Source: Deltaproteobacteria bacterium (GTDB taxonomy: Bacteria > Desulfobacterota > Binatia > UBA1149 > CAYXZP01). Taken from it: 64,000 nucleotides of DNA. The notes under the pieces are model-generated. The model saw only the letters and a program-made list of their open reading frames with translations. It was not told the origin of the DNA and did not search any database. The position numbers were made by a program, and so were the translations under genes. The DNA is taken from assembly GCA_046583365.1 (NCBI GenBank), contig JAYGCL010000038.1, positions 9,720 through 73,719 on the forward strand, given 5' to 3'. Positions 1-64,000 of the stretch are shown here, piece by piece. Every line of letters begins with the position of its first letter. The stretch's first letter is position 1.

Positions 1-240
1 ACTGCGCTCGATGACGTCGGCAACGCTCTGGTACCCGCGCCATGCGTTCCTGGCCGTCAGAATACTGGTGAAACCAGCGGCATCGGATGTGACCTCGAAG
101 CGCGAGTTGCCGGGGTCGGCAATGACCACGATGGGGCGCAGGCGGTTGTCGGCTTGTTCGTCACCCGTGGCTTGGCCGACTTGGCCGAGTACGGCCAGGA
201 CCAGCACCAGGGCTGCACAGGGGACCAACGGGCATCGCAA
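1..240 (-). CDS. hypothetical exported protein, N-terminal part (gene runs off the window start)
   Basis: Minus-strand frame (codons on 1-3, 4-6, ...) is open from about 300 to position 1 with no stop, so it is absent from the ORF track. Translation ...RCPLVPCAALVLVLAVLGQVGQATGDEQADNRLRPIVVIADPGNSRFEVTSDAAGFTSILTARNAWRGYQSVADVIERS has a signal-peptide-like hydrophobic N-terminus. Candidate TTG start at 238-240. No family recognised. Confidence 0.3.
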   Translation of the reverse strand, partial: MRCPLVPCAALVLVLAVLGQVGQATGDEQADNRLRPIVVIADPGNSRFEVTSDAAGFTSILTARNAWRGYQSVADVIERS

Positions 241-327
241 AACGGCGGCACGGTATGGACCGCCTCGCAGGCTGTCAAACAAAGGTGGTACTTGGCGCTT
301 TTTTCGGGATAGTATCGCCCCAGCGTT

Positions 328-1512
328 TTGACCTCATCCGATACCAGACGGGCAATATCCATCCTCGGATCGACAGGTTCGATCGGCACCACATCGCTGG
401 ACGTTGTGGGGCGTTTTGAAGACCGTTTCCGAGTGGTCGGGCTGGCCGCCGGCCGCCGCGTGGGCCTGCTCAAGGAGCAGATAGAGCGTTTTCGTCCGTC
501 CATCGTCTCGGTTGCCGATGCCGCCGAGGCTGCCCACCTTGCCGAGGCGCTTGGCCGGGGTGGCCCCAGGGTCTGTCACGGTGCTGAGGGCCTTGTTGCC
601 GTGGCCACCGCCACGGGTACCGATGTCCTGGTCTCCGCGTTGGTTGGTGCCGTGGGTCTTGGCCCCACGCTGGCGGCTGTGGACGCGGGAATCACCGTGG
701 GGTTGGCCAACAAGGAAGTGATGGTTGTGGCCGGCCAACTTATAGTCGCCCACGCCCGCGCCGCCGGTGCCCGTGTGTTGCCGGTTGATAGCGAACACAA
801 TGCAATCTTTCAGGCCTTGCAGGGGCGCCGTAGCCAGGACGTAAGGCGCATTGTGCTGACGGCTTCGGGCGGACCCTTTCGCGAAACCTCCGGGCCCGAG
901 TTGGAACGCGTCACCAGGGGGCAGGCGCTTGCCCACCCCACCTGGCAGATGGGCGACAAGATCAGCATCGATTCGGCCACGCTCATGAATAAGGGGCTCG
1001 AGGTTATCGAGGCGCGGTGGTTCTTTGACGTTGAGTCGGCAGCCATCGATGTGGTTGTCCACCCCCAGAGCATCGTCCATTCGATGGTCGAATACCGCGA
1101 CGGCACCGTGATTGCGGTGTTGGCGATACCCGACATGTCGATTCCCATAGCCTACGCGTTGTCGTGGCCCGACCTCCTCGACCTCGGCTACCTGCCCTCT
1201 CTCGACCTTGCAGAGGTCGGTACCCTGACTTTTGGCAAGCCCGACATCGGGCGCTTTCCCTGTCTGCGCCTTGCCTATGATGCCCTGGCTGCCGGCGGCA
1301 CCATGCCGGCCGTTACCAATGCTGCCAACGAAGTGGCGGTGGCGCGTTTTCTTGCCGGCGACATCGGCTTTACCGATATCCCACGCGTGATTGAGGGCAC
1401 CATGAACGACCACCATGCGTGTTCCTACTCCACCGTAGACGACCTGTTGGCCGTCGATGGTTGGGCGCGGGAGAGGGCCTCTGCCCTGGAAGGCCACCGG
1501 GCCATTGCGTGA
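328..1512 (+). CDS. dxr: 1-deoxy-D-xylulose 5-phosphate reductoisomerase
   Basis: ILGSTGSIG NADPH-binding motif, NKGLE and conserved C-terminal blocks; 394 aa; TTG start at 328. Confidence 0.9.
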   Translation: MTSSDTRRAISILGSTGSIGTTSLDVVGRFEDRFRVVGLAAGRRVGLLKEQIERFRPSIVSVADAAEAAHLAEALGRGGPRVCHGAEGLVAVATATGTDVLVSALVGAVGLGPTLAAVDAGITVGLANKEVMVVAGQLIVAHARAAGARVLPVDSEHNAIFQALQGRRSQDVRRIVLTASGGPFRETSGPELERVTRGQALAHPTWQMGDKISIDSATLMNKGLEVIEARWFFDVESAAIDVVVHPQSIVHSMVEYRDGTVIAVLAIPDMSIPIAYALSWPDLLDLGYLPSLDLAEVGTLTFGKPDIGRFPCLRLAYDALAAGGTMPAVTNAANEVAVARFLAGDIGFTDIPRVIEGTMNDHHACSYSTVDDLLAVDGWARERASALEGHRAIA

Positions 1513-3409
1513 TCTGCGTCGTTTCCTTTGCCCGGCCGTAGTCGTTGCGGCGGCGGCCCTGGCTCTGCGTCGTCTCGATGATTTTGACACCTGGTGGCAC
1601 CTGGCCGCTGGCCGTTGGATCTTCAACAACCGCGAGGTTCCACTGACCGACACCCTCTCCTATTCGGTGCCTGCCAATGCGTGGACCGATGTGCAGTGGC
1701 TATACGACCTTGCGCTCTACGGTCTTTACCAGGCCGGTGGTGCCGGAGCCCTGGTGCTGGCCACCACTGTTATTCTAACCGCGGCCGTGGCGCTCATGCT
1801 GCGCAACATGAGGATGTTTGCCGGTCCGGTCCTGTCGGCGCTGGTCGGCATATGGGTTGTGTTGGTGGCCGAAGAGCGTTTCTTGATACGGCCGGAATCC
1901 GTTTCCCTGTTGCTCCTGCAAGTACTGCTCTACGTGCTGTTGAGTGCTGCCCATGGCCACGGCAAACGACTCTGGTTGTTACCACCCCTGATGGTTCTGT
2001 GGGCTAACACCCATGCCCTTTTTATAATAGGCGTTTTCCTCGTTGGTGCGGTCACGGCAGTGACGGCCGTTGGCCAACTGATGGCCGCGGCCGCATGGGC
2101 GGTGCCGTCCGTCCTCAAGCCTTTCCAACCACCGGCCGCCCGGCAAATGCTGGTCATCGGCCCGCTGTCGGTGGTGGCCACGCTGTGTAACCCCTATCTG
2201 TCGGACGGAGTGCTTTTCCCGCTCGGCCTGCTGTCACGCATAGACGGGTCGCAGGCTGTTTTCCGCGCCATCGGCGAGTTCCGGCCGCCCTTTTCCGACT
2301 TCTTTCCCACCTCGGCGCTCATGGCCTACCAGACCCTGTTCGTGTTGGCGGTGGCGGTGGTGGCTTGGGCATTTTTGCTACGTTTGCTGCGGCGCCGTTC
2401 CCCCCAGGACCTGGGCTTGGCGGGGTTGGTTATATTTGCCGGCCTGGCCTGGCTCTCCCTGCTCGCCCGCCGCAACATCGCTATCTTTGCCATGGGAACG
2501 GCACCGTTTATTGTGTCTGCTCTTGCCTTTACCGGCACCGGTCTTTTCGCCGCCGGTAGAGTTCGTGGCCGTGTCACACAAGCGCTGTCGGCCGTCTTCC
2601 TGGCCTCCGTCGTTTTGTTCGTTGCGGCCGTGGCCACCAACCAGTGGTACCGTTTGTCGGGTACGACCCACGAATTCGGCCTTGGCGTGTTGGAAGAAAA
2701 TTTTCCTTCCAGGGCGGTGGCTTTTACCCGTGAGACCGGACTCCCGGGACCGCTCTACAATGACTTAAGCAGCGGTGGCTACCTTAGTTGGGACAGCCCT
2801 GTTCCAGGCGGCGTCTTTATAGATGGACGGCTCGAAGTGTACGGTGCTGAGTTTTTTTCCAGTTACCGTTCGGCGCTGTCCAACCCTAGAAAGTGGCAGC
2901 TTCAGTCTGCAAAGTACGCGGTCAACACCGTCATCATGTTTCACCGTTGGGGTGACAGGCAACCCATAGTTCGATGGCTCTTCGACAATCCAGCCTGGTC
3001 TTTAGTCTACCACGACGAGGTGGCCGTGGTGTTTGTCCGAAGCCAGGGTAACGCCGATGTAATCAGGCGGGCCCGTATGGAGTTTCCTCTCTGGTACGAC
3101 GGTAATCGGCGTCGTCTGCTTGGCGCCACCCCCGTCCTGGTCTGGCCTCTTGGCCGCGTGGCCGGACTCATCGCTTACGGCAACCTGCTCTTTAACCTGG
3201 GCGAGGACCATGCGGGTGCCGAAATGTACGCTCGGGCGGCCGACCTTGGGCCCAAGGCGCATATAGAGTCCAAGCTGCGCTACCGGATTGCCCGCCACCT
3301 GGCCCGTAGGGGGGAAACGGCCGCCGCCCGCCTGGGCCTCGGACTGGCCCTGGGTCTGGACCCCGGCAACAGCCGGGCCCGGGAGATGTTGGAACGCCTT
3401 GGCCAATGA
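1457..3409 (+). CDS. polytopic membrane protein (GT-C-like glycosyltransferase fold?) with C-terminal TPR-like repeats
   Basis: About 12 predicted hydrophobic helices; first loop RRLDDFDTWWHLAAGRW (acidic/aromatic motif as in GT-C enzymes); C-terminal soluble tail with TPR-like repeats (LGLGLALGLDPGNSRAREMLERLG). True start probably downstream of 1457 (e.g. TTG ~1505) because dxr ends at 1512. Confidence 0.55.
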   Translation: MVGRGRGPLPWKATGPLRDLRRFLCPAVVVAAAALALRRLDDFDTWWHLAAGRWIFNNREVPLTDTLSYSVPANAWTDVQWLYDLALYGLYQAGGAGALVLATTVILTAAVALMLRNMRMFAGPVLSALVGIWVVLVAEERFLIRPESVSLLLLQVLLYVLLSAAHGHGKRLWLLPPLMVLWANTHALFIIGVFLVGAVTAVTAVGQLMAAAAWAVPSVLKPFQPPAARQMLVIGPLSVVATLCNPYLSDGVLFPLGLLSRIDGSQAVFRAIGEFRPPFSDFFPTSALMAYQTLFVLAVAVVAWAFLLRLLRRRSPQDLGLAGLVIFAGLAWLSLLARRNIAIFAMGTAPFIVSALAFTGTGLFAAGRVRGRVTQALSAVFLASVVLFVAAVATNQWYRLSGTTHEFGLGVLEENFPSRAVAFTRETGLPGPLYNDLSSGGYLSWDSPVPGGVFIDGRLEVYGAEFFSSYRSALSNPRKWQLQSAKYAVNTVIMFHRWGDRQPIVRWLFDNPAWSLVYHDEVAVVFVRSQGNADVIRRARMEFPLWYDGNRRRLLGATPVLVWPLGRVAGLIAYGNLLFNLGEDHAGAEMYARAADLGPKAHIESKLRYRIARHLARRGETAAARLGLGLALGLDPGNSRAREMLERLGQ

Positions 3410-3443
3410 CGCCAGCCTGGGCAATACTTGAGAGACTACGCGC

Positions 3444-3719
3444 ATGGGATTGCCAAGAATATTGAAAGTTACGGCCATGGCGGCCGTGGTGCTGGCCCTG
3501 GAATGGAAACTGGTCGACCCGGCGGCAATAGCCTCAGACCCCCAGCGCTTTGCCATTCCCTGGGCCATGTTGGCACTGTCGGTGCCTCTGTCTATCGGAG
3601 TGTGGGCCTTTGAGGTGACATCCCAGGGGCGTTCCGAACCAAAAGTCGATGCCCTGTGGGCTGTTCTCCTGGGCACCTTTGTTTACGCATCCTTCTCACT
3701 TATCAGTCGCGCCCTGTAG
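3444..3719 (+). CDS. small hypothetical membrane protein (2-3 TM)
   Basis: 91-aa ORF in the gap between the convergent TPR-membrane protein and pabC genes; hydrophobic segments AAVVLALEW and LALSVPLSIGVWAF. No family recognised. Confidence 0.3.
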   Translation: MGLPRILKVTAMAAVVLALEWKLVDPAAIASDPQRFAIPWAMLALSVPLSIGVWAFEVTSQGRSEPKVDALWAVLLGTFVYASFSLISRAL

Positions 3720-3753
3720 CACGAGGATTTGCCGCACCGGTCCCCGTGCGAAC

Positions 3754-4644
3754 CTAGTCTCCCAACTCGGAAATTTTGACGCCGAGGCTGCGGGCCACGT
3801 GGCGGCGGTAGAGGTGTTGTAACCGGCGGGTGAAGGGTCCCACCTGCCCCGTGCCGATCCGCCGCCTGTCGACCCGGATGACTGGAGTCACTTCTATGGT
3901 GGAGGAGGTGATGAACAGTTCGTCGGCCCCCAGCAGGTCGTCGGCCACCAGGCGACGTTGCTCAACCGGGGCAATGCGTGAGGCCAGCTTTATGACCAGG
4001 GCTCTGGTTACGCCGGGCAGGATGCCGGCCTCTACCGGTGTGGTCATCACGCGTCCGTTTTTGACCACAAAAAAATTGCTGGTTGTGCCCTCGAGTACGG
4101 TGGAGTCGGCCAGACGGTAGAGAGACTCAAAACAGCCCCGGCGTTTGGCGTCGGTTTTTCCCATTACCGCGGGCAGATAGTTGAGCGTCTTCAGTTGTCG
4201 GAGTTCGGCGTTGACGCCGGTGCCGAAGTCCATCAGGTGCACCCCCACGCCACTGTGGCGGGCCTGGCCGAGGTCGGCTTCCAGTGGCCTGAAGAGCATC
4301 AGGCGGGTGGGTCGTGCCTTGCCGGTGGCCACCAGGGACACGGGTCCGGGGCCTCTGGTTACGGTGAGCCTGATGGCCCCCCCACAATCCATCTTCCCAG
4401 CCATACGCGCCAGACGCAGGGTGCGGGTCTCCCAGGCTTCGGCCGGGTCGAAGGGGATGCCCAGCTTGCGAGCGGAGGTGGCCATACGTTTGAGATGTTG
4501 GGCCAGCGCGAATGGTTTGCCGCGGTAGGTCCGCCAGGTTTCAAACAGTCCCTCACCAAAGAGAAAGCCCCGGTCGAGGGCCGATATTTTAGCCTCCGAG
4601 GTTTTCCCGTAGTGGCCGTTGAGGAAGCAGAATTCGGCTTTCAT
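3754..4644 (-). CDS. pabC: aminodeoxychorismate lyase (class IV aminotransferase fold)
   Basis: Fold-type IV PLP enzyme motifs (FLFGEGLFETWR..., EGTTSNFF); 4-nt overlap with upstream PabB-like gene. Confidence 0.7.
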   Translation of the reverse strand: MKAEFCFLNGHYGKTSEAKISALDRGFLFGEGLFETWRTYRGKPFALAQHLKRMATSARKLGIPFDPAEAWETRTLRLARMAGKMDCGGAIRLTVTRGPGPVSLVATGKARPTRLMLFRPLEADLGQARHSGVGVHLMDFGTGVNAELRQLKTLNYLPAVMGKTDAKRRGCFESLYRLADSTVLEGTTSNFFVVKNGRVMTTPVEAGILPGVTRALVIKLASRIAPVEQRRLVADDLLGADELFITSSTIEVTPVIRVDRRRIGTGQVGPFTRRLQHLYRRHVARSLGVKISELGD

Positions 4645-6029
4645 TGGGCCACCGCCTGGGGGTTGCGGTGTTGGTCGAGGGCAGCCAGGAAGGCCTTTGC
4701 CTTGGTGTGGGTTTCTTCGATTTCTTTTTCCAGTTCGGAATCAGCGACGATGCCGCCCCCGGTCATGTAGTGGATATAACGGCCGTCGCACACGGCCGTT
4801 CTGATTGCGATGTTGAGGTCGCAGGACCGTGAACCGTTGAAAGAGCCGATAGCTCCGGTGTACACACCGCGGGCCGAAGGTTCGACTTCGGCTATGATCT
4901 CCATGGCGCGTATTTTTGGTGCACCCGTGATCGACCCGCCCGGAAAGGTGGCTTTCAAGATGTTTCCTATACGGCAGTCCTGGCGCAGGACGCCGCTTAC
5001 CTTGGAAACCAGGTGGTGGACTGTGGCAAACGATGCCACCTGTGCGTAACTGTCCACCTTTACCGTTCCTGTCTTGCATATGCGGCCGAGGTCGTTGCGC
5101 TCAAGATCCACAATCATGACGTGTTCGGCCAGCTCTTTCGGGTCGCTGCGTAGCTGTGTCCGTGCCGCCTCATCATCGCTGGGGTTTTCGTGGCGGGGCC
5201 TGGTTCCTTTTATGGGGTAGGTGGAGATGAGGTCGCCCTGGATTTTGAGGAAACTTTCGGGCGAGTTGCTGAGCACCGTCAAGGTCCCGGTATCGAGATA
5301 GGCTCCCTGCGATACGGGCTGTATGTGTCTGATACGCCGGTATATGCAGACCGGGTCGTCGTTGAGTTGCATCGTGATCTTTCTGGCCAGGTTGGCCTGG
5401 TAGATCTCCCCTGCGGCGATGGCCTCCTTTATGCGGGCGAACGCCTTTTTGTAGTCTCGCCGCCAGCGCTCTTCGCTGACCGGTCCCTGGTCTTGTTGCC
5501 GTGGCCGCTCCTGGCCGTCGCCGAGTCTGCGCAACTCGCGGGCGGCGCTTGCCGGCACCGCCCCCCGGCCGGGCTGAGGCTGGAAGTTTATGCTTGTGGC
5601 GTTGCCGGTTCTCGCGTCCCAACGGTCGACGCGGTCGTAGGTCGACAGCAGGGCCAGCGGGGTTGTGCCCGACAGCGACCCGCCCCCCCCCCGGCCCTGG
5701 TCCATGAAGGCCCCCAGTTCGTAGGCCAGATAGCCCACGGTGCGGGGCGGTGCGGGGTCGTCCACACTTCCCCCCACGGGCTCGGCCGCGCTCTCTTCTA
5801 CAAAGGCCTCGATAGAGTCCAGGGGCCGGCGGCCATCGGGTTGCCACCCCCTGTCGGTCCACAGCAGGCAAGTGCCGTTGGCCAGTACGGCGAGTTGGGC
5901 AACCGGCTGAGAACCGGCAAAAGCCGATCCCGTGTCGCCTGCCCGGTCAAGAAAAAACGCGTAGGGGCGGCTCGCATGGTTGACGAACATCGCCCACGGG
6001 CCTGCCGGTCTGTAGTCTGGGTTTGGCAT
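4641..6029 (-). CDS. pabB: aminodeoxychorismate synthase component I (chorismate-binding enzyme)
   Basis: Chorismate-binding domain motifs FPGGSITGAPKIRAMEII, AIRT, MTGGGIV. Called PabB rather than TrpE because of the translationally coupled pabC. Confidence 0.8.
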   Translation of the reverse strand: MPNPDYRPAGPWAMFVNHASRPYAFFLDRAGDTGSAFAGSQPVAQLAVLANGTCLLWTDRGWQPDGRRPLDSIEAFVEESAAEPVGGSVDDPAPPRTVGYLAYELGAFMDQGRGGGGSLSGTTPLALLSTYDRVDRWDARTGNATSINFQPQPGRGAVPASAARELRRLGDGQERPRQQDQGPVSEERWRRDYKKAFARIKEAIAAGEIYQANLARKITMQLNDDPVCIYRRIRHIQPVSQGAYLDTGTLTVLSNSPESFLKIQGDLISTYPIKGTRPRHENPSDDEAARTQLRSDPKELAEHVMIVDLERNDLGRICKTGTVKVDSYAQVASFATVHHLVSKVSGVLRQDCRIGNILKATFPGGSITGAPKIRAMEIIAEVEPSARGVYTGAIGSFNGSRSCDLNIAIRTAVCDGRYIHYMTGGGIVADSELEKEIEETHTKAKAFLAALDQHRNPQAVAQ

Positions 6030-6080
6030 CCGGAGAGGCTCTCCTAGGCTCTTGCCGGGGCGCGGTCAACCGCAGCGCGG

Positions 6081-7016
6081 TTGCCAGGGGAACAGACGGC
6101 ATTTACTGTGATGGCGGTGGATGCCTGCCTGGACATTTTGTACGAAGCCTCACGGGCTACTGTTACCGTCAACGCACAGATTCCAGAGTCCAACCCTTCG
6201 GCGCCGGTTCTCGGTACGCGACGTTTTGGTACCGGTACCGGTGTCGACGATAGCGGCCTTGTACTGACGGTGAACTACATCGTATTGGGGGCCAACGTGG
6301 TTACCCTCACCGATATCGATGGCAAAATTTACGATGCCCGTGTAGTTGCCCAGGATTTCGCCACCGGGATAGCCCTCTTGCGTACCGAAGATCAACGCAT
6401 CGCCTGTGTCGCTGCCGGCAGTTCTGCTGAGACCAGGCTGGGAGACGATGTTTTTACGGTTTCCAGTGTGGGCGAAGAAGAACGGCGCAGCGGGTGGGGC
6501 ACGGTGATTTCCCTCGACCCATTCGACGCCTATTGGGAGTACCGGTTGGAGCGGGCCGTGTGGGCCACGGTGGCCAATCCCGGCTTGGGGGGAGCCCCGT
6601 TGCTCAACAGTGGAGGAGAACTCATAGCCGTGGTGTCTTTGAACCTGGGCGCCGTCGGCAGGTCCACCCTGGCCGTTCCCGCCGAGAGCTACTACGATCA
6701 TGCCCGCGAACTGCTGACCCATGGGCGCAGAATCTCGCGCCCACGGCGGGCCTGGTTGGGCATGTTTTGTTATTCCTTTCCCGACCGCACGGTGGTGGCG
6801 GGTCTGGTGGCCGGCGGCCCCGGCGAGTCCAACGGACTACAGGTGGGTGACGTCATCGTACGTATCGACGGCGAGCAGATAAGCGACCGCGCCGAACTCT
6901 ACGAAAGACTCTGGCGCCGTGGCCCCGGTGACAGCGTTGAACTTTACGTCTACCGCGACAGCCGCTTGGTAACCGTAGCGGTAAATGCCGGCGATGCCGA
7001 GGAATTCTTTGCCTGA
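6081..7016 (+). CDS. HtrA-like (S1C) trypsin-fold protein with C-terminal PDZ domain; catalytic His and Asp apparently substituted
   Basis: Trypsin-fold blocks TVNYIVLGAN (normally TNNHV), GIALLRT (normally DxALL), LNSGGELIAV (GNSGG Ser block retained); PDZ-like GLQVGDVIVRIDGEQISDRAELYERL. No obvious signal peptide. Confidence 0.6.
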   Translation: MPGEQTAFTVMAVDACLDILYEASRATVTVNAQIPESNPSAPVLGTRRFGTGTGVDDSGLVLTVNYIVLGANVVTLTDIDGKIYDARVVAQDFATGIALLRTEDQRIACVAAGSSAETRLGDDVFTVSSVGEEERRSGWGTVISLDPFDAYWEYRLERAVWATVANPGLGGAPLLNSGGELIAVVSLNLGAVGRSTLAVPAESYYDHARELLTHGRRISRPRRAWLGMFCYSFPDRTVVAGLVAGGPGESNGLQVGDVIVRIDGEQISDRAELYERLWRRGPGDSVELYVYRDSRLVTVAVNAGDAEEFFA

Positions 7017-7024
7017 CTGAACAC

Positions 7025-8191
7025 TCAGGCTTCGCGGACGGCCAGGTCCTTGGGGCCGGCCAGGAAGATTCCGAGCCCGACGGTGGTCACTGCCAGGGCT
7101 ACCAGGAACATGGTCTGGTAGCCCTGGTGTTCAGCGATGCTGCCGAAAAAGAAGGAGCAGCTGGCTATACCGAATCCGTAAGATCCGCTGAATATGGATT
7201 GGATACGGCCAATATTTTTTGGGTTGCTCCAGTCTGCTACCAGCGCGTTCATGGTCGGGTAGAGGAGGCCCTGGGCCAGCCCGAAGATAACCGCCACTGT
7301 GAGTATGCCGCCCAGGCTGCGGCTGAAGGCCAGGATCAGGACCGACAGGCTCATCATAGCCATGGCCGGCAACAGTACGGTGCGGCGGCCGTAGCGGTCG
7401 GAGGCCTTGCCGAGAAAAACTCGCACGGCCACCGCTGCCATGCTCCACACCGAGAAGAAGACCCCCACCCGGCCGATGGAAAACCTTTCCATTAAAACGG
7501 GTACGAAGGTCTGTACCGCACCGAAGCCGAAGCCGTAGCAGAGCATGGCCAACGAGGCCGAGATGACGGCACGGCGGGCGAGTTCGGGGTCGTGGCCGCG
7601 GACGGCCGTGTTGACCGGCAGTTCTGGTGGTTTAGGGATCAAGCATGCCATGGCCAGGGCCGCGACCGCCACCGCGCCGGCCACGCCGAACATGGCGGTA
7701 AAGCCCCAGCGTGCCACTATCTCTTCGCCGATGATCGGGCTGATGGCGTGGGTCAGTATTGTGGAAATACCAAACCAACCGAGCGCTTCGGCACGGCGGC
7801 TGAGGGGGGCGAAGAGCACCGCCAGCGTCTGTGCGCCGGTAAAGGCGCAGGTGAAGGCTATCCCTTGAATAGCCCTGAGTACGTAGAGGTCGGGACCGAT
7901 TCCATCCAGCCGCAGGTAGGCAAAGGCCGTGGCCGCAGCTACGGCGGAGCCGGCAACCATGAAGCGGCGCCGTCCGAAGCGGTCGAGCAGGTAGCCGATA
8001 ATGGGAAGTACGACCAGGCCGGAAAAACCGGCAACGCCGATCACCCGGCCGGCAACTTCCTCGCCGCCACCGTGTTCGAGTACCCACAGGGGCAACAGGA
8101 AGAAGAAGGACAGACTGAGGAAAAACAGGAAATTGGCGGCTGCGACGAAGAAAAATGCTCTGGGAATGGGGACCTTGGAATTTGCAGCCAT
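7025..8191 (-). CDS. MFS transporter
   Basis: 12-TM profile; MFS signature-like DRFGRRR and DRYGRR loop motifs. Confidence 0.75.
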   Translation of the reverse strand: MAANSKVPIPRAFFFVAAANFLFFLSLSFFFLLPLWVLEHGGGEEVAGRVIGVAGFSGLVVLPIIGYLLDRFGRRRFMVAGSAVAAATAFAYLRLDGIGPDLYVLRAIQGIAFTCAFTGAQTLAVLFAPLSRRAEALGWFGISTILTHAISPIIGEEIVARWGFTAMFGVAGAVAVAALAMACLIPKPPELPVNTAVRGHDPELARRAVISASLAMLCYGFGFGAVQTFVPVLMERFSIGRVGVFFSVWSMAAVAVRVFLGKASDRYGRRTVLLPAMAMMSLSVLILAFSRSLGGILTVAVIFGLAQGLLYPTMNALVADWSNPKNIGRIQSIFSGSYGFGIASCSFFFGSIAEHQGYQTMFLVALAVTTVGLGIFLAGPKDLAVREA

Positions 8192-8286
8192 CCGCTTTAA
8201 CTAACCGGCCTCCCGCCCCCAGGCAACGCCAGGGCGACGGCGCTTGAATTGCGACCGGTGGCTGACGATGATTGCCTGACCCTGCG

Positions 8287-9909
8287 ATGTATGAGCGCTT
8301 TTATTCGCTTGACGACCGGCCTTTCCGGCTGACTCCGGACCCCGGCTACCTGTATCTCGGTGAACAACACAGCGAGGCTATGGCGCATCTGCGCTATGGT
8401 CTGGAAGAGGCAAGCGGGTTCATCGCGGTGACCGGCGCCATCGGGACGGGCAAAACCACACTGCTGCGTGCCCTGCTCAAGGAGATGCGGTCCGAGTTCG
8501 AGGTCGCCTACATTTTCAACCCGGTTCTGACCACCACGGAACTGTTACAAACCGTCAACGCCGAGTTCGGACTCGTCTGTCGTTCGACGAGCAGGAAAGA
8601 ACTTACCGAGGCCCTCAACGCTTTCCTGGTCGAGTGCAAGAGGAAGGGCGGGAGGGTCGTGGTGGTGGTGGACGAGGCCCAGAATCTGTCGCCCCGGGTT
8701 CTTGAACAACTCAGGCTGTTGTCGAATCTCGAAACCGAAACGGAAAAACTCCTGCAGATAGTCTTGCTGGGGCAGCCCGAGTTGCGGTCTCTGCTCAGCC
8801 GGCCGGAACTTGCCCAACTGGCCCAGCGTATAACCGTGCGTTGGCATCTCGAACCCCTGGGGCGCAGTGACACGCATGCGTACGTGAGCCATCGGCTCTC
8901 GGTGGCCGGTGCGAGCGAAGAGATTTTCGACGCTGAGGCCCTTGACCTCATCCACGACCATGCCTCGGGAGTGCCCCGGCTTATAAACATACTTTGTCAT
9001 CGCAGCCTGCTGGTCGCCTATACGCGGGCTGTGGCAAGGGTAGGCCAACGCGAAGTGGCGGTGGCGGTACTCGAGCTCGAGCACGGTCGTGTGCCGTTGG
9101 CGCCGCGTAAATCTTCCTGGTCTATGGCTGCTGTTGTCGGCGGTGGTGGGGTAGCGGCCGCTGTGGCCGTGGCCTTTGTGTTGCTAGGCCCGCTGGGCCG
9201 CAGCAACGGGCCTACCCCGGAGGCCAGGCCACGGCCTATGGTTGCCGCCGTGGCGGTGGAGGGGCCCCGCCACTCTGTGGCCCTTCTGGCTGAAACTTTG
9301 TCGGCTTCGCCGGCTTACGAACAGACAGTCGCGGCGGTGTCTGGTCTGTTGGGTCTGTGGCAGAAAGAAGGCCTGGGCAGTGTTCTGCCGGACCGTATCG
9401 ATTTAGAAAAACTGGCCAACCGCCGTGGTCTTGGCTATATTGCCGCCTCTGTGAGTCACCGTCTGCTTGAGATTCTGGACTTGCCGGCCCTCGTCGAATT
9501 GTCGGCTGGGGATGATGGCATTGCCCGTTACGTTCTGGTCGAGGCTCTTGGGCGCGACCAGGCCACCCTGCGTGTGGGCACCAATACGGTTGAGGTGGCC
9601 GGACTGGATTCCCTGTCTCTGTGGAACGGCCACGCCCATCTACTGTGGGATGACAGGCTGGAGATTGGGGGGACGGTTGGAGCGGGCAGCAAGGGCCCCG
9701 GGGTTAAGAGCCTGCAGGTCTTACTGTCCGAGGCCGGTGTTTACAGCGGCAAGCCCAGCGGTGTTTATGATGAGGCTACCGAGAATGCCGTACGGGGTTT
9801 TCAGGCCGAACTCGGTGTGGAGCCTGACGGAGAAGCCTCGGTGGTAACACAAATCGCCCTTTACAACGCCGCGAGCCGTGGCCCAAGGCCCTCTCTGAGG
9901 TTGCAATGA
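8287..9909 (+). CDS. gspA: ExeA/GspA-like AAA+ ATPase with C-terminal peptidoglycan-binding domain (type II secretion secretin assembly)
   Basis: N-terminus MYERFYSLDDRPF...LYLGEQH (ExeA hallmark), Walker A GAIGTGKTT, central TM segment, C-terminal PG_binding_1-like repeat (GSKGPGVKSLQVLLSEAGVY...DEATENAVRGFQ). Start moved to internal ATG 8287. Confidence 0.75.
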   Translation: MYERFYSLDDRPFRLTPDPGYLYLGEQHSEAMAHLRYGLEEASGFIAVTGAIGTGKTTLLRALLKEMRSEFEVAYIFNPVLTTTELLQTVNAEFGLVCRSTSRKELTEALNAFLVECKRKGGRVVVVVDEAQNLSPRVLEQLRLLSNLETETEKLLQIVLLGQPELRSLLSRPELAQLAQRITVRWHLEPLGRSDTHAYVSHRLSVAGASEEIFDAEALDLIHDHASGVPRLINILCHRSLLVAYTRAVARVGQREVAVAVLELEHGRVPLAPRKSSWSMAAVVGGGGVAAAVAVAFVLLGPLGRSNGPTPEARPRPMVAAVAVEGPRHSVALLAETLSASPAYEQTVAAVSGLLGLWQKEGLGSVLPDRIDLEKLANRRGLGYIAASVSHRLLEILDLPALVELSAGDDGIARYVLVEALGRDQATLRVGTNTVEVAGLDSLSLWNGHAHLLWDDRLEIGGTVGAGSKGPGVKSLQVLLSEAGVYSGKPSGVYDEATENAVRGFQAELGVEPDGEASVVTQIALYNAASRGPRPSLRLQ

Positions 9910-10583
9910 GTTCTATTCTTGACGCACTGACAAAAGGTGAGTCTATATCGCCGGCTTCCCCGCCGCCCGAGTCCGGCCACGGTCGCAGCCGTCGCCGACC
10001 GGCAGCGATGGTGGTCGTTGTGGCGGTGGGGCTGTGCGTAGGGGTTGCGGGGGCCCGTATGCTGTCGACAGGTCCTGCGGCTGTGGTTGAAGACCATGAC
10101 GCCGCCGCCGCCGGGATGGCTATCCCGACAAAGCTTGCCCAGGCTTCAAAGAGAAGCCACAGCGGGCCAAAATGGGGAGACCCGAGGGGGGGTGTTGCGG
10201 TTCAGCGCCAGGTGCCCAAGCCGCCGGGAGCCGGCAGTCCAGGTCTGCCCCCGCTTCTTCCCAAAGTACCTATACGGCCCAAGGCCGCCGCCGCTGCTCT
10301 GCCACCGGCCCTGCCCGATGTTGTAGCGCCGGTAAAGAGGGTTACGCCTGCCGATGTTGTAAGCGCTCCACCCGCCGATGCTCCGGCGGTACAGATCCTC
10401 TTTATACAGTGGACCGAGGATCCGGCCTCCCGCATTGCTTCGTTGCGGCTGCAGGGGGGTGCTTTGGCGGTTGTTCATGAAGGTGAGGTTGTCGAGGGCA
10501 TGGCCGTGGCCGGGATTGACCGGGTCGGGGTGCGTTTTACCTGGCGCGGTAAGGTCTTTCTATTGCCCGTCCACCGCTACTGA
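9906..10583 (+). CDS. gspB: GspB/ExeB-like type II secretion assembly protein
   Basis: N-terminus MSSILDALTKGE (GspB signature MSYILDAL...), one TM segment, Pro/Ala-rich linker; ATGA overlap with gspA. Confidence 0.6.
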   Translation: MSSILDALTKGESISPASPPPESGHGRSRRRPAAMVVVVAVGLCVGVAGARMLSTGPAAVVEDHDAAAAGMAIPTKLAQASKRSHSGPKWGDPRGGVAVQRQVPKPPGAGSPGLPPLLPKVPIRPKAAAAALPPALPDVVAPVKRVTPADVVSAPPADAPAVQILFIQWTEDPASRIASLRLQGGALAVVHEGEVVEGMAVAGIDRVGVRFTWRGKVFLLPVHRY

Positions 10584-12025
10584 CGGGGCTCGGAGATATC
10601 CAGATAGCCGAGAGAACGCAGCTCGGCCAGGGTTTCGGGGTCCACGTTCTTACCCCCGGCCGGGTACGGGCGTGCCCGGGACATTGCTTCGATCCAGTCT
10701 TCGACCGCGCCGGTCTCGGCCGCATAGCCGGAGGGGAGGTAGAGGTTGTGGGTCTCGCCGGGGTCGTCGATCAGGTGGTAAGCCTGCCAGGTGGGACCCG
10801 CCGGGGTGGGGATACGAATGACCTTGGTGTGTCCTTGCCGGAGCATACTCCAACGTCCCGCCGGGCCCGCGACACTGAGTCCCGTGTAGCCGGAGTAGCG
10901 GGCCCGCGCCGGTGCGCTGGTGGCGAACAGGGTGCGCTGGGGTCGGGCCGGGCCCGCTCTCAGCCCGGGCAAGGGCTGGCCGTCGAGAGGGTGGCGGCAG
11001 TCCAGGTCCATTTCGAGGCAGAGTGTTGCAAAGACATCGAGCAGGGAAACCGGTGTGGATATACGTTGGGGGCCAACCGTGGGGTGGCGCAGGATGAGAG
11101 GAACGTGCAGGAGCTCTTCGTATAACGTGAAATCGTGGGCGAAGAACAGTCCGTGATCGCCAAGACTCTCGCCGTGGTCTGCCGTCACTACAACGAGGAC
11201 CTTTCTGCTGCCCGTGTCCAGCGCTTCAAGAAGGCGCCCGATCTGGGTATCAACGAAACGGACGGACGCGTCGTAGAGGTCTCTCGTACGTTGTAGTTCG
11301 GATTGGCGGTAACCCCGGGCGCCGAAGTAGATGGCCTGTTTATGGTCACGACCAAGAGAAAAATCTTCAACCACCCGACTGCTCGTACGCCCATCGCCGA
11401 ACAGCGATGCAAACTGAGGCGGCGGCTGGTAGGGCATGTGGGTATCCAGGTAATGAACCCACAGAAAAAATGGAGACTTCGACGGCTTGCCCATAAGCGC
11501 CAGGGCCTGGTCGGTTACCTGTTTGGCGTCGAACCTTCCCTCTCCCAGCCCCAGCGAGTGTTTGCTTATGAAGGTATCAAAGCCTCGGCCGAATCCGCTT
11601 TGTGCGCGCACAAGCCAGGGGTTGGAGACCACCGCCGAGGTGCGGTAACCGCGCCGACGGGCCAACTCGGCCAATGTGGCGACACTGTCGTGGATACGGT
11701 CTTGCGGTGAGTGGTTGATGACGCCGGTTCTGTCGGGGTAAAGGCCGGTCATAAGACCCGCCATCGCAGGCATCGTGAAGGGAGCCGGGCTGATGGCCGT
11801 CTCAAAGACCAGCGACTCACCGGCCAGGCGGTCGAGCACCGGGCTGGTGGGGAGGTGGTAGCCGTAGGTTCCCAGGCGGTCGGCCCTTAAGGTATCGACA
11901 ACGATAAGGAGCAGGGAAGGCCCCGGGGGTGGTAAGAGTGTGAGGACCAGCACTGCGGCCATGAGAAGGCAGGCCGCCAGCCGTGGCAGCGGTTGTCTGG
12001 ATAGAGGTTTTGCCGTCTTTACCAC
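10577..12025 (-). CDS. sulfatase-like hydrolase/transferase (alkaline-phosphatase superfamily), membrane-anchored
   Basis: N-terminal TM then LLLIVVDTLRADRLGTYGY metal-binding block typical of sulfatase/phosphotransferase family. I could not find the canonical C/S-x-P-x-R FGly motif, so it may not be a true sulfatase. GTG start at 12025. Confidence 0.65.
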   Translation of the reverse strand: MVKTAKPLSRQPLPRLAACLLMAAVLVLTLLPPPGPSLLLIVVDTLRADRLGTYGYHLPTSPVLDRLAGESLVFETAISPAPFTMPAMAGLMTGLYPDRTGVINHSPQDRIHDSVATLAELARRRGYRTSAVVSNPWLVRAQSGFGRGFDTFISKHSLGLGEGRFDAKQVTDQALALMGKPSKSPFFLWVHYLDTHMPYQPPPQFASLFGDGRTSSRVVEDFSLGRDHKQAIYFGARGYRQSELQRTRDLYDASVRFVDTQIGRLLEALDTGSRKVLVVVTADHGESLGDHGLFFAHDFTLYEELLHVPLILRHPTVGPQRISTPVSLLDVFATLCLEMDLDCRHPLDGQPLPGLRAGPARPQRTLFATSAPARARYSGYTGLSVAGPAGRWSMLRQGHTKVIRIPTPAGPTWQAYHLIDDPGETHNLYLPSGYAAETGAVEDWIEAMSRARPYPAGGKNVDPETLAELRSLGYLDISEPRQ

Positions 12026-12343
12026 GTTCTTTGTCTGCCCCCCCCCCTATGGGGGCGTGGGTGGGGATGGTTCCAGGCCCCTGCCCCCATAAGGGGGTAC
12101 CGGGGCAAGTTACTGTAATAACAAGAGAAATACGAACAGCGTGGGGAGTCGCCCGACCTTCTGGCCAAGGGATTTCTTGACTAGCCCCACCTGTGTACGT
12201 AGCGTGACAGGACCTTCAACGGTGCTTACAGGATTGTACGGAAGCACTTGTAAGTATTTGGAGTTGCACAGGAAATTTCCTTAAAGCCGTGAAAAAACGG
12301 GATCGGATGCCAGCGTCGCGATGGCTGGTGTCGGGGGTAGTAT

Positions 12344-14242
12344 ATGTCGAAGGACAGCAACAGCAGCATAGAAAAAAGCATTGGCAGTCTCATCGAGCTG
12401 GGCAAGGAGAGGGGCTACGTTACCTACGAGGACATCAACCGTCTGGTTCCTCAGGAAGAGGCGAAGCCCGCCGACCTCAAAGCGGCTTTCAGTATACTCT
12501 CGGACAACGACATCGAAGTGGTCGAGGGTTTTTCCGAAGGGGATGACTCGGCTACCACTACCACCACCACCACCACCAAGGGGCGCTCAGCCCGTGGGGC
12601 TGAGGCCAGTAGCGTGGGGGGGGACGACGATGGTTGGGTCCTTGGTGATGACGGGGGCGATGAAACAGAGGAGAAGAAGGTCCCGGCACAGGCCATTGCG
12701 GCGGTTGTAGAAAAACCGCGCACGCCGGAACGTGAATACGCAGCCGACAGTACCGACCCGGTACGCATGTACCTGCAGGAGATGGGTAGCGTTCCGCTTC
12801 TTTCCCGTGAGGAAGAGGTTACCATTGCCAAGGAGATCGAGAGCGGCCTGTACGAGGTGCGCGACTGCGTTTATTCCTTGCCGGTTGCCTCATACTACGT
12901 GGTAGGACTGGCCGACCGCTTGCGTTGGGGCGAGATAGACACCCGGGTGGTGTTTGGTGATGAGTCGGAGGAAGAGAAGTCCTCGGCTGAACGCGACGAG
13001 AAACGGGTAAAACTCTTTCTCAAAAACGTAAGCACGCTGAAGAGACTTCTCAAGGTTTACGATGCCAACAAACCGGTTCGTTTGGCACCGGTAGAAAATA
13101 ACAAAACGCAGCGCAAAGTGACCGCCCGCGAGCAGAAATTTGCGGTGGTTCAGGAAAAGGTTACCGAACACCTGATTTCCATTAATCTCGGCGAGCGGCA
13201 CATCAACGCCGTTGTCAACAAATTAAAGGAAGCCCGTGAGTTGGCGGCCAGGCACCAACGGGTCAAGCGCAACGCCGAAAAGAGGACGGGGCGTAGTTGC
13301 AAGCAGATTCTGGAGATAGTGAGGCAGCTGTCTTCGGGCTCGGCCAATGCCAAGCGCAAGGTCACCGGCAACCTGCGCATGAGTACCGATGCCGCACAAA
13401 AGCTTGCCCAGAAGATCCGTGAGTCACAACGTGCTCTGCGCGAACTCGAAAAAAGCGTGGGCATGTCGATGGAAGATCTTTCCTACTACATCAGGATTGT
13501 TCGCAAGGGCGAGGCCCGTGCCCAACTCGGCAAGAAGCAGTTGATTGAGGCCAACCTTCGTTTGGTTGTTTCCATTGCCAAGCGTTACACCAACCGCGGG
13601 TTGGGTTTTCTCGATCTGATTCAGGAAGGCAATATCGGTCTCATGCGGGCGGTCGATAAATTCGAGTACCAGCGTGGCTATAAGTTTTCTACGTACGCGA
13701 CGTGGTGGATCAGGCAGTCCGTTAGCCGTGCAATCGCCGACCAGGCGCGCACCATTCGTATTCCGGTTCATATGATTGAAACGATCAACAAGGTGTTGCG
13801 TACCTCCCGTTATCTGGTCCAGCAGCTGGGCCGCGAGCCCGCGCCCGAAGAAATCGCCGAGCAAATGGAAATGCCGAGCGACAAGATCCGCAAGGTCCTG
13901 AAGATCGTCAAGGAGCCAGTGTCCCTGGAGACCCCGATAGGCGACGACGAGGAAAGCTCGCTTGGAGATTTCGTGGAAGATCGTCAGTCGGTTTCGCCTG
14001 CGGATGCCGCGGTGGCTCTAAGCCTCGAACAGCAGACCAAAAAAGTCCTGGCCACGCTGACTCCGAGGGAAGAGCAGATATTGCGTATGAGGTTCGGCAT
14101 CGGAGAAAAGACCGACTATACGCTCGAAGAGGTGGGTCAGAAGTTCGCCGTTACACGTGAGCGAATCCGACAGATCGAAGCGAAAGCGTTGCGTAAGCTT
14201 CGGAACCCGCAACGCGCACGCTCTCTGGAAAATTTCGGATAA
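12344..14242 (+). CDS. rpoD: RNA polymerase sigma-70 factor RpoD
   Basis: Region 1.1 (YVTYEDIN), regions 2-4 ([58 protein letters not shown]); acidic non-conserved insert with poly-Thr. Confidence 0.95.
12554..12577 (+). repeat. (ACC)n trinucleotide repeat encoding Thr8 inside rpoD
   Basis: acc act acc acc acc acc acc acc, in frame with rpoD (12554-12344 is divisible by 3); followed by a G8 run at 12616-12623. Confidence 0.9.
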
Positions 14243-14264
14243 AGACGATAAGGCCGGACCTGAG

Positions 14265-15347
14265 ATGGGACCGGCCAGCAATGATGCCCCGCAGCCCGAG
14301 GGTGCTGCACAGTTGTGGCTCCGCATCCGCTGGGTTGTCATATTCGGAGGCATTGCCCTGGTCGTTGTCTACGCTTTTCTCATTGCCGGCGCCGGTGTCG
14401 GCAAACTTCTAGACACGGTGACGGTGCAGCCTGGCCTGCTGGTCCTGCCGCTCCTGGCCACCTGTTTGAGCTACATTACAATGTCCTTGTCCTACGAGGG
14501 CATTGCCCGTGCCGCGGGCGTTCGCATACGTTCCCGTGATATGTTGCGCATAACCTTCGTGGCCAACACCGCCAACTACGTTTTCCCCACCGGGGGGCTG
14601 AGCGGGTTCGCTCTGCGCATGGTGATGCTTAGAAACAAGGGCGTCAGCGGCGGCAAAGCGGTGCTGATCTCTTTTACTCAAACTATTCTTACTAACCTTA
14701 TGCTCATGGCCTTTGTTGCATATGGGTTGATTTACCTGATGCTCATACATCCGCCAGAGGCTATTGGCGGAGTGGTCGCTTTGGCCGTGGTACTCCTGGC
14801 ACTGGCCCTGTTGTTGGTCGCCTCGGTTCTGATGTTCTACCGCGAGAATCTGCGCCGGCGCTTTCTTGTCGTTTTGCAACGGTTGATCGACCGCGTACTC
14901 AAGCGGCTGGGACGTTACGAACGTTACCAGCGGCGCACCAAGCGTATGTTTGCGCACGTGGACGAAGGCATCGCCTTTCTCGGCAGCCGCCCCCGCGCGA
15001 TGGTGGGCCCGTTGTTGTGGATATTCCTCGATTGGGTTTTCACCATCGGAATCCTCTACGCAGCTTTTTACTCGGTTGGGTATCCGGTGCCGTTCAGCCA
15101 GGTGACCGTCGGGTTCTCGGTTGCAATTGTGGTGTCGGTCATGTCTCTGGTCCCCGGCGGCGTCGGGGTGCTGGAAGGGTCGCTGGCTTTGACTTTCAAG
15201 GGCCTGGGCATTCCCCTGGAGGCCTGTATATTGCCGATCCTTATATTCCGGGCGTGTTTCTACATTATCCCGGCGTTTCTTTCTCTGGTGCTGGCCCGTG
15301 GCGCGTTTGCCCAGGTCAGCGGTGACATGGCCGAGGAACTGTTATGA
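14265..15347 (+). CDS. flippase-like / lysylphosphatidylglycerol-synthase TM-domain family membrane protein
   Basis: About 8 TM helices, Arg-rich cytoplasmic loop (RENLRRRFLVVLQRLIDRVLKRLGRYERYQRR); resemblance to LPG_synthase_TM/UPF0104 proteins by eye. Start set to ATG 14265 just after the rpoD stop. Confidence 0.45.
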   Translation: MGPASNDAPQPEGAAQLWLRIRWVVIFGGIALVVVYAFLIAGAGVGKLLDTVTVQPGLLVLPLLATCLSYITMSLSYEGIARAAGVRIRSRDMLRITFVANTANYVFPTGGLSGFALRMVMLRNKGVSGGKAVLISFTQTILTNLMLMAFVAYGLIYLMLIHPPEAIGGVVALAVVLLALALLLVASVLMFYRENLRRRFLVVLQRLIDRVLKRLGRYERYQRRTKRMFAHVDEGIAFLGSRPRAMVGPLLWIFLDWVFTIGILYAAFYSVGYPVPFSQVTVGFSVAIVVSVMSLVPGGVGVLEGSLALTFKGLGIPLEACILPILIFRACFYIIPAFLSLVLARGAFAQVSGDMAEELL

Positions 15348-15958
15348 TCAAGCTTCGAAACAATTTTATTGCGGGTCTTTTACTCCTGGCCCCGATTGCC
15401 ATTACGGTGAAAATCCTCGCACTGCTGCTGTCTTTTCTCGACGGGGTGTCGCAACCGCTGCTGAGGCTTTACATCGACCGTGAAGTGCCGGGTGTGGGCA
15501 TCGTGCTGACCGTTATTGTCGTATTGGTGGTCGGTTATCTCTCCTCCCGTCTGGTAGGGCAGTCAATAGTCAAGTGGTTTGAGGGGGCGGTCGAGCGCAT
15601 CCCGTTGGTCAGCAGTGTCTATCGCACCGTGCGGCAGGTAATCCGTGGATTCTCCAGCGGTGATCGTATGAGCTTCAAGCGCACCGTCCTCGTGCGCCGG
15701 GGCCGGGAGGGAGAGTTCGCCATAGGCTTTCTCACCGGCGAGTTCTCGGTGGCCTCCGAACAGGGGGAGAGCGCGGTGGCGTCGGTCTACATACCTACCA
15801 ACCACCTCTACCTCGGCGACATCGCCATCCTGCCGGCTCACGACGTTGTATACGTCGACATGACCCTGGAAGAAGGAATATCGGCGGTGTTGTCTTGCGG
15901 CGGTTCGATAACAGGCCAGGTTGCTACCAGTCTGGCGGCGACAGCCGAGCGAACGTGA
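15344..15958 (+). CDS. DUF502-family membrane protein
   Basis: N-terminus MIKLRNNFIAGLLLLAPIAITV and conserved TxxxxGxLxS block typical of DUF502; ATGA overlap with upstream gene. Confidence 0.6.
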   Translation: MIKLRNNFIAGLLLLAPIAITVKILALLLSFLDGVSQPLLRLYIDREVPGVGIVLTVIVVLVVGYLSSRLVGQSIVKWFEGAVERIPLVSSVYRTVRQVIRGFSSGDRMSFKRTVLVRRGREGEFAIGFLTGEFSVASEQGESAVASVYIPTNHLYLGDIAILPAHDVVYVDMTLEEGISAVLSCGGSITGQVATSLAATAERT

Positions 15959-16899
15959 GCGAAGAACGCTTCGCGGGATTCGACGTTGGCGGCCAGGCCG
16001 TCAAGGCCGTGCTCGTTGACCGCCAGGGCTCGCTGTTGGCAACGGCCGAGCATCCTACCGGACCCGATACCAACAGCGATGGCCTGGTCGAGGTACTGGC
16101 CAGGCTCGGACAAAGGCTGGCGGTCCCCCTGTCGTCGGAGTTGATGGTGGGGGTGGGTGTTGCCGGTGTGGTCGGTGCCGATGGTCGCCTGCGGGGAAGC
16201 CCCCACCTTCCACTGTTGCTGGGCCAGCCGCTTGCTGCTCTGCTGGCCGCGGGACTCGGGTGTCGGGTGTTGGTGGAAAACGATGCCAACTGTGCCGCCG
16301 TGGCCGAAGGCTGGGGTGGGGCCGCCGATGGCATCGACGACTATCTGATGGTCACCCTCGGCAGCGGTCTGGGCTCCGGGTTGGTGTTGGGGGGAGAACT
16401 ACGCCGTAGCCGGTCTGGCCACGGTTGCGAACTTGGCCACTCGGTGGTTGTCGAAGGGGGCCGGGTCTGTGCTTGCGGGTCCCGCGGCTGCCTTGAGGCG
16501 TATTTTTCCGAGACCGCAGCACGGTCAATGGTCGCGGAGAGCGCAGGGGAACTGGCCGGGACAATAGAGGAGTTGCGCCGGGACCAGGGGTGGGGGCATG
16601 CCCAGACCCTCTTTGCACTGGCGGCCCGCGACAATCAGGAGGCCGGCCGTATTGCCTCACGTATGCTTGCCGTGCTGGCCAGGGGTCTGGCATCGGCCGT
16701 CAATGTGCTGGACCTGACGACCATTATCATAGGCGGCGGCATAGCGCCGGTGGTGATGGACAGGCTGGATGAGCTTCGCCACAGCATGGAAGGGGCTCTA
16801 TTTGCGCGCAGCGCAGATGAGGTAGCCCTGCTTGGAGCCTCGCGGGGGCCGTGGGCCGGGGCCATAGGGGCGGCGCGCCTGGCTATGTTGGCGCGTTGA
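15955..16899 (+). CDS. ROK-family sugar kinase (glucokinase-like)
   Basis: FDVGGQAVKAVLVD N-terminal ATPase motif, zinc-binding Cys/His cluster (CGHGCELGHSVV...CACGSRGCLE); GTGA overlap with preceding gene. Confidence 0.7.
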   Translation: MSEERFAGFDVGGQAVKAVLVDRQGSLLATAEHPTGPDTNSDGLVEVLARLGQRLAVPLSSELMVGVGVAGVVGADGRLRGSPHLPLLLGQPLAALLAAGLGCRVLVENDANCAAVAEGWGGAADGIDDYLMVTLGSGLGSGLVLGGELRRSRSGHGCELGHSVVVEGGRVCACGSRGCLEAYFSETAARSMVAESAGELAGTIEELRRDQGWGHAQTLFALAARDNQEAGRIASRMLAVLARGLASAVNVLDLTTIIIGGGIAPVVMDRLDELRHSMEGALFARSADEVALLGASRGPWAGAIGAARLAMLAR

Positions 16900-16960
16900 C
16901 TACCTTGGGGGGCTTTTCTATCATCGCCGGGTCCTTGCCCGGCCCCGGCTGGGGGTTTCA

Positions 16961-18073
16961 ATGATAACGCGCAAAAATACCAAGAGAATCTTTGTGGGGT
17001 CTGTGCCCGTGGGGGGCGGTGCACCCATTGCGGTGCAGTCGATGACTACCACCAAGACCGAAGACGTTGAGGCAACGGTTGACGAGATTCAGCGACTGGA
17101 AGAGGCCGGTTGCGAAATCGTACGCGTTGCCGTCCCTCACGAGCGTGATGCATTGGCGCTTGGGCGCATCCGTTCGCGCATTCGCATACCACTGATTGCC
17201 GATGTCCATTTCGACTACCGCATGGCACTCATCTCTCTTGATGAAGGGGTCGATTGTTTGCGCCTCAACCCCGGCAACATCGGTTCACGTGATAGAGTCG
17301 AGACGGTTGCACGCAAGTGCGCCGACCGCTCGGTGCCGATTCGTATCGGTGTAAACGCCGGTTCCCTGGAAAAAGACCTGCTCGACAAGTACGGCTACCC
17401 TACGGCCGAGGGCATGGTCGAGAGTGCTATTCGTCATGTACGAATTCTGGAAGAGGTGGACTTCACCAACATCAAGATATCCATCAAGGCCTCCAGTGTA
17501 CCCCTGATGGTGGAGTCCTACCGCCTGCTTTCTTCGAAAGTGGACTACCCCTTGCACGTGGGCGTTACCGAGGCCGGCATTCCGCCTGCGGGGACCATCA
17601 AGTCGGCCATTGGAATCGGCATGGTATTGGCTGAAGGCATAGGCGACACGATAAGGGTCTCGCTGACGGCCGACTCGGTTGAGGAAGTCACCGCCGGTTA
17701 CGATATTTTGCGCACCCTCGGGATCAGGGCCAAGGGGCCGTTGTTGGTGGCCTGCCCGACCTGCGGACGCATAGAGGTGGATCTTTTCAAGATGGTCGAA
17801 GAGGCCCAGAGGCGCCTGGCTCACCTCAGCGCTCCGATCACCGTGTCCATTCTCGGTTGTGCCGTCAACGGTCCGGGGGAGGCCCGTGAAGCCGATATCG
17901 GTATCGCCGCCGGTAAAAACGGCGGGTTGCTGATTCGTAAAGGAAAAGTGATCGGCAAGTACCCGGAAGGGGAACTTGTCGATCGTTTGGTGGAAGCGGC
18001 CGAGGCGATTGCGGCCGAACAGGAGTGCGAGGATTCTGGTGCTGTACTCACGACTGCACGTTCCCACACTTAA
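16961..18073 (+). CDS. ispG: 4-hydroxy-3-methylbut-2-enyl diphosphate synthase
   Basis: RKNTKRIFVGSVPVGGGAPIAVQSMT N-terminus, CPTCGR and GCAVNGPGE Fe-S cysteine motifs. Confidence 0.9.
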   Translation: MITRKNTKRIFVGSVPVGGGAPIAVQSMTTTKTEDVEATVDEIQRLEEAGCEIVRVAVPHERDALALGRIRSRIRIPLIADVHFDYRMALISLDEGVDCLRLNPGNIGSRDRVETVARKCADRSVPIRIGVNAGSLEKDLLDKYGYPTAEGMVESAIRHVRILEEVDFTNIKISIKASSVPLMVESYRLLSSKVDYPLHVGVTEAGIPPAGTIKSAIGIGMVLAEGIGDTIRVSLTADSVEEVTAGYDILRTLGIRAKGPLLVACPTCGRIEVDLFKMVEEAQRRLAHLSAPITVSILGCAVNGPGEAREADIGIAAGKNGGLLIRKGKVIGKYPEGELVDRLVEAAEAIAAEQECEDSGAVLTTARSHT

Positions 18074-19787
18074 AGAAGACCCTTCCGATGCAGAAGTCGT
18101 GAGCCACCGCCTGTTGGTGCGGGCCGGCTTTCTACGCCAGGTTGCACGCGGCATTTACGATTTTTTGCCTTTTGGATTGCGTACCCTGGCCAAAATCAAG
18201 CGCATCGTTCGCGACGAGTTGGACCGGGCGGGGTGTCAGGAAGTGCTTCTCCCCATAGTGTCTCCGTCGGATCTGTGGCGGGAAAGTGGCCGCTGGGATG
18301 CCTATGGCAAGGAACTGCTGAGGCTCAGAGACCGCCATGACCGCGAATTCTGCCTCGGCCCCACCCACGAAGAAGTAATGACCGATCTGGTACGCCGCGA
18401 CCTGCGCTCCTACCGCGACCTGCCGCTTAACCTCTACCAGATTCAGACCAAGTTCCGTGACGAAGTCAGACCCCGCTTTGGATTGATGCGCGGCCGCGAA
18501 TTCATCATGAAGGACGGCTACTCATTCCACGCCGACTACGACGATTGCCGTCGCGAGTACGACAGTATGTACGAAGCGTACAGCCGGATTTTCAGCCGCT
18601 GTGGTTTGAAGTTCAGGGTGGTGGAAGCCGATACCGGGGCCATTGGCGGAAGCATGTCTCACGAGTTCCAGGTGTTGGCCAACTCCGGTGAGGACACGAT
18701 CATCAGCTGCGACAAATGCCAGTACGCAGCCAACGTGGAAAAAGCCGAGATCGGTGCCGAAGCTGCACAGGATGCGGACCAGGAAGGGATGGCCGAGATA
18801 GAAGAGTTGGCCACGCCCGGCAAGAGCAGCATAGAAGAGGTGTCGGAATTTCTCGGCCTGCCGGCCTCGCGTTTCATAAAGACGCTTTTGTTTGTTGCCG
18901 ACGGCGAGGTGGTCGCCGCACTGATAAGGGGAGACGGACAGCTGAGTGAGGCCAAGCTGAAGACGGCCCTGGGGTGTATGGACCTGAGGCTTGCCGCCGA
19001 CGGTGAAGTCGAGGCGGCCAGCGGGGCCCCGGTTGGGTTTGCCGGCCCCATAGGCCTGGAGGTCAGGGTCATCGCCGACCACCGCCTGCACGGTTGTTCG
19101 GCCATGGTCACCGGGGCCAACAAGGCCGACACTCATATAGGTGGGGTCGAACAGGCCCGCGACTTTGCCCAGGTGGAGTTTGCCGATTTGCGTGTGGCTG
19201 TTGCCGGCGACTCCTGTGCCCGCTGCGATGGGGGCAGGCTTGAGACCAGCCGGGGTATCGAAGTCGGGCAGATATTCTACCTCGGCAAGAAGTATAGCCA
19301 GCCCATGGGGGCCACCTACCTGGACCGCGAAGGTGAAGAAAAGGTGATGGAAATGGGGACCTATGGGATCGGCGTCTCGCGTACCATGGCCGCCGCCGTT
19401 GAACAGAACCACGACGAGCGGGGGATTGTCTGGCCTCTGGCCATTGCTCCTTACGAGGTTGTAATCGTGCCGGTTGCGTTGAAAGACGAACGCACCCGCG
19501 CCGCCGCCGAGGCCTTGCACGGGCATTTGCTGGAGCTTGGTGTTGAGACGGTGCTCGACGACCGTGACGAGAGGGCGGGGGTTAAATTCAACGATGCCGA
19601 CCTCATCGGGTATCCATACAGGGTCACCATCGGTCCCCGTGGCCTGGACAACGGTAGCGTGGAATTAAAGGGCCGGGCGCAAGACAAAGGGCAAGACCTG
19701 CCGCTTGACGATGCCGCCGCAAAAATTGCGGAGTTGGTGGCTGCGGCCCGCAACAACCCTGCCGCCACGGGAACCACGGAGCGATGA
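18039..19787 (+). CDS. proS: proline--tRNA ligase
   Basis: Collinear match by eye to bacterial ProS (LKEDPSDAEVVSHRLL, LPLNLYQIQTKFRDEVRPRFGLMRGREFIMKDGYSFH, GGSMSHEFQ). GTG 18039 chosen because it reproduces the spacing of the E. coli N-terminus; overlaps ispG end. Confidence 0.9.
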   Translation: MLYSRLHVPTLKEDPSDAEVVSHRLLVRAGFLRQVARGIYDFLPFGLRTLAKIKRIVRDELDRAGCQEVLLPIVSPSDLWRESGRWDAYGKELLRLRDRHDREFCLGPTHEEVMTDLVRRDLRSYRDLPLNLYQIQTKFRDEVRPRFGLMRGREFIMKDGYSFHADYDDCRREYDSMYEAYSRIFSRCGLKFRVVEADTGAIGGSMSHEFQVLANSGEDTIISCDKCQYAANVEKAEIGAEAAQDADQEGMAEIEELATPGKSSIEEVSEFLGLPASRFIKTLLFVADGEVVAALIRGDGQLSEAKLKTALGCMDLRLAADGEVEAASGAPVGFAGPIGLEVRVIADHRLHGCSAMVTGANKADTHIGGVEQARDFAQVEFADLRVAVAGDSCARCDGGRLETSRGIEVGQIFYLGKKYSQPMGATYLDREGEEKVMEMGTYGIGVSRTMAAAVEQNHDERGIVWPLAIAPYEVVIVPVALKDERTRAAAEALHGHLLELGVETVLDDRDERAGVKFNDADLIGYPYRVTIGPRGLDNGSVELKGRAQDKGQDLPLDDAAAKIAELVAAARNNPAATGTTER

Positions 19788-20566
19788 GCAAGCGTACGAG
19801 CGCCAGGGAAAGGGCCCGCGAGCGCCTGATCTTTGCCCTCGATGTCGGGTCTTTGCGCGAAGCCGGCGAATACCTGCGGGTGTTGGAAGGCACCGTGGGT
19901 ATGTTCAAGGTCGGCAAGCAGCTTTTCCTGAAGGCCGGCCCGAGGATCGTCAAGTACATACGTGACCGTGGGGGAGAGGTTTTCCTCGATCTCAAGTTTC
20001 ACGACATCCCACAGACCGTGGCCCGTGCTTCCATGGAAGCTACCCGCCACGGGGTGGTGATGTTCAATGTCCACGCGTCGGGGAGCCGTGAGATGATGCG
20101 GCAAACGGTGGCGGCGGTGAACCGTGTGTGCAGGACGGAAAAACTTCGCCGTCCCCACATCCTCGGGGTAACCGTACTCACCAGTCTCTCGGCTGCCGAC
20201 CTGCGTACCATCGGGGTGAGGAGCCGCATAGAAGACCAGGTCGTGCGTCTGGCCTCCCTGGCCGAAGGGGCGGGGATGGACGGTGTGGTGGCCTCACCCT
20301 TGGAGATAGCCGCCATCCGCAAGGCCTGCTCACGGCGTTTTCTCATCGTCACTCCGGGTATTCGTAGTGCTGGAGACGAGATCGGGGACCAGCACAGGGT
20401 AAGCGGCCCGGCCGAGGCCATAGAACGTGGTGCCGATTACATCGTGGTGGGCCGTCCCATCCGTGATGCCGCCGACCCAAGGGCTGCGGCAGAAGGCATC
20501 GTAGGCGAGATCGCAGCGGTTGTTGCTCCTCCACAGTTGAGGAGTACCTCGCGCAAAAGCCGTTAG
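19784..20566 (+). CDS. pyrF: orotidine 5'-phosphate decarboxylase
   Basis: LIFALDV, FLDLKFHDIPQTV, VVGRPI motifs; ATGA overlap with proS. Confidence 0.85.
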   Translation: MSKRTSARERARERLIFALDVGSLREAGEYLRVLEGTVGMFKVGKQLFLKAGPRIVKYIRDRGGEVFLDLKFHDIPQTVARASMEATRHGVVMFNVHASGSREMMRQTVAAVNRVCRTEKLRRPHILGVTVLTSLSAADLRTIGVRSRIEDQVVRLASLAEGAGMDGVVASPLEIAAIRKACSRRFLIVTPGIRSAGDEIGDQHRVSGPAEAIERGADYIVVGRPIRDAADPRAAAEGIVGEIAAVVAPPQLRSTSRKSR

Positions 20567-20573
20567 TCCTGGT

Positions 20574-22199
20574 CTATGCCAAGGCGGCCAACGCGGCCGG
20601 CGCGGCATAGCCCGCGGCCTCGGCGGCCTTGGCAAATTCCCCGCCCCCCAGCGTATCGGCCACGGCCTTGCCGCAGGCCGAAGCCGCGAAGACCCTCTCC
20701 ATAACGATAACCCTGGAGTCAGACTCAAGACCTTTGAGCAGCCAGGCCTGGGGTGGGTTTGGAGCTTTGGCGAGCAAGGTCGGCAACTCCATGCCTTTGG
20801 CCTCCACGATTGCCAGATGGGACTCACCGGCCAGCAGCGAGACCTCGGCTGCCGGTCCGGCCAGGTCCAGGCATACCGGCTTGAGGCCGGGCAGGCCGGG
20901 GTGGGCGGTCGCCAGAAGGTCCTCGAGGGTCTCGACCAGGGTCTCATGGGTGGTGGCGACGACAAGGTTGGCAGCGGCCTCGGCCTCGGTTTTGAGCAAC
21001 TCCACCTCGACCATACTACCGGCATCGATGCCCTGGCTGGCCGCTTTTATCCTCAGTATGCCGTCGGCGCGGGCAATTGTGCTGATGGAACCGGCCCCGC
21101 GCGGCAAGGGGGCGACAACGAAACCGCCCCCGCACGGAGTCAGACAGACCCGTACAAATTCCTCCACACCCAGCTTGGACGGCAACGCTCTTTTTACTTC
21201 GGCCCTTACAGTTGCCACCGCTTGTGGGCAGGCGCCCAGCATTGCCAGCAGCAGGGGGCCGAGCAGTTCACGGCAGACCAGGATGGCTGAGACCGGGTAA
21301 CCGGGAATGGCGATTACCGGGGTGGAGCACACACTGGCAAACGCCACCGGTTTGCCTGGCATCATATCTACACCGTGTACTACAAGCTTGCCCAGTCTGG
21401 CCAGAGTCGGGACGGTAAAATCGCGCCGACCTTTTGAACTCCCGGCTATGACGCAAACGATGTCGTGGGAGATGGCTGCGTCGCTTATGGCTGATGCCAG
21501 GGACTCCTCGTCGTCGCCGGCCAGACCGAGGTAGCGGGCGTCTCCCCCCCACTCCTGGATCATTGCGGCCATTACCCTGGAGTTGAACTCTATGACCTGG
21601 CCGGGTTGGGCCGCGGGGCCGGGCTCTATGACTTCGGCGCCGGTAGCGATGATAGCCACCGTTGGTGCTCGACCTACCTCGACGGTGGTAACCGAGGTGG
21701 CCAGCATGGCGCCGATGTCAAAGGGCCGTATGCGGCGTCCGCCGCCGAGCAGCACCCGGCCGGCCTCCATGTCTTCTCCAATGCGGCGGACGTCGCGGCC
21801 CGGGGGGGCCGCCTCGGCTATACGCCAGCCACCGTCTACCCGTGTTGTATTTTCGATACGCACTACAGAGTCCGCCCACGCCGGCATAGCGGAGCCGGTG
21901 TCTACCGCCGAGGCCGGCAGTGGGGTGTCGTCGGGGCTACCGCCACTGCCCACGTCGCCCAGCGTAATGGGGTTGTCCCCGGCGGCAGCCATTGTATCGG
22001 CCGAACGTACGGCTATGCCGTCCATTGCCGCTGCACGGTAGTGGGGAGAGGCGGTGTGGGCCCTGACGGTGGCGGCGGTTATCCGGCCGAGGGCGTTCTG
22101 GACCTCGACCTCTTCGCTTCCTGCACGTTTGGTCGCCAGCCCGAGGAGTATCGCGCGGGCCTTATCCAGGGGTTGGCGTGGAGGGGAAGGGTCGCCCAT
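20574..22199 (-). CDS. moeA: molybdopterin molybdenumtransferase MoeA with extra C-terminal PBP-like domain
   Basis: MoeA N-, MPT-binding and C-terminal domains (AAMDGIAVRSADT, GGVSMG-type block IAGSSKGRRDFT) followed by ~130 extra residues resembling a periplasmic-binding-protein-like domain. Confidence 0.7.
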   Translation of the reverse strand: MGDPSPPRQPLDKARAILLGLATKRAGSEEVEVQNALGRITAATVRAHTASPHYRAAAMDGIAVRSADTMAAAGDNPITLGDVGSGGSPDDTPLPASAVDTGSAMPAWADSVVRIENTTRVDGGWRIAEAAPPGRDVRRIGEDMEAGRVLLGGGRRIRPFDIGAMLATSVTTVEVGRAPTVAIIATGAEVIEPGPAAQPGQVIEFNSRVMAAMIQEWGGDARYLGLAGDDEESLASAISDAAISHDIVCVIAGSSKGRRDFTVPTLARLGKLVVHGVDMMPGKPVAFASVCSTPVIAIPGYPVSAILVCRELLGPLLLAMLGACPQAVATVRAEVKRALPSKLGVEEFVRVCLTPCGGGFVVAPLPRGAGSISTIARADGILRIKAASQGIDAGSMVEVELLKTEAEAAANLVVATTHETLVETLEDLLATAHPGLPGLKPVCLDLAGPAAEVSLLAGESHLAIVEAKGMELPTLLAKAPNPPQAWLLKGLESDSRVIVMERVFAASACGKAVADTLGGGEFAKAAEAAGYAAPAALAALA

Positions 22200-22205
22200 G
22201 GCCGT

Positions 22206-23441
22206 TTAGAAAAGAAGCACCTCGACTTCTTCTCCTGCCTGCAGTCCCTCGCTTGAGGGTTTGATGCAAACCATGCCGTCGGCACCGGCTATGGTTGAGA
22301 GTGCGGCAGACTTTCCTCTCAGTGGGACGGCCGTGGCCAGTGTCGTGCCGGGCTCCAGTTTGACGCGAACGTAGTTTTCGCGGCCTGCTGTTGCACCGAC
22401 AGCCGAGGCCAACAGCGCCCTTGTCCGTGGCCGTGTGAGCATCACCCTTTGCAGGGGTTCGCCTCCCAGGACCCGGATCAGGGTGGAGCCGAACAACGTA
22501 AAGACCACCGCCGCCGCGGCCGGGTTGCCGGGCAGCCCCATCACCGCCGAGCCCTTGCAGCTTGCCAGTATGGTTGGTTTGCCCGGTGCAATGGCCACGC
22601 CGTGAAACAGAGCCCTGGCTTCGGGCAGGGTTTTTATAGCGGCCATGGTGAGGTCTCGTGTACCCATCGAGCTTCCCCCCGAGACAAAAACGCAGTCGTT
22701 GGCCGTGGTTGCCTCGGCCAGGCAATCGCAAAGTTCACGTTTGCGGTCGCCGACCACTCCGTAGTCGACGACTATGGCGCCGAGGCTACGGGCCAGTGCG
22801 CCCAGGGCGTACTGGTTTACGTTCCTGACCTGGCCGGGCCTCAGTTCCTCGCCCGGTTCCACGATTTCGTCGCCGGTGACTATGATGCCCACCCGCGGCA
22901 GACGGTAGGCCGTGAACGTGGTTACCCCGATGCCGGTCAGCGCTCCTACATCACCTCCGCTGAGACGGCGGCCCTTCTGGAAAACCTGGTCTCCGATTTT
23001 CAGATCCTCTCCCAGACGTACGAGATTCTGACCTGGCACTGCTTCGGCCTTTATCAGCACCGTGCCCTCGATGGGTTCCTCGGTGTTTTCCACGATAACC
23101 ACCGCGTCGGCACCCGCCGGCATCATTGCGCCGGTCGAGATCGCCATGGCGCTGGCCTCGGACAGGCCGGGGGCGGCTTGTTCACCGGCGTTGATACGTC
23201 CGCTTACGGGTAGACTTACCGGTGAGGTTTCGGACGCACCGAAGGTGTCACAGGCACGCACGGCATAGCCGTCCATGTTGGAACGCTCAAAGTGGGGGAC
23301 GTTTTCGGCCGAACTGATGTCTTCGGCCACGACCCTCCCGCAGGCCGAGCGCGAGTCCACATTCTCGGTTTCCACCACCGGCATATTGCCGATGTGGTCG
23401 TAGGCCTGGTCGGCGCTTATGAGTTGGAAAAATGGTTTCAC
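22206..23441 (-). CDS. moeA: molybdopterin molybdenumtransferase MoeA (second paralog)
   Basis: Canonical MoeA blocks (ERSNMDGYAVR, GGSSMGTRD, PGNPAAA); 411 aa. Confidence 0.8.
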   Translation of the reverse strand: MKPFFQLISADQAYDHIGNMPVVETENVDSRSACGRVVAEDISSAENVPHFERSNMDGYAVRACDTFGASETSPVSLPVSGRINAGEQAAPGLSEASAMAISTGAMMPAGADAVVIVENTEEPIEGTVLIKAEAVPGQNLVRLGEDLKIGDQVFQKGRRLSGGDVGALTGIGVTTFTAYRLPRVGIIVTGDEIVEPGEELRPGQVRNVNQYALGALARSLGAIVVDYGVVGDRKRELCDCLAEATTANDCVFVSGGSSMGTRDLTMAAIKTLPEARALFHGVAIAPGKPTILASCKGSAVMGLPGNPAAAAVVFTLFGSTLIRVLGGEPLQRVMLTRPRTRALLASAVGATAGRENYVRVKLEPGTTLATAVPLRGKSAALSTIAGADGMVCIKPSSEGLQAGEEVEVLLF

Positions 23442-24247
23442 AGTCTGCGGTGTCCAAGGGCGGGTAGTTGGGATCTGACCTCCTCGAGGCGCTTGCCGTC
23501 AAGCTGTGCGGATACCGTAAGGGGACCGCCGTCGCCACCGTCGCCGAGCAACTCGCCCCAGGGGTCGACGATCAGAGAATGGCCGTAGCAGTCAAAGCCG
23601 TGGTCGGAACGTCCGTACTGGTTGGGGGCAACTACGAAGCACTGGTTTTCTACGGCGCGGGCTCTCAGCAGAGTTTCCCAGTGTGCACGGCCGGTTGTCG
23701 CCGTAAAGGCAGAGGGTATGACCAGCACTTCTGCACCGTCGTCGGTCAGTTGCCTGAACAGTTCGGGGAAACGCAAGTCGTAACAGATTGCCAGGCCGAT
23801 GCGGCCCAGTTGTGTCTCGATGCACACCCCCTTGTCACCGCCCACGCGGGTGTCATTTTCGTCAATGGAGACACACCCGGGAATGTCGACGGCAAACAGG
23901 TGGATTTTTCTGTAGCTTCCCAACAAATCTCCGTCGGGTCCGAACAGCAGTGAGGTGTTAAAGCACTTCGAATTTTCCGGAGTGCTTTCGAGCAGTGAGC
24001 CGGCTACCAGGTAAACGGACAGCTCGCGGGCCAGGTCGGCCGCCCATTGAGAAGTCGGCCCCGGTATGGGCTCGGCGTTGGCGGCCTCCTCGCGCTGGGC
24101 TCCGCGCCAATAAAACACCTCTGGGAGGGCAATCAACTCGGCCCCACTGCCGGCCGCCTCTCGCACCAGTGTGGTTGCCTGGGCGAGGTTATCGCGCCGG
24201 TCAGAGCCGGATTTAAGTTGAATAGCGGCTGCTCGAAAAGTCTGCAT
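23438..24247 (-). CDS. carbon-nitrogen hydrolase family protein (nitrilase/amidase superfamily)
   Basis: E-K-C triad blocks ELIALPEVF, YRKIHLF, GLAICYDLRFPE; 4-nt overlap with downstream moeA. Confidence 0.8.
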   Translation of the reverse strand: MQTFRAAAIQLKSGSDRRDNLAQATTLVREAAGSGAELIALPEVFYWRGAQREEAANAEPIPGPTSQWAADLARELSVYLVAGSLLESTPENSKCFNTSLLFGPDGDLLGSYRKIHLFAVDIPGCVSIDENDTRVGGDKGVCIETQLGRIGLAICYDLRFPELFRQLTDDGAEVLVIPSAFTATTGRAHWETLLRARAVENQCFVVAPNQYGRSDHGFDCYGHSLIVDPWGELLGDGGDGGPLTVSAQLDGKRLEEVRSQLPALGHRRL

Positions 24248-24288
24248 TACAGCGGGCGGACGCTATCCAAGCGCCGGCAGACGGTCAA

Positions 24289-24329
24289 GCCCACGGCCTG
24301 GGACCGGCCGCGCCCACGGCCTGGGACCG
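24289..24329. repeat. perfect 18-bp direct repeat x2 (GCCCACGGCCTGGGACCG) with 5-bp spacer in divergent promoter region
   Basis: Copy 1 at 24289-24306, copy 2 at 24312-24329 (23-bp periodicity), between the CN-hydrolase start (24247, minus) and the phaR start (24381, plus). Confidence 0.7.
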
Positions 24330-24380
24330 CGTACGTTTGCCTGTTCTGACGCACTTTGGTAGCCGTTGGCAGTCTGACCG

Positions 24381-24977
24381 ATGGCTGATGACCGGATTAT
24401 AAAGCGCTACGCCAACCGCAAGCTCTACGACAAGCATGCCTCCCGCTATGTGACTCTGGACGGGATAGCCGAGCTTCTCCGTAAGGGGGAGGACATCAAG
24501 GTAATCGACAACGATAGCGGTGATGACCTGACCGCCGTTACCTTCGCCCAGATCATTCTCGAAGAAGAGAAAAGCAAGAAGCATTTTATCTCGGTGTCTT
24601 TTCTCCGTCGGGTGATCCGTGACGGTGAAGAGCGTATCCAGGATTTTTCCGACCGGGCCACCCACGGCATCGAGGTTTTGGGCGGGCTCACCGAACGTGC
24701 CCTCGGTGAGAGCATCTCGTTCTTTGATGACCTTTTCGGTTCTTCACGAGACACCGTGACCGCACTCAGGCAAGCCGCGGCCAGTGCCGCCGAAAAGTTT
24801 CGTGCGAACCCGACCGTCAACCAGGAACTGGCACGGGTGGAGAGCAGCCTGCGGTCTCTTGAGGAGGCAATATCGCGTTTGCACGACGACCAGGAGCAGG
24901 CCCCGGACCGTGATAACGAGGGCGCCGTTGCCGCTACGGTTGAAGAACCTGACCCGTCGGAGAAGACTGGCGTTTAA
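24381..24977 (+). CDS. phaR: polyhydroxyalkanoate synthesis repressor PhaR
   Basis: N-terminal IKRYANRKLYDKHASRYVTLDGIAELLRKGEDIKVIDNDSGDDLTAVTFAQIILE (PHB accumulation regulatory domain hallmark). Confidence 0.75.
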   Translation: MADDRIIKRYANRKLYDKHASRYVTLDGIAELLRKGEDIKVIDNDSGDDLTAVTFAQIILEEEKSKKHFISVSFLRRVIRDGEERIQDFSDRATHGIEVLGGLTERALGESISFFDDLFGSSRDTVTALRQAAASAAEKFRANPTVNQELARVESSLRSLEEAISRLHDDQEQAPDRDNEGAVAATVEEPDPSEKTGV

Positions 24978-25009
24978 ACCCCGCCGGCAACGTTACCTTC
25001 CAGTCGCCC

Positions 25010-25357
25010 ATGGCCAAACAGGTTCTATCTGCTTCTTCCAAACGGAAGAAAGACGACGAGAGTCGCCAGCGGGAACTTCTGACCAGACTCAAGAAGATTG
25101 CCGAAAGTCTTGGTACGGAGGTACGCGAGGAACGTCTTTTTCGTGACCTCGGCTACAAAGCCAGAAGTGGTGTTTGTCGGGTGGATGGTCGCGAGGTGCT
25201 ATTGCTGGACCGCAACGTAAGTGTCACCGAACGGGTAGACACACTGCTGGATTTTCTTGCCGGCTGTGAGCTGGACACATCCGTCATCGACCCCGACCTC
25301 CGCGACCTGATTGTGGTGCGCGTGTCGCGCAGGGTCGCTGGGGCATCGGAGGTTTAG
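25010..25357 (+). CDS. small hypothetical protein (basic N-terminus), tightly coupled upstream of fur
   Basis: 115-aa ORF, stop 4 nt before the fur GTG; no family recognised. Confidence 0.4.
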   Translation: MAKQVLSASSKRKKDDESRQRELLTRLKKIAESLGTEVREERLFRDLGYKARSGVCRVDGREVLLLDRNVSVTERVDTLLDFLAGCELDTSVIDPDLRDLIVVRVSRRVAGASEV

Positions 25358-25361
25358 GGCA

Positions 25362-25796
25362 GTGACCACTAAGTTTGAGCGTTTCCACGCCTATATCGAC
25401 GAGCAGGGGTTAAAGTCTACCAAGCAGCGTGACGACATCGCCGTATGGTTTTTTTCCACCAAGGGCCACATCAGCGTCGACGACATTCATGCCAAGGTAA
25501 AACGTATCAATTCGCACATAGGGCTTTCGACGGTCTACCGGACGATGCGACTCTTGTGTGACGCAGGCCTGGTGCACGAGCGCCACTTTGGTGACGGTGA
25601 GGCCCTCTACGAGAACGTTGTTTCCCACCACGACCATTGTATCTGTACGTCCTGCGGGAAGATCATAGAGTTTGAGAATCCCAGGATAGAGGAACTGCAG
25701 GACGCCGTGGCCAGTCGTTTCGGGTTCGAATTGCACAGCCACAAGATGGAACTGTACGGGCTCTGCAAGGCTTGCCAGTCTTCCCGCCATAGCTGA
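25362..25796 (+). CDS. fur: Fur-family transcriptional regulator
   Basis: HHDHCICTSCGKIIEF...HSH...LYGLCKAC metal-site motifs and N-terminal winged helix (KSTKQRDDIAVWF); GTG start chosen to avoid overlap with preceding ORF. Confidence 0.8.
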   Translation: MTTKFERFHAYIDEQGLKSTKQRDDIAVWFFSTKGHISVDDIHAKVKRINSHIGLSTVYRTMRLLCDAGLVHERHFGDGEALYENVVSHHDHCICTSCGKIIEFENPRIEELQDAVASRFGFELHSHKMELYGLCKACQSSRHS

Positions 25797-25849
25797 ACAG
25801 ACGCCCATTGCCTCTCTCCGGGCGACTGTTGCCGTGACCAGAGTACGGT

Positions 25850-25868
25850 GATACTGACAATCATATTC
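25850..25868 (+). promoter_or_regulatory. candidate Fur box upstream of the cytochrome c/FTR1 gene
   Basis: GATACTGACAATCATATTC matches the 19-bp Fur consensus GATAATGATAATCATTATC at 15/19 positions; 44 nt upstream of the 25912 start. Confidence 0.5.
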
Positions 25869-25911
25869 AATTAAGCCGCTGTCGGGCCCTCGCCGCGCTG
25901 CCTGAAAACCC

Positions 25912-28158
25912 GTGCGTGTACATGCAAAACCCAGGGCGGGTTACATTGCCCTCCTCATTTTCCTGGCTGCTCTGTTGGCGGCTCCCCTGCCGCTGGGGGC
26001 TTCGGGGCCGGATGCCGACGGCCGCGGGCTGGCCCCTGCCACTCAGTTGGGCATGTTGCGTATGGCCCTGCAGGAGTACCGGGAAGGGGTGGTCGGGGGT
26101 GTGGTCGTGGACGCCCACGAGTTGGACACGGCCGAAAGACTTCTCGACGAGTTGTCGGCCTCCGTCCCGTCTGCTGAATTGTCGGCCATACGTGGGTTGG
26201 TTGCCCGCCGTGCCAGCCGCGCCGATGTCGAGTCGGCCCTGTCGGTCTGGGTGGCATCCTATGGAGCCGGCATCAAGCCACCGCAGCCGTCCCTTGCGCC
26301 CTCGCTGTCCCAGGGACGCCGTCTCTTCGGCCGCTATTGCAGTGCCTGCCATGGAGACAATGGCGACGGCCGTGGACCTCTGGCGGCCGGCATCGAAGGT
26401 GTCAAGCCCGTAGATTTTTCCGACCAGGGTTTAATGGCTGGCGAGACGCCCGAGGAGTTCTTCCAGGCCATCACCATCGGCGTTCCGGGTACGGCCATGC
26501 CGTCCTGGGACACCGTTTTAACAGCCCAGGAACGTTGGGACCTGGTCGCCCATCTGTGGATGATCAGAACTCCCGACATCGATAACACTGAGCTTGAGTC
26601 CTGTTCTTCCTGCCATGTGGACAGTGGTGGTCTTGCGCCGCTCGACAAAAGTGACGGTGAGGTTCTCCTGCGGCTGATCAATTCAAGGGTGCATGTGCGG
26701 GAGGCGGTCGTTGATGCCGAACATGCAGTGGGTCTGGCCAGACGGATGGGTTTTGTGGTCCGTCGCCAGGGAGAGGGCCAGGGTACGGAGGTTGAACCCC
26801 GCCACGTGCTGGTTGCCCTCAGGCTGGTGGATGAAGAGTACCGCGATGCGGTGGCCGACGGCCGGGTCATAAACAGCGTGGAGTACGGCGAGACCCGGCT
26901 CTTTCTTGGCAGCCTTCTCGATGACCTGGCCAGCCTGGAGCGCCGGGGCCGGTCTGTGGGTGATGAGGCCGGCCGTCTGGCCATCGAACTCCAGGAGGCC
27001 GTCTACGCCAAGGCCGACCCCGCCGAGGTGTCCCGTCTTGCCGCCAGTCTGGAAGAGATTCTCGCAGAGGCCTTTGGCGGGGTGGTGGCCGGCCGGGGGT
27101 GGGAGGAGGTACGCGACCTTCTGGCCCGGGCCCAGGCCGAGACCTCCCCGTCGGCCGCTTCGGCACTGGTGTTGGATGCCTACATGGCCTTTGAGCCACT
27201 GGAGAAGAGGTTGGCGGTCAGGGACGCCGGCTTTACGGCTGCTATAGAGGCGGATTTTCTGGCCCTGCGCTCGCGTATCTCTGCCGGCCACAACGCCGAG
27301 GAGGATTTTGAACGACTTGGGGCCGGTCTTGTACGGGCCGAGGGGCTGCTGGCCTCGGGCCAGGGAGTTTGGGCAGCTTTTGCCAACGCCCTTCTCATCA
27401 TTCTTCGCGAAGGCCTTGAAGCCATACTCATCATAAGCGCCCTTGCCGCCTATCTCGGCAAGGGCGGGCACCTGGTTGCGCGGCGCTGGCTCTACGAGGG
27501 GGCTATGGTCGGGATCGTAGCCAGCCTGCTCACGGCACTGGCCTTTGAAGCTCTGCTCGGCGGTTTGCCCCTGGGCCAGGAAGCGCTCGAAGGCATAACC
27601 ATGCTGTTGGCCGCAGCCGTTCTGTTCTCGGTAAGTTACTGGCTTATCTCCAAACTCGAAGCCCGCCACTGGCAGGCTTACATTCGCAACCAACTCGACC
27701 GGGCTTTGGGGCGGGGGTCGCGGCTGGCCATGGCCGGGGTCGCCTTCCTGGCCGTATACCGGGAGGGCTTCGAGACGGTGCTGTTCTATCGGGCCCTGGT
27801 CGGGGAAGCCGGGGCGGTAACCGCCGTTGGTGCGGGTTTCGTCCTGGGCTGTCTGCTGCTGGTGGTAGTTTACGTGGCCATCGCGCGCTTCAGTGTGGCG
27901 ATTCCTCTGCGGCAGTTTTTCTCGATTACCGGTGGCCTGCTCTACCTGCTGGCCTTCCGCTTTACCGGTACGGGGATAGCCGAACTGCAGGAGGCCGGTA
28001 TGATCGCGGTTACAGAGGTGGCCTGGTGGCCACGCTTGTCGGTGTTGAGTATGGCACCGAACCTGGAGACCGCCCTGGCTCAGATGATCCTGGTGGTGGC
28101 GGCCCTGGTCGGTGTGGTGGTTATTGTTGTTGGCGGTCGGCGCCAGGCGACGGCCTGA
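25912..28158 (+). CDS. cytochrome c/FTR1-family iron permease (diheme cytochrome c domain fused to FTR1/EfeU-type permease)
   Basis: Signal peptide, two CxxCH heme motifs (CSACHGDNG, CSSCHVD), ~300-aa helical linker, then 7-TM FTR1 domain with two REGxE motifs (REGLEAIL, REGFETVL). Confidence 0.75.
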   Translation: MRVHAKPRAGYIALLIFLAALLAAPLPLGASGPDADGRGLAPATQLGMLRMALQEYREGVVGGVVVDAHELDTAERLLDELSASVPSAELSAIRGLVARRASRADVESALSVWVASYGAGIKPPQPSLAPSLSQGRRLFGRYCSACHGDNGDGRGPLAAGIEGVKPVDFSDQGLMAGETPEEFFQAITIGVPGTAMPSWDTVLTAQERWDLVAHLWMIRTPDIDNTELESCSSCHVDSGGLAPLDKSDGEVLLRLINSRVHVREAVVDAEHAVGLARRMGFVVRRQGEGQGTEVEPRHVLVALRLVDEEYRDAVADGRVINSVEYGETRLFLGSLLDDLASLERRGRSVGDEAGRLAIELQEAVYAKADPAEVSRLAASLEEILAEAFGGVVAGRGWEEVRDLLARAQAETSPSAASALVLDAYMAFEPLEKRLAVRDAGFTAAIEADFLALRSRISAGHNAEEDFERLGAGLVRAEGLLASGQGVWAAFANALLIILREGLEAILIISALAAYLGKGGHLVARRWLYEGAMVGIVASLLTALAFEALLGGLPLGQEALEGITMLLAAAVLFSVSYWLISKLEARHWQAYIRNQLDRALGRGSRLAMAGVAFLAVYREGFETVLFYRALVGEAGAVTAVGAGFVLGCLLLVVVYVAIARFSVAIPLRQFFSITGGLLYLLAFRFTGTGIAELQEAGMIAVTEVAWWPRLSVLSMAPNLETALAQMILVVAALVGVVVIVVGGRRQATA

Positions 28159-28930
28159 AAAAAAGTCCGGCCGCGTTCTCCCCTGTTTTGTCGACCACTT
28201 CTTCGAGGTCTACTTTCTTGAGTTCGGCCAGAGCCACAGCCACCTCTTTTACGAAAGCGGGTTCGTTGCGCTTGCCGCGGTGGGGAACGGGGGCGAGGTA
28301 GGGCGAGTCGGTCTCTACCATCAGGCGGTCCAGGGGCAGCCGGCTCACGGTGTCGCGCAGCTCGTCGGCCTTGCCGAAGGTGATAATGCCGGTCAGCGAG
28401 ATCATCAGTCCTAAATCGAGATAGGCCCGGGCATCTTCATAAGACCCGGTAAAGCAGTGGACGACCCCGCGCAGGCCGTCTCCCGAGTGGGCTCTGAGTA
28501 TCTCAAGCATGTCGTCTTCGGCGTTGCGACAGTGCAGGACGATGGGCACGCGATGTTTTCTGGCCAGTTCCAGATGGCGCAGCAACGACTCTCGCTGTTG
28601 GTCGTGGGGGCTGTGATTATAGTGATAGTCGAGTCCGGTTTCTCCTACCGCCACAACCTCTGGTTTTTGCAGCAGTGTTTCTATGCGTTGCTCGATGCTG
28701 TCGTCGTAGCTGTCGGCATCGTGGGGGTGTATACCCGCGGTGGAACGCATGAATGGGTATTGGGAAGCCAGGCGGGCGGCGTCCTCGCTGGCCTCGATCG
28801 GTCCGCCCCCTCCCACCGCCACAATCTGTGTGACTCCGGCATCGTGGGCTCTTTTAATGACCTCTGCCCGGTCATCGTCAAAAGCGGGGTCACTTAGATG
28901 GCAGTGTGTGTCGGTCAGTCCTGTTGCCAT
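28121..28930 (-). CDS. tatD: TatD-family metal-dependent hydrolase
   Basis: TDTHCHL N-terminal His motif and conserved TatD blocks (HCF, ETDSPYL); 3' end overlaps the convergent FTR1 gene by 38 nt. Confidence 0.85.
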   Translation of the reverse strand: MATGLTDTHCHLSDPAFDDDRAEVIKRAHDAGVTQIVAVGGGGPIEASEDAARLASQYPFMRSTAGIHPHDADSYDDSIEQRIETLLQKPEVVAVGETGLDYHYNHSPHDQQRESLLRHLELARKHRVPIVLHCRNAEDDMLEILRAHSGDGLRGVVHCFTGSYEDARAYLDLGLMISLTGIITFGKADELRDTVSRLPLDRLMVETDSPYLAPVPHRGKRNEPAFVKEVAVALAELKKVDLEEVVDKTGENAAGLFFRPSPGADRQQQ

Positions 28931-28951
28931 GGCGTATCGGTGGTTTTTCCT

Positions 28952-30490
28952 TCAAGCGGTCTCGATGCGTGGGAACAGAGCTTCGGGTTTTGACAGCAGG
29001 TGGCCGTCGGCGAAACTCTGTCCCCAGCACGGCGGCTGCTGCCCGAGGTCGCCCGGGTCAGTGTTGAGCAAAGCTGCCATGCGTGCGGCCGTCTCCGGCA
29101 TGAAAGGCCCGATGAGCCGGGCCGTGTGTCTGACGGCGTCGCAAAGGACATGGAGAATCTCGCCGACCCTCTCTTTATTGGCCACGTCCTTCCACAGCTT
29201 GAATGGGGCCGTCTCCACGATGTATTTGTCGCAGGCGGCAATGGCCTTCCATACATCGGCGAGTGCCAGGTGTAGAGACATCGCCTCAACGTGTTTTTTG
29301 AGATTGTCTTCGGCGGTCAGGAATGCGTCGCGCAGCGCCGCTTCCATGCCGGTGAGGTCCCCCGATAGTTTTTGTATACGGCCGTCAAAATAACGTTGCT
29401 GCATGGCCAGAACGCGACTGGTGAGGTTGCCGAGTCCGTTTGAAAGGTCTGCATTGCAACGGGCCACGAAAGCATCTTCGGTAAAATTGGAATCCATACC
29501 AAAGGCCATTTCCCGTAAAAGGAAGTAACGGAAACTGTCCAGCCCGTAACGGTCGCGCATTTCCAAGGGGTGAATTACGTTGCCCAACGACTTCGACATT
29601 TTGCTATCACCCATAATCCAGTAGCCGTGCACGTTGAGCCTCTGGTACAGCGGCAGTCCCGCGGCCATCAGCATGGTGGGCCAGAATACGGCATGGGGCT
29701 TGAGAATATCCTTGGCTATGAAGTGATTGGCGGTGGGCCAGAATGCTTCGGATTCTTCGGGCCGAACTTCCCGCAGGCCGCTCAGGTAATTGAGCAGGGC
29801 GTCGAACCAGACGTAGGTCACGTAGCCGGAGTCGAACGGCAACTCGATGCCCCACTGCAGGCGGCTTTTGGGCCTCGATATGCACAAGTCTTCGAGCGGT
29901 TCGCGCAACAACCCGAGTACTTCGTTGCGATATCCGGACGGCCGGATGAACTCGGGGTTGGCGTTTATGTGGTCGAGGAGGCGTTGCTGATAGTTGCCCA
30001 TACGGAAGAAGTAGTTCTCTTCCTTTATCCACACTGGTTCCACTTGATGGTCGGGGCACTTGCCGTCAACCAGTTCGCGGTCGGCGTAGAAACGTTCACA
30101 CCCGGTACAGTAGTTGCCCCCGTACTCGCCGAAGTAGATGTCGCCGGATGCATGAATTTTCCCAAGCAACTCCTGTACGAAAGCCACATGGTAGGGTTCG
30201 GTGGTGCGTATGAAATTGTCGTAGGTGATGCCGCACTGGTCCCAGGTTGAGCGGAAAAGTTGGCTCATGCGGTCGGCGTAATCCTTGGGGGAACTGTTGC
30301 CGTTCTGGTGGGCGGCCTGGGCTATTTTGTCGCCGTGCTCATCGGTGCCGGTCTGAAAAACAACCTCGCGTCCCATCGAGCGATGGTAACGGGCCAGGGT
30401 GTCTACGAGCACGGTCGTGTAGGTGTGGCCGAGGTGTGGTTCGGCGTTTACGTAGTACAGGGGGGTGGTCAGATAAATTCGTTCGGTCAC
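28952..30490 (-). CDS. metG: methionine--tRNA ligase (short form)
   Basis: HLGH (AEPHLGHTYT) and KMSKS (KMSKSLGN) class I motifs, Zn knuckle cysteines. Confidence 0.9.
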   Translation of the reverse strand: MTERIYLTTPLYYVNAEPHLGHTYTTVLVDTLARYHRSMGREVVFQTGTDEHGDKIAQAAHQNGNSSPKDYADRMSQLFRSTWDQCGITYDNFIRTTEPYHVAFVQELLGKIHASGDIYFGEYGGNYCTGCERFYADRELVDGKCPDHQVEPVWIKEENYFFRMGNYQQRLLDHINANPEFIRPSGYRNEVLGLLREPLEDLCISRPKSRLQWGIELPFDSGYVTYVWFDALLNYLSGLREVRPEESEAFWPTANHFIAKDILKPHAVFWPTMLMAAGLPLYQRLNVHGYWIMGDSKMSKSLGNVIHPLEMRDRYGLDSFRYFLLREMAFGMDSNFTEDAFVARCNADLSNGLGNLTSRVLAMQQRYFDGRIQKLSGDLTGMEAALRDAFLTAEDNLKKHVEAMSLHLALADVWKAIAACDKYIVETAPFKLWKDVANKERVGEILHVLCDAVRHTARLIGPFMPETAARMAALLNTDPGDLGQQPPCWGQSFADGHLLSKPEALFPRIETA

Positions 30491-31482
30491 TGTGAGGCCA
30501 TGCTTATCAGGAGGTTTTTTATCGCCAGCTTGGCATTGGCGTTGGCGAGCAGCGACCGCATGGTCGTACGGGTAAGCTCGGCCTCGGCCAACAGGCGCCG
30601 GGTGTCGTTACGGCCAAGGGTGCCGAGAGCCGCATCCAACACGTCGCTTTCGGCCGCCACCGGCCAGCCGAGGCTGGCACGGACCTTGGCCACTTGCCAC
30701 TCGAGCAGGTCTTCAAGACCGGGGCCCTCGTTGCTGTGGGTGGCCTGGGATTGGATGAGCCGTTCGGCAAGCCCTTCTGGAGAGGCCTGCCTGGATGAAA
30801 ACTCTTCGAAGTCTTCGAACAGGCGGCGACGCTCGTCGAGGCTCTCCTCGTCGTGGGCCAACGCGCGTCCGGCACTACCCCGGCTGGCCAGAGCGGCTCG
30901 CCGGGCCAGGTCCGGGCTGCGGCCGGCTTGCGCGAGGATGTCGGTGACCGTGTCGTCGGTCAGGGGTCCGAAACGTATCAGGCGACAACGCGAACGTATG
31001 GTTGGCAGCAGTGAGGACGGGTTGTCGGCCACCAGCACGATGACGGCAAAACCCGGTGGTTCCTCAAGCAGTTTGAGAAGGGAACTCTGGGCCGGAAGAC
31101 TCAGGCGGCCGGCCTCTTTTATGATGGCAATGCGTGGTCCCGGCCTCAACGGTTTGAACGCCATGCGGCGGATCAGATCCCTGGTCTCGGCGATGGCTAT
31201 TGCCTTGGCGGCCTCGGCGGGTTCCAGCACTATGAGGTCCGCATGGCTGCCGGCGGCTATCTGCCTGCAGTCGGGACAGGTGCCGGTGCAGGCGACTCCC
31301 TGCCGGCATTTGAGTCTGGCTGCCCACCACAGAGCGGTTTTGAATTTTCCGATCCCCGGCCTGCCGGCCATAATGATGGCGTGTTGGAGGCGGGTCTGCC
31401 CGCTGCCGGACCCGGCGGCCAGCCTTTCGAGTTGGGCGGTTATTGTTTCGTTGCCGAGGGGTCTTGCCGGCGGGTCCGTCAC
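30487..31482 (-). CDS. holB: DNA polymerase III subunit delta'
   Basis: AAA+ clamp-loader fold (HAIIMAGRPGIGKFKTA), zinc module CTGTCPDCRQI; tmk-holB gene order conserved. Confidence 0.8.
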   Translation of the reverse strand: MTDPPARPLGNETITAQLERLAAGSGSGQTRLQHAIIMAGRPGIGKFKTALWWAARLKCRQGVACTGTCPDCRQIAAGSHADLIVLEPAEAAKAIAIAETRDLIRRMAFKPLRPGPRIAIIKEAGRLSLPAQSSLLKLLEEPPGFAVIVLVADNPSSLLPTIRSRCRLIRFGPLTDDTVTDILAQAGRSPDLARRAALASRGSAGRALAHDEESLDERRRLFEDFEEFSSRQASPEGLAERLIQSQATHSNEGPGLEDLLEWQVAKVRASLGWPVAAESDVLDAALGTLGRNDTRRLLAEAELTRTTMRSLLANANAKLAIKNLLISMASQ

Positions 31483-32135
31483 GACAGGCGCCGTTCTACC
31501 TCCGCGATTACCATCGCGGTGATGTCCTCCAGCTCCAGACTTCCATCTATACGCACGATACGGTCGGGGTTGCTGCGGTGCAGTTCGACGAAGCCTGCAC
31601 GTACGTGCTCATGGAACTCAAGGGGCTCGGCCTCAAAACGGTCGCTGGGCCCGCCGGTTTTTTTTATCGCCCTTCTCAAGCCGGTCTCTACGTCACAGTC
31701 GATCCATATGGTCAGGTCGGGAACAAGGTCGAGAGATGCCCACTGGTTGAGTTCGCGTACGCGGTCGAGATTGTGACAACGGCCATAGCCCTGGTAGGCC
31801 ATAGTCGAGTCTGAGTAGCGGTCGCAGAGGACCACGTCTCCACGTTTTAAGGCCGGGCGTAGGACCGAAGCCACGTGCTGGGCGCGGTCGGCCAGAAAGA
31901 GCAGGAGTTCGGCGGTGCGTTCGAGAGGGTTGTCGGGGTCCGACAGCATACGGCGGATTTCCCTGGTCTCCCTGGTGCCGCCAGGCTCGCGTGTGGTGAC
32001 CACGGTGTGGCCTCGTTTTTCCAGATGATCGGCCAACAGGGCCACCTGGGTGGTTTTGCCCGAACCCTCGACGCCCTCAAAAGTTACGAACAGCGACACC
32101 GCGCCCGATACTAGAGGCGGGCTTCGAAATCGCAA
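31479..32135 (-). CDS. tmk: thymidylate kinase
   Basis: P-loop FVTFEGVEGSGKTTQ and DRY(SD) lid motif. Confidence 0.9.
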   Translation of the reverse strand: MRFRSPPLVSGAVSLFVTFEGVEGSGKTTQVALLADHLEKRGHTVVTTREPGGTRETREIRRMLSDPDNPLERTAELLLFLADRAQHVASVLRPALKRGDVVLCDRYSDSTMAYQGYGRCHNLDRVRELNQWASLDLVPDLTIWIDCDVETGLRRAIKKTGGPSDRFEAEPLEFHEHVRAGFVELHRSNPDRIVRIDGSLELEDITAMVIAEVERRLS

Positions 32136-32387
32136 CCTTGTCCGTGGTCTTCCACCGTTGTGTGGGCAGTGCGCGTGGCGTTGGTACAGACCGCCACGGC
32201 GGTAACGTGGCAGGAGGAAGGCCCGAGCCGTTGTGCATTGATGACCAGCCAGGAAAGTCCGCTGCCGGCGAGTTCACGGCCGAGTGCAGCAGTGTCGAGG
32301 CCGGGGTCTGTACGGGTGGCCGAGAATATGGCCAGGCCGGAACGGGCCGCGTAGCGGGCGCACAGAGCCTCGCGGTGGGCTGCCAAC

Positions 32388-32675
32388 TCAGCCGCCAGGC
32401 CGCCCACGGCGGCTGTGGCCGGGACCGACCACTGTGATGCTGCCGTCGGGTTGCCTTTCCAGTGCTACGCTCTGGCCCGTAAGATAAGCTTGGCGGCGGG
32501 CCTCCAGAAAAGACAGTACCAGACCGCGACGGGCGGTGCCGAGGTAGACAGCCGAGCGTAGACGGGCGGTGGTGGTGAGCACGGTTGTGGCGCAGACCGC
32601 CACCAGGACCAGGACGGCGAGCAACTCGACCAGCCCGCTGCCGCTGTTGGATTGGAGTCCGGCGGTCACCTGCAT
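32388..32675 (-). CDS. pseudopilin/minor-pilin-like protein (GspH/FimT-type N-terminus), probably truncated
   Basis: Prepilin-like N-terminus NSG-SGLVELLAVLVLVAV (Gly then Glu at +5, hydrophobic helix), followed by TARLRSAVYLGTARRGLVL resembling the GspH/FimT fold start. ORF is only 95 aa; a +1 frame (32111-32407) continues open into tmk, suggesting a frameshifted remnant. Confidence 0.3.
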   Translation of the reverse strand: MQVTAGLQSNSGSGLVELLAVLVLVAVCATTVLTTTARLRSAVYLGTARRGLVLSFLEARRQAYLTGQSVALERQPDGSITVVGPGHSRRGRPGG

Positions 32676-32783
32676 AGTGCTGGCACGGGCGGTCGAGGAG
32701 AGTCAATGGCCCGGGTGTAATAAGGGTAAGAGCAGGGGCGGCCACATGGACTTAACTCCCGAAGACGGTTAGGAGGACGGGTC

Positions 32784-33977
32784 GTGGACCTCAGCTTTGG
32801 TGACAACTACGAAGACTTTCGTCGCCAGACTTGTGAATTCCTCGATAAAAATCGTGACCGCGCGCCCGCGGCCGGCATGGGTGCGGGCGACATCACAGAC
32901 CTGTCCAGAGGCTGGCAGACCCGGCTTATCGAACATGGCTACGCGGCCCGCACCATCCCGGAAGAGTACGGTGGTTTTGGTGGAGAGCCCGACCCTCTCA
33001 TCGACATCATTATAGATGAAGAGTTCCGCCGTGCCGGTGTCGCCGGACCGATGATGAACCAGGGCATATCCATGCTGGTGCCGACCTTGCTCGAGTACGG
33101 CAACGAGGAACATAAACGTTCCTACATCGGCCCCACCATTCGTGGTGAGATGATCTGGTGCCAAGGTTACAGCGAACCGGGTGCCGGCAGTGACCTGGCC
33201 GGGTTGAGGACCTCGGCTGTGGTCGATGGCGATGATTTTGTCGTCAACGGCCAGAAGATCTGGACCAGCACGGCCAGGGAAGCCGCCATGATGTTTGCGC
33301 TGGTAAGAACCGAACCCGACACCTCCAAGCATGCCGGCATCAGCTATCTGCTGCTTTCCATGGACAGTAAAGGGTTGGAAGTCAGGCCTCTCAAGACAAT
33401 GACGGGCGCGTCTTCGTTTAACGAAGTCTTTTTTGACGACGTACGTGTGCCCAGGACCAACCTGGTGGGTGCCCGTGGCCAGGGTTGGGAAATAGGCACC
33501 GCCACGCTGGTTTTTGAACGCAACATGTTGGGCAGCACCTCGCAGACCGAAACCATATTCAAAAACCTGGTGGCCGTGGCCGAGGATTTCGGTGTTCTTA
33601 GCGATGCCGGTTTCCGCCAGCGTCTTGTCGAGTTGCAGGCCCGTGTCCTGGCAATGAAGTACCACTCGCTCCGCTTGCTTACCGACAAACTGCAAAAGCG
33701 TGCCTCGGGGGCTGCCGGACTGGTAACCAAACTCAACGGTTGCCAGCTCAACCACGACATATGCGCCCTGGCCATCGATGCGATGGAGGAGTCGGGAGTG
33801 TTCGCCAAACATTCCAAGGGCGCGCGCGACAATGGTGAGTGGCAGGCCCAGTACATGTTCTCACTGGGTATGATTATTGGTGGGGGCACCGCGCAGATTC
33901 AGAAAAACATCATTGCCGAGCGTGGTCTCGGCATGCCCAGGGAACCCAGGGCGGCAGTCAGTGGGGGGGAGTCCTAG
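32784..33977 (+). CDS. acyl-CoA dehydrogenase family protein (subunit 1 of a tandem pair)
   Basis: ACAD N-, middle beta-barrel and C-terminal helical domains (CQGYSEPGAGSDLA, GQKIWTS, QIQKNIIAER). Confidence 0.8.
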   Translation: MDLSFGDNYEDFRRQTCEFLDKNRDRAPAAGMGAGDITDLSRGWQTRLIEHGYAARTIPEEYGGFGGEPDPLIDIIIDEEFRRAGVAGPMMNQGISMLVPTLLEYGNEEHKRSYIGPTIRGEMIWCQGYSEPGAGSDLAGLRTSAVVDGDDFVVNGQKIWTSTAREAAMMFALVRTEPDTSKHAGISYLLLSMDSKGLEVRPLKTMTGASSFNEVFFDDVRVPRTNLVGARGQGWEIGTATLVFERNMLGSTSQTETIFKNLVAVAEDFGVLSDAGFRQRLVELQARVLAMKYHSLRLLTDKLQKRASGAAGLVTKLNGCQLNHDICALAIDAMEESGVFAKHSKGARDNGEWQAQYMFSLGMIIGGGTAQIQKNIIAERGLGMPREPRAAVSGGES

Positions 33978-35063
33978 GTGGAGTTCGGACTTTCCTCGGA
34001 CCAGGCACTCTTTGCCGAGTCCCTGCGCGGCTATCTTGGCGAACATTTTCCCATCACAAAGGTGCGCTCCGTGATGGAGAGTGCCGAGGGCCGCGACCAG
34101 GAGCTTGCCAGTGGTTTGGCCGGCCAGGGCGTGGCCGGCCTGCTGATAGCCGAAGAGTTCGGCGGTTCGGCCCTGGGCTTGGTGGAGGCGGTCGTGGCTG
34201 CCGAAGAACTCGGCCGGGCCGCCGCAACCTGGTCTTTTCATACGGCCTCGGTGATGGCCCCGCTGGCCCTGGCCCTGGCTGGGAGCCAGCAACAAAAGCA
34301 CGACTGGTTGCCGGCCCTGGCCACAGCCCGCTCCCACCTGAGTTTCACCGCCGGGGATTTAACGCTTCGCGATGACCGTCTGACGGGCAGTCTGCCGGTT
34401 GTGGCCGATGCCGCCTATGCCGAGGCTTTTATCGTAGCTGCCGCTTGTGACGGCACCACCTCTTTGCTGCTGGTTCCGCGCCAGGCCGCGGGTCTGACGG
34501 TCGATGTTCTTGCAACGGTTGACCAGACCAGAAGGGTGGGGGCGGTAACCTTCGATGGCGTAGAGGTGGACGAGAGCATGCGTTTGGTGGCCGGCCACGG
34601 CCCTGAACTCTGCCAACGCATCGTGGATGCCGGCCGCATAGTACTTGCGGCCGACATGCTCGGCGCCGCCCAGCGCGTTCTGGAACTGTCGGTGGAGTAT
34701 GCCATGACCCGCCGTCAGTTTGGCCGGCCGGTGGGTTCTTTTCAGTCGGTCAAACACATGTGCGCAGAAACTGTGGCCGAAGTAGAGCCGTTACGTTCGT
34801 TGTTGTGGTACGCGGCCTTGGCCTGGCAGGAGAGACGCGAGGATGCATCCGTGGTTGCGTCTTTACTCAAAGCCCACGCCGCCGAGGTCGCCACCCGCGC
34901 CGTGACCACCGCTACCCAGGTGTTCGGAGGCATGGGTTTTACCTGGGAGTGCGACGTACACATCTGGTTCAAGCGTGTGGGCTACGACCGTCAAATGTTT
35001 GGTGGGCCGGCTGTCTGTCGGCAACACGCGGCGCTATTACAGTTCGGTGCCCCGGCCTCGTAG
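33978..35063 (+). CDS. acyl-CoA dehydrogenase family protein (subunit 2 of a tandem pair)
   Basis: ACAD fold blocks (QFGRPVGSFQ, QVFGGMGF); starts directly after the stop of the upstream ACAD. Confidence 0.7.
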   Translation: MEFGLSSDQALFAESLRGYLGEHFPITKVRSVMESAEGRDQELASGLAGQGVAGLLIAEEFGGSALGLVEAVVAAEELGRAAATWSFHTASVMAPLALALAGSQQQKHDWLPALATARSHLSFTAGDLTLRDDRLTGSLPVVADAAYAEAFIVAAACDGTTSLLLVPRQAAGLTVDVLATVDQTRRVGAVTFDGVEVDESMRLVAGHGPELCQRIVDAGRIVLAADMLGAAQRVLELSVEYAMTRRQFGRPVGSFQSVKHMCAETVAEVEPLRSLLWYAALAWQERREDASVVASLLKAHAAEVATRAVTTATQVFGGMGFTWECDVHIWFKRVGYDRQMFGGPAVCRQHAALLQFGAPAS

Positions 35064-35075
35064 TCCGTTTTGGGC

Positions 35076-35630
35076 TTACAGCTCCGGTAGCACCGGGGCG
35101 TCGGCGAGCAGCGGCGCGGCCGTGTCTTTGTCCGACAGCAGGGGGTCGGTCAGCGGCCAGTCGATGGCGATTGCCGGGTCGTTCCAGCGCACGGCCCTTT
35201 CGCAGTCGGGGGCGTAGTATCCGGTACAGGCATAAATAAAATCTGCCGTTTCACTTAACACGCAGAACCCATGGGCGAAGCCCGGTGGTATCCACATCTG
35301 CAGGCGGTTGGCGGCGCTGAGTTCATGTCCGGTCCAATGTCCGAAAGAAGGTGAACCACGGCGGACGTCGACGGCGACATCAAAAATCAATCCGGCAGAA
35401 ACCCACACAATTTTCCCCTGCCCCTCGGGTTCCTGAAAGTGGAGGCCACGCAGAGAGCCGTGGACGGAATGGGAGTGATTGATCTGGACGATTTCGGTGG
35501 GGGCATCGTCGCCGAGCAGGTTACGGTAGCTACGCAGGTTGACGCTTTCGAAAAACGATCCGCGCGTGTCGCCAAACACCCTGGGTTCGAAGATGAATAC
35601 TCCTTCGAGTCGGGTTGCAGAAATTTTCAC
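35076..35630 (-). CDS. rfbC: dTDP-4-dehydrorhamnose 3,5-epimerase
   Basis: RmlC cupin blocks ([29 protein letters not shown]). Confidence 0.85.
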
Positions 35631-36526
35631 TGATCGCTTGCCACCGTGGCGAGGTAGGCGCCGTACTGGTTGTCCATCCCGGCCGCCAGGGTTTTGAGTT
35701 CTGTACGGTCTATGAAGCCCATGTGGTAGGCGATCTCTTCGAGACAGGCCACCTTGAGGCCCTGCCGGTCCTCTATGGCCTGGATGAAGTTAGAGGCCTG
35801 CAACAGAGCGGTATAAGTGCCGGTATCCAGCCAGGCTATACCGCGGCCAAGGCGTTCGACGGTGAGTTGGCCGTTGGCCATGTAGGCCCGGTTGACGTCG
35901 GTTATCTCCAACTCCCCGCGCGCCGACGGCTTAAGCGATGAGGCGATGTCGGTGACCTGTTCGTCGTAGAAGTAAAGGCCCGTCACGGCCCATTGTGACT
36001 TGGGGTGCTGTGGTTTTTCTTCCAGCGACAGGGCTTTGCCGGCTGAGTCAAAATCCACCACCCCGTAGCGCTCGGGGTCGCTCACCTGATAGGCAAACAC
36101 CGTGGCTCCACCCTCGTGGCTTGCGGCCTGCTTGAGAGAATCCCCCAGGCCATGGCCGAAGAAGATGTTGTCGCCCAGCACCAGGGCCACCGGCTTGCCA
36201 CCGATAAAGTCCCTGCCCACCAGAAAGGCATCGGCTATGCCCCTGGGTTCGGGTTGGGCTGCGTAGGAAATATCCAGACCCAGTTGCGAACCATCGCCGA
36301 GGAGTTCGCGAAAAATCCCGGTGTCACGCGGTGTGGTGATGATGAGTATGTTTGTGATGCCGGCCATCATGAGGGCCGAGAGCGGGTAGTAGACCATCGG
36401 CTTGTCGTAGACCGGCATCAGTTGCTTGGTGACTACCCGGGAAAGCGGGTGGAGCCGGGTGCCGGCACCGCCGGCCAGTACTATGCCTCTGTCTGTGTTC
36501 ACCTTGGCCGTCAGCGTCCCTTCCAC
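35627..36526 (-). CDS. rfbA: glucose-1-phosphate thymidylyltransferase
   Basis: [37 protein letters not shown] signature. ORF track extends 74 codons further upstream; GTG at 36526 gives a normal ~300-aa RmlA and a 4-nt overlap with rfbC. Confidence 0.85.
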
Positions 36527-37296
36527 TGTGGTTTTCTCTTTTCGGCAAAGGCGCGGGGGCCCTCGACGAAATCTTCGGAAGAAAAGAGCCGGCCGAGGCT
36601 GTCGAAGTTCAACCCCATCGCCTCTTTGAGGGTATGACCAAGACCGCCCATGGCCGACTCCTTGCTCGCCCGTATAGATAGAGGGGCGCACTGGCAGATC
36701 TCTTCGGCCCAGGCCAGGGCCCTCTCCATGAGCTGGTCGGGGGCACAAACCTCCTGGACCAGGCCCAGCCTCATGGCTTCGGCCGCGTCAATATGACGAC
36801 CCGTGAGCATCAGGGCCATGGCGTTTTTAAGGCCTATCTGTCTGGGCAGGCGGTGCATGCCACCGGCTAGAGCGGCCAGCCCCACGCGGGGTTCGGGAAG
36901 GCCGAAGCTGGCGTTTTCGCTGGCCACTATAATGTCGCTGGCCAGGGCGATTTCGAAACCACCGCCCAGGGCCACACCGCCCACGGCGGCAATGATGGGT
37001 TTTGTAAGGTCAAAACGATTGGTCAGGCCGCCGAAACCGGAAGACGGAAAAGAAAGGGAGCCTTTGTGTTCAGCTGTGTACTTAAGGTCGTTGCCGGCCG
37101 AGAAAGCCCGTGGCCCGGCACCTGTGACTATGCCCACCCACAGGTCCTCGGTCTCGGCAAAGAAATCCCAGGCCACGGCCATCTCCTGTTGTGCCGGCGG
37201 GTGCAGGGCGTTCATAACCTCGGGGCGGTTGATTGTGACGGTGAAGACGTGGCCCTGGGACTCGGTCTTGATGAATTCGTAATTGTGTTTTTCCAC
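36511..37296 (-). CDS. enoyl-CoA hydratase/isomerase (crotonase) family protein
   Basis: [18 protein letters not shown] and oxyanion-hole GGG blocks. Start uncertain: TTG 37341 (ORF track) or GTG 37296, which is preceded by a GGGGAG SD-like sequence. Confidence 0.75.
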
Positions 37297-37368
37297 TACA
37301 TCTCCCCGCGGCTCTGGGGCCGCCAGGCAAGTTTCGTACAAGGGACCGCAGGCCGCGGCAAGCGTGGG

Positions 37369-38139
37369 CTATCCCAGGGGGCCGCCCGTCAGGTACCAGC
37401 CAACCAGTGCCGGGCCGGAGAAAATATACAGTACCGACGCGGCGGCCAGGAAGGGGCCGAAGGGGATCTCGAGGTCCATCTTTCCGCGTCGCAGAACGAC
37501 CAGAGCCAGACCAAAAAAGGCTCCGCCAACCGATGAAATCAAGAGTGTGAACAGTACCGCTTCCCAGCCCAGTATGCCGCCTATCATGGCCAGAAGTTTG
37601 ACGTCACCCAGGCCCATACCTTCACGTTTACGCAGCAAGGCGTAGAGGTGGGCCACCCCCCACAGTATGCCGCCGCCCAGCGCGATGCCGGCAAGCGAGT
37701 TGAGCACGCTTATGTGGTCAACAAAAAAAGCCGCCGCGGGGGCCACCAGTATCGAAGGCAGGGTAATGACATCGGGGATTATGCGGTGGTCGATGTCTAT
37801 GAAGGTAACGACGATGAGGGTCGAGGTGAGGGTGAAAAAGAGCAGTATCTGGCGTGGGTCGGAAAATATCGAGACCAGGCCGAAAGCGAGCAGTGCGGTG
37901 GCGGCCTCGACCAGCGGGTAGCGTAACTGGATAGGTTCTTTACAATCGCGACAACGGCCGCCGAGCAGGGCATAGCTCAGGAGGGGTATATTGTCGTACC
38001 AGCGCACCGCGGCCTGGCAGTGGCGGCAGTGGGACGAAGGCGTGACGACCGACTCGTTGCGCGGTAGGCGTACGATACAGACGTTTAAGAAACTTCCGAC
38101 CACGAGGCCGGCCAGTAGTGCGGCTGACTCCAGCATCAA
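37369..38139 (-). CDS. pilD: prepilin peptidase (A24 family, type IV leader peptidase)
   Basis: N-terminal tetracysteine Zn motif (CRHC...CRDC) and two catalytic Asp-containing TM blocks (FIDIDHRIIPD, GLGDVKLLAMIG). Confidence 0.8.
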   Translation of the reverse strand: MMLESAALLAGLVVGSFLNVCIVRLPRNESVVTPSSHCRHCQAAVRWYDNIPLLSYALLGGRCRDCKEPIQLRYPLVEAATALLAFGLVSIFSDPRQILLFFTLTSTLIVVTFIDIDHRIIPDVITLPSILVAPAAAFFVDHISVLNSLAGIALGGGILWGVAHLYALLRKREGMGLGDVKLLAMIGGILGWEAVLFTLLISSVGGAFFGLALVVLRRGKMDLEIPFGPFLAAASVLYIFSGPALVGWYLTGGPLG

Positions 38140-38330
38140 GAACGCCGGATTGTGCTGCCACCGGCGTGGCGGGGCAAGGAGGGGTGTTCCTTAGCCCCTG
38201 GGCTGGGAACTGAGGGGCTCGTCACCGAGGCTGTCCCAGGTATAGCTACGCCGCCCCGAAGGGTGCTGGCTGAAGCTTGGAAGGCTTTCTGTCAATTGGG
38301 GTTTCCACTTATGTTCAGGTGATCAGCTGG

Positions 38331-39185
38331 TTAAATGGACAGGCCCAGAGCCTTGGCCATAACGGCCAGCGGGGCTTTGCGCCCGGTGAAAAATTTAAAA
38401 GCCGCGGCACCCTGGTGCAGCAGCATGAGGCGACCGTCGATGACCGGCCGTTTGTTTGCCAGCGCTGACTTCATAAATGGTGTGGGCTTGCCGCCATAGG
38501 CCAGGTCAAAGTGTATACAGTCGCCTCTGGTAGCCTCGATGTTGTAGTCGGGGGTCTTGCCTTTGAGCCCCAGGCTGGTGCAGTTGACGACCAGGCGGCG
38601 GTTTTCCAGAAGCGCTACATCTTCGAGTATCCCGAGACCGGCCGCTTGAATGGGGGTCGAGCGTCTTGAGAATTCGCGGGCCAGGCGTTTTGCTTTGGCA
38701 AGGGTACGGTTGGCGATGACCACGTCGGCAGCGCCGCCTTCGGCTAGGGCGTAGACTACCGCGCGGGCGGCCCCACCGGCTCCTATTACCAATACCGACT
38801 TGCCGCGCAGCCTCAGCCCGGCCGCACCGAGCGTGGACATGAATCCTGTCACATCGGTGTTCTCGCCGACAAGACGTCGGCCGTCGGTGTAGACCGTGTT
38901 GACCGCTCCCACGGCCCGCGCGGTTGGACTCAGGCGGTCAACGTGGCCTGTGGCGGCCTGTTTAAACGGCACCGTTATGTTGAGTCCGGCCAGCCCCAGC
39001 CGGCCTACCGCGCGCACCGCATCGCCAAGTCTGCGGGTGGTGGTGCGGAAGGGAACGTAGATGTAGTCCAGCCCCAGGCTGGCGAAGGCCGCGTTGTGCA
39101 TGCGTGGTGAGAGGCTGTGGTCGACGGGGTCGCCGATGATGCCCACCACCCTGGTGGTGCCCTCAACCGTTGGTTTGGCGGCCAT
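38331..39185 (-). CDS. aroE: shikimate dehydrogenase
   Basis: GIIGDPVDHSLSPRMHNAAF, NITVPFK, GAGGAARA Rossmann blocks. Confidence 0.85.
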   Translation of the reverse strand: MAAKPTVEGTTRVVGIIGDPVDHSLSPRMHNAAFASLGLDYIYVPFRTTTRRLGDAVRAVGRLGLAGLNITVPFKQAATGHVDRLSPTARAVGAVNTVYTDGRRLVGENTDVTGFMSTLGAAGLRLRGKSVLVIGAGGAARAVVYALAEGGAADVVIANRTLAKAKRLAREFSRRSTPIQAAGLGILEDVALLENRRLVVNCTSLGLKGKTPDYNIEATRGDCIHFDLAYGGKPTPFMKSALANKRPVIDGRLMLLHQGAAAFKFFTGRKAPLAVMAKALGLSI

Positions 39186-39190
39186 GGTGG

Positions 39191-41923
39191 TCAGTCACCG
39201 TCGGCAAGCGCGGCCTGGGCGGCGGCAAGGCGGGCAACCGGTATGCGGTAGGGCGAGCACGACACGTAGTCGAGCCCGCTACGGTGGAAGAAATGGATCG
39301 AACGTGGGTCGCCACCGTGTTCCCCACAGATGCCGAGTTTGATGTCCGGTCTGGTACGCCGCCCCCGCTCGACGGCGATCGTGATGAGTTGTCCCACCCC
39401 TTCGGTATCGAGGGTCAAGAAGGGGTCGTCTTCAAAAACGCCTTCTTCAATGTAAGTCGGCAGGAAACGCCCGGAGTCATCGCGCGAAAGGCCGAAACCC
39501 ATCTGCGTCAGGTCGTTGGTTCCAAACGAGAAGAAGTCGGCGTGGCGGGCCACCTCGTCTGCCGTAAGGGCAGCTCTGGGAATCTCAATCATGGTTCCAA
39601 CCTTGTACCCGATTCGTTTCTTACGTCGCGCAAATACCTGCTCGACTGCGTCTTCGACTACCTTGCGCAGTATTTTTAACTCCGTGGCCGTGGCTATCAG
39701 CGGGATCATGATCTCGGGGTCCACCTTTATGCCACGGGCCGACACCTGCAGGGCGGCTTCCATGATGGCGCGGGCCTGCATGGCATAGATCTCCGGGTAG
39801 GTAATGGCCAGCCGGCAGCCACGGTGGCCGAGCATGGGGTTAAATTCGTGCAGAAGGTTGCCGACCCGCTTGAGTTCGACGACATCAAGGCCGGATTTCT
39901 TCGCCACCGATTCATATTCTTTGTCGCTGTGGGGGAGAAACTCGTGCAGCGGCGGGTCGAGCAGGCGAACGGTCACCGGCAGCCCGTCCATGACCCGGAA
40001 AATACCGGCAAAATCCTTACGTTGGTAGGGCAGCAGTTTGGCCAGGGCCTTCTCGCGACCGCTCTTGTCGGTGGCCAGAATCATCTCGCGTACCACGTCG
40101 ATGCGGTCGCCTTCGAAAAACATGTGTTCGGTACGGCAGAGGCCTATGCCTTCGGCACCGAAAGTACGCGCCACTTTCGAGTCGCCCGGCGTGTCGGCGT
40201 TGGCCCGGACTTTGAGGTGTCGTACCTTGTCGGCCCAAACCATGAGAGTGGAGAAGTCTTTGGACATACGCGACCTGACGGTCGGTACCTGTCCGGTAAA
40301 CACCTCGCCGCTGGTCCCGTCTATTGTTATCCAGTCGCCGCGTTTTATGACCGTCCTACCGAAGGTTACGCTTTCGGCTTTGTAGTCGATGTGTGCGGCT
40401 TCACACCCCACCACGCAGCAGGTGCCCATACCCCGGGCTACCACTGCGGCGTGCGAAGTGCGTCCGCCGGTGGCAGTCAGTATGCCTTCGGCCGCGATCA
40501 TACCGGTGATGTCCTCGGGGGAGGTGGCCGACCTGACGAGGATGACCTTGTTGCCGGCCTCGACTTCGCTTACCGCGTCCTCGGCCGAGAAGACCACCCG
40601 TCCGGCCGCCGCTCCCGGCGAGGCTCCCAGGCCCTTGGCCAGCAGGGTCTTTGATGCCTTTGCGTCGATGGTGGGGTGGAGGAGCTGGTCTACCTGCTCG
40701 GATTCCACACGAACGAGCGCTTCGGCGCGGCTGATGCGGCGTTCGCCCACCATATCGACAGCGATTTTCACGGCCGCCGTTGCCGTGCGTTTGCCGTTAC
40801 GGGTCTGCAACATCCACAGTCGCCCGCGTTCGATGGTGAACTCAAGGTCCTGCATGTCGCGGTAATGGCGTTCCAACTTTGCAGCCGTACGGATGAGTTG
40901 GCGGTAACAGGTGGGCAGGACTTCTTCCAGCGAAGGGTAGGCACGGCGGCGGTCGGCGGCAGAGACCGAGTTTTCCCTGGCCCAGGCTTTGGAGGATTGC
41001 AGGGTTATCTGCTGGGGGGTACGGGTCCCGGCAACCACGTCTTCGCCCTGGGCGTTGACCAGAAACTCCCCGTAGAAGCGTTTTTCTCCGCTGGCCGGGT
41101 CGCGGGTAAAGGCCACGCCGGTGGCGCAGTCGCCTCCCATGTTGCCGAAAACCATGGCCTGGATGTTAACGGCCGTTCCCCAGTGGGAGGGTATGTTATT
41201 GAGCTTGCGGTAAACGATTGCCCGCTGGTTGTTCCAGGAGCGAAAGACGGCACCCACCGCCCCCCACAGTTGGGTCATAGGGTCTGTGGGGAAGGTCCGG
41301 CCGGTCTTGCGTTTTACCAGGGCCTTAAACTCACAGACCAGTTCCTTGAGGTCCTCGGTGCTGAGGTCGGTGTCGAGTTTTACTTTCAGCTTTTTCTTTT
41401 TCTTCTCGATGAGGGCTTCGAAGGGGTCTATTTCCTTGGCCGACTCCGGACCCATGTCCATAACTACGTCGCCGTACATCTGGATGAAGCGTCGGTAACT
41501 GTCCCAGGCAAAGCGCGGGTTGCCGCTGGCACTGGCCAGCGCCTCTACGGTCTGGTCGTTGAGACCGAGGTTCAACACCGTGTCCATCATGCCGGGCATT
41601 GAGGCCGGTGCCCCCGAGCGTACCGACACCAGGAGCGGGTCCTGGCGGTCGCCAAAGCGGCGCCCCATGACACTCTCGAGTTTGGCCAGGTGTCGGGCCA
41701 CCTCTTTGGCCAGACCGGCCGGGTAACGGTCGCGGGTTTTGTCGTAGAGTCCGCATACCTCGGTGGTGATCGTGAATCCCGGCGGTACCGGAAGTCCGAG
41801 GCCGGCCATCTCGGCCAGGTTTGCGCCTTTGCCGCCGAGAAGTTCTTTCATGGAGGCATTACCCTGGGCATTGCCATCGCCGAAGAAGTAGACAAATTTC
41901 TGTTTCTTGCGTCTTGCGGTCAA
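39191..41923 (-). CDS. ppdK: pyruvate, phosphate dikinase
   Basis: 910 aa; N-terminal ATP-grasp (GGKGANLAEM), central phospho-His domain (GGRTSHAAVVARGMG), C-terminal PEP-utilising TIM barrel. Confidence 0.9.
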   Translation of the reverse strand: MTARRKKQKFVYFFGDGNAQGNASMKELLGGKGANLAEMAGLGLPVPPGFTITTEVCGLYDKTRDRYPAGLAKEVARHLAKLESVMGRRFGDRQDPLLVSVRSGAPASMPGMMDTVLNLGLNDQTVEALASASGNPRFAWDSYRRFIQMYGDVVMDMGPESAKEIDPFEALIEKKKKKLKVKLDTDLSTEDLKELVCEFKALVKRKTGRTFPTDPMTQLWGAVGAVFRSWNNQRAIVYRKLNNIPSHWGTAVNIQAMVFGNMGGDCATGVAFTRDPASGEKRFYGEFLVNAQGEDVVAGTRTPQQITLQSSKAWARENSVSAADRRRAYPSLEEVLPTCYRQLIRTAAKLERHYRDMQDLEFTIERGRLWMLQTRNGKRTATAAVKIAVDMVGERRISRAEALVRVESEQVDQLLHPTIDAKASKTLLAKGLGASPGAAAGRVVFSAEDAVSEVEAGNKVILVRSATSPEDITGMIAAEGILTATGGRTSHAAVVARGMGTCCVVGCEAAHIDYKAESVTFGRTVIKRGDWITIDGTSGEVFTGQVPTVRSRMSKDFSTLMVWADKVRHLKVRANADTPGDSKVARTFGAEGIGLCRTEHMFFEGDRIDVVREMILATDKSGREKALAKLLPYQRKDFAGIFRVMDGLPVTVRLLDPPLHEFLPHSDKEYESVAKKSGLDVVELKRVGNLLHEFNPMLGHRGCRLAITYPEIYAMQARAIMEAALQVSARGIKVDPEIMIPLIATATELKILRKVVEDAVEQVFARRKKRIGYKVGTMIEIPRAALTADEVARHADFFSFGTNDLTQMGFGLSRDDSGRFLPTYIEEGVFEDDPFLTLDTEGVGQLITIAVERGRRTRPDIKLGICGEHGGDPRSIHFFHRSGLDYVSCSPYRIPVARLAAAQAALADGD

Positions 41924-43284
41924 TTTGAGGGCTCCAGGGGATGATTGGTGGTCGGCGGGGCTACCCGTTCGGCAACAACGGCGTACAGCTCATCTATAGG
42001 CAGGCGTTGTTGCTCCATGCTGTCACGGTCGCGCAGGGTCACGGTCGCATCTTCCAAGGTCTGGTAGTCAACGGTGACGGCCAGCGGGGTTCCTACCTCG
42101 TCGTTACGGCGGTAGCGCCGGCCGATAGAGCCGGCCGAATCGTAGATGGTGGCAAAGTGGGGTCTGAGTATTTCAACTATTTCGCCGGCTTTCTCCGGTA
42201 GCCCGCTTTTGCGCATCAGTGGCAACACGGCGACTTTTACCGGTGCCAGCGAGGGGTGGAATCTGAGTACGGTACGGCGGTCGTCTTCGGGGCCGTCCTC
42301 GTCGTAGGCATCAACGAGGAAAGCCAGCGTCGAACGGTCGGCACCGGCCGAAGGTTCTATCACATAGGGGATGTAGCGCTCGCGGCTCTGGTCGTCGAAG
42401 TAGCGCAGGTCCTTCGACGAGGCGTCCATGTGGGCCTTGAGGTCAAAGTCGGTACGGTTGGCGATGCCCTCGAGTTCCTGCCAGCCGATCGGGAACTCGT
42501 ATTCTATGTCGCCGCAACTCTTGGCGTAGTGGGCCAGTTCGTCGTCGGCGTGAGTCCGCAGCCTTAGTTTGGCGGGGTTTATGCCGTGGTCGGTATACCA
42601 GGCCATGCGCCGGGACTGCCAGTATTCGTACCAGGCGTCGTCCTGGCCGGGGGGAACAAAAAATTCGAGTTCCATCTGTTCAAACTCACGGGTCCGAAAG
42701 AGGAAATTGCCCGGGGTGATCTCGTTACGGAAAGCCTTGCCTATCTGGCCTATGCCGAAGGGGGGCTTCATGCGTGCGGAGTTAACGACGTTCTGAAAAT
42801 TGACGAAGATCCCCTGGGCCGTCTCAGGCCGCATGTATACTTCCGATGCCGTGTCTTCGACCGCTCCCATGTGGGTTTTGAACATGAGGTTGAATTGGCG
42901 GGCTTTGGTCAACTCGCCGCCACACTCGGGGCATTTATCGGTTTCTATGTGGTCGGCACGGAAGCGGCCCTTGCACGCCTTGCAGTCGACCATGGGGTCG
43001 TGAAAGTTTTTTACGTGCCCGGAGGCTTCCCACACGGCGGGGTGCATGAGAATCGAGCAATCCAGTCCCACAACGTCGGGCCGTGAGGAAACCATGTCGC
43101 GCCACCAGGCCTCTTTTACGTTGCGTTTGAGTTCGACCCCGAGGGGACCGTAGTCCCAACAGCTTCCCAGGCCCCCGTAGATTTCCGAGGACGGAAACAC
43201 GAAACCCCTGCGCTTGGAGAGGTTGACGATCTTTTCCATGGTTACGATTGTCTCGGACATCTGGAAACTCTTGTTTGCCGTCAC
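41920..43284 (-). CDS. glyQS: glycine--tRNA ligase (dimeric alpha2 type)
   Basis: Class II motifs (RRGFVFPSSEIYGGLGSCWDYGPLG, FRNEITPG); 454 aa; 4-nt overlap with ppdK. Confidence 0.9.
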   Translation of the reverse strand: MTANKSFQMSETIVTMEKIVNLSKRRGFVFPSSEIYGGLGSCWDYGPLGVELKRNVKEAWWRDMVSSRPDVVGLDCSILMHPAVWEASGHVKNFHDPMVDCKACKGRFRADHIETDKCPECGGELTKARQFNLMFKTHMGAVEDTASEVYMRPETAQGIFVNFQNVVNSARMKPPFGIGQIGKAFRNEITPGNFLFRTREFEQMELEFFVPPGQDDAWYEYWQSRRMAWYTDHGINPAKLRLRTHADDELAHYAKSCGDIEYEFPIGWQELEGIANRTDFDLKAHMDASSKDLRYFDDQSRERYIPYVIEPSAGADRSTLAFLVDAYDEDGPEDDRRTVLRFHPSLAPVKVAVLPLMRKSGLPEKAGEIVEILRPHFATIYDSAGSIGRRYRRNDEVGTPLAVTVDYQTLEDATVTLRDRDSMEQQRLPIDELYAVVAERVAPPTTNHPLEPSN

Positions 43285-43346
43285 CCTGCGAATAAGCGGG
43301 CACCAATATCCCGACGTCGGTACGCGTTCAACCGGGAGGCGGCCGT

Positions 43347-44144
43347 CTAGGCGCTTTCAGCCTGGTTCATCTCGGCGAGAAAGGTGCGGGCCTTAAGCGG
43401 CTTGGCCAGGTGGAGGTCGACGAGGCGTTCGAGCAGGAGGGTGGCGGCCTGACCGACCTCGGTTGTGGGTTGGGCCGGGACCTTAACGGCCGCCTCACAG
43501 AGGTAGGTCAGAAGTTCTGGGAAGATGATTCGCCGGCTGGGCCTGAAGGATGGGTCGTCGGCGACCAGGCCCTGACGTTCGGCTTCGTGGCCCGAGCACA
43601 CCAGGCCGTGGCCGTCGGGGTGGAGCAGGGGCCGGGTCTGTTCGGTTATAGCCTGCCCGCAGGTGGTACAGGAGGCGAGGTTCGGGGCCCAGCCGGCCTC
43701 TTCGAGCAGGCCGAGAATGAAGTGGTGGGCCAGAGGCTCGGGGCCGACTGTGCCGGCCCCGTCGGCCAGGCCGGCCATGGTGTGTTTGAAAAGATCGTAG
43801 AGGTCGGGGCAGGGGTCGTTTTCAGGGGTTACGGCATCGGTCAGTTCCAACAGGTAGCAGGCCCAGGCATAGACTTTCAAGTCTTCGGCCACCCGGCGGT
43901 GGCTTTGGGTCACCCGGCTTTCGTGGACAAAGGCCAGACTGCGTTGGGGTCGTTGGGACAGGCGTACGCGGATTTCCTGGAAGGGTTCGAGGGCACCGCC
44001 GGCAAAGCGACGGCGGGAGCGGCGGGCTCCCTTGGCGATTCCGCTTATCTTGCCCCGCTCTCGAGTCAGCAGGACGGTGATAACATCGGACTCGGAAAAG
44101 GGGCGGGTCCTCAGGACGAAGGCCTCTGTATGCAGTTCTTCCAT
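43347..44144 (-). CDS. recO: DNA repair protein RecO
   Basis: N-terminal OB fold (EAFVLRTRPFSESD) and C-terminal Zn-binding cysteines (CTTCG...C); sits upstream of glyQS as in many bacteria. Confidence 0.8.
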   Translation of the reverse strand: MEELHTEAFVLRTRPFSESDVITVLLTRERGKISGIAKGARRSRRRFAGGALEPFQEIRVRLSQRPQRSLAFVHESRVTQSHRRVAEDLKVYAWACYLLELTDAVTPENDPCPDLYDLFKHTMAGLADGAGTVGPEPLAHHFILGLLEEAGWAPNLASCTTCGQAITEQTRPLLHPDGHGLVCSGHEAERQGLVADDPSFRPSRRIIFPELLTYLCEAAVKVPAQPTTEVGQAATLLLERLVDLHLAKPLKARTFLAEMNQAESA

Positions 44145-44184
44145 GGCGCGGGCAGGCCCCTACTGTCTACCATGGTTTGAGGGT

Positions 44185-44213
44185 TGACAACCTGACATCG
44201 CGTTACTAAGTAC
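44185..44213 (+). promoter_or_regulatory. candidate sigma-70-type promoter for grpE (TTGACA-17-TAAGTA)
   Basis: Perfect -35 hexamer TTGACA at 44185-44190, 17-bp spacer, -10-like TAAGTA at 44208-44213, about 30 nt upstream of the grpE ATG. No CIRCE or clear sigma-32 element seen. Confidence 0.3.
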
Positions 44214-44243
44214 CGCTCGCTTGATCGTACCCCACAGAGGCCC

Positions 44244-44873
44244 ATGTCAGCTAAAAAGAGCAAAAAGAGCGAAAAGAGAAAGAACGGGCAGGAAACGGTA
44301 GACGCCGAGCTTGGCGATGCCACCACCGTAGCCGACCCCCAGTCCGAGGATGCCGCAAACGGCGGCTCCGATGGTGACCAGCCGGCAGTCTCGGCCGCCG
44401 AAGAGCTGGAGGCCGCCCGCAACGAGGCTGCCGAGAACTATGACCGCTTTGTCCGTAAGGTGGCCGAACTCGACAACGTCTTGAAACGTCACACCCGCGA
44501 CTTGAGCGAGCGGGCCCGTTACGCCGTCGAGCCTATGGCCCGCGACTTGTTGGCGGTCGTCGATGACCTTGAAAGGGCCCTGGGGCATGCCGACGACGGC
44601 CAGGGGGGCCTGGCCGAGGGCGTGGACCTGGTGCTCAAAGGCCTGTTGTCCCTGCTCGATGGCCACGGCGTAAAGCGCATTGAAACGGTTGGGGAGCGCT
44701 TTGACCCCTCCCGCCACCAGGCCGTGGCCACCGTGGAAACGGCTGAAGTCGAGGCCAACTCGGTGGTCGAGGAGCACCGTGCCGGCTACCTGCTGCACGA
44801 CCGTCTGTTGCGCCCGGCCATAGTGGTGGTGTCAAAAACCCCTAAAGACGGGCCAGAGGAGGCCGAAGGGTGA
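44244..44873 (+). CDS. grpE: nucleotide exchange factor GrpE
   Basis: Acidic N-terminus, coiled-coil RYAVEPMARDLLAVVDDLERAL and C-terminal beta-domain; precedes dnaK. Confidence 0.85.
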   Translation: MSAKKSKKSEKRKNGQETVDAELGDATTVADPQSEDAANGGSDGDQPAVSAAEELEAARNEAAENYDRFVRKVAELDNVLKRHTRDLSERARYAVEPMARDLLAVVDDLERALGHADDGQGGLAEGVDLVLKGLLSLLDGHGVKRIETVGERFDPSRHQAVATVETAEVEANSVVEEHRAGYLLHDRLLRPAIVVVSKTPKDGPEEAEG

Positions 44874-44955
44874 GATTTTTGACTTGCGCAAGGCCAATTT
44901 GTGATTACTCAACGTTCAGGAGCGAGGGCCGACCAACGGCCCCGGAGAAGGAAAC

Positions 44956-46896
44956 ATGGGAAAAGTTATCGGAATAGACTTAGGAACCACCAACTCTTGC
45001 GTCAGTGTACTCGAAGGGGGTAATGCGGAAGTAATACCCAACAGCGAGGGGGGCAGGACCACCCCTTCGGTAGTGGCTATGAGCGACAGCGGCGAGAGGC
45101 TGGTCGGACAGATAGCCCACCGCCAGGCCATCACCAACCCCGAGAATACGATCTTTGCCATCAAGCGCCTGATCGGGCGCCGCTACGATGACGCCGAGGT
45201 AGAGAATGCCGCCAAAGTTCTTCCTTACAAGTTGGTCAAAGGCGAAAAGGGTGCCGCCCATGTAACCCTGGGCGGACAGGATCGCAGCCCGGCCGAGATT
45301 TCCTCCTGGATTCTACAGAAGATGAAGCAGACGGCCGAGGACTACCTCGGCGAAGCGGTCACCCAGGCGGTGATTACGGTTCCCGCCTACTTCAACGACG
45401 GCCAGCGCCAAGCCACCAAGGATGCCGGTTCGGTGGCCGGTCTCGAAGTCCTGCGTATCATCAACGAGCCGACGGCCGCTTCTCTGGCCTACGGGTTGGA
45501 TAGAAAAGGCGACCACACCATTGCGGTCTTCGACCTGGGTGGAGGTACTTTCGACATTTCCATCCTTGAACTCGGCAGCGGGGTCTTCGAAGTAAAATCC
45601 ACCAATGGCGATACCTACCTCGGGGGTGAGGATTTCGACCAGGTGGTCATCGGCTACCTCTGCGACGAGTTTAAGAAGGACCAGGGCATCGACCTCCGCA
45701 CCGACAAGATGGCACTGCAGCGGCTCAAGGAAGCCGCCGAGAAGGCCAAGTGCGAGTTGTCGAGCGCCCAGGAAACCGACATCAACCTGCCGTTTGTGAC
45801 CGCCGACCAGAGCGGCCCCAAGCACCTCAACATGAAGCTTACCCGCTCCAAGCTTGAGGCCCTGTGTGCCGACCTGCTCGACCGCATAGATGGTCCCTGT
45901 CACACGGCGATCAGGGATGCTGGTGTGAGTCCGTCCGATATCGACGAGGTCATCCTGGTTGGCGGTATGACACGGATGCCGGCAGTGCAGGAACATGTGA
46001 AGAAGATTTTCGGTAAGGAGCCGAACAAGAGCGTAAACCCGGATGAAGTCGTGGCCCTGGGCGCGGCCATTCAGGGTGGTGTGCTGGCCGGTGACGTGAA
46101 AGACGTGTTGCTGCTCGACGTTACTCCGCTCTCGCTGGGTATCGAGACCCTCGGCGGCGTGTTCACAAAACTCATCGACAAAAACACGACGATTCCGAGC
46201 CAGAAGACGCAGACTTTCTCAACCGCCCAGGACAACCAGCCGGCAGTGACCATCAAGGTGTTTCAGGGCGAGCGCGAGATAGCCCTTCATAACAACCTGC
46301 TCGGTGAGTTTGACCTGACCGGTATTCCGTCGGCACCGCGGGGTATGCCGCAGATCGATGTAAGTTTTGACATCGACGCCGACGGTATCATGCACGTTTC
46401 TGCAAAGGACAAGGGAACGGGTACGGAGCAGTCCATAAAGATCACGTCCGACAGCGGCCTGTCGAAAGAAGAGATAGACCGCATGGTAAAGGATGCCGAG
46501 CTGCATGCCGAAGAGGACAAAGGCCGCCGCGACCTGGTGGATGTCCGCAACGGCTTGGACACTCTCATCTACCGTACCGAAAAGAGCGTGGCCGAATTGG
46601 GCAAAGACCTGGACGAGGCGGTTGGGGCCGAGGTGAAGGCGGCCATAGAGACGGCCAAGCCGGTGTTGGAGTCCGAGGACGTCGAGGCCATCAAGGCCGC
46701 ATGCGAAGAACTCGAAAAGAGTTCCCACAAACTGGCCGAGGCTCTCTACAAGAAAGCCGAGAGTGAACAGGCCGGTGCGGCCGCTGCCGCGGGTGCCAAC
46801 GGTGGGCAGGCCGAGGGTGCGGATACCGGCGGGGCCGGGCCAAAAGGCGATGAGGATGTTGTCGACGCGGATTTTGAGGAAGTGAAACCGTCTTGA
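44956..46896 (+). CDS. dnaK: molecular chaperone DnaK (Hsp70)
   Basis: [35 protein letters not shown] signatures; SD GGAGAAGGA upstream. Confidence 0.97.
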
Positions 46897-46928
46897 CCGT
46901 AAGCCGGCGGTCTACGGGTTTTGGCGGC

Positions 46929-46961
46929 AGCCTCCACCAGCTTTTGCGGGTGGAGGCTTTT
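46929..46961 (+). terminator. stem-loop (10-bp stem, U-run) between dnaK and dnaJ; attenuator/terminator candidate
   Basis: AGCCTCCACC (46929-46938) pairs with GGTGGAGGCT (46949-46958), loop agcttttgcg, followed by TTT at 46959-46961. Confidence 0.45.
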
Positions 46962-47002
46962 GCCGTTCTAGGACCGGCCGTTGGCGGGACGGGTGAAACC
47001 AG

Positions 47003-48127
47003 GTGAGCAACCGCGATTACTACGAGATTCTGGGGGTCGGCCGCGAGGCCGGCCTCGACGAGATAAAGAAGGCCTACCGTAAGCTGGCGTTCAAGTACCA
47101 CCCCGACCGAAACCCTGAGGATAAGAACGGTGCCGAGACCCGTTTCAAGGAGGCCAGCGAGGCCTACCAGGTACTTTCTGATACTGACAAGCGCGGCCAG
47201 TACGACCGCTTCGGACATGCGGCCTTCGATGCCTCGCAAGGGTTCGGTGGTTTCGATTTTGGCAGTGGCGCTGACAGCGGTGTTTTTGAGGACGTACTGG
47301 GCGACCTGTTCGGCGATTTTTTCAGTGGCGGCCGTCGCCGCGGGCGTTCGCGGGGGGGAGTCGCCGGTGACGACCTTCGTTGTGACCTCAACATAACTTT
47401 TGAAGAAGCCGTAGGCGGCACCGAAAAGACCATCTCGGTACCGCGTACGGTAAAGTGCGAGGGTTGCCACGGCAGTGGTGCCAAGCCTGGAACCGAGTCC
47501 GAAACCTGTCCGGCCTGCCGGGGCGCGGGACAGGTGCGTTTCCAGCAAGGCTTCTTCCAGATCGCCAAGACCTGTGGTCAGTGTAACGGCGGCGGCAGCA
47601 TAATACGCACACCTTGTGTGACCTGTCGTGGGATGGGCACCACCCGCTCCATGCGCGAGCTTAAGGTCCGTGTGCCGGCCGGTGTGGATTACGGTTCGCG
47701 GCTGAAGCTGCGTGGAGAAGGTGAGGCCGGATACCGCGGGGGCCCCACCGGCGACCTGTACGTGGTTCTGGATGTCGGCCAACACCCCCTCTTCGTACGT
47801 GACGGCAGCCACATTGTTTGCGAACTGCCAGTAACCATGGTGCAGGCTGCTTTGGGTGCCAAGGTTGACGTGCCCACTCTTAGTGGTCTCGTCAAGATGA
47901 ACATTCCGGCGGGCACAGAGACCGGGCGTTTGTTCCGTTTGCGGGGCAAGGGGGTCAAAGGGCTCCGTGGCGGCAAGGGTGACCAGATTGTGCGCGTTAC
48001 GGTCGAGACCCCCAAGCACCTGACCAGGAAGCAGAAAGACATGCTCAAAAAGTTTGAGGAAAGTGCCACCAATGGGTCTTCGCTGGTTTCCGGGTTTGCC
48101 GAGAAAATCCGCGAACTGTTCGAGTAG
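47003..48127 (+). CDS. dnaJ: molecular chaperone DnaJ
   Basis: J domain (DYYEILGV...[16 protein letters not shown]), G/F region, four CxxCxGxG zinc-finger repeats. Confidence 0.95.
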
Positions 48128-48138
48128 AATACGTCGCC

Positions 48139-48840
48139 ATGGAATTTGATACCGAGGCCCTGCGCGAGTTTGTTGATGCCCAGATTGCTGCCCGTGGTCT
48201 GGTGGCCGAAGACCTCGGCATAGACTGGGACAAACTCCTGGGTGCGCTTGCCCACCCTCTTGCCGCCGAGGCTGTGGCCGAATCCATGGCCCGCGAACCG
48301 GACTCCGCGCAGGTAGGCCAGGACGCCCCGGACTTTACGCTCAGGAGGCTGGGCGATAGCGACGGCGAGCCGGTGTGTCTTGGCAGTCATTTTGGCCGCC
48401 GTCCGGTCGCCCTTGTCCTGGGCAGTTATACTTGACCGCCGTTTAGGGCCCAGGTCGGCGCCCTCAACGACACCTACCGTAAGTACCGGGACCAGGTTGA
48501 GTTCTACGTCGTCTATATCCGCGAGGTCCACCCCACCGATGGCTGGCAGGTCGACGACAACCAGCGCGACGGGGTGTTGTACCAGCAGCACCGCAACATC
48601 GAGGAGAGAATAGAGGTAGGGCAAACCTGTATGCTCGAGACTGGCCTGGAGATACCGGTTTTGGTCGACGAAATGGACAATGCCGTTGACCAGGCTTACA
48701 ACGGCAGCCCGGAACGCCTCGTGCTTGTGGGGCACGATGGCAAAATTGTTTTCAAGAGCGGTCCCGGACCGATGCTCTTTGTTCCCCGTGAGTGGGACCA
48801 GGCCATAGATGATTATCTTAAAGGCCAACGAGTGGCTTGA
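48139..48840 (+). CDS. candidate selenoprotein: deiodinase-like thioredoxin-fold protein with in-frame TGA (Sec) at 48433-48435
   Basis: ORFs 48139-48435 and 48574-48840 are in the same frame and separated by a single TGA. Read-through gives ...PVALVLGSYT-U-PPFRAQVGALNDTYRKYRDQVEFYVVYIREVHPTDGW..., closely resembling the iodothyronine-deiodinase active-site block GSCTUPPF...YIEEAHPSDGW. A hairpin with GGUC in its loop starts 9 nt after the TGA. Confidence 0.55.
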
Positions 48841-49805
48841 GTATTAACGGCGAGTTCGCCCTCATCGCAGCTATACGTCGGCTTGCCGACGGTTTGCCGG
48901 CAAGCGGCGTAGCCGTGGGTATCGGCGACGACGCGGCGTTGGTTCGCACTTCGGGTGCTACCTTGCTTAGCGTTGATGCGTTGATAGAGGGCGTGCATTT
49001 TCGCTCGGCCTGGCTGTCGCCGCGGGCTTTGGGACGGCGGGCCTTTCGCGTGGCGGTCTCCGATATCGCGGCCATGGGCGGCAAGCCGCGCCATGCCTTG
49101 CTGTCTCTGGCCTTTCCTAAAACCTATCCGGCCTCTGCCGTGCAATCCCTGGCCGACGGATTGTTGGCCGAGGCCGCAGCGGTCGGGGTTGCCGTGGTGG
49201 GCGGCAACCTGAGCCGGGCCCGGGCCCTTGCGATAAACGTCACTATAAGCGGGCAGGCCGCGGCCCGGTCTCTTACCCGCGCCCGGGCGAAGGTCGGCCA
49301 GGCGGTGTTCGTGACCGGAACCCTCGGCGATGCTGCGGCCGGGGTGGAACAACTCGGCAAGGGTAAGAGGCGGGGCCGGCTGGTGGAAGGTTACCGTTTG
49401 CCCCCGTTGCGTATCGACGTGGGCCGGGCCCTGGCCGCAAGGCCCGGGGTGGGTGCCGCCATCGACGTATCCGACGGCCTGGTGGCCGACCTCGCGCATA
49501 TATGCCGGGCCTCGTCGGTGGCCATAGGCCTGGACACGGCGGCAGTACCGGTCTCGACGGCCCTTGCCCGCTATGCCGGGAGCAGAGAGGCCCTCTCTTA
49601 CGCCCTGGCAGGCGGCGACGATTATGAGCTGGCATTTACCGCCCGGCCCCAGGAGGCCGCGGCCCTGGCCCGGATCTGCAAACGCCTGGGCTGCCGGTTG
49701 AGCCGTATCGGCAGCGTTGAAAAAGGCCGCCCCTCGGTGTTCGATCAAGACGGCTTGCGCCTGGACGGCGAGGGCCGCGGTGGCCACGACCATTTCGCGA
49801 TATGA
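48837..49805 (+). CDS. thiL: thiamine-monophosphate kinase
   Basis: AIR-synthase-related fold with GEFALIAAI...GIGDDAALV N-terminus typical of ThiL. Lacks the Cys/Sec-Gly-Cys-Lys N-terminal motif of SelD, so not called selenophosphate synthetase. Confidence 0.65.
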   Translation: MSINGEFALIAAIRRLADGLPASGVAVGIGDDAALVRTSGATLLSVDALIEGVHFRSAWLSPRALGRRAFRVAVSDIAAMGGKPRHALLSLAFPKTYPASAVQSLADGLLAEAAAVGVAVVGGNLSRARALAINVTISGQAAARSLTRARAKVGQAVFVTGTLGDAAAGVEQLGKGKRRGRLVEGYRLPPLRIDVGRALAARPGVGAAIDVSDGLVADLAHICRASSVAIGLDTAAVPVSTALARYAGSREALSYALAGGDDYELAFTARPQEAAALARICKRLGCRLSRIGSVEKGRPSVFDQDGLRLDGEGRGGHDHFAI

Positions 49806-50575
49806 ATAGAGACGCACTCAAGGAGCTGCTCCAACGCGTAAGCCAGGGCCAACTCAGCGCCGAGGAGGCAGCCGAAGAACTCAAGGACTTGCCGTTCTCA
49901 GACCTCGGATTTGCCCGCGTGGACAACCACCGTGAACTCAGAAACGGCATACCCGAGGTTATCTTTGCCGAGGGCAAGGACGCCGGACAGATCATCGGTA
50001 TCGCCCGCAGCATGGTTGAGCGCGGCCAGGGCGTGCTGGTCACCCGCCTGGACGCAGACAAAGCCGAGGAGCTTTCGGCGGCTCTTGACGGCTTCAGTTA
50101 CAACTCCACCGCCCGCATATCCCGTCGTGGCGGTTGTACGAACCCGTCGGGTACCGTGGCAACGGTGGCGGTGGTCTCGGCCGGCACCTCCGACCAGGCC
50201 GTGGCCGAAGAGGCCACCGAGACCCTGGCGTTTCTTGGCATCGAGGTGGTGAGGTCAGTCGATGTGGGTGTGGCCGGGATCCACCGTCTACTGGCCGACC
50301 GCCGCAGCATAAGCGAGGCCGCGGTGGCCATTGTGGTGGCTGGCATGGAGGGTGCCCTGCCCAGCGTTGTCGGTGGTCTGGTGGACCTGCCGGTGATCGC
50401 CGTTCCCACCAGTGTCGGTTACGGGTCGAGTTTCGGCGGTCTGGCTGCGCTTCTGGCCATGCTCAACTCATGTGCGGCCGGGGTTACGGTGGTCAACATC
50501 GACAACGGCTTCGGTGCCGCGGTGGCGGCGGCGGCGATTATAAGAAGCGGGCGGCGCGTGGCTGCCGGCGACTAG
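49802..50575 (+). CDS. larB: LarB-like PurE-family protein (nickel-pincer cofactor biosynthesis carboxylase/hydrolase, COG1691)
   Basis: N-terminal DxxRExRxGxPEVI block ([19 protein letters not shown]) plus PurE-like C-terminal half ([10 protein letters not shown]...[17 protein letters not shown]); ATGA overlap with thiL. Confidence 0.6.
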
Positions 50576-51330
50576 TCAGCCGGCGGCCACGCGATGGCCG
50601 TACGGTCGAAAGATCCCTGGGCGAGAAGCCCGGGCGGGGCTTCTTCGAGTACACTCCAATCCAGTTTCAATGTAGTCGTTGTGTTCTGCGTATAGTCGCG
50701 GATCAGAATGTTGCGGGGGCGAAGCCTGGAGCCGACCATGACAAAGTCGGAATTCTCCCTGATCCTGACCATGTTGTTCATAGTGTCTTTGTAGTACTTG
50801 ACCGAGAGTGGAACCATTCTGGCTTTGTCGAAAGAGATAACGAAGATCGTGTAGGGTAGGCCGTCGGGTACGTACAGGGTCACGGTTTTCTCACTGCTGG
50901 TTTCATCGGAGACGAAAGCTGGTCCCTGTTCGAAAGCCCAGAATGGGAACAGTTCCATTGCACGCAGGTCGGTGCCGCCCAGTGGGTCGTCTATGCTGAT
51001 GGCCACCGGCTTTTTGCCTTTTTTGCGTACCGCCTTGCCGTCATTCCAGTCCAACGGCAGCAGGGAGCGCCAACCCGAGCTGCGCAGGGCGAAAAACTGC
51101 CGGCCGGCCTGGGGTGCCACCACGAGGATGGCCTGGTCGTGGCTGCCGTCGCTACGGCTGAGCTTTATGTCGGCACGCACCGTACGGTTGTAGGTGCCCA
51201 TACGCACGGTGCGGCTTATGAAAGCCTCGAGTTCGCTTCCCACGGCGGCGGCGCCTGTCGGGGTCAGCGAGACAAAGACGAGTGCCGCGGCGGTTGCGGC
51301 AAATGCCGGTAGCTTAGCCTCCCAATTCAT
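50572..51330 (-). CDS. secreted LolA-like / outer-membrane lipoprotein-sorting-fold protein (hypothetical)
   Basis: Signal peptide MNWEAKLPAFAATAAALVFVSL...; beta-rich sequence with a loose resemblance to LolA-like carrier proteins; start overlaps the moaA stop by 17 nt. Confidence 0.35.
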   Translation of the reverse strand: MNWEAKLPAFAATAAALVFVSLTPTGAAAVGSELEAFISRTVRMGTYNRTVRADIKLSRSDGSHDQAILVVAPQAGRQFFALRSSGWRSLLPLDWNDGKAVRKKGKKPVAISIDDPLGGTDLRAMELFPFWAFEQGPAFVSDETSSEKTVTLYVPDGLPYTIFVISFDKARMVPLSVKYYKDTMNNMVRIRENSDFVMVGSRLRPRNILIRDYTQNTTTTLKLDWSVLEEAPPGLLAQGSFDRTAIAWPPAD

Positions 51331-52339
51331 ACATCTCTATCCTTGGTTTGCCCGCTGTTGGTTTGTCCAACTCCTCGGCCCGTTCTTCAGAGTAGCGGTC
51401 TTTGCGCAACGACCATACCGATGAGATCAAATGGGCCAGGTGGTCGTCGCTGGCCCCGGTCCTCAGTGGGTCCTTCAAGTCGGTGCCATCGGTTGCGAAC
51501 AGACAGGTAACCAGGCGGCCGTCGGTGGACAGGCGGGCGCGTGTGCACTGGCCACAAAACGGTCGCGTGACAGAAGCGATAACGCCCACTTCGCCGCCAC
51601 CGTCTTTGTAGCGGTAGCGTTCGGCCACCTCGCCGGCGTAGTTGGGTGCGATAGCCTCAAGCGGAAAAGTCCGGTCGATAGTTTCAACTATTTCGGTGGC
51701 ACTGACCACGTCGTCGGAGGTCCAATGGTTTTTGGTGCCGACGTCCATAAACTCGATGAAACGCAGGATGTGGCCAGAGCCACGAAAGTGTCGCGCCGTC
51801 TCCACTATGGTGTGGTCGTTGAGGCCGCGGATTATCACGGAATTTATTTTTATCGGTGTGAGCCCGGCTGCCGCTGCGGCTTCGACCCCCGCCAACACCT
51901 GGGCCACTTGCGCGTTGCGGCCGTTCATACGGCCGAAGGTCTCCTCGTCGACCGCGTCAAGGCTTACCGAGATGCGGTTCAAACCTGCGGCGGCAAGGGC
52001 TTGGGCGTGTTGGGCCAGCAGGTAGCCGTTGGTGGTAAGGGTGAGGTCGCGGAGGCCGCCGATGGCCGCGAGCCTTTCTATGAGACGGGGGAGTTGGGCT
52101 CTCAGCAAGGGCTCGCCGCCGGTTATTCTCACCTTCTCGACACCGCCGCGAACGAAGATACGTACCAGCCGCTCTATCTCCTCGAAGCTCAACAACTCGG
52201 CCCTCGGCACAAACTCGTAGTGTTCGCCGTAGACCTCGGCCGGCATGCAGTAGGGGCAGCGGAAGTTACAGCGGTCGGTGACCGAGACTCGAAGGTCGCC
52301 GATTCTGCGGCCAAGCCGGTCTGTCGGGATGGTGGTCAT
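51314..52339 (-). CDS. moaA: GTP 3',8-cyclase MoaA (radical SAM)
   Basis: CNFRCPYCMP radical-SAM cysteine motif, C-terminal second Fe-S cysteines (CGQCTRARLSTDGRLVTCLF). Confidence 0.9.
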   Translation of the reverse strand: MTTIPTDRLGRRIGDLRVSVTDRCNFRCPYCMPAEVYGEHYEFVPRAELLSFEEIERLVRIFVRGGVEKVRITGGEPLLRAQLPRLIERLAAIGGLRDLTLTTNGYLLAQHAQALAAAGLNRISVSLDAVDEETFGRMNGRNAQVAQVLAGVEAAAAAGLTPIKINSVIIRGLNDHTIVETARHFRGSGHILRFIEFMDVGTKNHWTSDDVVSATEIVETIDRTFPLEAIAPNYAGEVAERYRYKDGGGEVGVIASVTRPFCGQCTRARLSTDGRLVTCLFATDGTDLKDPLRTGASDDHLAHLISSVWSLRKDRYSEERAEELDKPTAGKPRIEMYELGG

Positions 52340-52683
52340 TCCTGGGGGCCCAGGGCTACCTCGTGTATTTCCAGGACGTTGGGGCCGGCAAACATTTCGG
52401 CCGGTGGGCGGTTGGAATGGGCTTTGCGGAAGGATTCACTGTTGGTCCAGTCCCAGAAGGCCTGCTCGGATTCCCAGTAGGTCTGTACGAGGTGGTAACC
52501 CTGCTCGTCGCTGTCGGCCCAGGCTCCGGTCTGGTGGTCAAAGCGGCGCTTTATCGGCCTCAACACGTGGTTTTTTATGAAACCCGGAGAGTTTTCGATC
52601 AAATGGGCACGGTTGCGGAAACGGTCTTCAAACTCTTCTTCGTGGCCTGCGGCCACGGGGATGCGGTTGGTTACAATAATCAT
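52336..52683 (-). CDS. ABM-fold monooxygenase, IsdG/HmoB-like (putative heme-degrading)
   Basis: MIIVTNRIPV...FIKNHVL...YWESEQAFWDWTNSESFRKAH parallels the IsdG block [21 protein letters not shown]. Start set to internal ATG 52683 (ORF track start would overlap the upstream gene). Confidence 0.5.
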   Translation of the reverse strand: MIIVTNRIPVAAGHEEEFEDRFRNRAHLIENSPGFIKNHVLRPIKRRFDHQTGAWADSDEQGYHLVQTYWESEQAFWDWTNSESFRKAHSNRPPAEMFAGPNVLEIHEVALGPQE

Positions 52684-52745
52684 CGGGCAAGAATACGCCG
52701 GGGGACCGGTCGAGGCCAGACCAGCCCAGCCCATCGCCGGCCCGG

Positions 52746-53786
52746 CTAGCCGAGGGTAACGCCCAACCAACTGCCCAGCAGGTAGGTTGAGACCCCCGCC
52801 GCCGTACCGATGGCCAGCATACGCAGGCCCCCGCCCAGGGCGCTTTTGCCCGAGAACAGACTGACGGCGGCGCCGACCATGAATAGCCCCAGTGCCGAGA
52901 CGAGGGCGGCCCAGGCCAGGCTGGCCTGGCCGGCTCCGGCCGCAAACGGGGCCAGCGGCAGGGCCGCACCGACGGCAAAGGACAGGAAGGAGGAGGCGGC
53001 CGCAGCCCAGGGGGAGCCCAGTTCATCGGGGTTGACGCCGAGTTCTTCCAGGGCCAGGCAGCGCAGGGCCTGCTCGGGGTTTTTGAAAAGGGCTGCGGTC
53101 ATCTTGCGGGCCTGATCTATGGGCAGGCCGCGGGCCGCATAGATAAGGGCCAGTTCTTCGGCCTCCTCTTCCGGGTAGTGTTCCAGTTCGGCCCGTTCCT
53201 GGGCGATCTGGTGCTCGTAGAGGTCGCGTTGTGAACGCACGGACACGTACTCGCCGGCGGCCATGGAAAAGGCTCCGGCCAGCAGTCCGGCTGTACCCGA
53301 GAGCATTACCAGGGTGGTATCACTGGTGGCGCCAGCCACGCCCATGATCAAACTGGTGTTGGAAACCAGCCCGTCGTTTACACCGAAGACGGCCGCACGC
53401 AGGTTCATGGCCCCGCCGGTACGGGTGTGGCGGCGGCCTATCTCGGCCACCGAGGTCGGCATCGGGTGTTCGAGAAGCGGGGCGGCGTTGGAGTAGGCCG
53501 ACAGCCCACGGATTTTAAGGGCGGCAAGCAGGGGGCGGACCCGTCGCGGCCCCAGGGTCGAGGCCAGGTAGGCTGCCAGACGGGCCCTGGCCGTGGGGTA
53601 GAAGGCGGGCAGGCTGCCGCCGTCCTGGCTGACCTTGGTGGCCAGGATTTCGGCCTGCTCTTCGGCCGCGGTGGACAGACGTACGAACAGGCCGCTTATG
53701 GCATCGTTCTCCTCGGCCTCGGCAACCCTTAGATAAAGCCATGCCGAGAGCTTCTCCGCCTTCCAGCTTTCGATCAAAGACAACAT
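52746..53786 (-). CDS. MbfA-like iron/manganese exporter: N-terminal ferritin-like (erythrin-type) domain fused to VIT1/CCC1 membrane domain
   Basis: N-terminal helical domain with paired acidic motifs ([14 protein letters not shown]), then VIT1 signature [13 protein letters not shown] and 5 TM helices. Confidence 0.6.
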
Positions 53787-53864
53787 CAGCGACTCCCTGG
53801 GGGGATTTGTCTATGTAGTCTGCGGCGATTTCAAACTTCTCCTTTACAGGGTAAAAGATGGGGG

Positions 53865-55277
53865 ATGGCCAAGACACAGCGAGAAGGCAGCAGAATAGAA
53901 CGCGACAGCATGGGTGAAATGGAAGTACCGGCCGAGGCCTACTATGGCGCACAGACGGCCAGGGCTGTGGAGAACTTTCCGGTTTCGGGTCTGCGCTTCG
54001 GCCGCCGTTTCATAAAAGCCCTGGGGCTGGTCAAGGCTGCTGCCGCCCACGCCAATGCCGAACTCGGCCTCCTCGACAGCGAACGGGCCGGTGCCATAGC
54101 CAGTGCCGCGGGAGAAGTTGCCGAGGGGATGTTTGACAAAGAGTTTGTGGTCGACATTTTCCAGACTGGTTCCGGTACCTCCACCAACATGAACGCCAAC
54201 GAGGTTATAAGCAGCCGTGCCGCGGAACTGCTCGGCCGTGAGCGTGGCGACAAAAACAGCGTCCACCCCAACGACCACGTCAATATGGGACAGAGCACCA
54301 ACGATGTTTTTCCCACCGCCATTCATGTTGCCGCCATGGAGGCCGTAAAGCGCGAGTTGGTACCCGCCCTTGAGTCTCTGGCCGAAGCCTTCGAATCCAA
54401 GGCCGAAGAGTTTTCAGGCGTAGTTAAATCCGGTCGTACCCATCTTCAGGATGCCGTGCCTATTACTCTGGGCCAGGAGTTTTCCGGCTATGCCAGCGTT
54501 GTGCGCCACGGCCTGGCCAGGGTCGAGGCGGCCGTCGGCCGTCTGGCCGAGCTTGCCATAGGAGGGACGGCGCTCGGCACCGGTCTTAACGCCGACCCGC
54601 GTTATGCCGAACTGGTGGTGGCGGAGTTGAATCGCCAGACCGGCCTGGGTTTCTGTAAGGCCGAAAATCTATTTGAGGCCATGCAGAATCGCGACGCCGC
54701 CGTTGAAATGTCGGGAGTTTTGAAGACCATCGCTGTGGGATTGTTGAAGATCTCCAACGACCTTCGTCTGATGTCTTCGGGCCCCCGCACCGGGCTTGGT
54801 GAAATCGCTCTTCCCGAGATTCAGCCGGGTTCGAGCATCATGCCCGGCAAGGTCAATCCAGTAATCCCGGAGGCGGTTACCATGGTTGCCGCCCAGGTAA
54901 TCGGCAACGATACAACGATTGCCATTGCCGGTCTGAACGGCAACCTCGATCTCAACGTTATGATGCCGGTTATTGCCCGCGACCTTCTCGAAAGCATCGA
55001 AATCCTGGCCGGTGGGGTCAGGGTGCTGGCCGCCAAGTGCGTGGTGGGAATCACCGCAAACTCGGACCGTTGTCTGGCGTTGGCCGAGATGAGTGCGACT
55101 ACGGTGACGGCCGTGGCCCCAGAGATCGGCTACGACGAGGCTGCCCGTGTTTTCAAGAAGGCTATTGCCGAGGACAAGTCGGTGCGCGATGTCATTCTGG
55201 AAGACGGATTGCTTGACCAGAAGCGCCTGGACGAGGTGCTCGACCTGATCAATCTCACCAAGGGGGGCCGTCCCTGA
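53865..55277 (+). CDS. fumC: class II fumarate hydratase
   Basis: [11 protein letters not shown] signature. [13 protein letters not shown] matches FumC (IWQTGSGTQSNMN) rather than AspA (VYQGGAGTSVNMN). Confidence 0.8.
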
Positions 55278-55278
55278 G

Positions 55279-55839
55279 ATGACCCCCGACAGTGGCGCAC
55301 TCATAAAGCTGTTCAGCTATTACCGCGACGCTGAAATCCGCGGGGCCAGCTTGCTCATGAAGATGATGGCCCGCGTTGAGGATCCGGAGGCCCAGGTACT
55401 TTTTTCCCGTCATATCGACGACGAGACCAGGCACGCCTGGTTGTGGACCAAACGCATAAAAGACGAGGGCGGGCTGCCGGTGCCGGTGCCCGACGGTTAC
55501 CAGCGACGTCTGGGCAAGGCGCTGGGCCTCCCCCGCAATCTGATCGACCTGTTTGCGCTTACCGTGGTGGTTGAAGAACGGAGCCAGCAGCGCTACTGCG
55601 AACATGCGGCCAGCCCCATGTGCGACGACAAAACCCGTGAGATTCTCGACTCTCTGACCCAGGACGAGAAGTGGCATATTGCGTGGATGGAAGAGTGGCT
55701 GATGAAGATGGCCAGGGAAGAGGGCAGCGAGGACAAGGCCAGGCAGGTCATGGACCGCTACCGCGATACCGAGGCTCAGGTTTTCGAAGAAATGAAGGGC
55801 CTGGAACGCGAGTGGCTGGGGTTTTCTTTTTCCGACTAG
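55279..55839 (+). CDS. ferritin-like diiron-domain protein (rubrerythrin/ferritin superfamily), function unknown
   Basis: Two ExxH motifs (DDETRHAW, QDEKWHIAW) about 90 residues apart in a predicted four-helix bundle; starts 1 nt after the fumC stop. Confidence 0.5.
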   Translation: MTPDSGALIKLFSYYRDAEIRGASLLMKMMARVEDPEAQVLFSRHIDDETRHAWLWTKRIKDEGGLPVPVPDGYQRRLGKALGLPRNLIDLFALTVVVEERSQQRYCEHAASPMCDDKTREILDSLTQDEKWHIAWMEEWLMKMAREEGSEDKARQVMDRYRDTEAQVFEEMKGLEREWLGFSFSD

Positions 55840-55847
55840 CCCCCGGC

Positions 55848-58280
55848 CTACCGGCCGCGGACTTCCAAGGCTTTGAGGTTGAGGTAGGGCAGATAGGCCG
55901 GCACCAGGCGCAGGTCGATGCGTCTGAGCCAGTGGCCGGGTAGCCTCAAGGTGGCGTTGGGGTTGCCGGTAAAATCTATCAAGCCCTGCCGCGACAACAG
56001 CGTTCCGTTCTCGGTGGTTACGGCTACGCGGTAAACGAGGGCCTCACGGGCCCGCGGCAGGTTGGCAACCACACGCAGAAATGCCGCCGGCTGGGGCGTG
56101 TCGAAACTGACACTGCAATCAACGGCTACCGCCCGCCCACTCCAACGCTGCCCACGGCGCCAGCGAAACATTGCGGAGCCGGCCGGTCTCTCGGGCTGTG
56201 GGCGGCACAGCAGACGGCCGCCTAAAGAGGCCAGCAGGGGGCCTTGGCCCACTGTTGAGGCTGCGGCAGTGGAGCGCGAGGGACGGATGCCGGTCTTTGG
56301 TCTCGAGCGCTCGGCGCAAAGTCTGAAACGGCCGTCGTCGTAGAGGGTGGCTGAGCGTCGGTCGCAGGGTTGGTCCTCCAGGACCGAGTGGGTTACCCGG
56401 TAGCGTCCCACGGCCGCGTTGCGCAGCCGTCGGCTGCCGCCGGCCAGTCCGATGATGATGGCGTTGGCCTCCATGCGGCGCTGGGCCTGGCGCCGTCCTC
56501 GCGAGAACACCACGGTACCGCGGTCGGAAAAGGCCAGCACCGACCGTTGGCTGTAGGCCGGGATAAGTTCGGCCAGACCGCTGGCGGCGGCCAGGATGGC
56601 TGTGGGGGGAAGTTTTGCGACCTCTTCCAGAAGCGCGAGAGTCTCGGTGTCGGGCCGCAGCTTGCCCGCTTCCCGGTCTACGGATGAGAGACGGTGCCAG
56701 GGTGTGGAGCCAGCGGCCAAGCCGACAACCAACAGGGCGAGCAGCAGGGTTGGGCCGAGGGTACGGCCCTTGAAGGGGGCAAGACGGGCCGGGGCCTCAA
56801 GCAGCAGTGCACCCAGGAGAAGTCCGAAGGGGATAGCCCACAGCGCCCGGTAGGCCATCCAGGGCAGTACCAGACGGCCGAAGGCCGGGGCCAGCCAGGG
56901 CAAAAAAGCCAGGGCTAAAAAGGGCAGGCTGGAGGCGAGAAGAAACCCCGCCCACAGCCGGCGGCGCTCGGCCAGGGCCAGGGCCAGGGCCAGCAGGGAG
57001 AGAATCAGCAGCGGGTCGGCAAGCAGGCGGGGGTTTACCACCGGACCGCCGGCAGGAAGCGCCAGGAGCCGTTTCATGCGCAGGTGGCTTCTCAGCACCG
57101 GGTGGGTGGAGTCAGGGCCCGGGGCCGTTGGCGAGACGGTCGTGGCCACCCCGGTACGAAGGGCCATGTCATCTCTGGTTTCAAAGCCCAGCCAGGCAGG
57201 CACCGTGCCGACAAGGATGGCTATGGTCACAACGGCGGCCAACGGTCTGGCCGCCGCCGTCAGTGATTCTTTCCCCCAGGTAACCACCCACACCGCGAAG
57301 GCAAAAAGGGTGACCAGTACCAGCATGTATACAAGAGCATGGCTGAGGGCTACCGCGGCCAGGGCCAGGCCGAGGGCGGCCCAGGCCATAGGGCTCTCGC
57401 GCCGGCCGTTTTTTATGCGTTCGATGGCCATGGCCAGGGCTACCGGTGCGAATATAAGCAGAGCCGTGGTCTTGTCTTCGGCCAGGCGGCCGAACAGCGG
57501 GTAGCGGTCGGGTGAAAAGAAGGGGTAGCGGGTAGCCAGCAGTACGGCCATCGAAGTCAGCGTTGCTACACAGGCCGAAGGCGTGGATGTGAACACGGCG
57601 CGCGATAGAAAAAAGGCGGCCGATGCACAAAGCGGGGCCAGCAGTACCGGGGCCATGGTTTGAAAAACTGCTGGTCCCGAAGCCCCGGCCAGGGCCTTTA
57701 CGGAGGCCAGGGACAGCAACCAGGCATTGTGGGCAAAACGGGGAACTACCAGTCCGTTTGCGAAAAACGGTTCGCTCCAGTCAAGCGGGGTCCTCTCGGC
57801 CAGGGCGCCGAGGTAGGCCATGTACCACATGCGGTCGCGGGCTATGTTCTCCCCGCCGGCCGCCATCAAGGCCGCCAGCAGAGCCACCGCCACGACCGCC
57901 ACGACCGCGCCCACGGCCAGGCGGCTTTGTTTGTCAGCTGGCCTGGAGGTTGGTCTCAACGACGGCTGCAGCAGGGCCAGCAGGACTGAGGCGGCCAGCA
58001 TCAAGGCCACGATGGCCTTGATCGACAGGGACCATGACACCGCCAGGGGACCGGCAAGGCCAATCATCGCTACCGACAGGGTCAGCGCCCTTGCCGGAAT
58101 CTCCAGGGGATGGGAACTGGGGCCGCCCAGTATACGGTCGAGCAGATAGCCGGGCAGCAGCAGTAGTGCGGCGGCCGCAGCCGGCAGGGCCAGGGCTTGT
58201 AGGCCCAGGGGGCCGGCCATAGCGGTCCCCCACACAAGCGCAAGGCCCACCAGCAGACCCGCCCGCCCGCCGGGCTTCAT
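55848..58280 (-). CDS. large polytopic membrane protein, GT-C-like glycosyltransferase fold (paralog A)
   Basis: 810 aa; about 13 TM helices; first periplasmic loop DRMWYMAYLG...PRFAHNAWL; conserved C-terminal soluble domain shared with paralog B (LPWMAYRALWAIPF, SDRGTVVFS, LRLVPAYLPYLNLKALEV). Confidence 0.5.
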   Translation of the reverse strand: MKPGGRAGLLVGLALVWGTAMAGPLGLQALALPAAAAALLLLPGYLLDRILGGPSSHPLEIPARALTLSVAMIGLAGPLAVSWSLSIKAIVALMLAASVLLALLQPSLRPTSRPADKQSRLAVGAVVAVVAVALLAALMAAGGENIARDRMWYMAYLGALAERTPLDWSEPFFANGLVVPRFAHNAWLLSLASVKALAGASGPAVFQTMAPVLLAPLCASAAFFLSRAVFTSTPSACVATLTSMAVLLATRYPFFSPDRYPLFGRLAEDKTTALLIFAPVALAMAIERIKNGRRESPMAWAALGLALAAVALSHALVYMLVLVTLFAFAVWVVTWGKESLTAAARPLAAVVTIAILVGTVPAWLGFETRDDMALRTGVATTVSPTAPGPDSTHPVLRSHLRMKRLLALPAGGPVVNPRLLADPLLILSLLALALALAERRRLWAGFLLASSLPFLALAFLPWLAPAFGRLVLPWMAYRALWAIPFGLLLGALLLEAPARLAPFKGRTLGPTLLLALLVVGLAAGSTPWHRLSSVDREAGKLRPDTETLALLEEVAKLPPTAILAAASGLAELIPAYSQRSVLAFSDRGTVVFSRGRRQAQRRMEANAIIIGLAGGSRRLRNAAVGRYRVTHSVLEDQPCDRRSATLYDDGRFRLCAERSRPKTGIRPSRSTAAASTVGQGPLLASLGGRLLCRPQPERPAGSAMFRWRRGQRWSGRAVAVDCSVSFDTPQPAAFLRVVANLPRAREALVYRVAVTTENGTLLSRQGLIDFTGNPNATLRLPGHWLRRIDLRLVPAYLPYLNLKALEVRGR

Positions 58281-60685
58281 TTCAGGGGTTGCCCGCTTTC
58301 GTCGTCAATGGAGAGGCTGAGGTTTCTGAGCTTTAAGAAGGGTAGAAAGTTTGGCACTACGCTGAGCCGCAGCGTGTCTATGGTCTGGTGGGGCAGGGCC
58401 AGCGTGAACTTTTGCCGGGAATGCAGTCTGCGGGTGGTGGAAAGACGCCAGCGTTGTTTGCCGTTTTTACTGCCGACTGCCGTTATGCTCAGCTCCTCGA
58501 CCGCGTTGCCGAGCAAGGGGCGCAGGCTTAACTCGGTGGCAGTGAAATAACCGTCGCCCACGATCTTACGGGTTCTTATGGTGCACAGCATGTTGCCGAA
58601 ACGAGCCGACCAGGGGCCCGGGCGGGGCCAGTGTAAAAAGGGCGAATCTTCGTCCAGGGGCGGCGTGCACTCGGCCCTCAGGGGTGAGGTGGGGTCGAAG
58701 AGCATGGAGCCCAGGTCCACCGTTTTGCTCTGTGCCCCTGGGACTTGGGCCGTGGCAACCCCCATGTCCTTTGCCGCGGCGGCCGGAGAGAAACTACACA
58801 GTTCAAAGCCGGCAATTTTGTATATCTGTCGTCCGCAATAACGCGAGGCCGCCGTACCGGGTTCGAAAAGTACGTGGGTGGGTTGGGGCACTCCGCCAAC
58901 AGGGGTCCAGGTGCCGGCAAGAATAGACGCGCGTGCACGTAATCGGTTTTCACCCTCGCTGCGAGAGCCGGAAAAAACAATGGTGCCGCGGTCGGAAAGT
59001 GCCAGCACCCGCTTGCCGGCCACTGCCGGTATACGCTCGCTTATTTCGGGAGCCGCCGCCACCACGGCGTCAACGGGCAGCGCGGCCACCCTCTTCATGG
59101 TTGCGCGAAAGGCTCCGGGGCCCGGCAGAGCGAGGTCGTCACGTTCGGGGCTGAAACGTCCGCCAATGGCTTTGACCGACCAGGGCATGGCCAGGCTGAC
59201 GATCACAAGTACAGCGATCCAGCGGTTGGAGCGCGTCATGCCCCCTACCCAGTCGATGGCCAGGGCCAGTAGCAGGGTAAAGGGTATTGCCCAGAGCAAG
59301 CGGTAGACCATCCAGGGAAAGATAAAGCGCCCGGCCAGCACGGCCAGGGGAGGTATGAAGGCGATGGCCAGCGGAACCAGGGTGGCGGGGAGCAGAAACA
59401 TTCGTTCGGTGGGCCTTCGTCGCCACACCAGGGGCAGCGAGACCAGGGCTAGAATCATCAGCGGGTGGAGCAGGAGACGGGGCTTTACCATGTAGGTACC
59501 GTCTGCAAACTCCACCAGGCGGCCGCGGGACCAGTGCACACGCACCACCGGGTGGTCGCGGTTGGCCAGCGATGCGCCGTCATTCTCAAGCTGGGAGTGT
59601 GCGCCCAACCCCGTCCACGCGGGATAGATGGCGCCGGCCATTATTACCGCAAGGGCCAGGCCGGCCACAGAGCGTTTGCTGCGTTCGCTCCAGACCATCA
59701 GCAAAGCAAAAGGCAGCAACGTGACCAGGGCGATCGCGTATATGAGGGCGTGGGTGGTGGCCAGTACGGCCGCGGCCAGGGCCAGTACTATGAGCCAGCG
59801 CCGCCAGCCCCCCGCGAGCCGTGAGACGAAGGCTGCGGTGACCACCGGCAGTACTATCATTACGGCAAACAGCTTGTCTTCGGGCAGCCTGGTCACGACC
59901 GGGAAGAGACTGCCGCCGGTCCACAGCAGTCCGCCGGCCAGGGCCGCGAGCCAGGGCAGACGGCCGGGGCCGAACACCGAACGGGCCAGGAGTATAAGAG
60001 CGGAGAAGGCCACCGGCACCAGCCCCGGTGCCGAGGCCCGTTCGTAAAGCCAGATGGGGCTGACCGCGGCCCGGTCGGCCCACACGGCCATCATCATCAG
60101 CCAGGAGTTGAAGGCGAAACGGGGTGGGCTGTGGCCGCTGCCCAAAAAGGGCTCGGCCAGGGAGACCACCGGGCTCTGCATGTAGGAGCGGATGTAGGCC
60201 AGGTACCACCAGCGGTCTACGCTGCCGGTGGGAGTAAGGGCCCAGGCCGCACCGGCGATGAGGATGGCAAGCAGCACGACCAGGGTCACCACCAGAGTGC
60301 CCGCGCGGGCCTCGGTGGGACCCAGGCGTTCGTCGCTGCGGCGTCGGAACAAGGCGGCAGCGGTGGCCAATACCAGGATGGTCGTAATGTAGGCCGGGAC
60401 GAAGGCGCCCAGCGGCAGGCCCAGCGCCGCGGGTAAGGCCAGGGCGGGGATCAGAACGGCAATCGAGCTGACGAAGTCTATGCTCAGGCGTTCGCTGGGC
60501 GGGCGGCCTGAGCCCGTGCCGGTGGCCATAGAGACAAGGCGGCCGGGAACCAGGAACAGGCCCAGGCTCACCAGGCCTGCCCTCACGTAGGGGTTCCACA
60601 GTACCGTAGTCAGCAGGCCGGGGATGGTGATGGCCAGTATCCCCGCCATGGCTGTGGCCATGATCATCCAGCGTCTCAGAGTCAT
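58277..60685 (-). CDS. large polytopic membrane protein, GT-C-like glycosyltransferase fold (paralog B)
   Basis: 802 aa; same architecture and shared blocks (DRWWYLAYI...PRFAFNSWL, FPWMVYRLLWAIPF, SDRGTIVFS, LRLSVVPNFLPFLKLRNL); 4-nt overlap with paralog A. Confidence 0.5.
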   Translation of the reverse strand: MTLRRWMIMATAMAGILAITIPGLLTTVLWNPYVRAGLVSLGLFLVPGRLVSMATGTGSGRPPSERLSIDFVSSIAVLIPALALPAALGLPLGAFVPAYITTILVLATAAALFRRRSDERLGPTEARAGTLVVTLVVLLAILIAGAAWALTPTGSVDRWWYLAYIRSYMQSPVVSLAEPFLGSGHSPPRFAFNSWLMMMAVWADRAAVSPIWLYERASAPGLVPVAFSALILLARSVFGPGRLPWLAALAGGLLWTGGSLFPVVTRLPEDKLFAVMIVLPVVTAAFVSRLAGGWRRWLIVLALAAAVLATTHALIYAIALVTLLPFALLMVWSERSKRSVAGLALAVIMAGAIYPAWTGLGAHSQLENDGASLANRDHPVVRVHWSRGRLVEFADGTYMVKPRLLLHPLMILALVSLPLVWRRRPTERMFLLPATLVPLAIAFIPPLAVLAGRFIFPWMVYRLLWAIPFTLLLALAIDWVGGMTRSNRWIAVLVIVSLAMPWSVKAIGGRFSPERDDLALPGPGAFRATMKRVAALPVDAVVAAAPEISERIPAVAGKRVLALSDRGTIVFSGSRSEGENRLRARASILAGTWTPVGGVPQPTHVLFEPGTAASRYCGRQIYKIAGFELCSFSPAAAAKDMGVATAQVPGAQSKTVDLGSMLFDPTSPLRAECTPPLDEDSPFLHWPRPGPWSARFGNMLCTIRTRKIVGDGYFTATELSLRPLLGNAVEELSITAVGSKNGKQRWRLSTTRRLHSRQKFTLALPHQTIDTLRLSVVPNFLPFLKLRNLSLSIDDESGQPLK

Positions 60686-60755
60686 GTCTGGATTTTAGGG
60701 AAGCTTTGGTCGCAGGGCCAGCCTTGGCCGCAGGGCCGGCCTCGGCAGCAACCTG

Positions 60756-61760
60756 CTAGGCGGCAGGTGCCATCAACTGCATGTACATCTGGCAAAGTTC
60801 CGGTCCCATGTCGGTAGGCATGTTGAGGATGGGCATCTGCACACCGGCCTCCCGCCACTCGGACAGGCGCGAGCGGCAGAACTCCGGGTCGCCGGCGATC
60901 ACCAGGGCCTCGAGCATCTGCTCGGACACGGCCGCGGCCGCCTCGGACCTCTTGTTTTCGGCGTAAAGATTTTTGACCAGGTCGGCATTCTCCGCGAAGC
61001 CCAGGCGTGAGAGCAGGGCGTGGTAGTAGTCGCCCATCCCGCCGATATAAAAGGAGATGATCTTACGTGCCGTGTCGTAACCGGCCTGACGGTCGGCCAT
61101 GGGTATGGCGGTGGTAAAGGGCGCAGTTACGATCTCCGCTGGGTCACGGCCCGAGATGGCGGCACCTTCGGCAAGTAGTTTGCGGCCCTCATCCAGACGT
61201 TGGTAAGGCCAGAAGGTTGGCATCCAGCCGTCGGCCAGTTCACCGGTCATTCTGATGGCCTTCTCGTTGAGACAAGCACAGTAGATCGGAATACGTTGGC
61301 GTACGGGGGTCATTGCGAGTTTGAAATGGCGGAACTCCCACAGGTCGGCACCGGCATCGCTCAGGCGCTTTCCGGCGATGAGGGCTTGTACGACCTGGAT
61401 ATACTGGCGCAGGCGGGTGAGCGGCTTTTTGTAATCGACGCCGTGAAACCCTTCGACCACGCGTACGCCCGAGGTGCCCAGGCCGAGTACGAAGCGACCT
61501 TCAGACACCTCATCGAGGGTGGCCGCCTGCATTGCCATGAGTCCGGGGGAGCGGGAGAATACGTTTACTATGCCCGTACACAGACGGATGTTTTTTGTGT
61601 TGACGGCTATCTCGGTGAGCAGGCTGAAGGCCTCGTAGCCCCAGGCTTCGGGTATCCACAAGGAGTCGTAGCCCAGTTCATCGGCCATGCTGGCGTAGCG
61701 CAACACGTTTTTGCGATCGTAGTTCTTCCAGAAAACGACGAGCCCGGTTTTCTCTCCCAC
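60756..61760 (-). CDS. LLM-class (luciferase-like) flavin/F420-dependent oxidoreductase
   Basis: TIM-barrel LLM blocks (YDSLWIPE, RLCTGIVNV, LGLGTSG). Confidence 0.75.
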   Translation of the reverse strand: MGEKTGLVVFWKNYDRKNVLRYASMADELGYDSLWIPEAWGYEAFSLLTEIAVNTKNIRLCTGIVNVFSRSPGLMAMQAATLDEVSEGRFVLGLGTSGVRVVEGFHGVDYKKPLTRLRQYIQVVQALIAGKRLSDAGADLWEFRHFKLAMTPVRQRIPIYCACLNEKAIRMTGELADGWMPTFWPYQRLDEGRKLLAEGAAISGRDPAEIVTAPFTTAIPMADRQAGYDTARKIISFYIGGMGDYYHALLSRLGFAENADLVKNLYAENKRSEAAAAVSEQMLEALVIAGDPEFCRSRLSEWREAGVQMPILNMPTDMGPELCQMYMQLMAPAA

Positions 61761-61880
61761 TGTAGCTTCCTCCGGCCTTTAAGGCGGCGGTCATCTACAG
61801 GGAGAGACCGGTCCTGAGTCAACCCACCGCCCGAAAAATGAGACTGGACTTGGCTGCGGCCAGCGTCCACTATCATCGTG

Positions 61881-63020
61881 ATGAAGCACAACGACGCCGA
61901 CCTCAACGACCGTACTACCATTAACCCGGCCTTCAACGCCGTGGCCCGGGATGAATTCTCGGCCATGGTCGAGGTCGAGCGTTATCTGGACCGCTCCGAC
62001 TGCTTTGAAACCATAATCGCCCGTACCAACGAGCATTTCTGGAACCCCGAGGACGCCGACTACATAGACTACGACGCCCCGGCCCCTACCGACGAGCCGC
62101 TGATGTCGTTTTCCCAGATCCCCGAGCGCCACTCGGCCATCTGGGACACGCTAGATGAGGGACAGCAGGTTAACTTTGCCAACGAGTCTTTGCGTATGCG
62201 CATAAGCGGTATCCTTCACGGTGAGCAGGGGGCCTTCAGCCTGTCCACCGGTCTTGCCGACATGATGGTGGACCCCGGCGCCCAGGAGTACGCGGCCAAC
62301 CAGGCCCGCGAAGAAGCCCGCCACGTGCACGCCTTCGCCCTTTATATGAAGAGCCGTTTCGGCGGTGATATAGTGCCGCCCACTGCGACCTTGGACCGTG
62401 TGCTCAAGGTGTTGGTGGGGAGCAACGTCATTTACGAAAAAATCATCGGCATGCAGATGGTCATCGAGGGCATCGCCATGGGCCTGTTTGCTTCCATGTA
62501 CCAGGAGGCAAACGACCCGGTGTTGAGGAGGCTCAGCCAACTGGTGATGACAGACGAGGCCTTCCACCACCGCTTCGGACGTATATGGGCGGAAGAAAAC
62601 GTGCCGGGCTTAGATGAGGAGATTCGCAACCAGCTGGAAGACTACGCCCAGGGCATGTTCCATGACCTGCTGATGAATCTCGTGGGTGCCGACCAGAAGG
62701 TGGATTTGTACCGTCGCTGCAACATCGACCCGGACTTTGCCATAGCCGCAATGGCCGAGGTCATGACCGACGACACACGTCGCAAATTCATGCGCGAAAG
62801 CAGCAACATCTTCCGTACACTGATAAAAACCCTCTACCTGGGCGGTCTTATCACCGACCGCACCCGTCCCTACTACGATGGCTGGATTGACATGGGTGAG
62901 ATCGCCGGCGAGAGCAGGTGGACCATCGGGGATGAGATTGCCGAAGGTGGGATCGCCAGTCTTAAAGAGATCAACGCTTCCAAGCGTAACGTCATCAAGA
63001 AACTCAGCGCCCAGGCCTGA
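61881..63020 (+). CDS. ferritin-like diiron-carboxylate oxygenase (AurF/R2-like family candidate)
   Basis: E...ExxH...E...ExxH ligand pattern (GEQGAF, EEARHVHAF, VIEGIAM, TDEAFHHRF) in a ~380-aa soluble protein; start set to ATG 61881. Confidence 0.5.
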   Translation: MKHNDADLNDRTTINPAFNAVARDEFSAMVEVERYLDRSDCFETIIARTNEHFWNPEDADYIDYDAPAPTDEPLMSFSQIPERHSAIWDTLDEGQQVNFANESLRMRISGILHGEQGAFSLSTGLADMMVDPGAQEYAANQAREEARHVHAFALYMKSRFGGDIVPPTATLDRVLKVLVGSNVIYEKIIGMQMVIEGIAMGLFASMYQEANDPVLRRLSQLVMTDEAFHHRFGRIWAEENVPGLDEEIRNQLEDYAQGMFHDLLMNLVGADQKVDLYRRCNIDPDFAIAAMAEVMTDDTRRKFMRESSNIFRTLIKTLYLGGLITDRTRPYYDGWIDMGEIAGESRWTIGDEIAEGGIASLKEINASKRNVIKKLSAQA

Positions 63021-63024
63021 AAAT

Positions 63025-63852
63025 TCAGTTGCCCTTAAAGTCGGGCTTGCGTTTTTCGGCAAACGCGGTGACCGCTTCTATCAGATCGTTGCTTTGCAGG
63101 AACGAAGAGTTCCACTGGGCCACCTGTTCGAGACCTTCTTCGGTGCTGTGCTCGTCGGCGTAATTTAAAACAGTTTTGGTGCCCTGTACGGCCAACGGAG
63201 AGTTGGCCGCGATTTCAGCAGCACTGCTACGCACGCCCTCAAGCATCTCATCCTTACCGGCGTAAACGGTGTTCACCAGTCCGCATCTCAGTGCGCGTTC
63301 GGCGTCTATGAACGCTCCGGTCAGCGCCATCTCGCGGGCCATCCCCTTGCCTACAATCGGGGTTATTCTCTGCAGAGTGCCGACGTCGGCGACAATTGCG
63401 ATCCTGGTCTCGTAGATGGCAAAGCTGGCATCGGTCGTACACACGCGGAAGTCGCAAGCGGTTATAAGGTCGACTCCGCCACCGATGCATTTGTTGTGGA
63501 TGGCCGCAATTACCGGCTTGCGGCAATTCTGTATTGCACTGAAGCAGTCCTGGTAGTCTTTGACGGTCTTGTAGATTCCCATATTGGTGGCCGCCTGACT
63601 ACGGGCCTCTCCGTTGCCGGGTACCAGCAGGCCGCCGGATTTTTTGAGATCCAGACCGGCCGTGAACATGCGGCCCTCGCCCCACAGAACAACCGCATTG
63701 ATCGAACCGTCGCCGTCAATTTCGTTAAAGGCGTCACGGATTTCACCAAAAAACGATGGTGCCATGAGGTTGAGGTTGTCGGCATTATCCAGGACCACTT
63801 CGGCCACGGGACCATTTATGTCGATGCGAATTGCCTGATAGCTGTTGCTCAT
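63025..63852 (-). CDS. enoyl-CoA hydratase/isomerase (crotonase) family protein
   Basis: VVLDNADNLNLM, TAGLDLK, GGG oxyanion blocks; ATG 63852 preceded by GGAGA SD. Confidence 0.8.
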   Translation of the reverse strand: MSNSYQAIRIDINGPVAEVVLDNADNLNLMAPSFFGEIRDAFNEIDGDGSINAVVLWGEGRMFTAGLDLKKSGGLLVPGNGEARSQAATNMGIYKTVKDYQDCFSAIQNCRKPVIAAIHNKCIGGGVDLITACDFRVCTTDASFAIYETRIAIVADVGTLQRITPIVGKGMAREMALTGAFIDAERALRCGLVNTVYAGKDEMLEGVRSSAAEIAANSPLAVQGTKTVLNYADEHSTEEGLEQVAQWNSSFLQSNDLIEAVTAFAEKRKPDFKGN

Positions 63853-63924
63853 ACTGTCTCCATGTCGGCCGGCCCTTTGCTTCACGACGCGGGCAGATCT
63901 TATTATCCCAGCCCATGGGTAGCA

Positions 63925-64000
63925 ACAGCACGGGCATGGGCAAGGCGGCGGCAGGCATTGATTGGGCTGAGGTGACCGAAGAGGCCACCGAACTCCTGCG
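63925..64000 (+). CDS. hypothetical protein, 5' fragment (runs off window end)
   Basis: ATG at 63925 opens a frame (MGSNSTGMGKAAAGIDWAEVTEEATELL...) with no stop before the window end; too short to classify. Confidence 0.2.

What the first reader, a model, noticed from the sequence alone, without database searches (positions are those of the whole stretch)
25850..28158. Fur box in front of a diheme cytochrome c / FTR1 fusion permease: self-contained redox-coupled iron uptake unit
A 748-aa protein joins a periplasmic N-terminal domain with two CxxCH heme-binding motifs to a C-terminal FTR1/EfeU-type permease with both REGxE iron-translocation motifs, via a ~300-aa helical linker. FTR1 permeases normally need a separate redox partner (Fet3 multicopper oxidase, P19/cupredoxin in FtrABCD); here the partner appears to be fused as a c-type cytochrome. 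A 15/19 match to the Fur consensus lies 44 nt upstream, and fur plus a small unknown ORF are encoded immediately upstream on the same strand.
Basis: partly seen in the sequence, partly recalled or inferred. Interest (0 to 1): 0.55.

Follow-up and report, generated by a model that had tools for sequence, protein, structure and literature searches.

The report
Fur-controlled cytochrome c–FTR1 iron permease
A single gene in an uncultured Binatia-type bacterium fuses two haem-binding cytochrome c modules to an FTR1-type iron permease and sits behind a conserved Fur box; the description is accurate, but the fusion belongs to a widespread, already annotated family that includes the lead-uptake protein PbrT, so it is a well-documented ordinary case rather than a new system.

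Summary
ORF 25912-28158 (+) encodes 748 aa with a signal peptide, a class I cytochrome c domain (CxxCH at 143-147), a second CxxCH (231-235) and a C-terminal 7-TM FTR1 permease carrying REGLE (499-503) and REGFE (617-621). The 15/19 Fur box at 25850-25868 is the best match in the window (0.015 expected per 64 kb). It is conserved upstream of all five orthologues examined. The order phaR - small ORF - fur - permease recurs in four lineages.

Two corrections:
- The "linker" is a conserved periplasmic helical domain. Its last part is shared with FetM-type and PbrT-type long FTR1 permeases, and an earlier part duplicates the N-terminal helical module.
- The second haem sits in a shrunken domain where an invariant His261 stands in for the Met ligand of distant relatives, so it is probably bis-His.

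The fusion is not new. NCBI names relatives "cytochrome c/FTR1 family iron permease", PbrT of pMOL30 has the same architecture, and at least 578 species genomes encode relatives.

Most likely mechanism (inferred): an oxidase-permease system in which the haems take the electron from Fe2+. The opposite direction, ferric reduction, is not excluded. Verdict: new member of a known kind, modest interest.

The parts
25850..25871 (+). Fur box: the 19-mer at 25850-25868 matches the consensus 15/19. Its 7-1-7 core is TGACAAT-C-ATATTCA. The conserved block GATAnTGAnAATCAtATTCAAt extends to 25871.
   Evidence: Best match in the window, 0.015 expected per 64 kb. The same block lies upstream of the orthologues in L002, L004, L005, L006 and L007, inside otherwise diverged GC-rich intergenic DNA.
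25912..28158 (+). Gene for the 748-aa cytochrome c/FTR1 family permease (GTG start; the stop codon is included).
25912..26004 (+). Signal peptide (about aa 1-31, MRVHAKPRAGYIALLIFLAALLAAPLPLGAS).
   Evidence: Hydrophobic segment at 5-33 and helix 7-23 in the model. The cleavage site is inferred.
26035..26262 (+). Periplasmic helical module 1 (aa 42-117) carrying the conserved E55 Y56 E58 ... E70 motif (QEYREGVxGGxVVxxxE).
   Evidence: E55, Y56, G63 and E70 are at least 90% conserved in 84 relatives. Helices 42-59, 68-84, 88-98 and 103-117 in the model. The module is also present in PbrT and the Croceicoccus protein.
26287..26571 (+). Class I cytochrome c domain 1 (aa 126-220). CxxCH at aa 143-147 (nt 26338-26352); the Met ligand candidate is M196 in GTAMPSW.
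   Evidence: Pfam PF13442 and PF00034. PDB relatives are 6h5l_B and the ACIII ActE subunits. C143, C146, H147 and M196 are invariant.
26572..26781 (+). Reduced second haem domain (aa 221-290). CxxCH at aa 231-235 (nt 26602-26616); the invariant His261 (nt 26692-26694) is the candidate distal ligand.
   Evidence: In the 10-member close clade only 6 of 70 positions are invariant: C231, C234, H235, D248, H261 and R277. Position 261 is Gly in the distant clade, which has a full second domain with an MP Met ligand.
26782..27375 (+). Periplasmic helical domain (aa 291-488), in two parts: module 2 (EEYRDAVADGRVINSVEYGE, a repeat of module 1) and the pre-TM helices carrying Y424, E431 and E446.
   Evidence: Domain model pLDDT 91.9. 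Residues 304-360 resemble the N-terminal module of PbrT-type proteins. Residues 398-488 align with a FetM-type permease and 305-488 with the Shinella FTR1 protein. Y424, E431 and E446 are invariant across all 7 subfamily representatives.
27376..28155 (+). FTR1 permease domain (aa 489-748) with 7 TM helices. REGLE at aa 499-503 (nt 27406-27420) lies in TM1; REGFE at aa 617-621 (nt 27760-27774) lies in TM4.
   Evidence: Pfam PF03239, E 2.9e-40. Helices in the model. Positive-inside count. R499, E500, G501, E503, R617, E618, G619 and E621 are invariant in 84 sequences.
25362..25796 (+). fur (144 aa, GTG start preceded by GGAGG). The protein has an HHDH motif and two CxxC pairs.
   Evidence: Pfam FUR, E 3.8e-35. 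The best NCBIfam hits are Fur-type, all below their cutoffs. Gene call on the public contig; sequence. fur sits directly upstream of the permease in L002/L003, L005 and L006.
25010..25357 (+). Conserved small ORF (115 aa) of unknown family between the phaR-like gene and fur. It ends 4 nt before the fur start codon.
   Evidence: No Pfam or NCBIfam hit. Orthologues occupy the same position in three other lineages, with 63% mean column identity.
24381..24977 (+). PhaR-like regulator gene, the first gene of the conserved phaR - ORF - fur - permease arrangement.
   Evidence: PF07879, E 1.6e-26; synteny.
28121..28930 (-). Convergent tatD-family gene that overlaps the permease 3' end by 38 nt. It marks the end of the unit, so there is no downstream partner gene.
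   Evidence: PF01026, E 1.8e-86. The same neighbour occurs in the orthologous loci.

Best explanation
This is a Fur-repressed, single-gene, high-affinity iron importer of the cytochrome c/FTR1 (PbrT-type) branch of the FTR1/ILT permease family, in a Binatia-like bacterium.

Proposed working, with the basis of each step:
1. When iron is sufficient, Fe-Fur (encoded just upstream) sits on the 7-1-7 box at 25850-25871 and blocks transcription. Under iron shortage the gene is expressed. This is inferred from the conserved box.
2. The protein is exported by its signal peptide. Both CxxCH motifs receive covalent haem in the periplasm, and the C-terminal 7-TM domain anchors the protein with its N-terminal part outside. 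Topology is predicted; haem attachment is inferred.
3. Fe2+ binds to carboxylate/tyrosine sites in the periplasmic helical domain (E55/Y56/E58/E70, E309/Y310, Y424/E431/E446) above TM1. This is inferred from conservation.
4. Fe2+ is oxidised there. The electron passes through the probably bis-His haem 2 and the His/Met haem 1 to the soluble cytochrome/terminal-oxidase pool. The Fe3+ is handed directly to the REGLE/REGFE pathway in TM1 and TM4 and crosses the membrane. This is the oxidase-permease logic established for Fet3p-Ftr1p and proposed for EfeUOB and FtrABCD. Here a c-type cytochrome would replace the copper oxidase, cupredoxin or peroxidase. The step is inferred by analogy.

Identity, architecture and regulation are well supported. 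The direction of electron flow is the weak step.
For: Architecture:
- Pfam FTR1 plus Cytochrome_CBB3/Cytochrom_C.
- Both CxxCH and both REGxE motifs are invariant in relatives.
- Confident AF2 model (pLDDT 87.8) with a signal helix, a periplasmic domain and 7 TM helices. The positive-inside count puts the N-terminal part outside.

Family:
- Relatives are named 'cytochrome c/FTR1 family iron permease'.
- PbrT of pMOL30 has the same Pfam architecture and aligns at E 3e-45.
- 56 of 84 relatives carry two CxxCH motifs.

Regulation:
- The Fur box is unique in the window and conserved upstream of five orthologues, including one locus (L004) that has lost the fur neighbour.
- fur adjacency is conserved in four lineages.

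Link between redox partners and long FTR1 permeases:
- In Shinella a multihaem cytochrome gene directly precedes, and overlaps, a homologous long FTR1 gene, with an imelysin gene nearby.
- The E. coli plasmid homologue sits with P19 and an FtrD-like Fe-S protein.
- The Croceicoccus cytochrome c/FTR1 gene is followed by a multicopper oxidase gene.
- The literature states that P19/FTR1 clusters carry varied redox partners and remain mechanistically uncharacterised (PMC8238504), and that Chlamydomonas FOX1 oxidises Fe2+ for FTR1 (PMC7247011).

Electron sink:
- Binatota genomes encode ACIII plus complex IV (PMC8262859).
- The closest solved relatives of haem domain 1 include ACIII monohaem subunits.
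Against: - No experiment exists on any cytochrome c/FTR1 protein in the searched library that shows what the haem domain does.
- A bis-His haem 2 would usually have a low potential, which suits an electron donor (reductase) as well as a relay.
- PbrT, the only named relative, is described as a Pb(II) uptake protein (PMC1526738), so substrate specificity in this branch is not settled.
- No sigma-70-like promoter was recognised around the box.
- Most Gemmatimonadota relatives lack a good match to the E. coli Fur consensus, so Fur control is shown only for the Binatia-type clade.
Confidence: 0.5

Rival explanations
1. Same protein, opposite electron flow: an assimilatory ferric reductase-permease. 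Electrons from the respiratory cytochrome pool enter haem 1, pass to the low-potential haem 2, and reduce Fe3+ (hydroxide or chelate) held on the helical domain. The released Fe2+ is then taken through the permease.
For: - The probable bis-His ligation of haem 2 (invariant H261 where distant relatives have the Met ligand) fits a low-potential donor.
- Binatota are described as aerobes (PMC8262859), so environmental iron would be mostly Fe3+.
- Periplasmic reductive steps linked to iron transporters are widely proposed (PMC8238504).
- A reduction/re-oxidation route is proposed for cyanobacterial cFTR1 (title cited in PMC11221513; bioRxiv 10.1101/2021.11.08.467730).
Against: - The FTR1 paradigm (Fet3p-Ftr1p, FOX1-FTR1; and established knowledge) couples oxidation, not reduction, to permeation.
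- The conserved periplasmic residues are Glu and Tyr, which favour Fe3+ binding.
- In Croceicoccus a multicopper oxidase gene follows a cytochrome c/FTR1 gene, which points to oxidative chemistry in this branch.
- Electron flow from a His/Met haem to a bis-His haem would be uphill.
Confidence: 0.25
2. The cytochrome module does not act on the metal. It works as a redox or oxygen sensor that gates the permease, or as an anchor to a respiratory complex, and the permease takes up Fe2+ or Fe3+ without obligatory redox chemistry.
For: - 28 of 84 relatives make do with a single haem, and FetM-type homologues have none. The permease core therefore does not strictly need a fused haem.
- The helical domain with Y424, E431 and E446 is conserved whether or not a cytochrome is present.
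Against: - Where the cytochrome is missing, another redox protein is encoded next door: P19 plus an FtrD-like protein, a multihaem cytochrome, or an imelysin. This argues for substitution of a catalytic partner.
- The CxxCH motifs and Met196 are invariant across the fused family.
Confidence: 0.12
3. It is a PbrT-like importer of another metal (Pb2+, or another divalent or trivalent cation) rather than an iron transporter.
For: - PbrT of pMOL30 shares the architecture and is described as a Pb(II) uptake protein (PMC1526738).
- The Croceicoccus homologue lies among efflux and cation-transporter genes.
Against: - A conserved Fur box and an adjacent fur gene.
- No MerR/PbrR-type regulator, P-type ATPase or other resistance gene in the window locus or its orthologous loci.
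- Both iron-permeation REGxE motifs are intact.
Confidence: 0.05

Closest known systems
PbrT of Cupriavidus metallidurans CH34 plasmid pMOL30, and the NCBI-named class 'cytochrome c/FTR1 family iron permease'
   Same: - Order of parts: signal peptide, helical module with a [ED]Y...V..G....EY.E motif, class I cytochrome c domain (Pfam PF13442/PF00034), pre-TM helices, then a 7-TM FTR1 domain with two REGxE-type motifs.
- BLASTP E 3e-45 over residues 74-733.
- The same Pfam trio occurs in all 120 listed relatives but one, which has no Cytochrom_C (PF00034) hit.
   Different: - PbrT is about 640 aa with one haem motif. It lies in a MerR-type (cadR/pbrR) and P-type ATPase lead-resistance locus and is described as a Pb(II) importer.
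- The window protein has an extra segment of about 180 aa (second CxxCH mini-domain plus a second helical module).
- It is a stand-alone chromosomal gene behind fur and a Fur box.
Full dihaem cytochrome c/FTR1 proteins of Binatia and Gemmatimonadota (e.g. P0011, P0012, P0018; 790-910 aa)
   Same: - Two CxxCH motifs 88-92 residues apart, two helical modules, and the same permease.
- 34-38% identity over more than 90% of the length.
   Different: - They have a complete second class I domain with the MP(x)F Met ligand, and often a C-terminal cytoplasmic extension.
- The window clade lacks about 30 residues of that domain and carries invariant His261 instead of the Met ligand.
- The periplasmic part aligned as one end-to-end stretch to only 3 of the 150 best-listed cluster representatives, in a library of 1.84 billion.
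FetM-type long FTR1 permease with P19/FetP (E. coli plasmid locus, L008)
   Same: - 39% identity over query residues 398-724. This spans the pre-TM periplasmic helices with Y424, E431 and E446, and the whole permease.
   Different: - No cytochrome domain.
- The partner functions are encoded separately: P19 (PF10634) and an FtrD-like Fe-S membrane protein.
Shinella pShin-02 cluster: imelysin, DUF4405, multihaem cytochrome c, long FTR1
   Same: - A long FTR1 protein (769 aa) aligns with query residues 305-736, including helical module 2 (EY..AV.DG.V...EY.E).
- A c-type cytochrome is functionally linked to it.
   Different: - The cytochrome is a separate multihaem protein of a different family (Cytochrome_C554/c7-like).
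- An imelysin (Peptidase_M75) partner is also present.
Fet3p-Ftr1p (yeast), FOX1-FTR1 (Chlamydomonas), EfeUOB and FtrABCD (bacteria)
   Same: - Permease family, the two RExxE motifs in TM1 and TM4, and the N-out 7-TM layout.
- The principle that a periplasmic or extracellular redox protein works with the permease (otherwise established knowledge recalled from memory).
   Different: - The partner there is a multicopper oxidase, a cupredoxin, or a DyP haem-b peroxidase, encoded by a separate gene.
- Here it is one or two covalently bound c-type haems in the same polypeptide, and no such partner gene is adjacent.

Membership tests
FTR1 / iron-lead transporter (ILT) permease family (Pfam PF03239) | Match to the family HMM above the curated threshold | tested here: met
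   PF03239 scores 138.8 bits against a cutoff of 25.3, at residues 494-695. The NCBIfam EfeU/Ftr1 models match but fall below their equivalog cutoffs, so it is not an EfeU orthologue.
FTR1 / iron-lead transporter (ILT) permease family (Pfam PF03239) | Two RExxE iron-permeation motifs, in TM1 and TM4 | tested here: met
   REGLE at 499-503 lies in helix 486-517 and REGFE at 617-621 lies in helix 604-633. Both are invariant in 84 relatives.
FTR1 / iron-lead transporter (ILT) permease family (Pfam PF03239) | Seven TM helices, N-terminus outside and C-terminus inside | tested here: met
   Seven C-terminal helices in the AF2 model. K+R is 3, 5 and 2 in loop 1-2, loop 3-4 and the C-tail, against 0, 0 and 1 in loops 2-3, 4-5 and 6-7. 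This is prediction only.
FTR1 / iron-lead transporter (ILT) permease family (Pfam PF03239) | Iron transport activity | not testable with these tools
   Needs 55Fe uptake in a transport-deficient host.
Cytochrome c/FTR1 family iron permease (PbrT type) | Class I cytochrome c domain (CxxCH plus distal Met) N-terminal to the FTR1 domain in one polypeptide, on the periplasmic side | tested here: met
   PF13442 and PF00034 at residues 132-216; C143, C146, H147 and M196 are invariant. A signal peptide and N-out topology are predicted.
Cytochrome c/FTR1 family iron permease (PbrT type) | Full-length homology to named members | tested here: met
   BLASTP against PbrT of pMOL30 gives E 3e-45. Against the Croceicoccus 'cytochrome c/FTR1 family iron permease' it gives E 3e-48 plus E 2e-15 for the N-terminal part.
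Cytochrome c/FTR1 family iron permease (PbrT type) | Covalently bound haem | not testable with these tools
   Needs haem staining or mass spectrometry. No cytochrome c maturation genes were identified among the window genes examined; the rest of the genome is not available.
PbrT lead-uptake function (pbr operon) | Location in a MerR-type (PbrR) regulated locus with a PbrA P-type ATPase | tested here: not met
   The window locus and its orthologous loci carry phaR, a small ORF, fur and tatD, with no MerR-family regulator or ATPase. pMOL30 has them.
Fur regulon member | Fur-box match in the promoter region | tested here: met
   15/19 to the consensus with 7-1-7 core TGACAAT-C-ATATTCA, ending 43 nt upstream of the start codon. 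It is the best match in the window, with 0.015 expected by chance.
Fur regulon member | Conservation of the site in orthologous promoters | tested here: met
   Matches of 14-16/19 at the equivalent place in L002, L004, L005, L006 and L007. Each is the best match in its whole locus. Binatia-like L014 scores 14/19 and L013 (titled Deltaproteobacteria) 13/19. Most Gemmatimonadota loci have no comparable match.
Fur regulon member | Fur binding and iron-responsive expression | not testable with these tools
   Needs EMSA or footprinting, and expression data.
EfeUOB / FtrABCD / FetMP multi-gene systems | Adjacent genes for EfeO/EfeB, a P19 and cupredoxin pair, or FetP | tested here: not met
   None appears in the gene lists of the window locus or of orthologous loci L002, L005 and L006.
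Imelysin / EfeM (Peptidase_M75) fold for the helical periplasmic domain | Sequence or structural similarity to M75 domains | tested here: inconclusive
   - Foldseek with the domain model puts EfeM 7q1g_A first and Algp7 5y4c seventh, but only at E 0.74 and 1.8 with TM about 0.3.
- No Pfam hit.
- No PDB hit with the profile.
- hhalign against a Peptidase_M75 protein gives 1% probability.
Class I cytochrome c (for the second haem site) | CxxCH plus a distal Met in a domain of about 80-100 aa | tested here: not met
   CxxCH is present and invariant. The domain is cut to about 55-70 aa, is not recognised by Pfam, and lacks the Met. Clade-invariant His261 takes that region instead. It is best described as a derived, probably bis-His, haem site.

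The most novel reading that the evidence does not exclude
The Binatia clade protein is a complete copper-independent haem ferroxidase-permease in one polypeptide.
- Fe2+ is captured by duplicated Glu/Tyr helical modules.
- It is oxidised through a derived bis-His haem, wired to a His/Met haem.
- The Fe3+ is channelled straight into the REGxE pathway.
This would be the first case in which c-type haem replaces the copper oxidase, cupredoxin or peroxidase of all characterised FTR1 systems. It would also assign a function to the whole 'cytochrome c/FTR1' family, PbrT included.
Probability: 0.4. Interest if true: 0.5.

Novelty: new member of a known kind. Interest (0 to 1): 0.3.

Why it matters
FTR1-type permeases are a major high-affinity iron route in fungi, algae and many bacteria, including pathogens. 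How the periplasmic redox step is coupled to permeation is still unsettled for the bacterial systems.

A fused cytochrome would be a convenient single-protein model for that coupling. It would also show a copper-independent way of doing it.

For this window the practical value is smaller:
- It gives a clean, phylogenetically footprinted Fur box and a Fur-regulated importer for the uncultured Binatia.
- It documents a derived second haem site.

It does not reveal a new kind of system. The architecture is already named in public annotation and is present in PbrT.

Tried and rejected
1. Imelysin/EfeM identity for the helical 'linker'. There is only a weak, non-significant Foldseek hint. Pfam, PDB profile search and hhalign give no support. 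It is left as inconclusive.
2. Solved structures for the permease. None was found by sequence or by Foldseek; only cytochrome c hits appeared.
4. Sigma-70 promoter and terminator scans around the Fur box. No promoter-like site was found, and terminator-like hits were at chance level.
5. Literature on the fusion.
   - The phrase 'cytochrome c FTR1' gave no paper.
   - FTR1 with 'cytochrome c domain', 'c-type cytochrome' or 'fusion' gave nothing on this architecture.
   - PbrT with cytochrome gave only the description of PbrT as a Pb(II) uptake protein.
   - Whether Synechocystis cFTR1 (Slr0964) carries a cytochrome domain could not be checked.
6. Fur boxes upstream of 72 more distant relatives, mostly Gemmatimonadota. 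Only a few reach 13-15/19, so Fur control cannot be generalised beyond the Binatia-type clade using the E. coli consensus.
7. Chance explanation for the Fur box. Rejected.
8. Second CxxCH as a meaningless relic. Rejected, because CxxCH and H261 are among only 6 invariant positions out of 70 in that segment.
9. Partner genes elsewhere in the window. The genes examined are housekeeping genes: rpoD, dnaK, PPDK, fumarase, tRNA synthetases, two moeA copies, tmk and holB.


Full report
**1. The observation**

The ORF at 25912-28158 (+) starts with GTG and encodes 748 aa. An identical protein is called on an independent public contig.

Pfam finds FTR1 at residues 494-695 (E 2.9e-40). It finds Cytochrome_CBB3 and Cytochrom_C at 132-216 (E 2.9e-13 and 7e-9). 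NCBIfam gives only sub-threshold EfeU/Ftr1 matches, so the protein is not an EfeU orthologue.

The motifs are CSACH at 143, CSSCH at 231, REGLE at 499 and REGFE at 617.

The sequence GATACTGACAATCATATTC at 25850-25868 matches the 19-bp Fur consensus at 15/19.
- It is the single best match in the 61.5% G+C window; the next best scores 13/19.
- 200 first-order Markov randomisations give 0.015 matches of this quality per 64 kb.
- It ends 43 nt before the start codon.

fur lies directly upstream (Pfam FUR, E 3.8e-35). The public gene call and the GGAGG in front of GTG 25362 indicate a 144-aa product rather than the mechanical 161-aa ORF. It carries an HHDH motif and two CxxC pairs. A 115-aa ORF (25010-25357) with no family match precedes fur.

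**2. Anatomy**

An AlphaFold2 model built on 84 relatives is confident, with mean pLDDT 87.8. It shows, in order:

| Residues | Element |
|---|---|
| 7-23 | signal helix |
| 42-117 | helical module |
| about 126-220 | cytochrome c domain |
| about 221-290 | short second haem segment |
| 296-481 | long helical domain |
| 486-747 | seven TM helices |

REGLE lies in the first TM helix and REGFE in the fourth. Lys+Arg counts are 3, 5 and 2 in loop 1-2, loop 3-4 and the C-tail. They are 0, 0 and 1 in loops 2-3, 4-5 and 6-7. With the signal peptide, this puts everything N-terminal of residue 488 in the periplasm, including both CxxCH motifs.

**3. Conservation**

In 17 relatives reaching down to 34% identity, both CxxCH motifs, Met196 (GTAMPSW) and both REGxE motifs are invariant. 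In 84 relatives both REGxE motifs stay invariant and CxxCH 1 is at least 90% conserved.

Of the 84 relatives, 56 have two CxxCH motifs spaced 88-92 residues apart, and 28 have one.

In distant dihaem relatives (P0011 and similar, 790-910 aa) the second motif sits in a complete class I domain with an MP(x)F Met ligand. In the window's clade (10 sequences, 47-55% identical) that domain has lost about 30 residues and is not recognised by Pfam.
- Only 6 of its 70 positions are invariant: C231, C234, H235, D248, H261 and R277.
- Position 261 is Gly in the distant clade.
- The pattern fits a retained haem whose distal ligand has changed from Met to His. This is an inference.

The periplasmic part aligned as one end-to-end stretch to only three of the 150 best-listed cluster representatives, in a library of 1.84 billion. 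This exact version therefore looks like a small clade.

**4. The 'linker' is a domain**

- Residues 304-360 (EEYRDAVADGRVINSVEYGE) repeat the motif of the N-terminal module (QEYREGVVGGVVVDAHE). They align with the N-terminal module of PbrT-type proteins.
- Residues 398-488 align, together with the permease, to an E. coli plasmid FTR1 protein that has no cytochrome (39% identity).
- Residues 305-488 align to a Shinella long FTR1 protein.
- Across these subfamilies Y424, E431 and E446 are invariant. E55, Y56 and E70 are at least 90% conserved in the fused family.
- These Glu/Tyr clusters are the natural candidates for periplasmic iron sites. This is an inference.

A separate model of residues 290-488 (pLDDT 91.9) gave no significant PDB match. 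EfeM (7q1g) ranked first and Algp7 seventh, at E about 1 and TM about 0.3. Pfam, a PDB profile search and hhalign against a Peptidase_M75 protein gave nothing. The fold assignment stays open.

**5. Regulation and context**

The order phaR-like gene - small ORF - fur - permease - convergent tatD recurs in three further lineages whose permeases are only 49-55% identical. In a fourth lineage (L004) the permease sits in an unrelated context without fur.

In all of them the best Fur-box match of the entire locus lies just upstream of the permease gene:

| Locus | Sequence |
|---|---|
| L002 | GATATTGACAATCAGTTTC |
| L004 | GATATTGAAATTCATATTC |
| L005 | GATTTTGACAATCATATTC |
| L006, L007 | GATAATGAGAATCATATTC |

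This is a clear phylogenetic footprint in otherwise diverged GC-rich spacers.

No accessory iron gene (P19, EfeO, EfeB, cupredoxin, multicopper oxidase) flanks the gene in any of these loci. The rest of the window is housekeeping. No sigma-70-type promoter was recognised.

Among 72 more distant relatives with a usable upstream region, mostly Gemmatimonadota, only a few have a comparable box. Fur control is therefore shown for the Binatia-type clade only.

**6. What is already known**

Sources name relatives 'cytochrome c/FTR1 family iron permease' or 'FTR1 family protein' from Binatia, Elusimicrobia and Gemmatimonadaceae. Plasmid records carry the same name.

On pMOL30 of Cupriavidus metallidurans, the FTR1 gene next to cadR/pbrR and the P-type ATPase is in the position of pbrT. 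It encodes 642 aa with Cytochrome_CBB3 plus FTR1 and aligns to the query at E 3e-45. PbrT is described as the Pb(II) uptake protein of the pbr locus (PMC1526738).

The fusion is thus an established and common architecture.

I found no paper in the library that tests what the cytochrome does.

**7. Mechanism**

Long FTR1 permeases travel with varied redox partners:
- P19 plus an FtrD-like Fe-S protein in E. coli plasmids;
- an imelysin plus a multihaem cytochrome whose gene overlaps the FTR1 gene in Shinella;
- a multicopper oxidase next to a cytochrome c/FTR1 gene in Croceicoccus;
- FMN-binding or thioredoxin-like proteins (PMC8238504).

Eukaryotic FTR1 works with a ferroxidase (PMC7247011; Fet3p-Ftr1p from established knowledge).

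By analogy, I consider it most likely that Fe2+ bound to the Glu/Tyr sites is oxidised by the haems. The Fe3+ would then pass to the REGxE pathway. The electron would leave to the cytochrome/oxidase pool; Binatota encode ACIII and complex IV (PMC8262859), and the nearest solved relatives of haem domain 1 include ACIII monohaem subunits.

The reverse flow (ferric reductase), a sensing or docking role, and a non-iron substrate remain possible, in that order of likelihood. 'Self-contained' is too strong, because an external electron partner is required either way.

**8. Verdict**

The finding is real and accurately described. Its regulatory part is strengthened by comparative evidence. It is a new member of a known and widespread family, not a new system.

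The points that go beyond existing annotation are:
- the derived, probably bis-His, second haem site;
- the duplicated Glu/Tyr helical module;
- the Y424/E431/E446 triad shared with FetM-type and PbrT-type permeases;
- the conserved fur-linked Fur box in Binatia.

Interest is modest (0.3). It would rise if biochemistry showed a haem-based ferroxidase.

Noticed in passing
window 25010-25357 (+): A 115-aa ORF with no Pfam or NCBIfam family lies between the phaR-like gene and fur and ends 4 nt before the fur start codon. Orthologues occupy the same position in three other lineages (63% mean column identity; invariant core EVRE..L.R..GY..RSG.C...GR..LLLD). It may be a Fur- or PhaR-associated factor.
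   Followed up: partly
window 24381-25796 (+): A PhaR-like (PHB_acc_N) regulator gene is conserved directly upstream of the small ORF and fur in four lineages. This is an unexplained linkage between a polyhydroxyalkanoate-type regulator and iron regulation.
   Followed up: partly
window 55848-58280 (-) and 58277-60685 (-): Two adjacent, overlapping large ORFs (810 and 802 aa) have no Pfam match at E <= 1e-5.
   Followed up: no
window 1457-3409 (+): A 650-aa ORF has no Pfam match at E <= 1e-5.
   Followed up: no
window 28121-28158: The permease gene and the convergent tatD-family gene overlap by 38 nt at their 3' ends. No terminator-like structure was found there.
   Followed up: partly
window 20574-23441 (-): Two tandem MoeA-type molybdopterin molybdotransferase paralogues (541 and 411 aa) are followed by a CN_hydrolase gene. 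The arrangement is conserved in the orthologous loci.
   Followed up: no
L004 about 5440-5610 (upstream of the P0007 orthologue): The long 568-nt upstream region contains about 2.5 tandem copies of a ~75-nt unit (GGCTTCGGTTCAxTTTTTCTCxTTTGxCGGCAATCAATCTGGCTTGCGATCTGCTCTGCATTTTCTGTT), well upstream of the Fur box.
   Followed up: no
L010 966-6437 (Shinella sp. HZN7 plasmid pShin-02): A four-gene cluster encodes an imelysin, a DUF4405 protein, a multihaem c-type cytochrome and a long FTR1 protein, with overlapping gene ends. It looks like an unfused counterpart of the cytochrome c/FTR1 fusion and appears uncharacterised.
   Followed up: partly
L009 4080-7636 (Croceicoccus marinus plasmid pCME4A9II): A cytochrome c/FTR1 family gene is immediately followed by a multicopper oxidase gene and preceded by a cation transporter gene, inside a metal-efflux neighbourhood. 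A cytochrome and a copper oxidase may therefore act together in some members.
   Followed up: partly
loci L015-L091 (genome-contig scan): The great majority of the 80 best genomic relatives come from Gemmatimonadota MAGs. Most of them lack an E. coli-type Fur box upstream, which suggests a different regulator or a different Fur motif in that phylum.
   Followed up: partly

What the first reader, a model, noticed from the sequence alone, without database searches (positions are those of the whole stretch)
48139..48840. In-frame TGA at the redox-centre position of a deiodinase-like thioredoxin-fold ORF: candidate selenoprotein in the dnaK-dnaJ-thiL gene string
Two ORF-track pieces (48139-48435, 48574-48840) share one frame and are separated only by TGA 48433-48435. 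Read-through gives GSYT-U-PPF...FYVVYIREVHPTDGW, closely resembling the iodothyronine-deiodinase active-site block (GSCTUPPF...YIEEAHPSDGW); Sec would sit where the catalytic Sec/Cys lies. Eleven nt downstream a hairpin (AGGGC 48445-48449 paired with GCCCT 48460-48464) presents GGUC in its loop, reminiscent of bacterial SECIS elements. Bacterial DIO-like selenoproteins are rare and functionally uncharacterised. This one starts 11 nt after dnaJ and overlaps thiL by 4 nt, implying co-expression with the heat-shock chaperones.
Basis: partly seen in the sequence, partly recalled or inferred. Interest (0 to 1): 0.75.

Follow-up and report, generated by a model that had tools for sequence, protein, structure and literature searches.

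The report
Bacterial deiodinase-like selenoprotein gene
This is very probably a real selenoprotein gene, a bacterial relative of the thyroid-hormone deiodinases whose in-frame TGA encodes selenocysteine, but the family has been known from sequence surveys since 2005 and its function is still untested.

Summary
Window 48139-48840 (+) is one reading frame of 233 codons, interrupted only by TGA 48433-48435 within GSYT-TGA-PPF.

The read-through protein matches Pfam T4_deiodinase across the TGA (105 bits, cut-off 27). It also matches the mouse Dio3 and Dio2 crystal structures (E 4e-22 and 2e-17). The TGA aligns with their catalytic Sec170.

88 of 89 distinct family sequences (the window, 80 species-representative genomes, metagenome contigs) have TGA at this codon; one has TGC. 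The genomes are labelled Binatia, Myxococcota, Dehalococcoidia and Entotheonella.

A hairpin 10 nt after the TGA, with an invariant loop G, is kept by compensatory changes in 6 of 7 pairs. It is paired in 88.9% of cells, against 18-54% in slid controls.

TGA is the ordinary stop for 26 of 47 window genes, so this is not an alternative genetic code.

The Dio proton-relay residues are conserved. The thyronine clamp Arg275 and distal Cys239 are not. Cys164 is invariant instead.

The dnaJ/thiL placement is real but occurs in none of 88 related loci. selA, selB, selD and tRNA-Sec are absent from the window, and the rest of the genome could not be reached.

Verdict: a new member of a known, uncharacterised selenoprotein family.

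The parts
48139..48840 (+). Coding sequence of the deiodinase-like selenoprotein: 233 codons (Sec at codon 99) plus the terminal TGA at 48838-48840
   Evidence: Single frame. Pfam PF00837 scores 104.9 bits over residues 54-219, spanning the TGA. PDB matches are 4TR3 at E 3.9e-22 and 9H48 at E 1.9e-17. The AF2 model has pLDDT 82.6 and its best structural matches are 9H48 and 4TR3.
48433..48435 (+). In-frame TGA, the proposed Sec99 codon; it aligns with Sec170 of mouse Dio3
   Evidence: TGA is at the same codon in 88 of 89 distinct family sequences, including the window.
48440..48469 (+). SECIS-like hairpin. Outer stem 48440-48443 with 48466-48469. Main stem 48445-48451 with 48457-48464, with C48459 bulged. 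Apical loop AGGUC at 48452-48456.
   Evidence: Folds. The family alignment A3 shows 6 of 7 pairs with compensatory changes, 88.9% of cells paired and an invariant loop G. The window fits a bulged register with 7 of 7 pairs.
48424..48432 (+). Codons for Ser96, Tyr97 and Thr98. Ser96 and Thr98 correspond to Dio3 Ser167 and Thr169 of the proton relay.
   Evidence: Alignment to 4TR3. Conserved in 88-89 of 89 family sequences. The relay residues are named in PMC11592359.
48514..48546 (+). Codons Tyr126 to Trp136 (YIREVHPTDGW). Tyr126, Glu129, His131 and Trp136 correspond to Dio3 Tyr197, Glu200, His202 and Trp207.
48589..48591 (+). His151 codon, corresponding to Dio3 His219; 91% conserved in the family
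48628..48630 (+). Cys164 codon (TGT), invariant in the family; candidate resolving thiol (inferred, not shown)
   Evidence: Present in 89 of 89 sequences. It lies in helix 154-168 of the model. It has no counterpart in Dio3, and Dio3 Cys239 aligns with Ile172.
47003..48127 (+). dnaJ, ending 11 nt before the selenoprotein start codon
   Evidence: Pfam DnaJ, DnaJ_C and DnaJ_CXXCXGXG. NCBIfam TIGR02349 scores 426 bits.
48837..49805 (+). thiL (thiamine-phosphate kinase, not selD), overlapping the selenoprotein stop codon by 4 nt
   Evidence: TIGR01379 thiL scores 276 bits (cut-off 184). The selD model scores only 75 bits (cut-off 125).

Best explanation
Window 48139-48840 encodes a soluble, probably cytoplasmic, thioredoxin-fold selenoenzyme of the prokaryotic deiodinase-like family.

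Decoding. During translation, UGA 48433-48435 is read as selenocysteine. The hairpin that starts 9-10 nt downstream, with a G in its apical loop, would recruit SelB carrying Sec-tRNA(Sec), as bacterial SECIS elements do.

Shown here: the frame, the family membership, TGA at this codon in 88 of 89 distinct family sequences, and the covarying hairpin.

Inferred: actual Sec insertion, and the chemistry that follows.

Proposed chemistry. The Sec99 selenolate attacks an electrophilic atom of a small substrate. That atom could be a halogen on a phenolic ring, as in the deiodinases, or a peroxide oxygen or other oxidant, as in peroxiredoxins. The proton would be delivered through the conserved Ser96-Thr98-Tyr126-Glu129-His131-His151 relay. 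The resulting Se-X or Se-OH would be resolved by the invariant Cys164 to a selenenyl-sulfide, which a thioredoxin-type reductant then reduces.

The substrate is not thyroid hormone. The carboxylate clamp Arg275 and the distal Cys239 of Dio3 are missing.

In this genome the gene is packed between dnaJ and thiL and is probably co-transcribed with them. That arrangement is not conserved in other genomes.
For: - Frame and TGA.
- Family: Pfam PF00837 at 104.9 bits against a cut-off of 27, spanning the TGA. phmmer to 4TR3 gives E 3.9e-22 with the TGA codon aligned on Sec170, and to 9H48 gives E 1.9e-17. Foldseek's top two PDB matches are 9H48 and 4TR3, with target-normalised TM-scores of 0.78 and 0.72.
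- Conserved recoding: all 80 genome loci and 7 metagenome loci carry TGA at this codon, with strong conservation on both sides; one close homolog has TGC. More distant homologs have Cys.
- SECIS: 72 of 82 distinct sequences form at least 6 of 7 pairs in one register, and 77 of 82 in one of three registers. The first loop base is always G. The synonymous third base of the invariant Arg103 codon tracks its pairing partner: CGC with CGC 30 times, CGG with NCC 30 times, CGU with CAC, CAU or UAC 4 times. A distant Cys homolog (TGT) lacks the hairpin.
- Genetic code: TGA ends 26 of 47 Pfam-supported genes in the window.
- Catalytic residues: with the relay residues named in PMC11592359.
- Packing: 11-nt gap to dnaJ, 4-nt overlap with thiL, and terminator-like sites no more frequent than in shuffled sequence.
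Against: - No selA, selB, selD or tRNA-Sec is in the window. The rest of the genome was unavailable, so the decoding machinery is unverified for this organism.
- No Rfam SECIS model matches.
- The hairpin's free energy is not unusual for this G+C-rich sequence (z = -0.47).
- The window's own hairpin departs from the family consensus register: 4 of 7 pairs there, 7 of 7 only with a bulge.
- Part of the covariation follows lineage (Myxococcota-type against Dehalococcoidia-type), so the number of independent events is smaller than the cell counts suggest.
- No biochemical data exist for any bacterial member. The role of Cys164 and the type of substrate are inference only.
Confidence: 0.9

Rival explanations
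1. Pseudogene or sequencing error: the TGA is a recent nonsense mutation or a miscalled base in a gene that normally has Cys here.
For: One close homolog has TGC at this codon (L087). Many distant homologs have Cys. No Sec machinery is seen in the window.
Against: TGA is at the identical codon in 87 other independently assembled sequences from several phyla. The sequence downstream is fully conserved and the frame is intact. The hairpin covaries. Coding-type G+C bias (third codon position richer than second) is at least as strong downstream of the TGA as upstream.
Confidence: 0.01
2. Genuine stop codon: two separate genes, a 98-aa N-terminal protein and an independently initiated protein of about 88-134 aa, as gene callers annotate them.
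For: Public gene calls split the orthologs exactly this way, into pieces of 96-106 aa and 138-139 aa.
Against: The split would cut the thioredoxin fold at its active-site turn. A single Pfam domain and the single Dio3 alignment both run across the TGA. The downstream pieces start at whichever GTG or ATG happens to occur first, with no conserved start codon. Cys forms are single polypeptides.
Confidence: 0.02
3. The UGA is read through as a standard amino acid (Trp, Cys or Gly), by an alternative genetic code or near-cognate suppression, and not as selenocysteine.
For: One database entry (P0007) shows W at this position, evidently because another code was used for translation. Sec machinery is not demonstrated for this genome.
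Against: TGA is the commonest ordinary stop in the window, ending 26 of 47 genes. The position is the catalytic Sec of the deiodinases and is Cys in homologs, which is the classic Sec/Cys pair. A conserved hairpin with a loop G at SECIS distance has no role in simple read-through.
Confidence: 0.04
4. Functional rival within the selenoprotein reading: the enzyme is a stress-related peroxidase or thiol-disulfide reductase of the peroxiredoxin/ResA type, expressed with the dnaK operon, and has no dehalogenating chemistry.
For: There are weak AhpC-TSA (31 bits) and Redoxin (25 bits) hits. ResA, Bcp and AhpE structures follow Dio2 and Dio3 in the fold search. The gene sits in the grpE-dnaK-dnaJ string in this genome. 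Reviews assume redox roles for most bacterial Trx-fold selenoproteins (PMC1088965, PMC13188914).
Against: The deiodinase-specific insertion and the six relay residues are all retained. Within this subfamily Sec is almost never replaced by Cys (88 of 89). The dnaK linkage is absent from all 88 related loci.
Confidence: 0.4

Closest known systems
Prokaryotic deiodinase-like selenoproteins (Pfam PF00837). First reported from the Sargasso Sea metagenome (Zhang, Fomenko and Gladyshev 2005, PMC1088965). Counted in GOS as 22 Sec and 21 Cys forms (PMC2398784). Listed in the 2022 and 2026 reviews (PMC9312934, PMC13188914).
   Same: Same Pfam family. In-frame UGA at the redox centre. A bacterial-type hairpin with a G in the apical loop directly after the UGA. 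Cys-containing homologs exist. Function unknown.
   Different: The reviews list the family motif as UxxC; this subfamily has U-P-P-F, as the animal enzymes do. It also has a helical N-terminal extension of about 55 residues and an invariant Cys164. It scores below the cut-off of NCBI's curated deiodinase_rel model NF038285 (182 bits against 250) and matches only that model's C-terminal half.
Mammalian iodothyronine deiodinases Dio3 and Dio2 (catalytic cores, PDB 4TR3/4TR4 and 9H48)
   Same: About 30% identity over the whole catalytic domain. GS-x-T-U-PPF and Y-I-x-E-x-H-P-[ST]-D-G-W motifs. The Dio-specific insertion. Relay residues Ser, Thr, Tyr, Glu, His, His. Sec at the same position.
   Different: No N-terminal membrane anchor. 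The Arg275/Lys241 substrate clamp is replaced by Pro209 (other homologs have M, L, V, A or P; only P0009 has R). The distal Cys239 is replaced by Ile172. Cys168 is replaced by Tyr97. The SECIS lies in the coding region rather than in a 3' UTR. Thyronines are unlikely substrates.
Escherichia coli fdhF SECIS, the archetypal bacterial Sec insertion element (from my own knowledge of Zinoni 1990 and Liu 1998, both cited in PMC1088965's reference list)
   Same: A stem-loop immediately 3' of the UGA inside the coding sequence. The family consensus is a 17-nt hairpin (7 bp plus a 3-nt loop) after a 10-nt spacer. This is close to the 17-nt minimal upper stem-loop 11 nt from the UGA described for fdhF. 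G/U in the apical loop; the window's loop reads AGGUC.
   Different: Different sequence. No bulged U equivalent was verified. No match to any Rfam model. SelB binding is untested.
Peroxiredoxins and ResA/TlpA-type thiol-disulfide oxidoreductases
   Same: Thioredoxin fold with the nucleophile at the N-terminus of helix 1. Weak AhpC-TSA and Redoxin hits. Next-best structural neighbours.
   Different: Lacks the CxxC or PxxxTxxC motif in register. Carries the deiodinase insertion. Sequence similarity is far weaker than to the deiodinases.

Membership tests
Prokaryotic deiodinase-like selenoprotein (PF00837) | Significant match to the T4_deiodinase domain that continues across the UGA | tested here: met
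   104.9 bits against a cut-off of 27, over residues 54-219. 4TR3 at E 3.9e-22.
Prokaryotic deiodinase-like selenoprotein (PF00837) | In-frame UGA at the catalytic Sec/Cys position, with Cys in homologs | tested here: met
   The UGA aligns with Dio3 Sec170. 88 of 89 distinct family sequences have TGA and one has TGC. 75 more distant representatives have Cys.
Prokaryotic deiodinase-like selenoprotein (PF00837) | Bacterial SECIS: a stem-loop directly downstream of the UGA with a G in a small apical loop | tested here: met
   The hairpin occupies positions +11 to +27 after the UGA. The first loop base is an invariant G. 6 of 7 pairs show compensatory changes. 88.9% of cells are paired against 18-54% in slid controls.
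Prokaryotic deiodinase-like selenoprotein (PF00837) | Sec-decoding machinery (selA, selB, selC/tRNA-Sec, selD) in the same genome | not testable with these tools
   None is in the 64-kb window. The source genome is not among the species-representative genomes (best hit 62%). Its only other trace is a 10.7-kb Logan contig.
Prokaryotic deiodinase-like selenoprotein (PF00837) | Selenium actually incorporated into the protein | not testable with these tools
   This needs 75Se labelling or mass spectrometry.
NCBIfam NF038285 deiodinase_rel (347-residue model) | Score above the curated cut-off over the full model | tested here: not met
   182.3 bits against a cut-off of 250. Only model positions 176-340 are matched.
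Animal iodothyronine deiodinases (DIO1-3) | Thioredoxin fold with the Dio-specific insertion and the Ser/Thr/Tyr/Glu/His/His proton relay | tested here: met
   Ser96, Thr98, Tyr126, Glu129, His131 and His151 align with Dio3 Ser167, Thr169, Tyr197, Glu200, His202 and His219, and are 91-100% conserved. The top fold matches are 9H48 and 4TR3.
Animal iodothyronine deiodinases (DIO1-3) | Thyronine carboxylate clamp (Dio3 Arg275 / Dio2 Lys241) | tested here: not met
   It aligns with Pro209. Among the homologs the position is M, L, V, A or P, and R only in P0009.
Animal iodothyronine deiodinases (DIO1-3) | Distal Cys that forms the selenenyl-sulfide (Dio3 Cys239 / Dio2 Cys205) | tested here: not met
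   It aligns with Ile172. A different Cys (Cys164) is invariant instead.
Animal iodothyronine deiodinases (DIO1-3) | N-terminal transmembrane anchor | tested here: not met
   Residues 1-55 are acidic and amphipathic, are modelled as four short helices, and contain no long hydrophobic stretch. No dedicated transmembrane predictor was run.
Peroxiredoxin (AhpC-TSA / Redoxin) | Match above the Pfam cut-off and the PxxxTxxC active-site motif | tested here: inconclusive
   AhpC-TSA scores 31.1 bits (cut-off 26) and Redoxin 25.1 bits (cut-off 26.6). Ser96 sits at -3 from Sec, but there is no Pro at -7. The deiodinase match is far stronger.

The most novel reading that the evidence does not exclude
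This almost obligately Sec-containing clade (88 of 89 sequences) keeps the full deiodinase catalytic apparatus but lacks the thyronine-binding residues. It could be a cofactor-free, selenium-dependent reductive dehalogenase for iodinated or brominated phenolic compounds. It occurs in MAGs labelled Binatia, Myxococcota, Dehalococcoidia and Entotheonella. That would be a third type of bacterial reductive dehalogenation, alongside the corrinoid reductive dehalogenases and the flavin-dependent iodotyrosine deiodinases, and it could represent the ancestral chemistry of the animal thyroid-hormone deiodinases.
Probability: 0.2. Interest if true: 0.75.

Novelty: new member of a known kind. Interest (0 to 1): 0.3.

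Why it matters
In practical terms, gene callers split this gene and its orthologs at the TGA into two 'hypothetical proteins'. The locus should instead be annotated as one selenoprotein.

Scientifically, bacterial deiodinase homologs have been listed as selenoproteins since 2005, yet none has a tested function. This analysis defines a coherent subfamily with four useful properties:

- Sec is almost never replaced by Cys.
- The SECIS is compact and covaries.
- The deiodinase proton relay is intact.
- Cys164 is invariant, while the thyronine-binding residues are absent.

Together these give concrete constructs and mutants for testing whether deiodinase-type dehalogenation predates animals. The specific dnaJ-thiL placement has only local interest.

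Tried and rejected
- **Rfam.** The whole window at gathering thresholds gave no hit. Positions 48400-48520 at E <= 10 gave only a chance Guanidine-III fragment on the other strand.
- **Single-sequence folding.** The hairpin forms, but its z-score is -0.47, so it is not evidence on its own.
- **Sec machinery.** ARAGORN found no tRNA in the window and no tRNA-Sec in 60 related loci. Pfam or NCBIfam scans of 58 window ORFs found no SelA, SelB or SelD. The AIRS-domain gene after the selenoprotein is thiL, not selD. Crude motif scans for SelA, SelB and SelD in the window plus 1.34 Mb of loci found nothing credible.
- **Other selenoprotein genes in the window.** A scan for in-frame TGA codons with coding-like sequence on both sides found only this gene, antisense shadows and ordinary adjacent genes.
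- **Conserved synteny.** tblastn of 12 window neighbours against all loci gave one marginal thiL hit 10 kb from the gene. Neighbour clustering showed only lineage-specific partners: cupin, Mo-oxidoreductase, cyclase, dienelactone hydrolase, a glyoxalase-superfamily protein and TPP enzymes in Dehalococcoidia, and BioB and APH in Binatia. I rejected these as a basis for inferring function.
- **Heat-shock control.** There is no CIRCE element in the window. Promoter- and terminator-like sites are at background frequency.
- **Source genome.** An exact look-up of FumC found only a 10.7-kb Logan contig from run SRR27277814, so taxonomy and the rest of the genome stayed out of reach.
- DNA for the Cys homologs P0002 and P0006 was unavailable.
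Full report
**1. The observation**

Positions 48139-48840 on the + strand translate as one frame of 233 codons with a single internal stop, TGA at 48433-48435. The context is ...PVALVLGSYT*PPFRAQVGALN...FYVVYIREVHPTDGW.... The two ORF pieces in the mechanical ORF list (48139-48435 and 48574-48840) are in that same frame.

The gene starts 11 nt after the dnaJ stop (48125-48127). Its own stop (48838-48840) overlaps the TTG start of the next gene by 4 nt.

There is one small correction. The hairpin arms it named (AGGGC 48445-48449 and GCCCT 48460-48464) begin 9 nt after the TGA codon. The best fold extends them by two C-G pairs to a 7-bp stem with one bulged C and the 5-nt loop AGGUC, plus an outer CGUU/AACG stem.

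**2. What the protein is**

With Cys placed at the TGA, the protein matches Pfam T4_deiodinase (PF00837) at 104.9 bits against a cut-off of 27, over residues 54-219, so the match runs across the TGA. AhpC-TSA and Redoxin are far weaker.

Against the PDB, only two sequences match: the mouse Dio3 catalytic core (4TR3, E 3.9e-22) and Dio2 (9H48, E 1.9e-17). The TGA codon aligns with the catalytic Sec170 of Dio3.

An AlphaFold model (mean pLDDT 82.6) has 9H48 and 4TR3 as its two best structural matches. ResA-type oxidoreductases and peroxiredoxins follow.

NCBI's curated 'deiodinase_rel' model is matched only over its C-terminal half and below its cut-off (182 against 250 bits). This is therefore a different subfamily from the one NCBI modelled.

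**3. Is the TGA meant to be read?**

The first protein search returned full-length homologs with Cys at the position. It also returned three fragments of about 138 aa that start just after it. The contigs encoding those fragments all have an upstream ORF in the same frame, separated by TGA, within GSYT-TGA-PPFRAQVG.

A scan of one genome per species found 406 relatives. All 80 loci kept carry TGA at this codon. By record title they are MAGs of Candidatus Binatia, Myxococcota, Dehalococcoidia and other Chloroflexota (one titled SAR202), Entotheonella and some others.

Among 89 distinct family sequences, including the window, 88 have TGA and one has TGC. Sequence on both sides is strongly conserved.

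In the window, TGA is the ordinary stop of 26 of 47 Pfam-supported genes, so an alternative genetic code is excluded.

A sequencing error, a pseudogene and a two-gene arrangement are all incompatible with this pattern.

**4. The hairpin**

The 45 nt that start at the TGA align without gaps across 82 distinct sequences (alignment A3). A 7-bp helix occupies alignment columns 14-20 and 24-30, that is, positions +11 to +17 and +21 to +27 after the UGA.

- It is paired in 88.9% of cells, against 18-54% when the 3' partners are slid by 1-3 columns.
- 6 of 7 pairs show changes on both sides.
- None of 500 shuffles reaches the observed covariation score.
- The first loop base is G in all sequences. 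The loops are GGC, GGU or GUC in 79 of 82.

One detail separates RNA-level selection from protein-level selection. The synonymous third base of the invariant Arg103 codon follows its pairing partner: CGC with CGC 30 times, CGG with NCC 30 times, CGU with CAC, CAU or UAC 4 times.

The window's own hairpin uses a shifted register with a bulge (7 of 7 pairs) rather than the consensus register (4 of 7).

The one close Cys form (TGC) still has the hairpin, which suggests a recent Sec-to-Cys conversion. A distant Cys homolog (TGT) has none.

The consensus geometry is a 17-nt stem-loop after a 10-nt spacer with G/U in the loop. From my own knowledge, this is close to the minimal fdhF SECIS of E. coli.

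Three caveats apply. The fold energy of the single sequence is unremarkable (z = -0.47). No Rfam model matches. Part of the covariation tracks lineage.

**5. Catalytic anatomy**

The six residues proposed to form the deiodinase proton relay are named in PMC11592359. In Dio3 numbering they are Ser167, Thr169, Tyr197, Glu200, His202 and His219. They align with Ser96, Thr98, Tyr126, Glu129, His131 and His151, which are 91-100% conserved in the family.

The Dio-specific insertion between the HPxDGW motif and the following helix is present, with only a 3-residue length difference.

Three things are not conserved:

- The substrate clamp Arg275 aligns with Pro209.
- The distal Cys239 aligns with Ile172.
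- There is no N-terminal membrane anchor. Instead there is an acidic helical extension of about 55 residues, modelled with low confidence.

A different cysteine, Cys164, in the helix that follows the insertion, is invariant in 89 of 89 sequences.

From this I infer a deiodinase/peroxiredoxin-type cycle. The Sec99 selenolate attacks an electrophilic atom. A proton arrives through the relay. Cys164 resolves the Se-X intermediate. A thiol reductant then regenerates the enzyme. The substrate is not a thyronine.

I cannot decide whether it is a halogenated aromatic or an oxidant. I put roughly 40% on each, with the remainder on something else. The near-total absence of Cys replacement within the subfamily, and the retention of deiodinase-specific elements, lean toward halogen chemistry. 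General precedent for bacterial Trx-fold selenoproteins leans toward redox.

**6. Genomic context**

The neighbours are, in order:

| Gene | Strand |
|---|---|
| recO | - |
| grpE | + |
| dnaK | + |
| dnaJ | + |
| the selenoprotein gene | + |
| thiL (TIGR01379, 276 bits; not selD) | + |
| larB | + |
| an unassigned ORF | - |
| moaA | - |

The 11-nt gap and the two 4-nt overlaps leave no room for a terminator, and none stands out. Co-transcription with dnaJ and thiL is therefore likely here.

However, none of 88 related loci has dnaK, dnaJ or thiL beside the gene. Their neighbours differ by lineage. There is no CIRCE element. The chaperone linkage is therefore a local accident of gene order and not a clue to function.

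**7. Sec machinery**

The window contains no tRNA gene and no selA, selB or selD.

The source genome is not among the species representatives; the best ortholog is 62% identical. An exact look-up of a window protein found only a 10.7-kb contig from sequencing run SRR27277814.

The conclusion that Sec is inserted therefore rests on comparative evidence and not on the machinery.

**8. Comparison with what is known**

Bacterial deiodinase-like selenoproteins were first described in the Sargasso Sea selenoproteome, with both Sec and Cys forms and bacterial SECIS elements (PMC1088965). They were counted again in GOS as 22 Sec and 21 Cys forms (PMC2398784). They are listed in the 2022 and 2026 reviews as functionally uncharacterised (PMC9312934 and PMC13188914). 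Full-text searches found no experimental study of a bacterial member.

The wider superfamily is large: 11,507 cluster representatives at E <= 1e-3. Many are long fusion proteins, and most full-length ones have Cys at the active site.

The window gene is thus a new member of a known kind. The reviews give the family motif as UxxC, whereas this subfamily has UPPF, as the animal enzymes do.

**9. Verdict**

I give 0.9 confidence that this is a Sec-decoded deiodinase-like selenoprotein gene.

Novelty is low, because the family was described in 2005. The interest score is 0.3.

What remains of interest is the open question of function. This subfamily makes that question directly testable, through its obligate Sec, intact deiodinase relay, invariant Cys164 and compact SECIS.

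Noticed in passing
L087:2289-2996 (Cys form, TGC) and L090:146-853 (Cys form, TGT): The close Cys homolog keeps the same GGGCCCAGGCUGGGACCC hairpin as its Sec relatives, which suggests a recent Sec-to-Cys conversion that left a 'fossil' SECIS. The distant Cys homolog has no hairpin.
   Followed up: partly
L088:183-683 (protein P0007): The database protein has Trp at the TGA codon, so the source translated this contig with a different genetic code. It is in fact another TGA (Sec) form.
   Followed up: yes
L022:3005-3817: A contig binned as 'Nitrosopumilus sp.' (an archaeon) carries a bacterial-type ortholog. Its hairpin has compensatory changes (GGGCGGA-GGU-UCCGACCC). This is probably a binning contaminant.
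   Followed up: no
L006:1-630 compared with L004 and L005: L006 has an unrelated N-terminal region, but from the active site onward it is identical to L004 and L005. This may be a chimeric assembly or a recombinant.
   Followed up: no
window 49802-50575 (+): larB (nickel-pincer cofactor biosynthesis; NF033503, 277 bits) overlaps the end of thiL by 4 nt. No larC or larE was found among the window ORFs scanned.
   Followed up: no
window 20574-22199 (-), 22206-23441 (-), 51314-52339 (-): Two tandem moeA paralogs, one carrying an extra C-terminal region of about 130 residues, plus moaA elsewhere in the window. Molybdenum-cofactor genes are prominent here.
   Followed up: no
window 1457-3409 (+), 55848-58280 (-), 58277-60685 (-): Three long ORFs (650, 810 and 802 aa) with coding-like composition match nothing in Pfam or NCBIfam. 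The last two are adjacent and overlap by 4 nt.
   Followed up: no
window 25912-28158 (+): A 748-aa fusion of a cytochrome c domain with an FTR1 iron permease, next to a Fur-family regulator at 25311-25796.
   Followed up: no
window 44184-44212 (+): A TTGACA-17 nt-TAAGTA promoter-like site lies in the recO/grpE divergent intergenic region. The window has no CIRCE element, so the control of this dnaK operon is unclear.
   Followed up: partly
Dehalococcoidia loci, e.g. L039:8315-9880, L078:10909-11832, L080:10736-11449: In a subset of Dehalococcoidia the ortholog sits beside a cupin, a sulfite-oxidase-type molybdoenzyme, a putative cyclase and a dienelactone hydrolase (each in 8-10 loci). This is lineage-specific and of unknown meaning.
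   Followed up: partly
60 of the loci L007-L076 (about 1.1 Mb in total): ARAGORN reported only two tRNA genes in about 1.1 Mb of related loci, fewer than I would expect.
   Followed up: no
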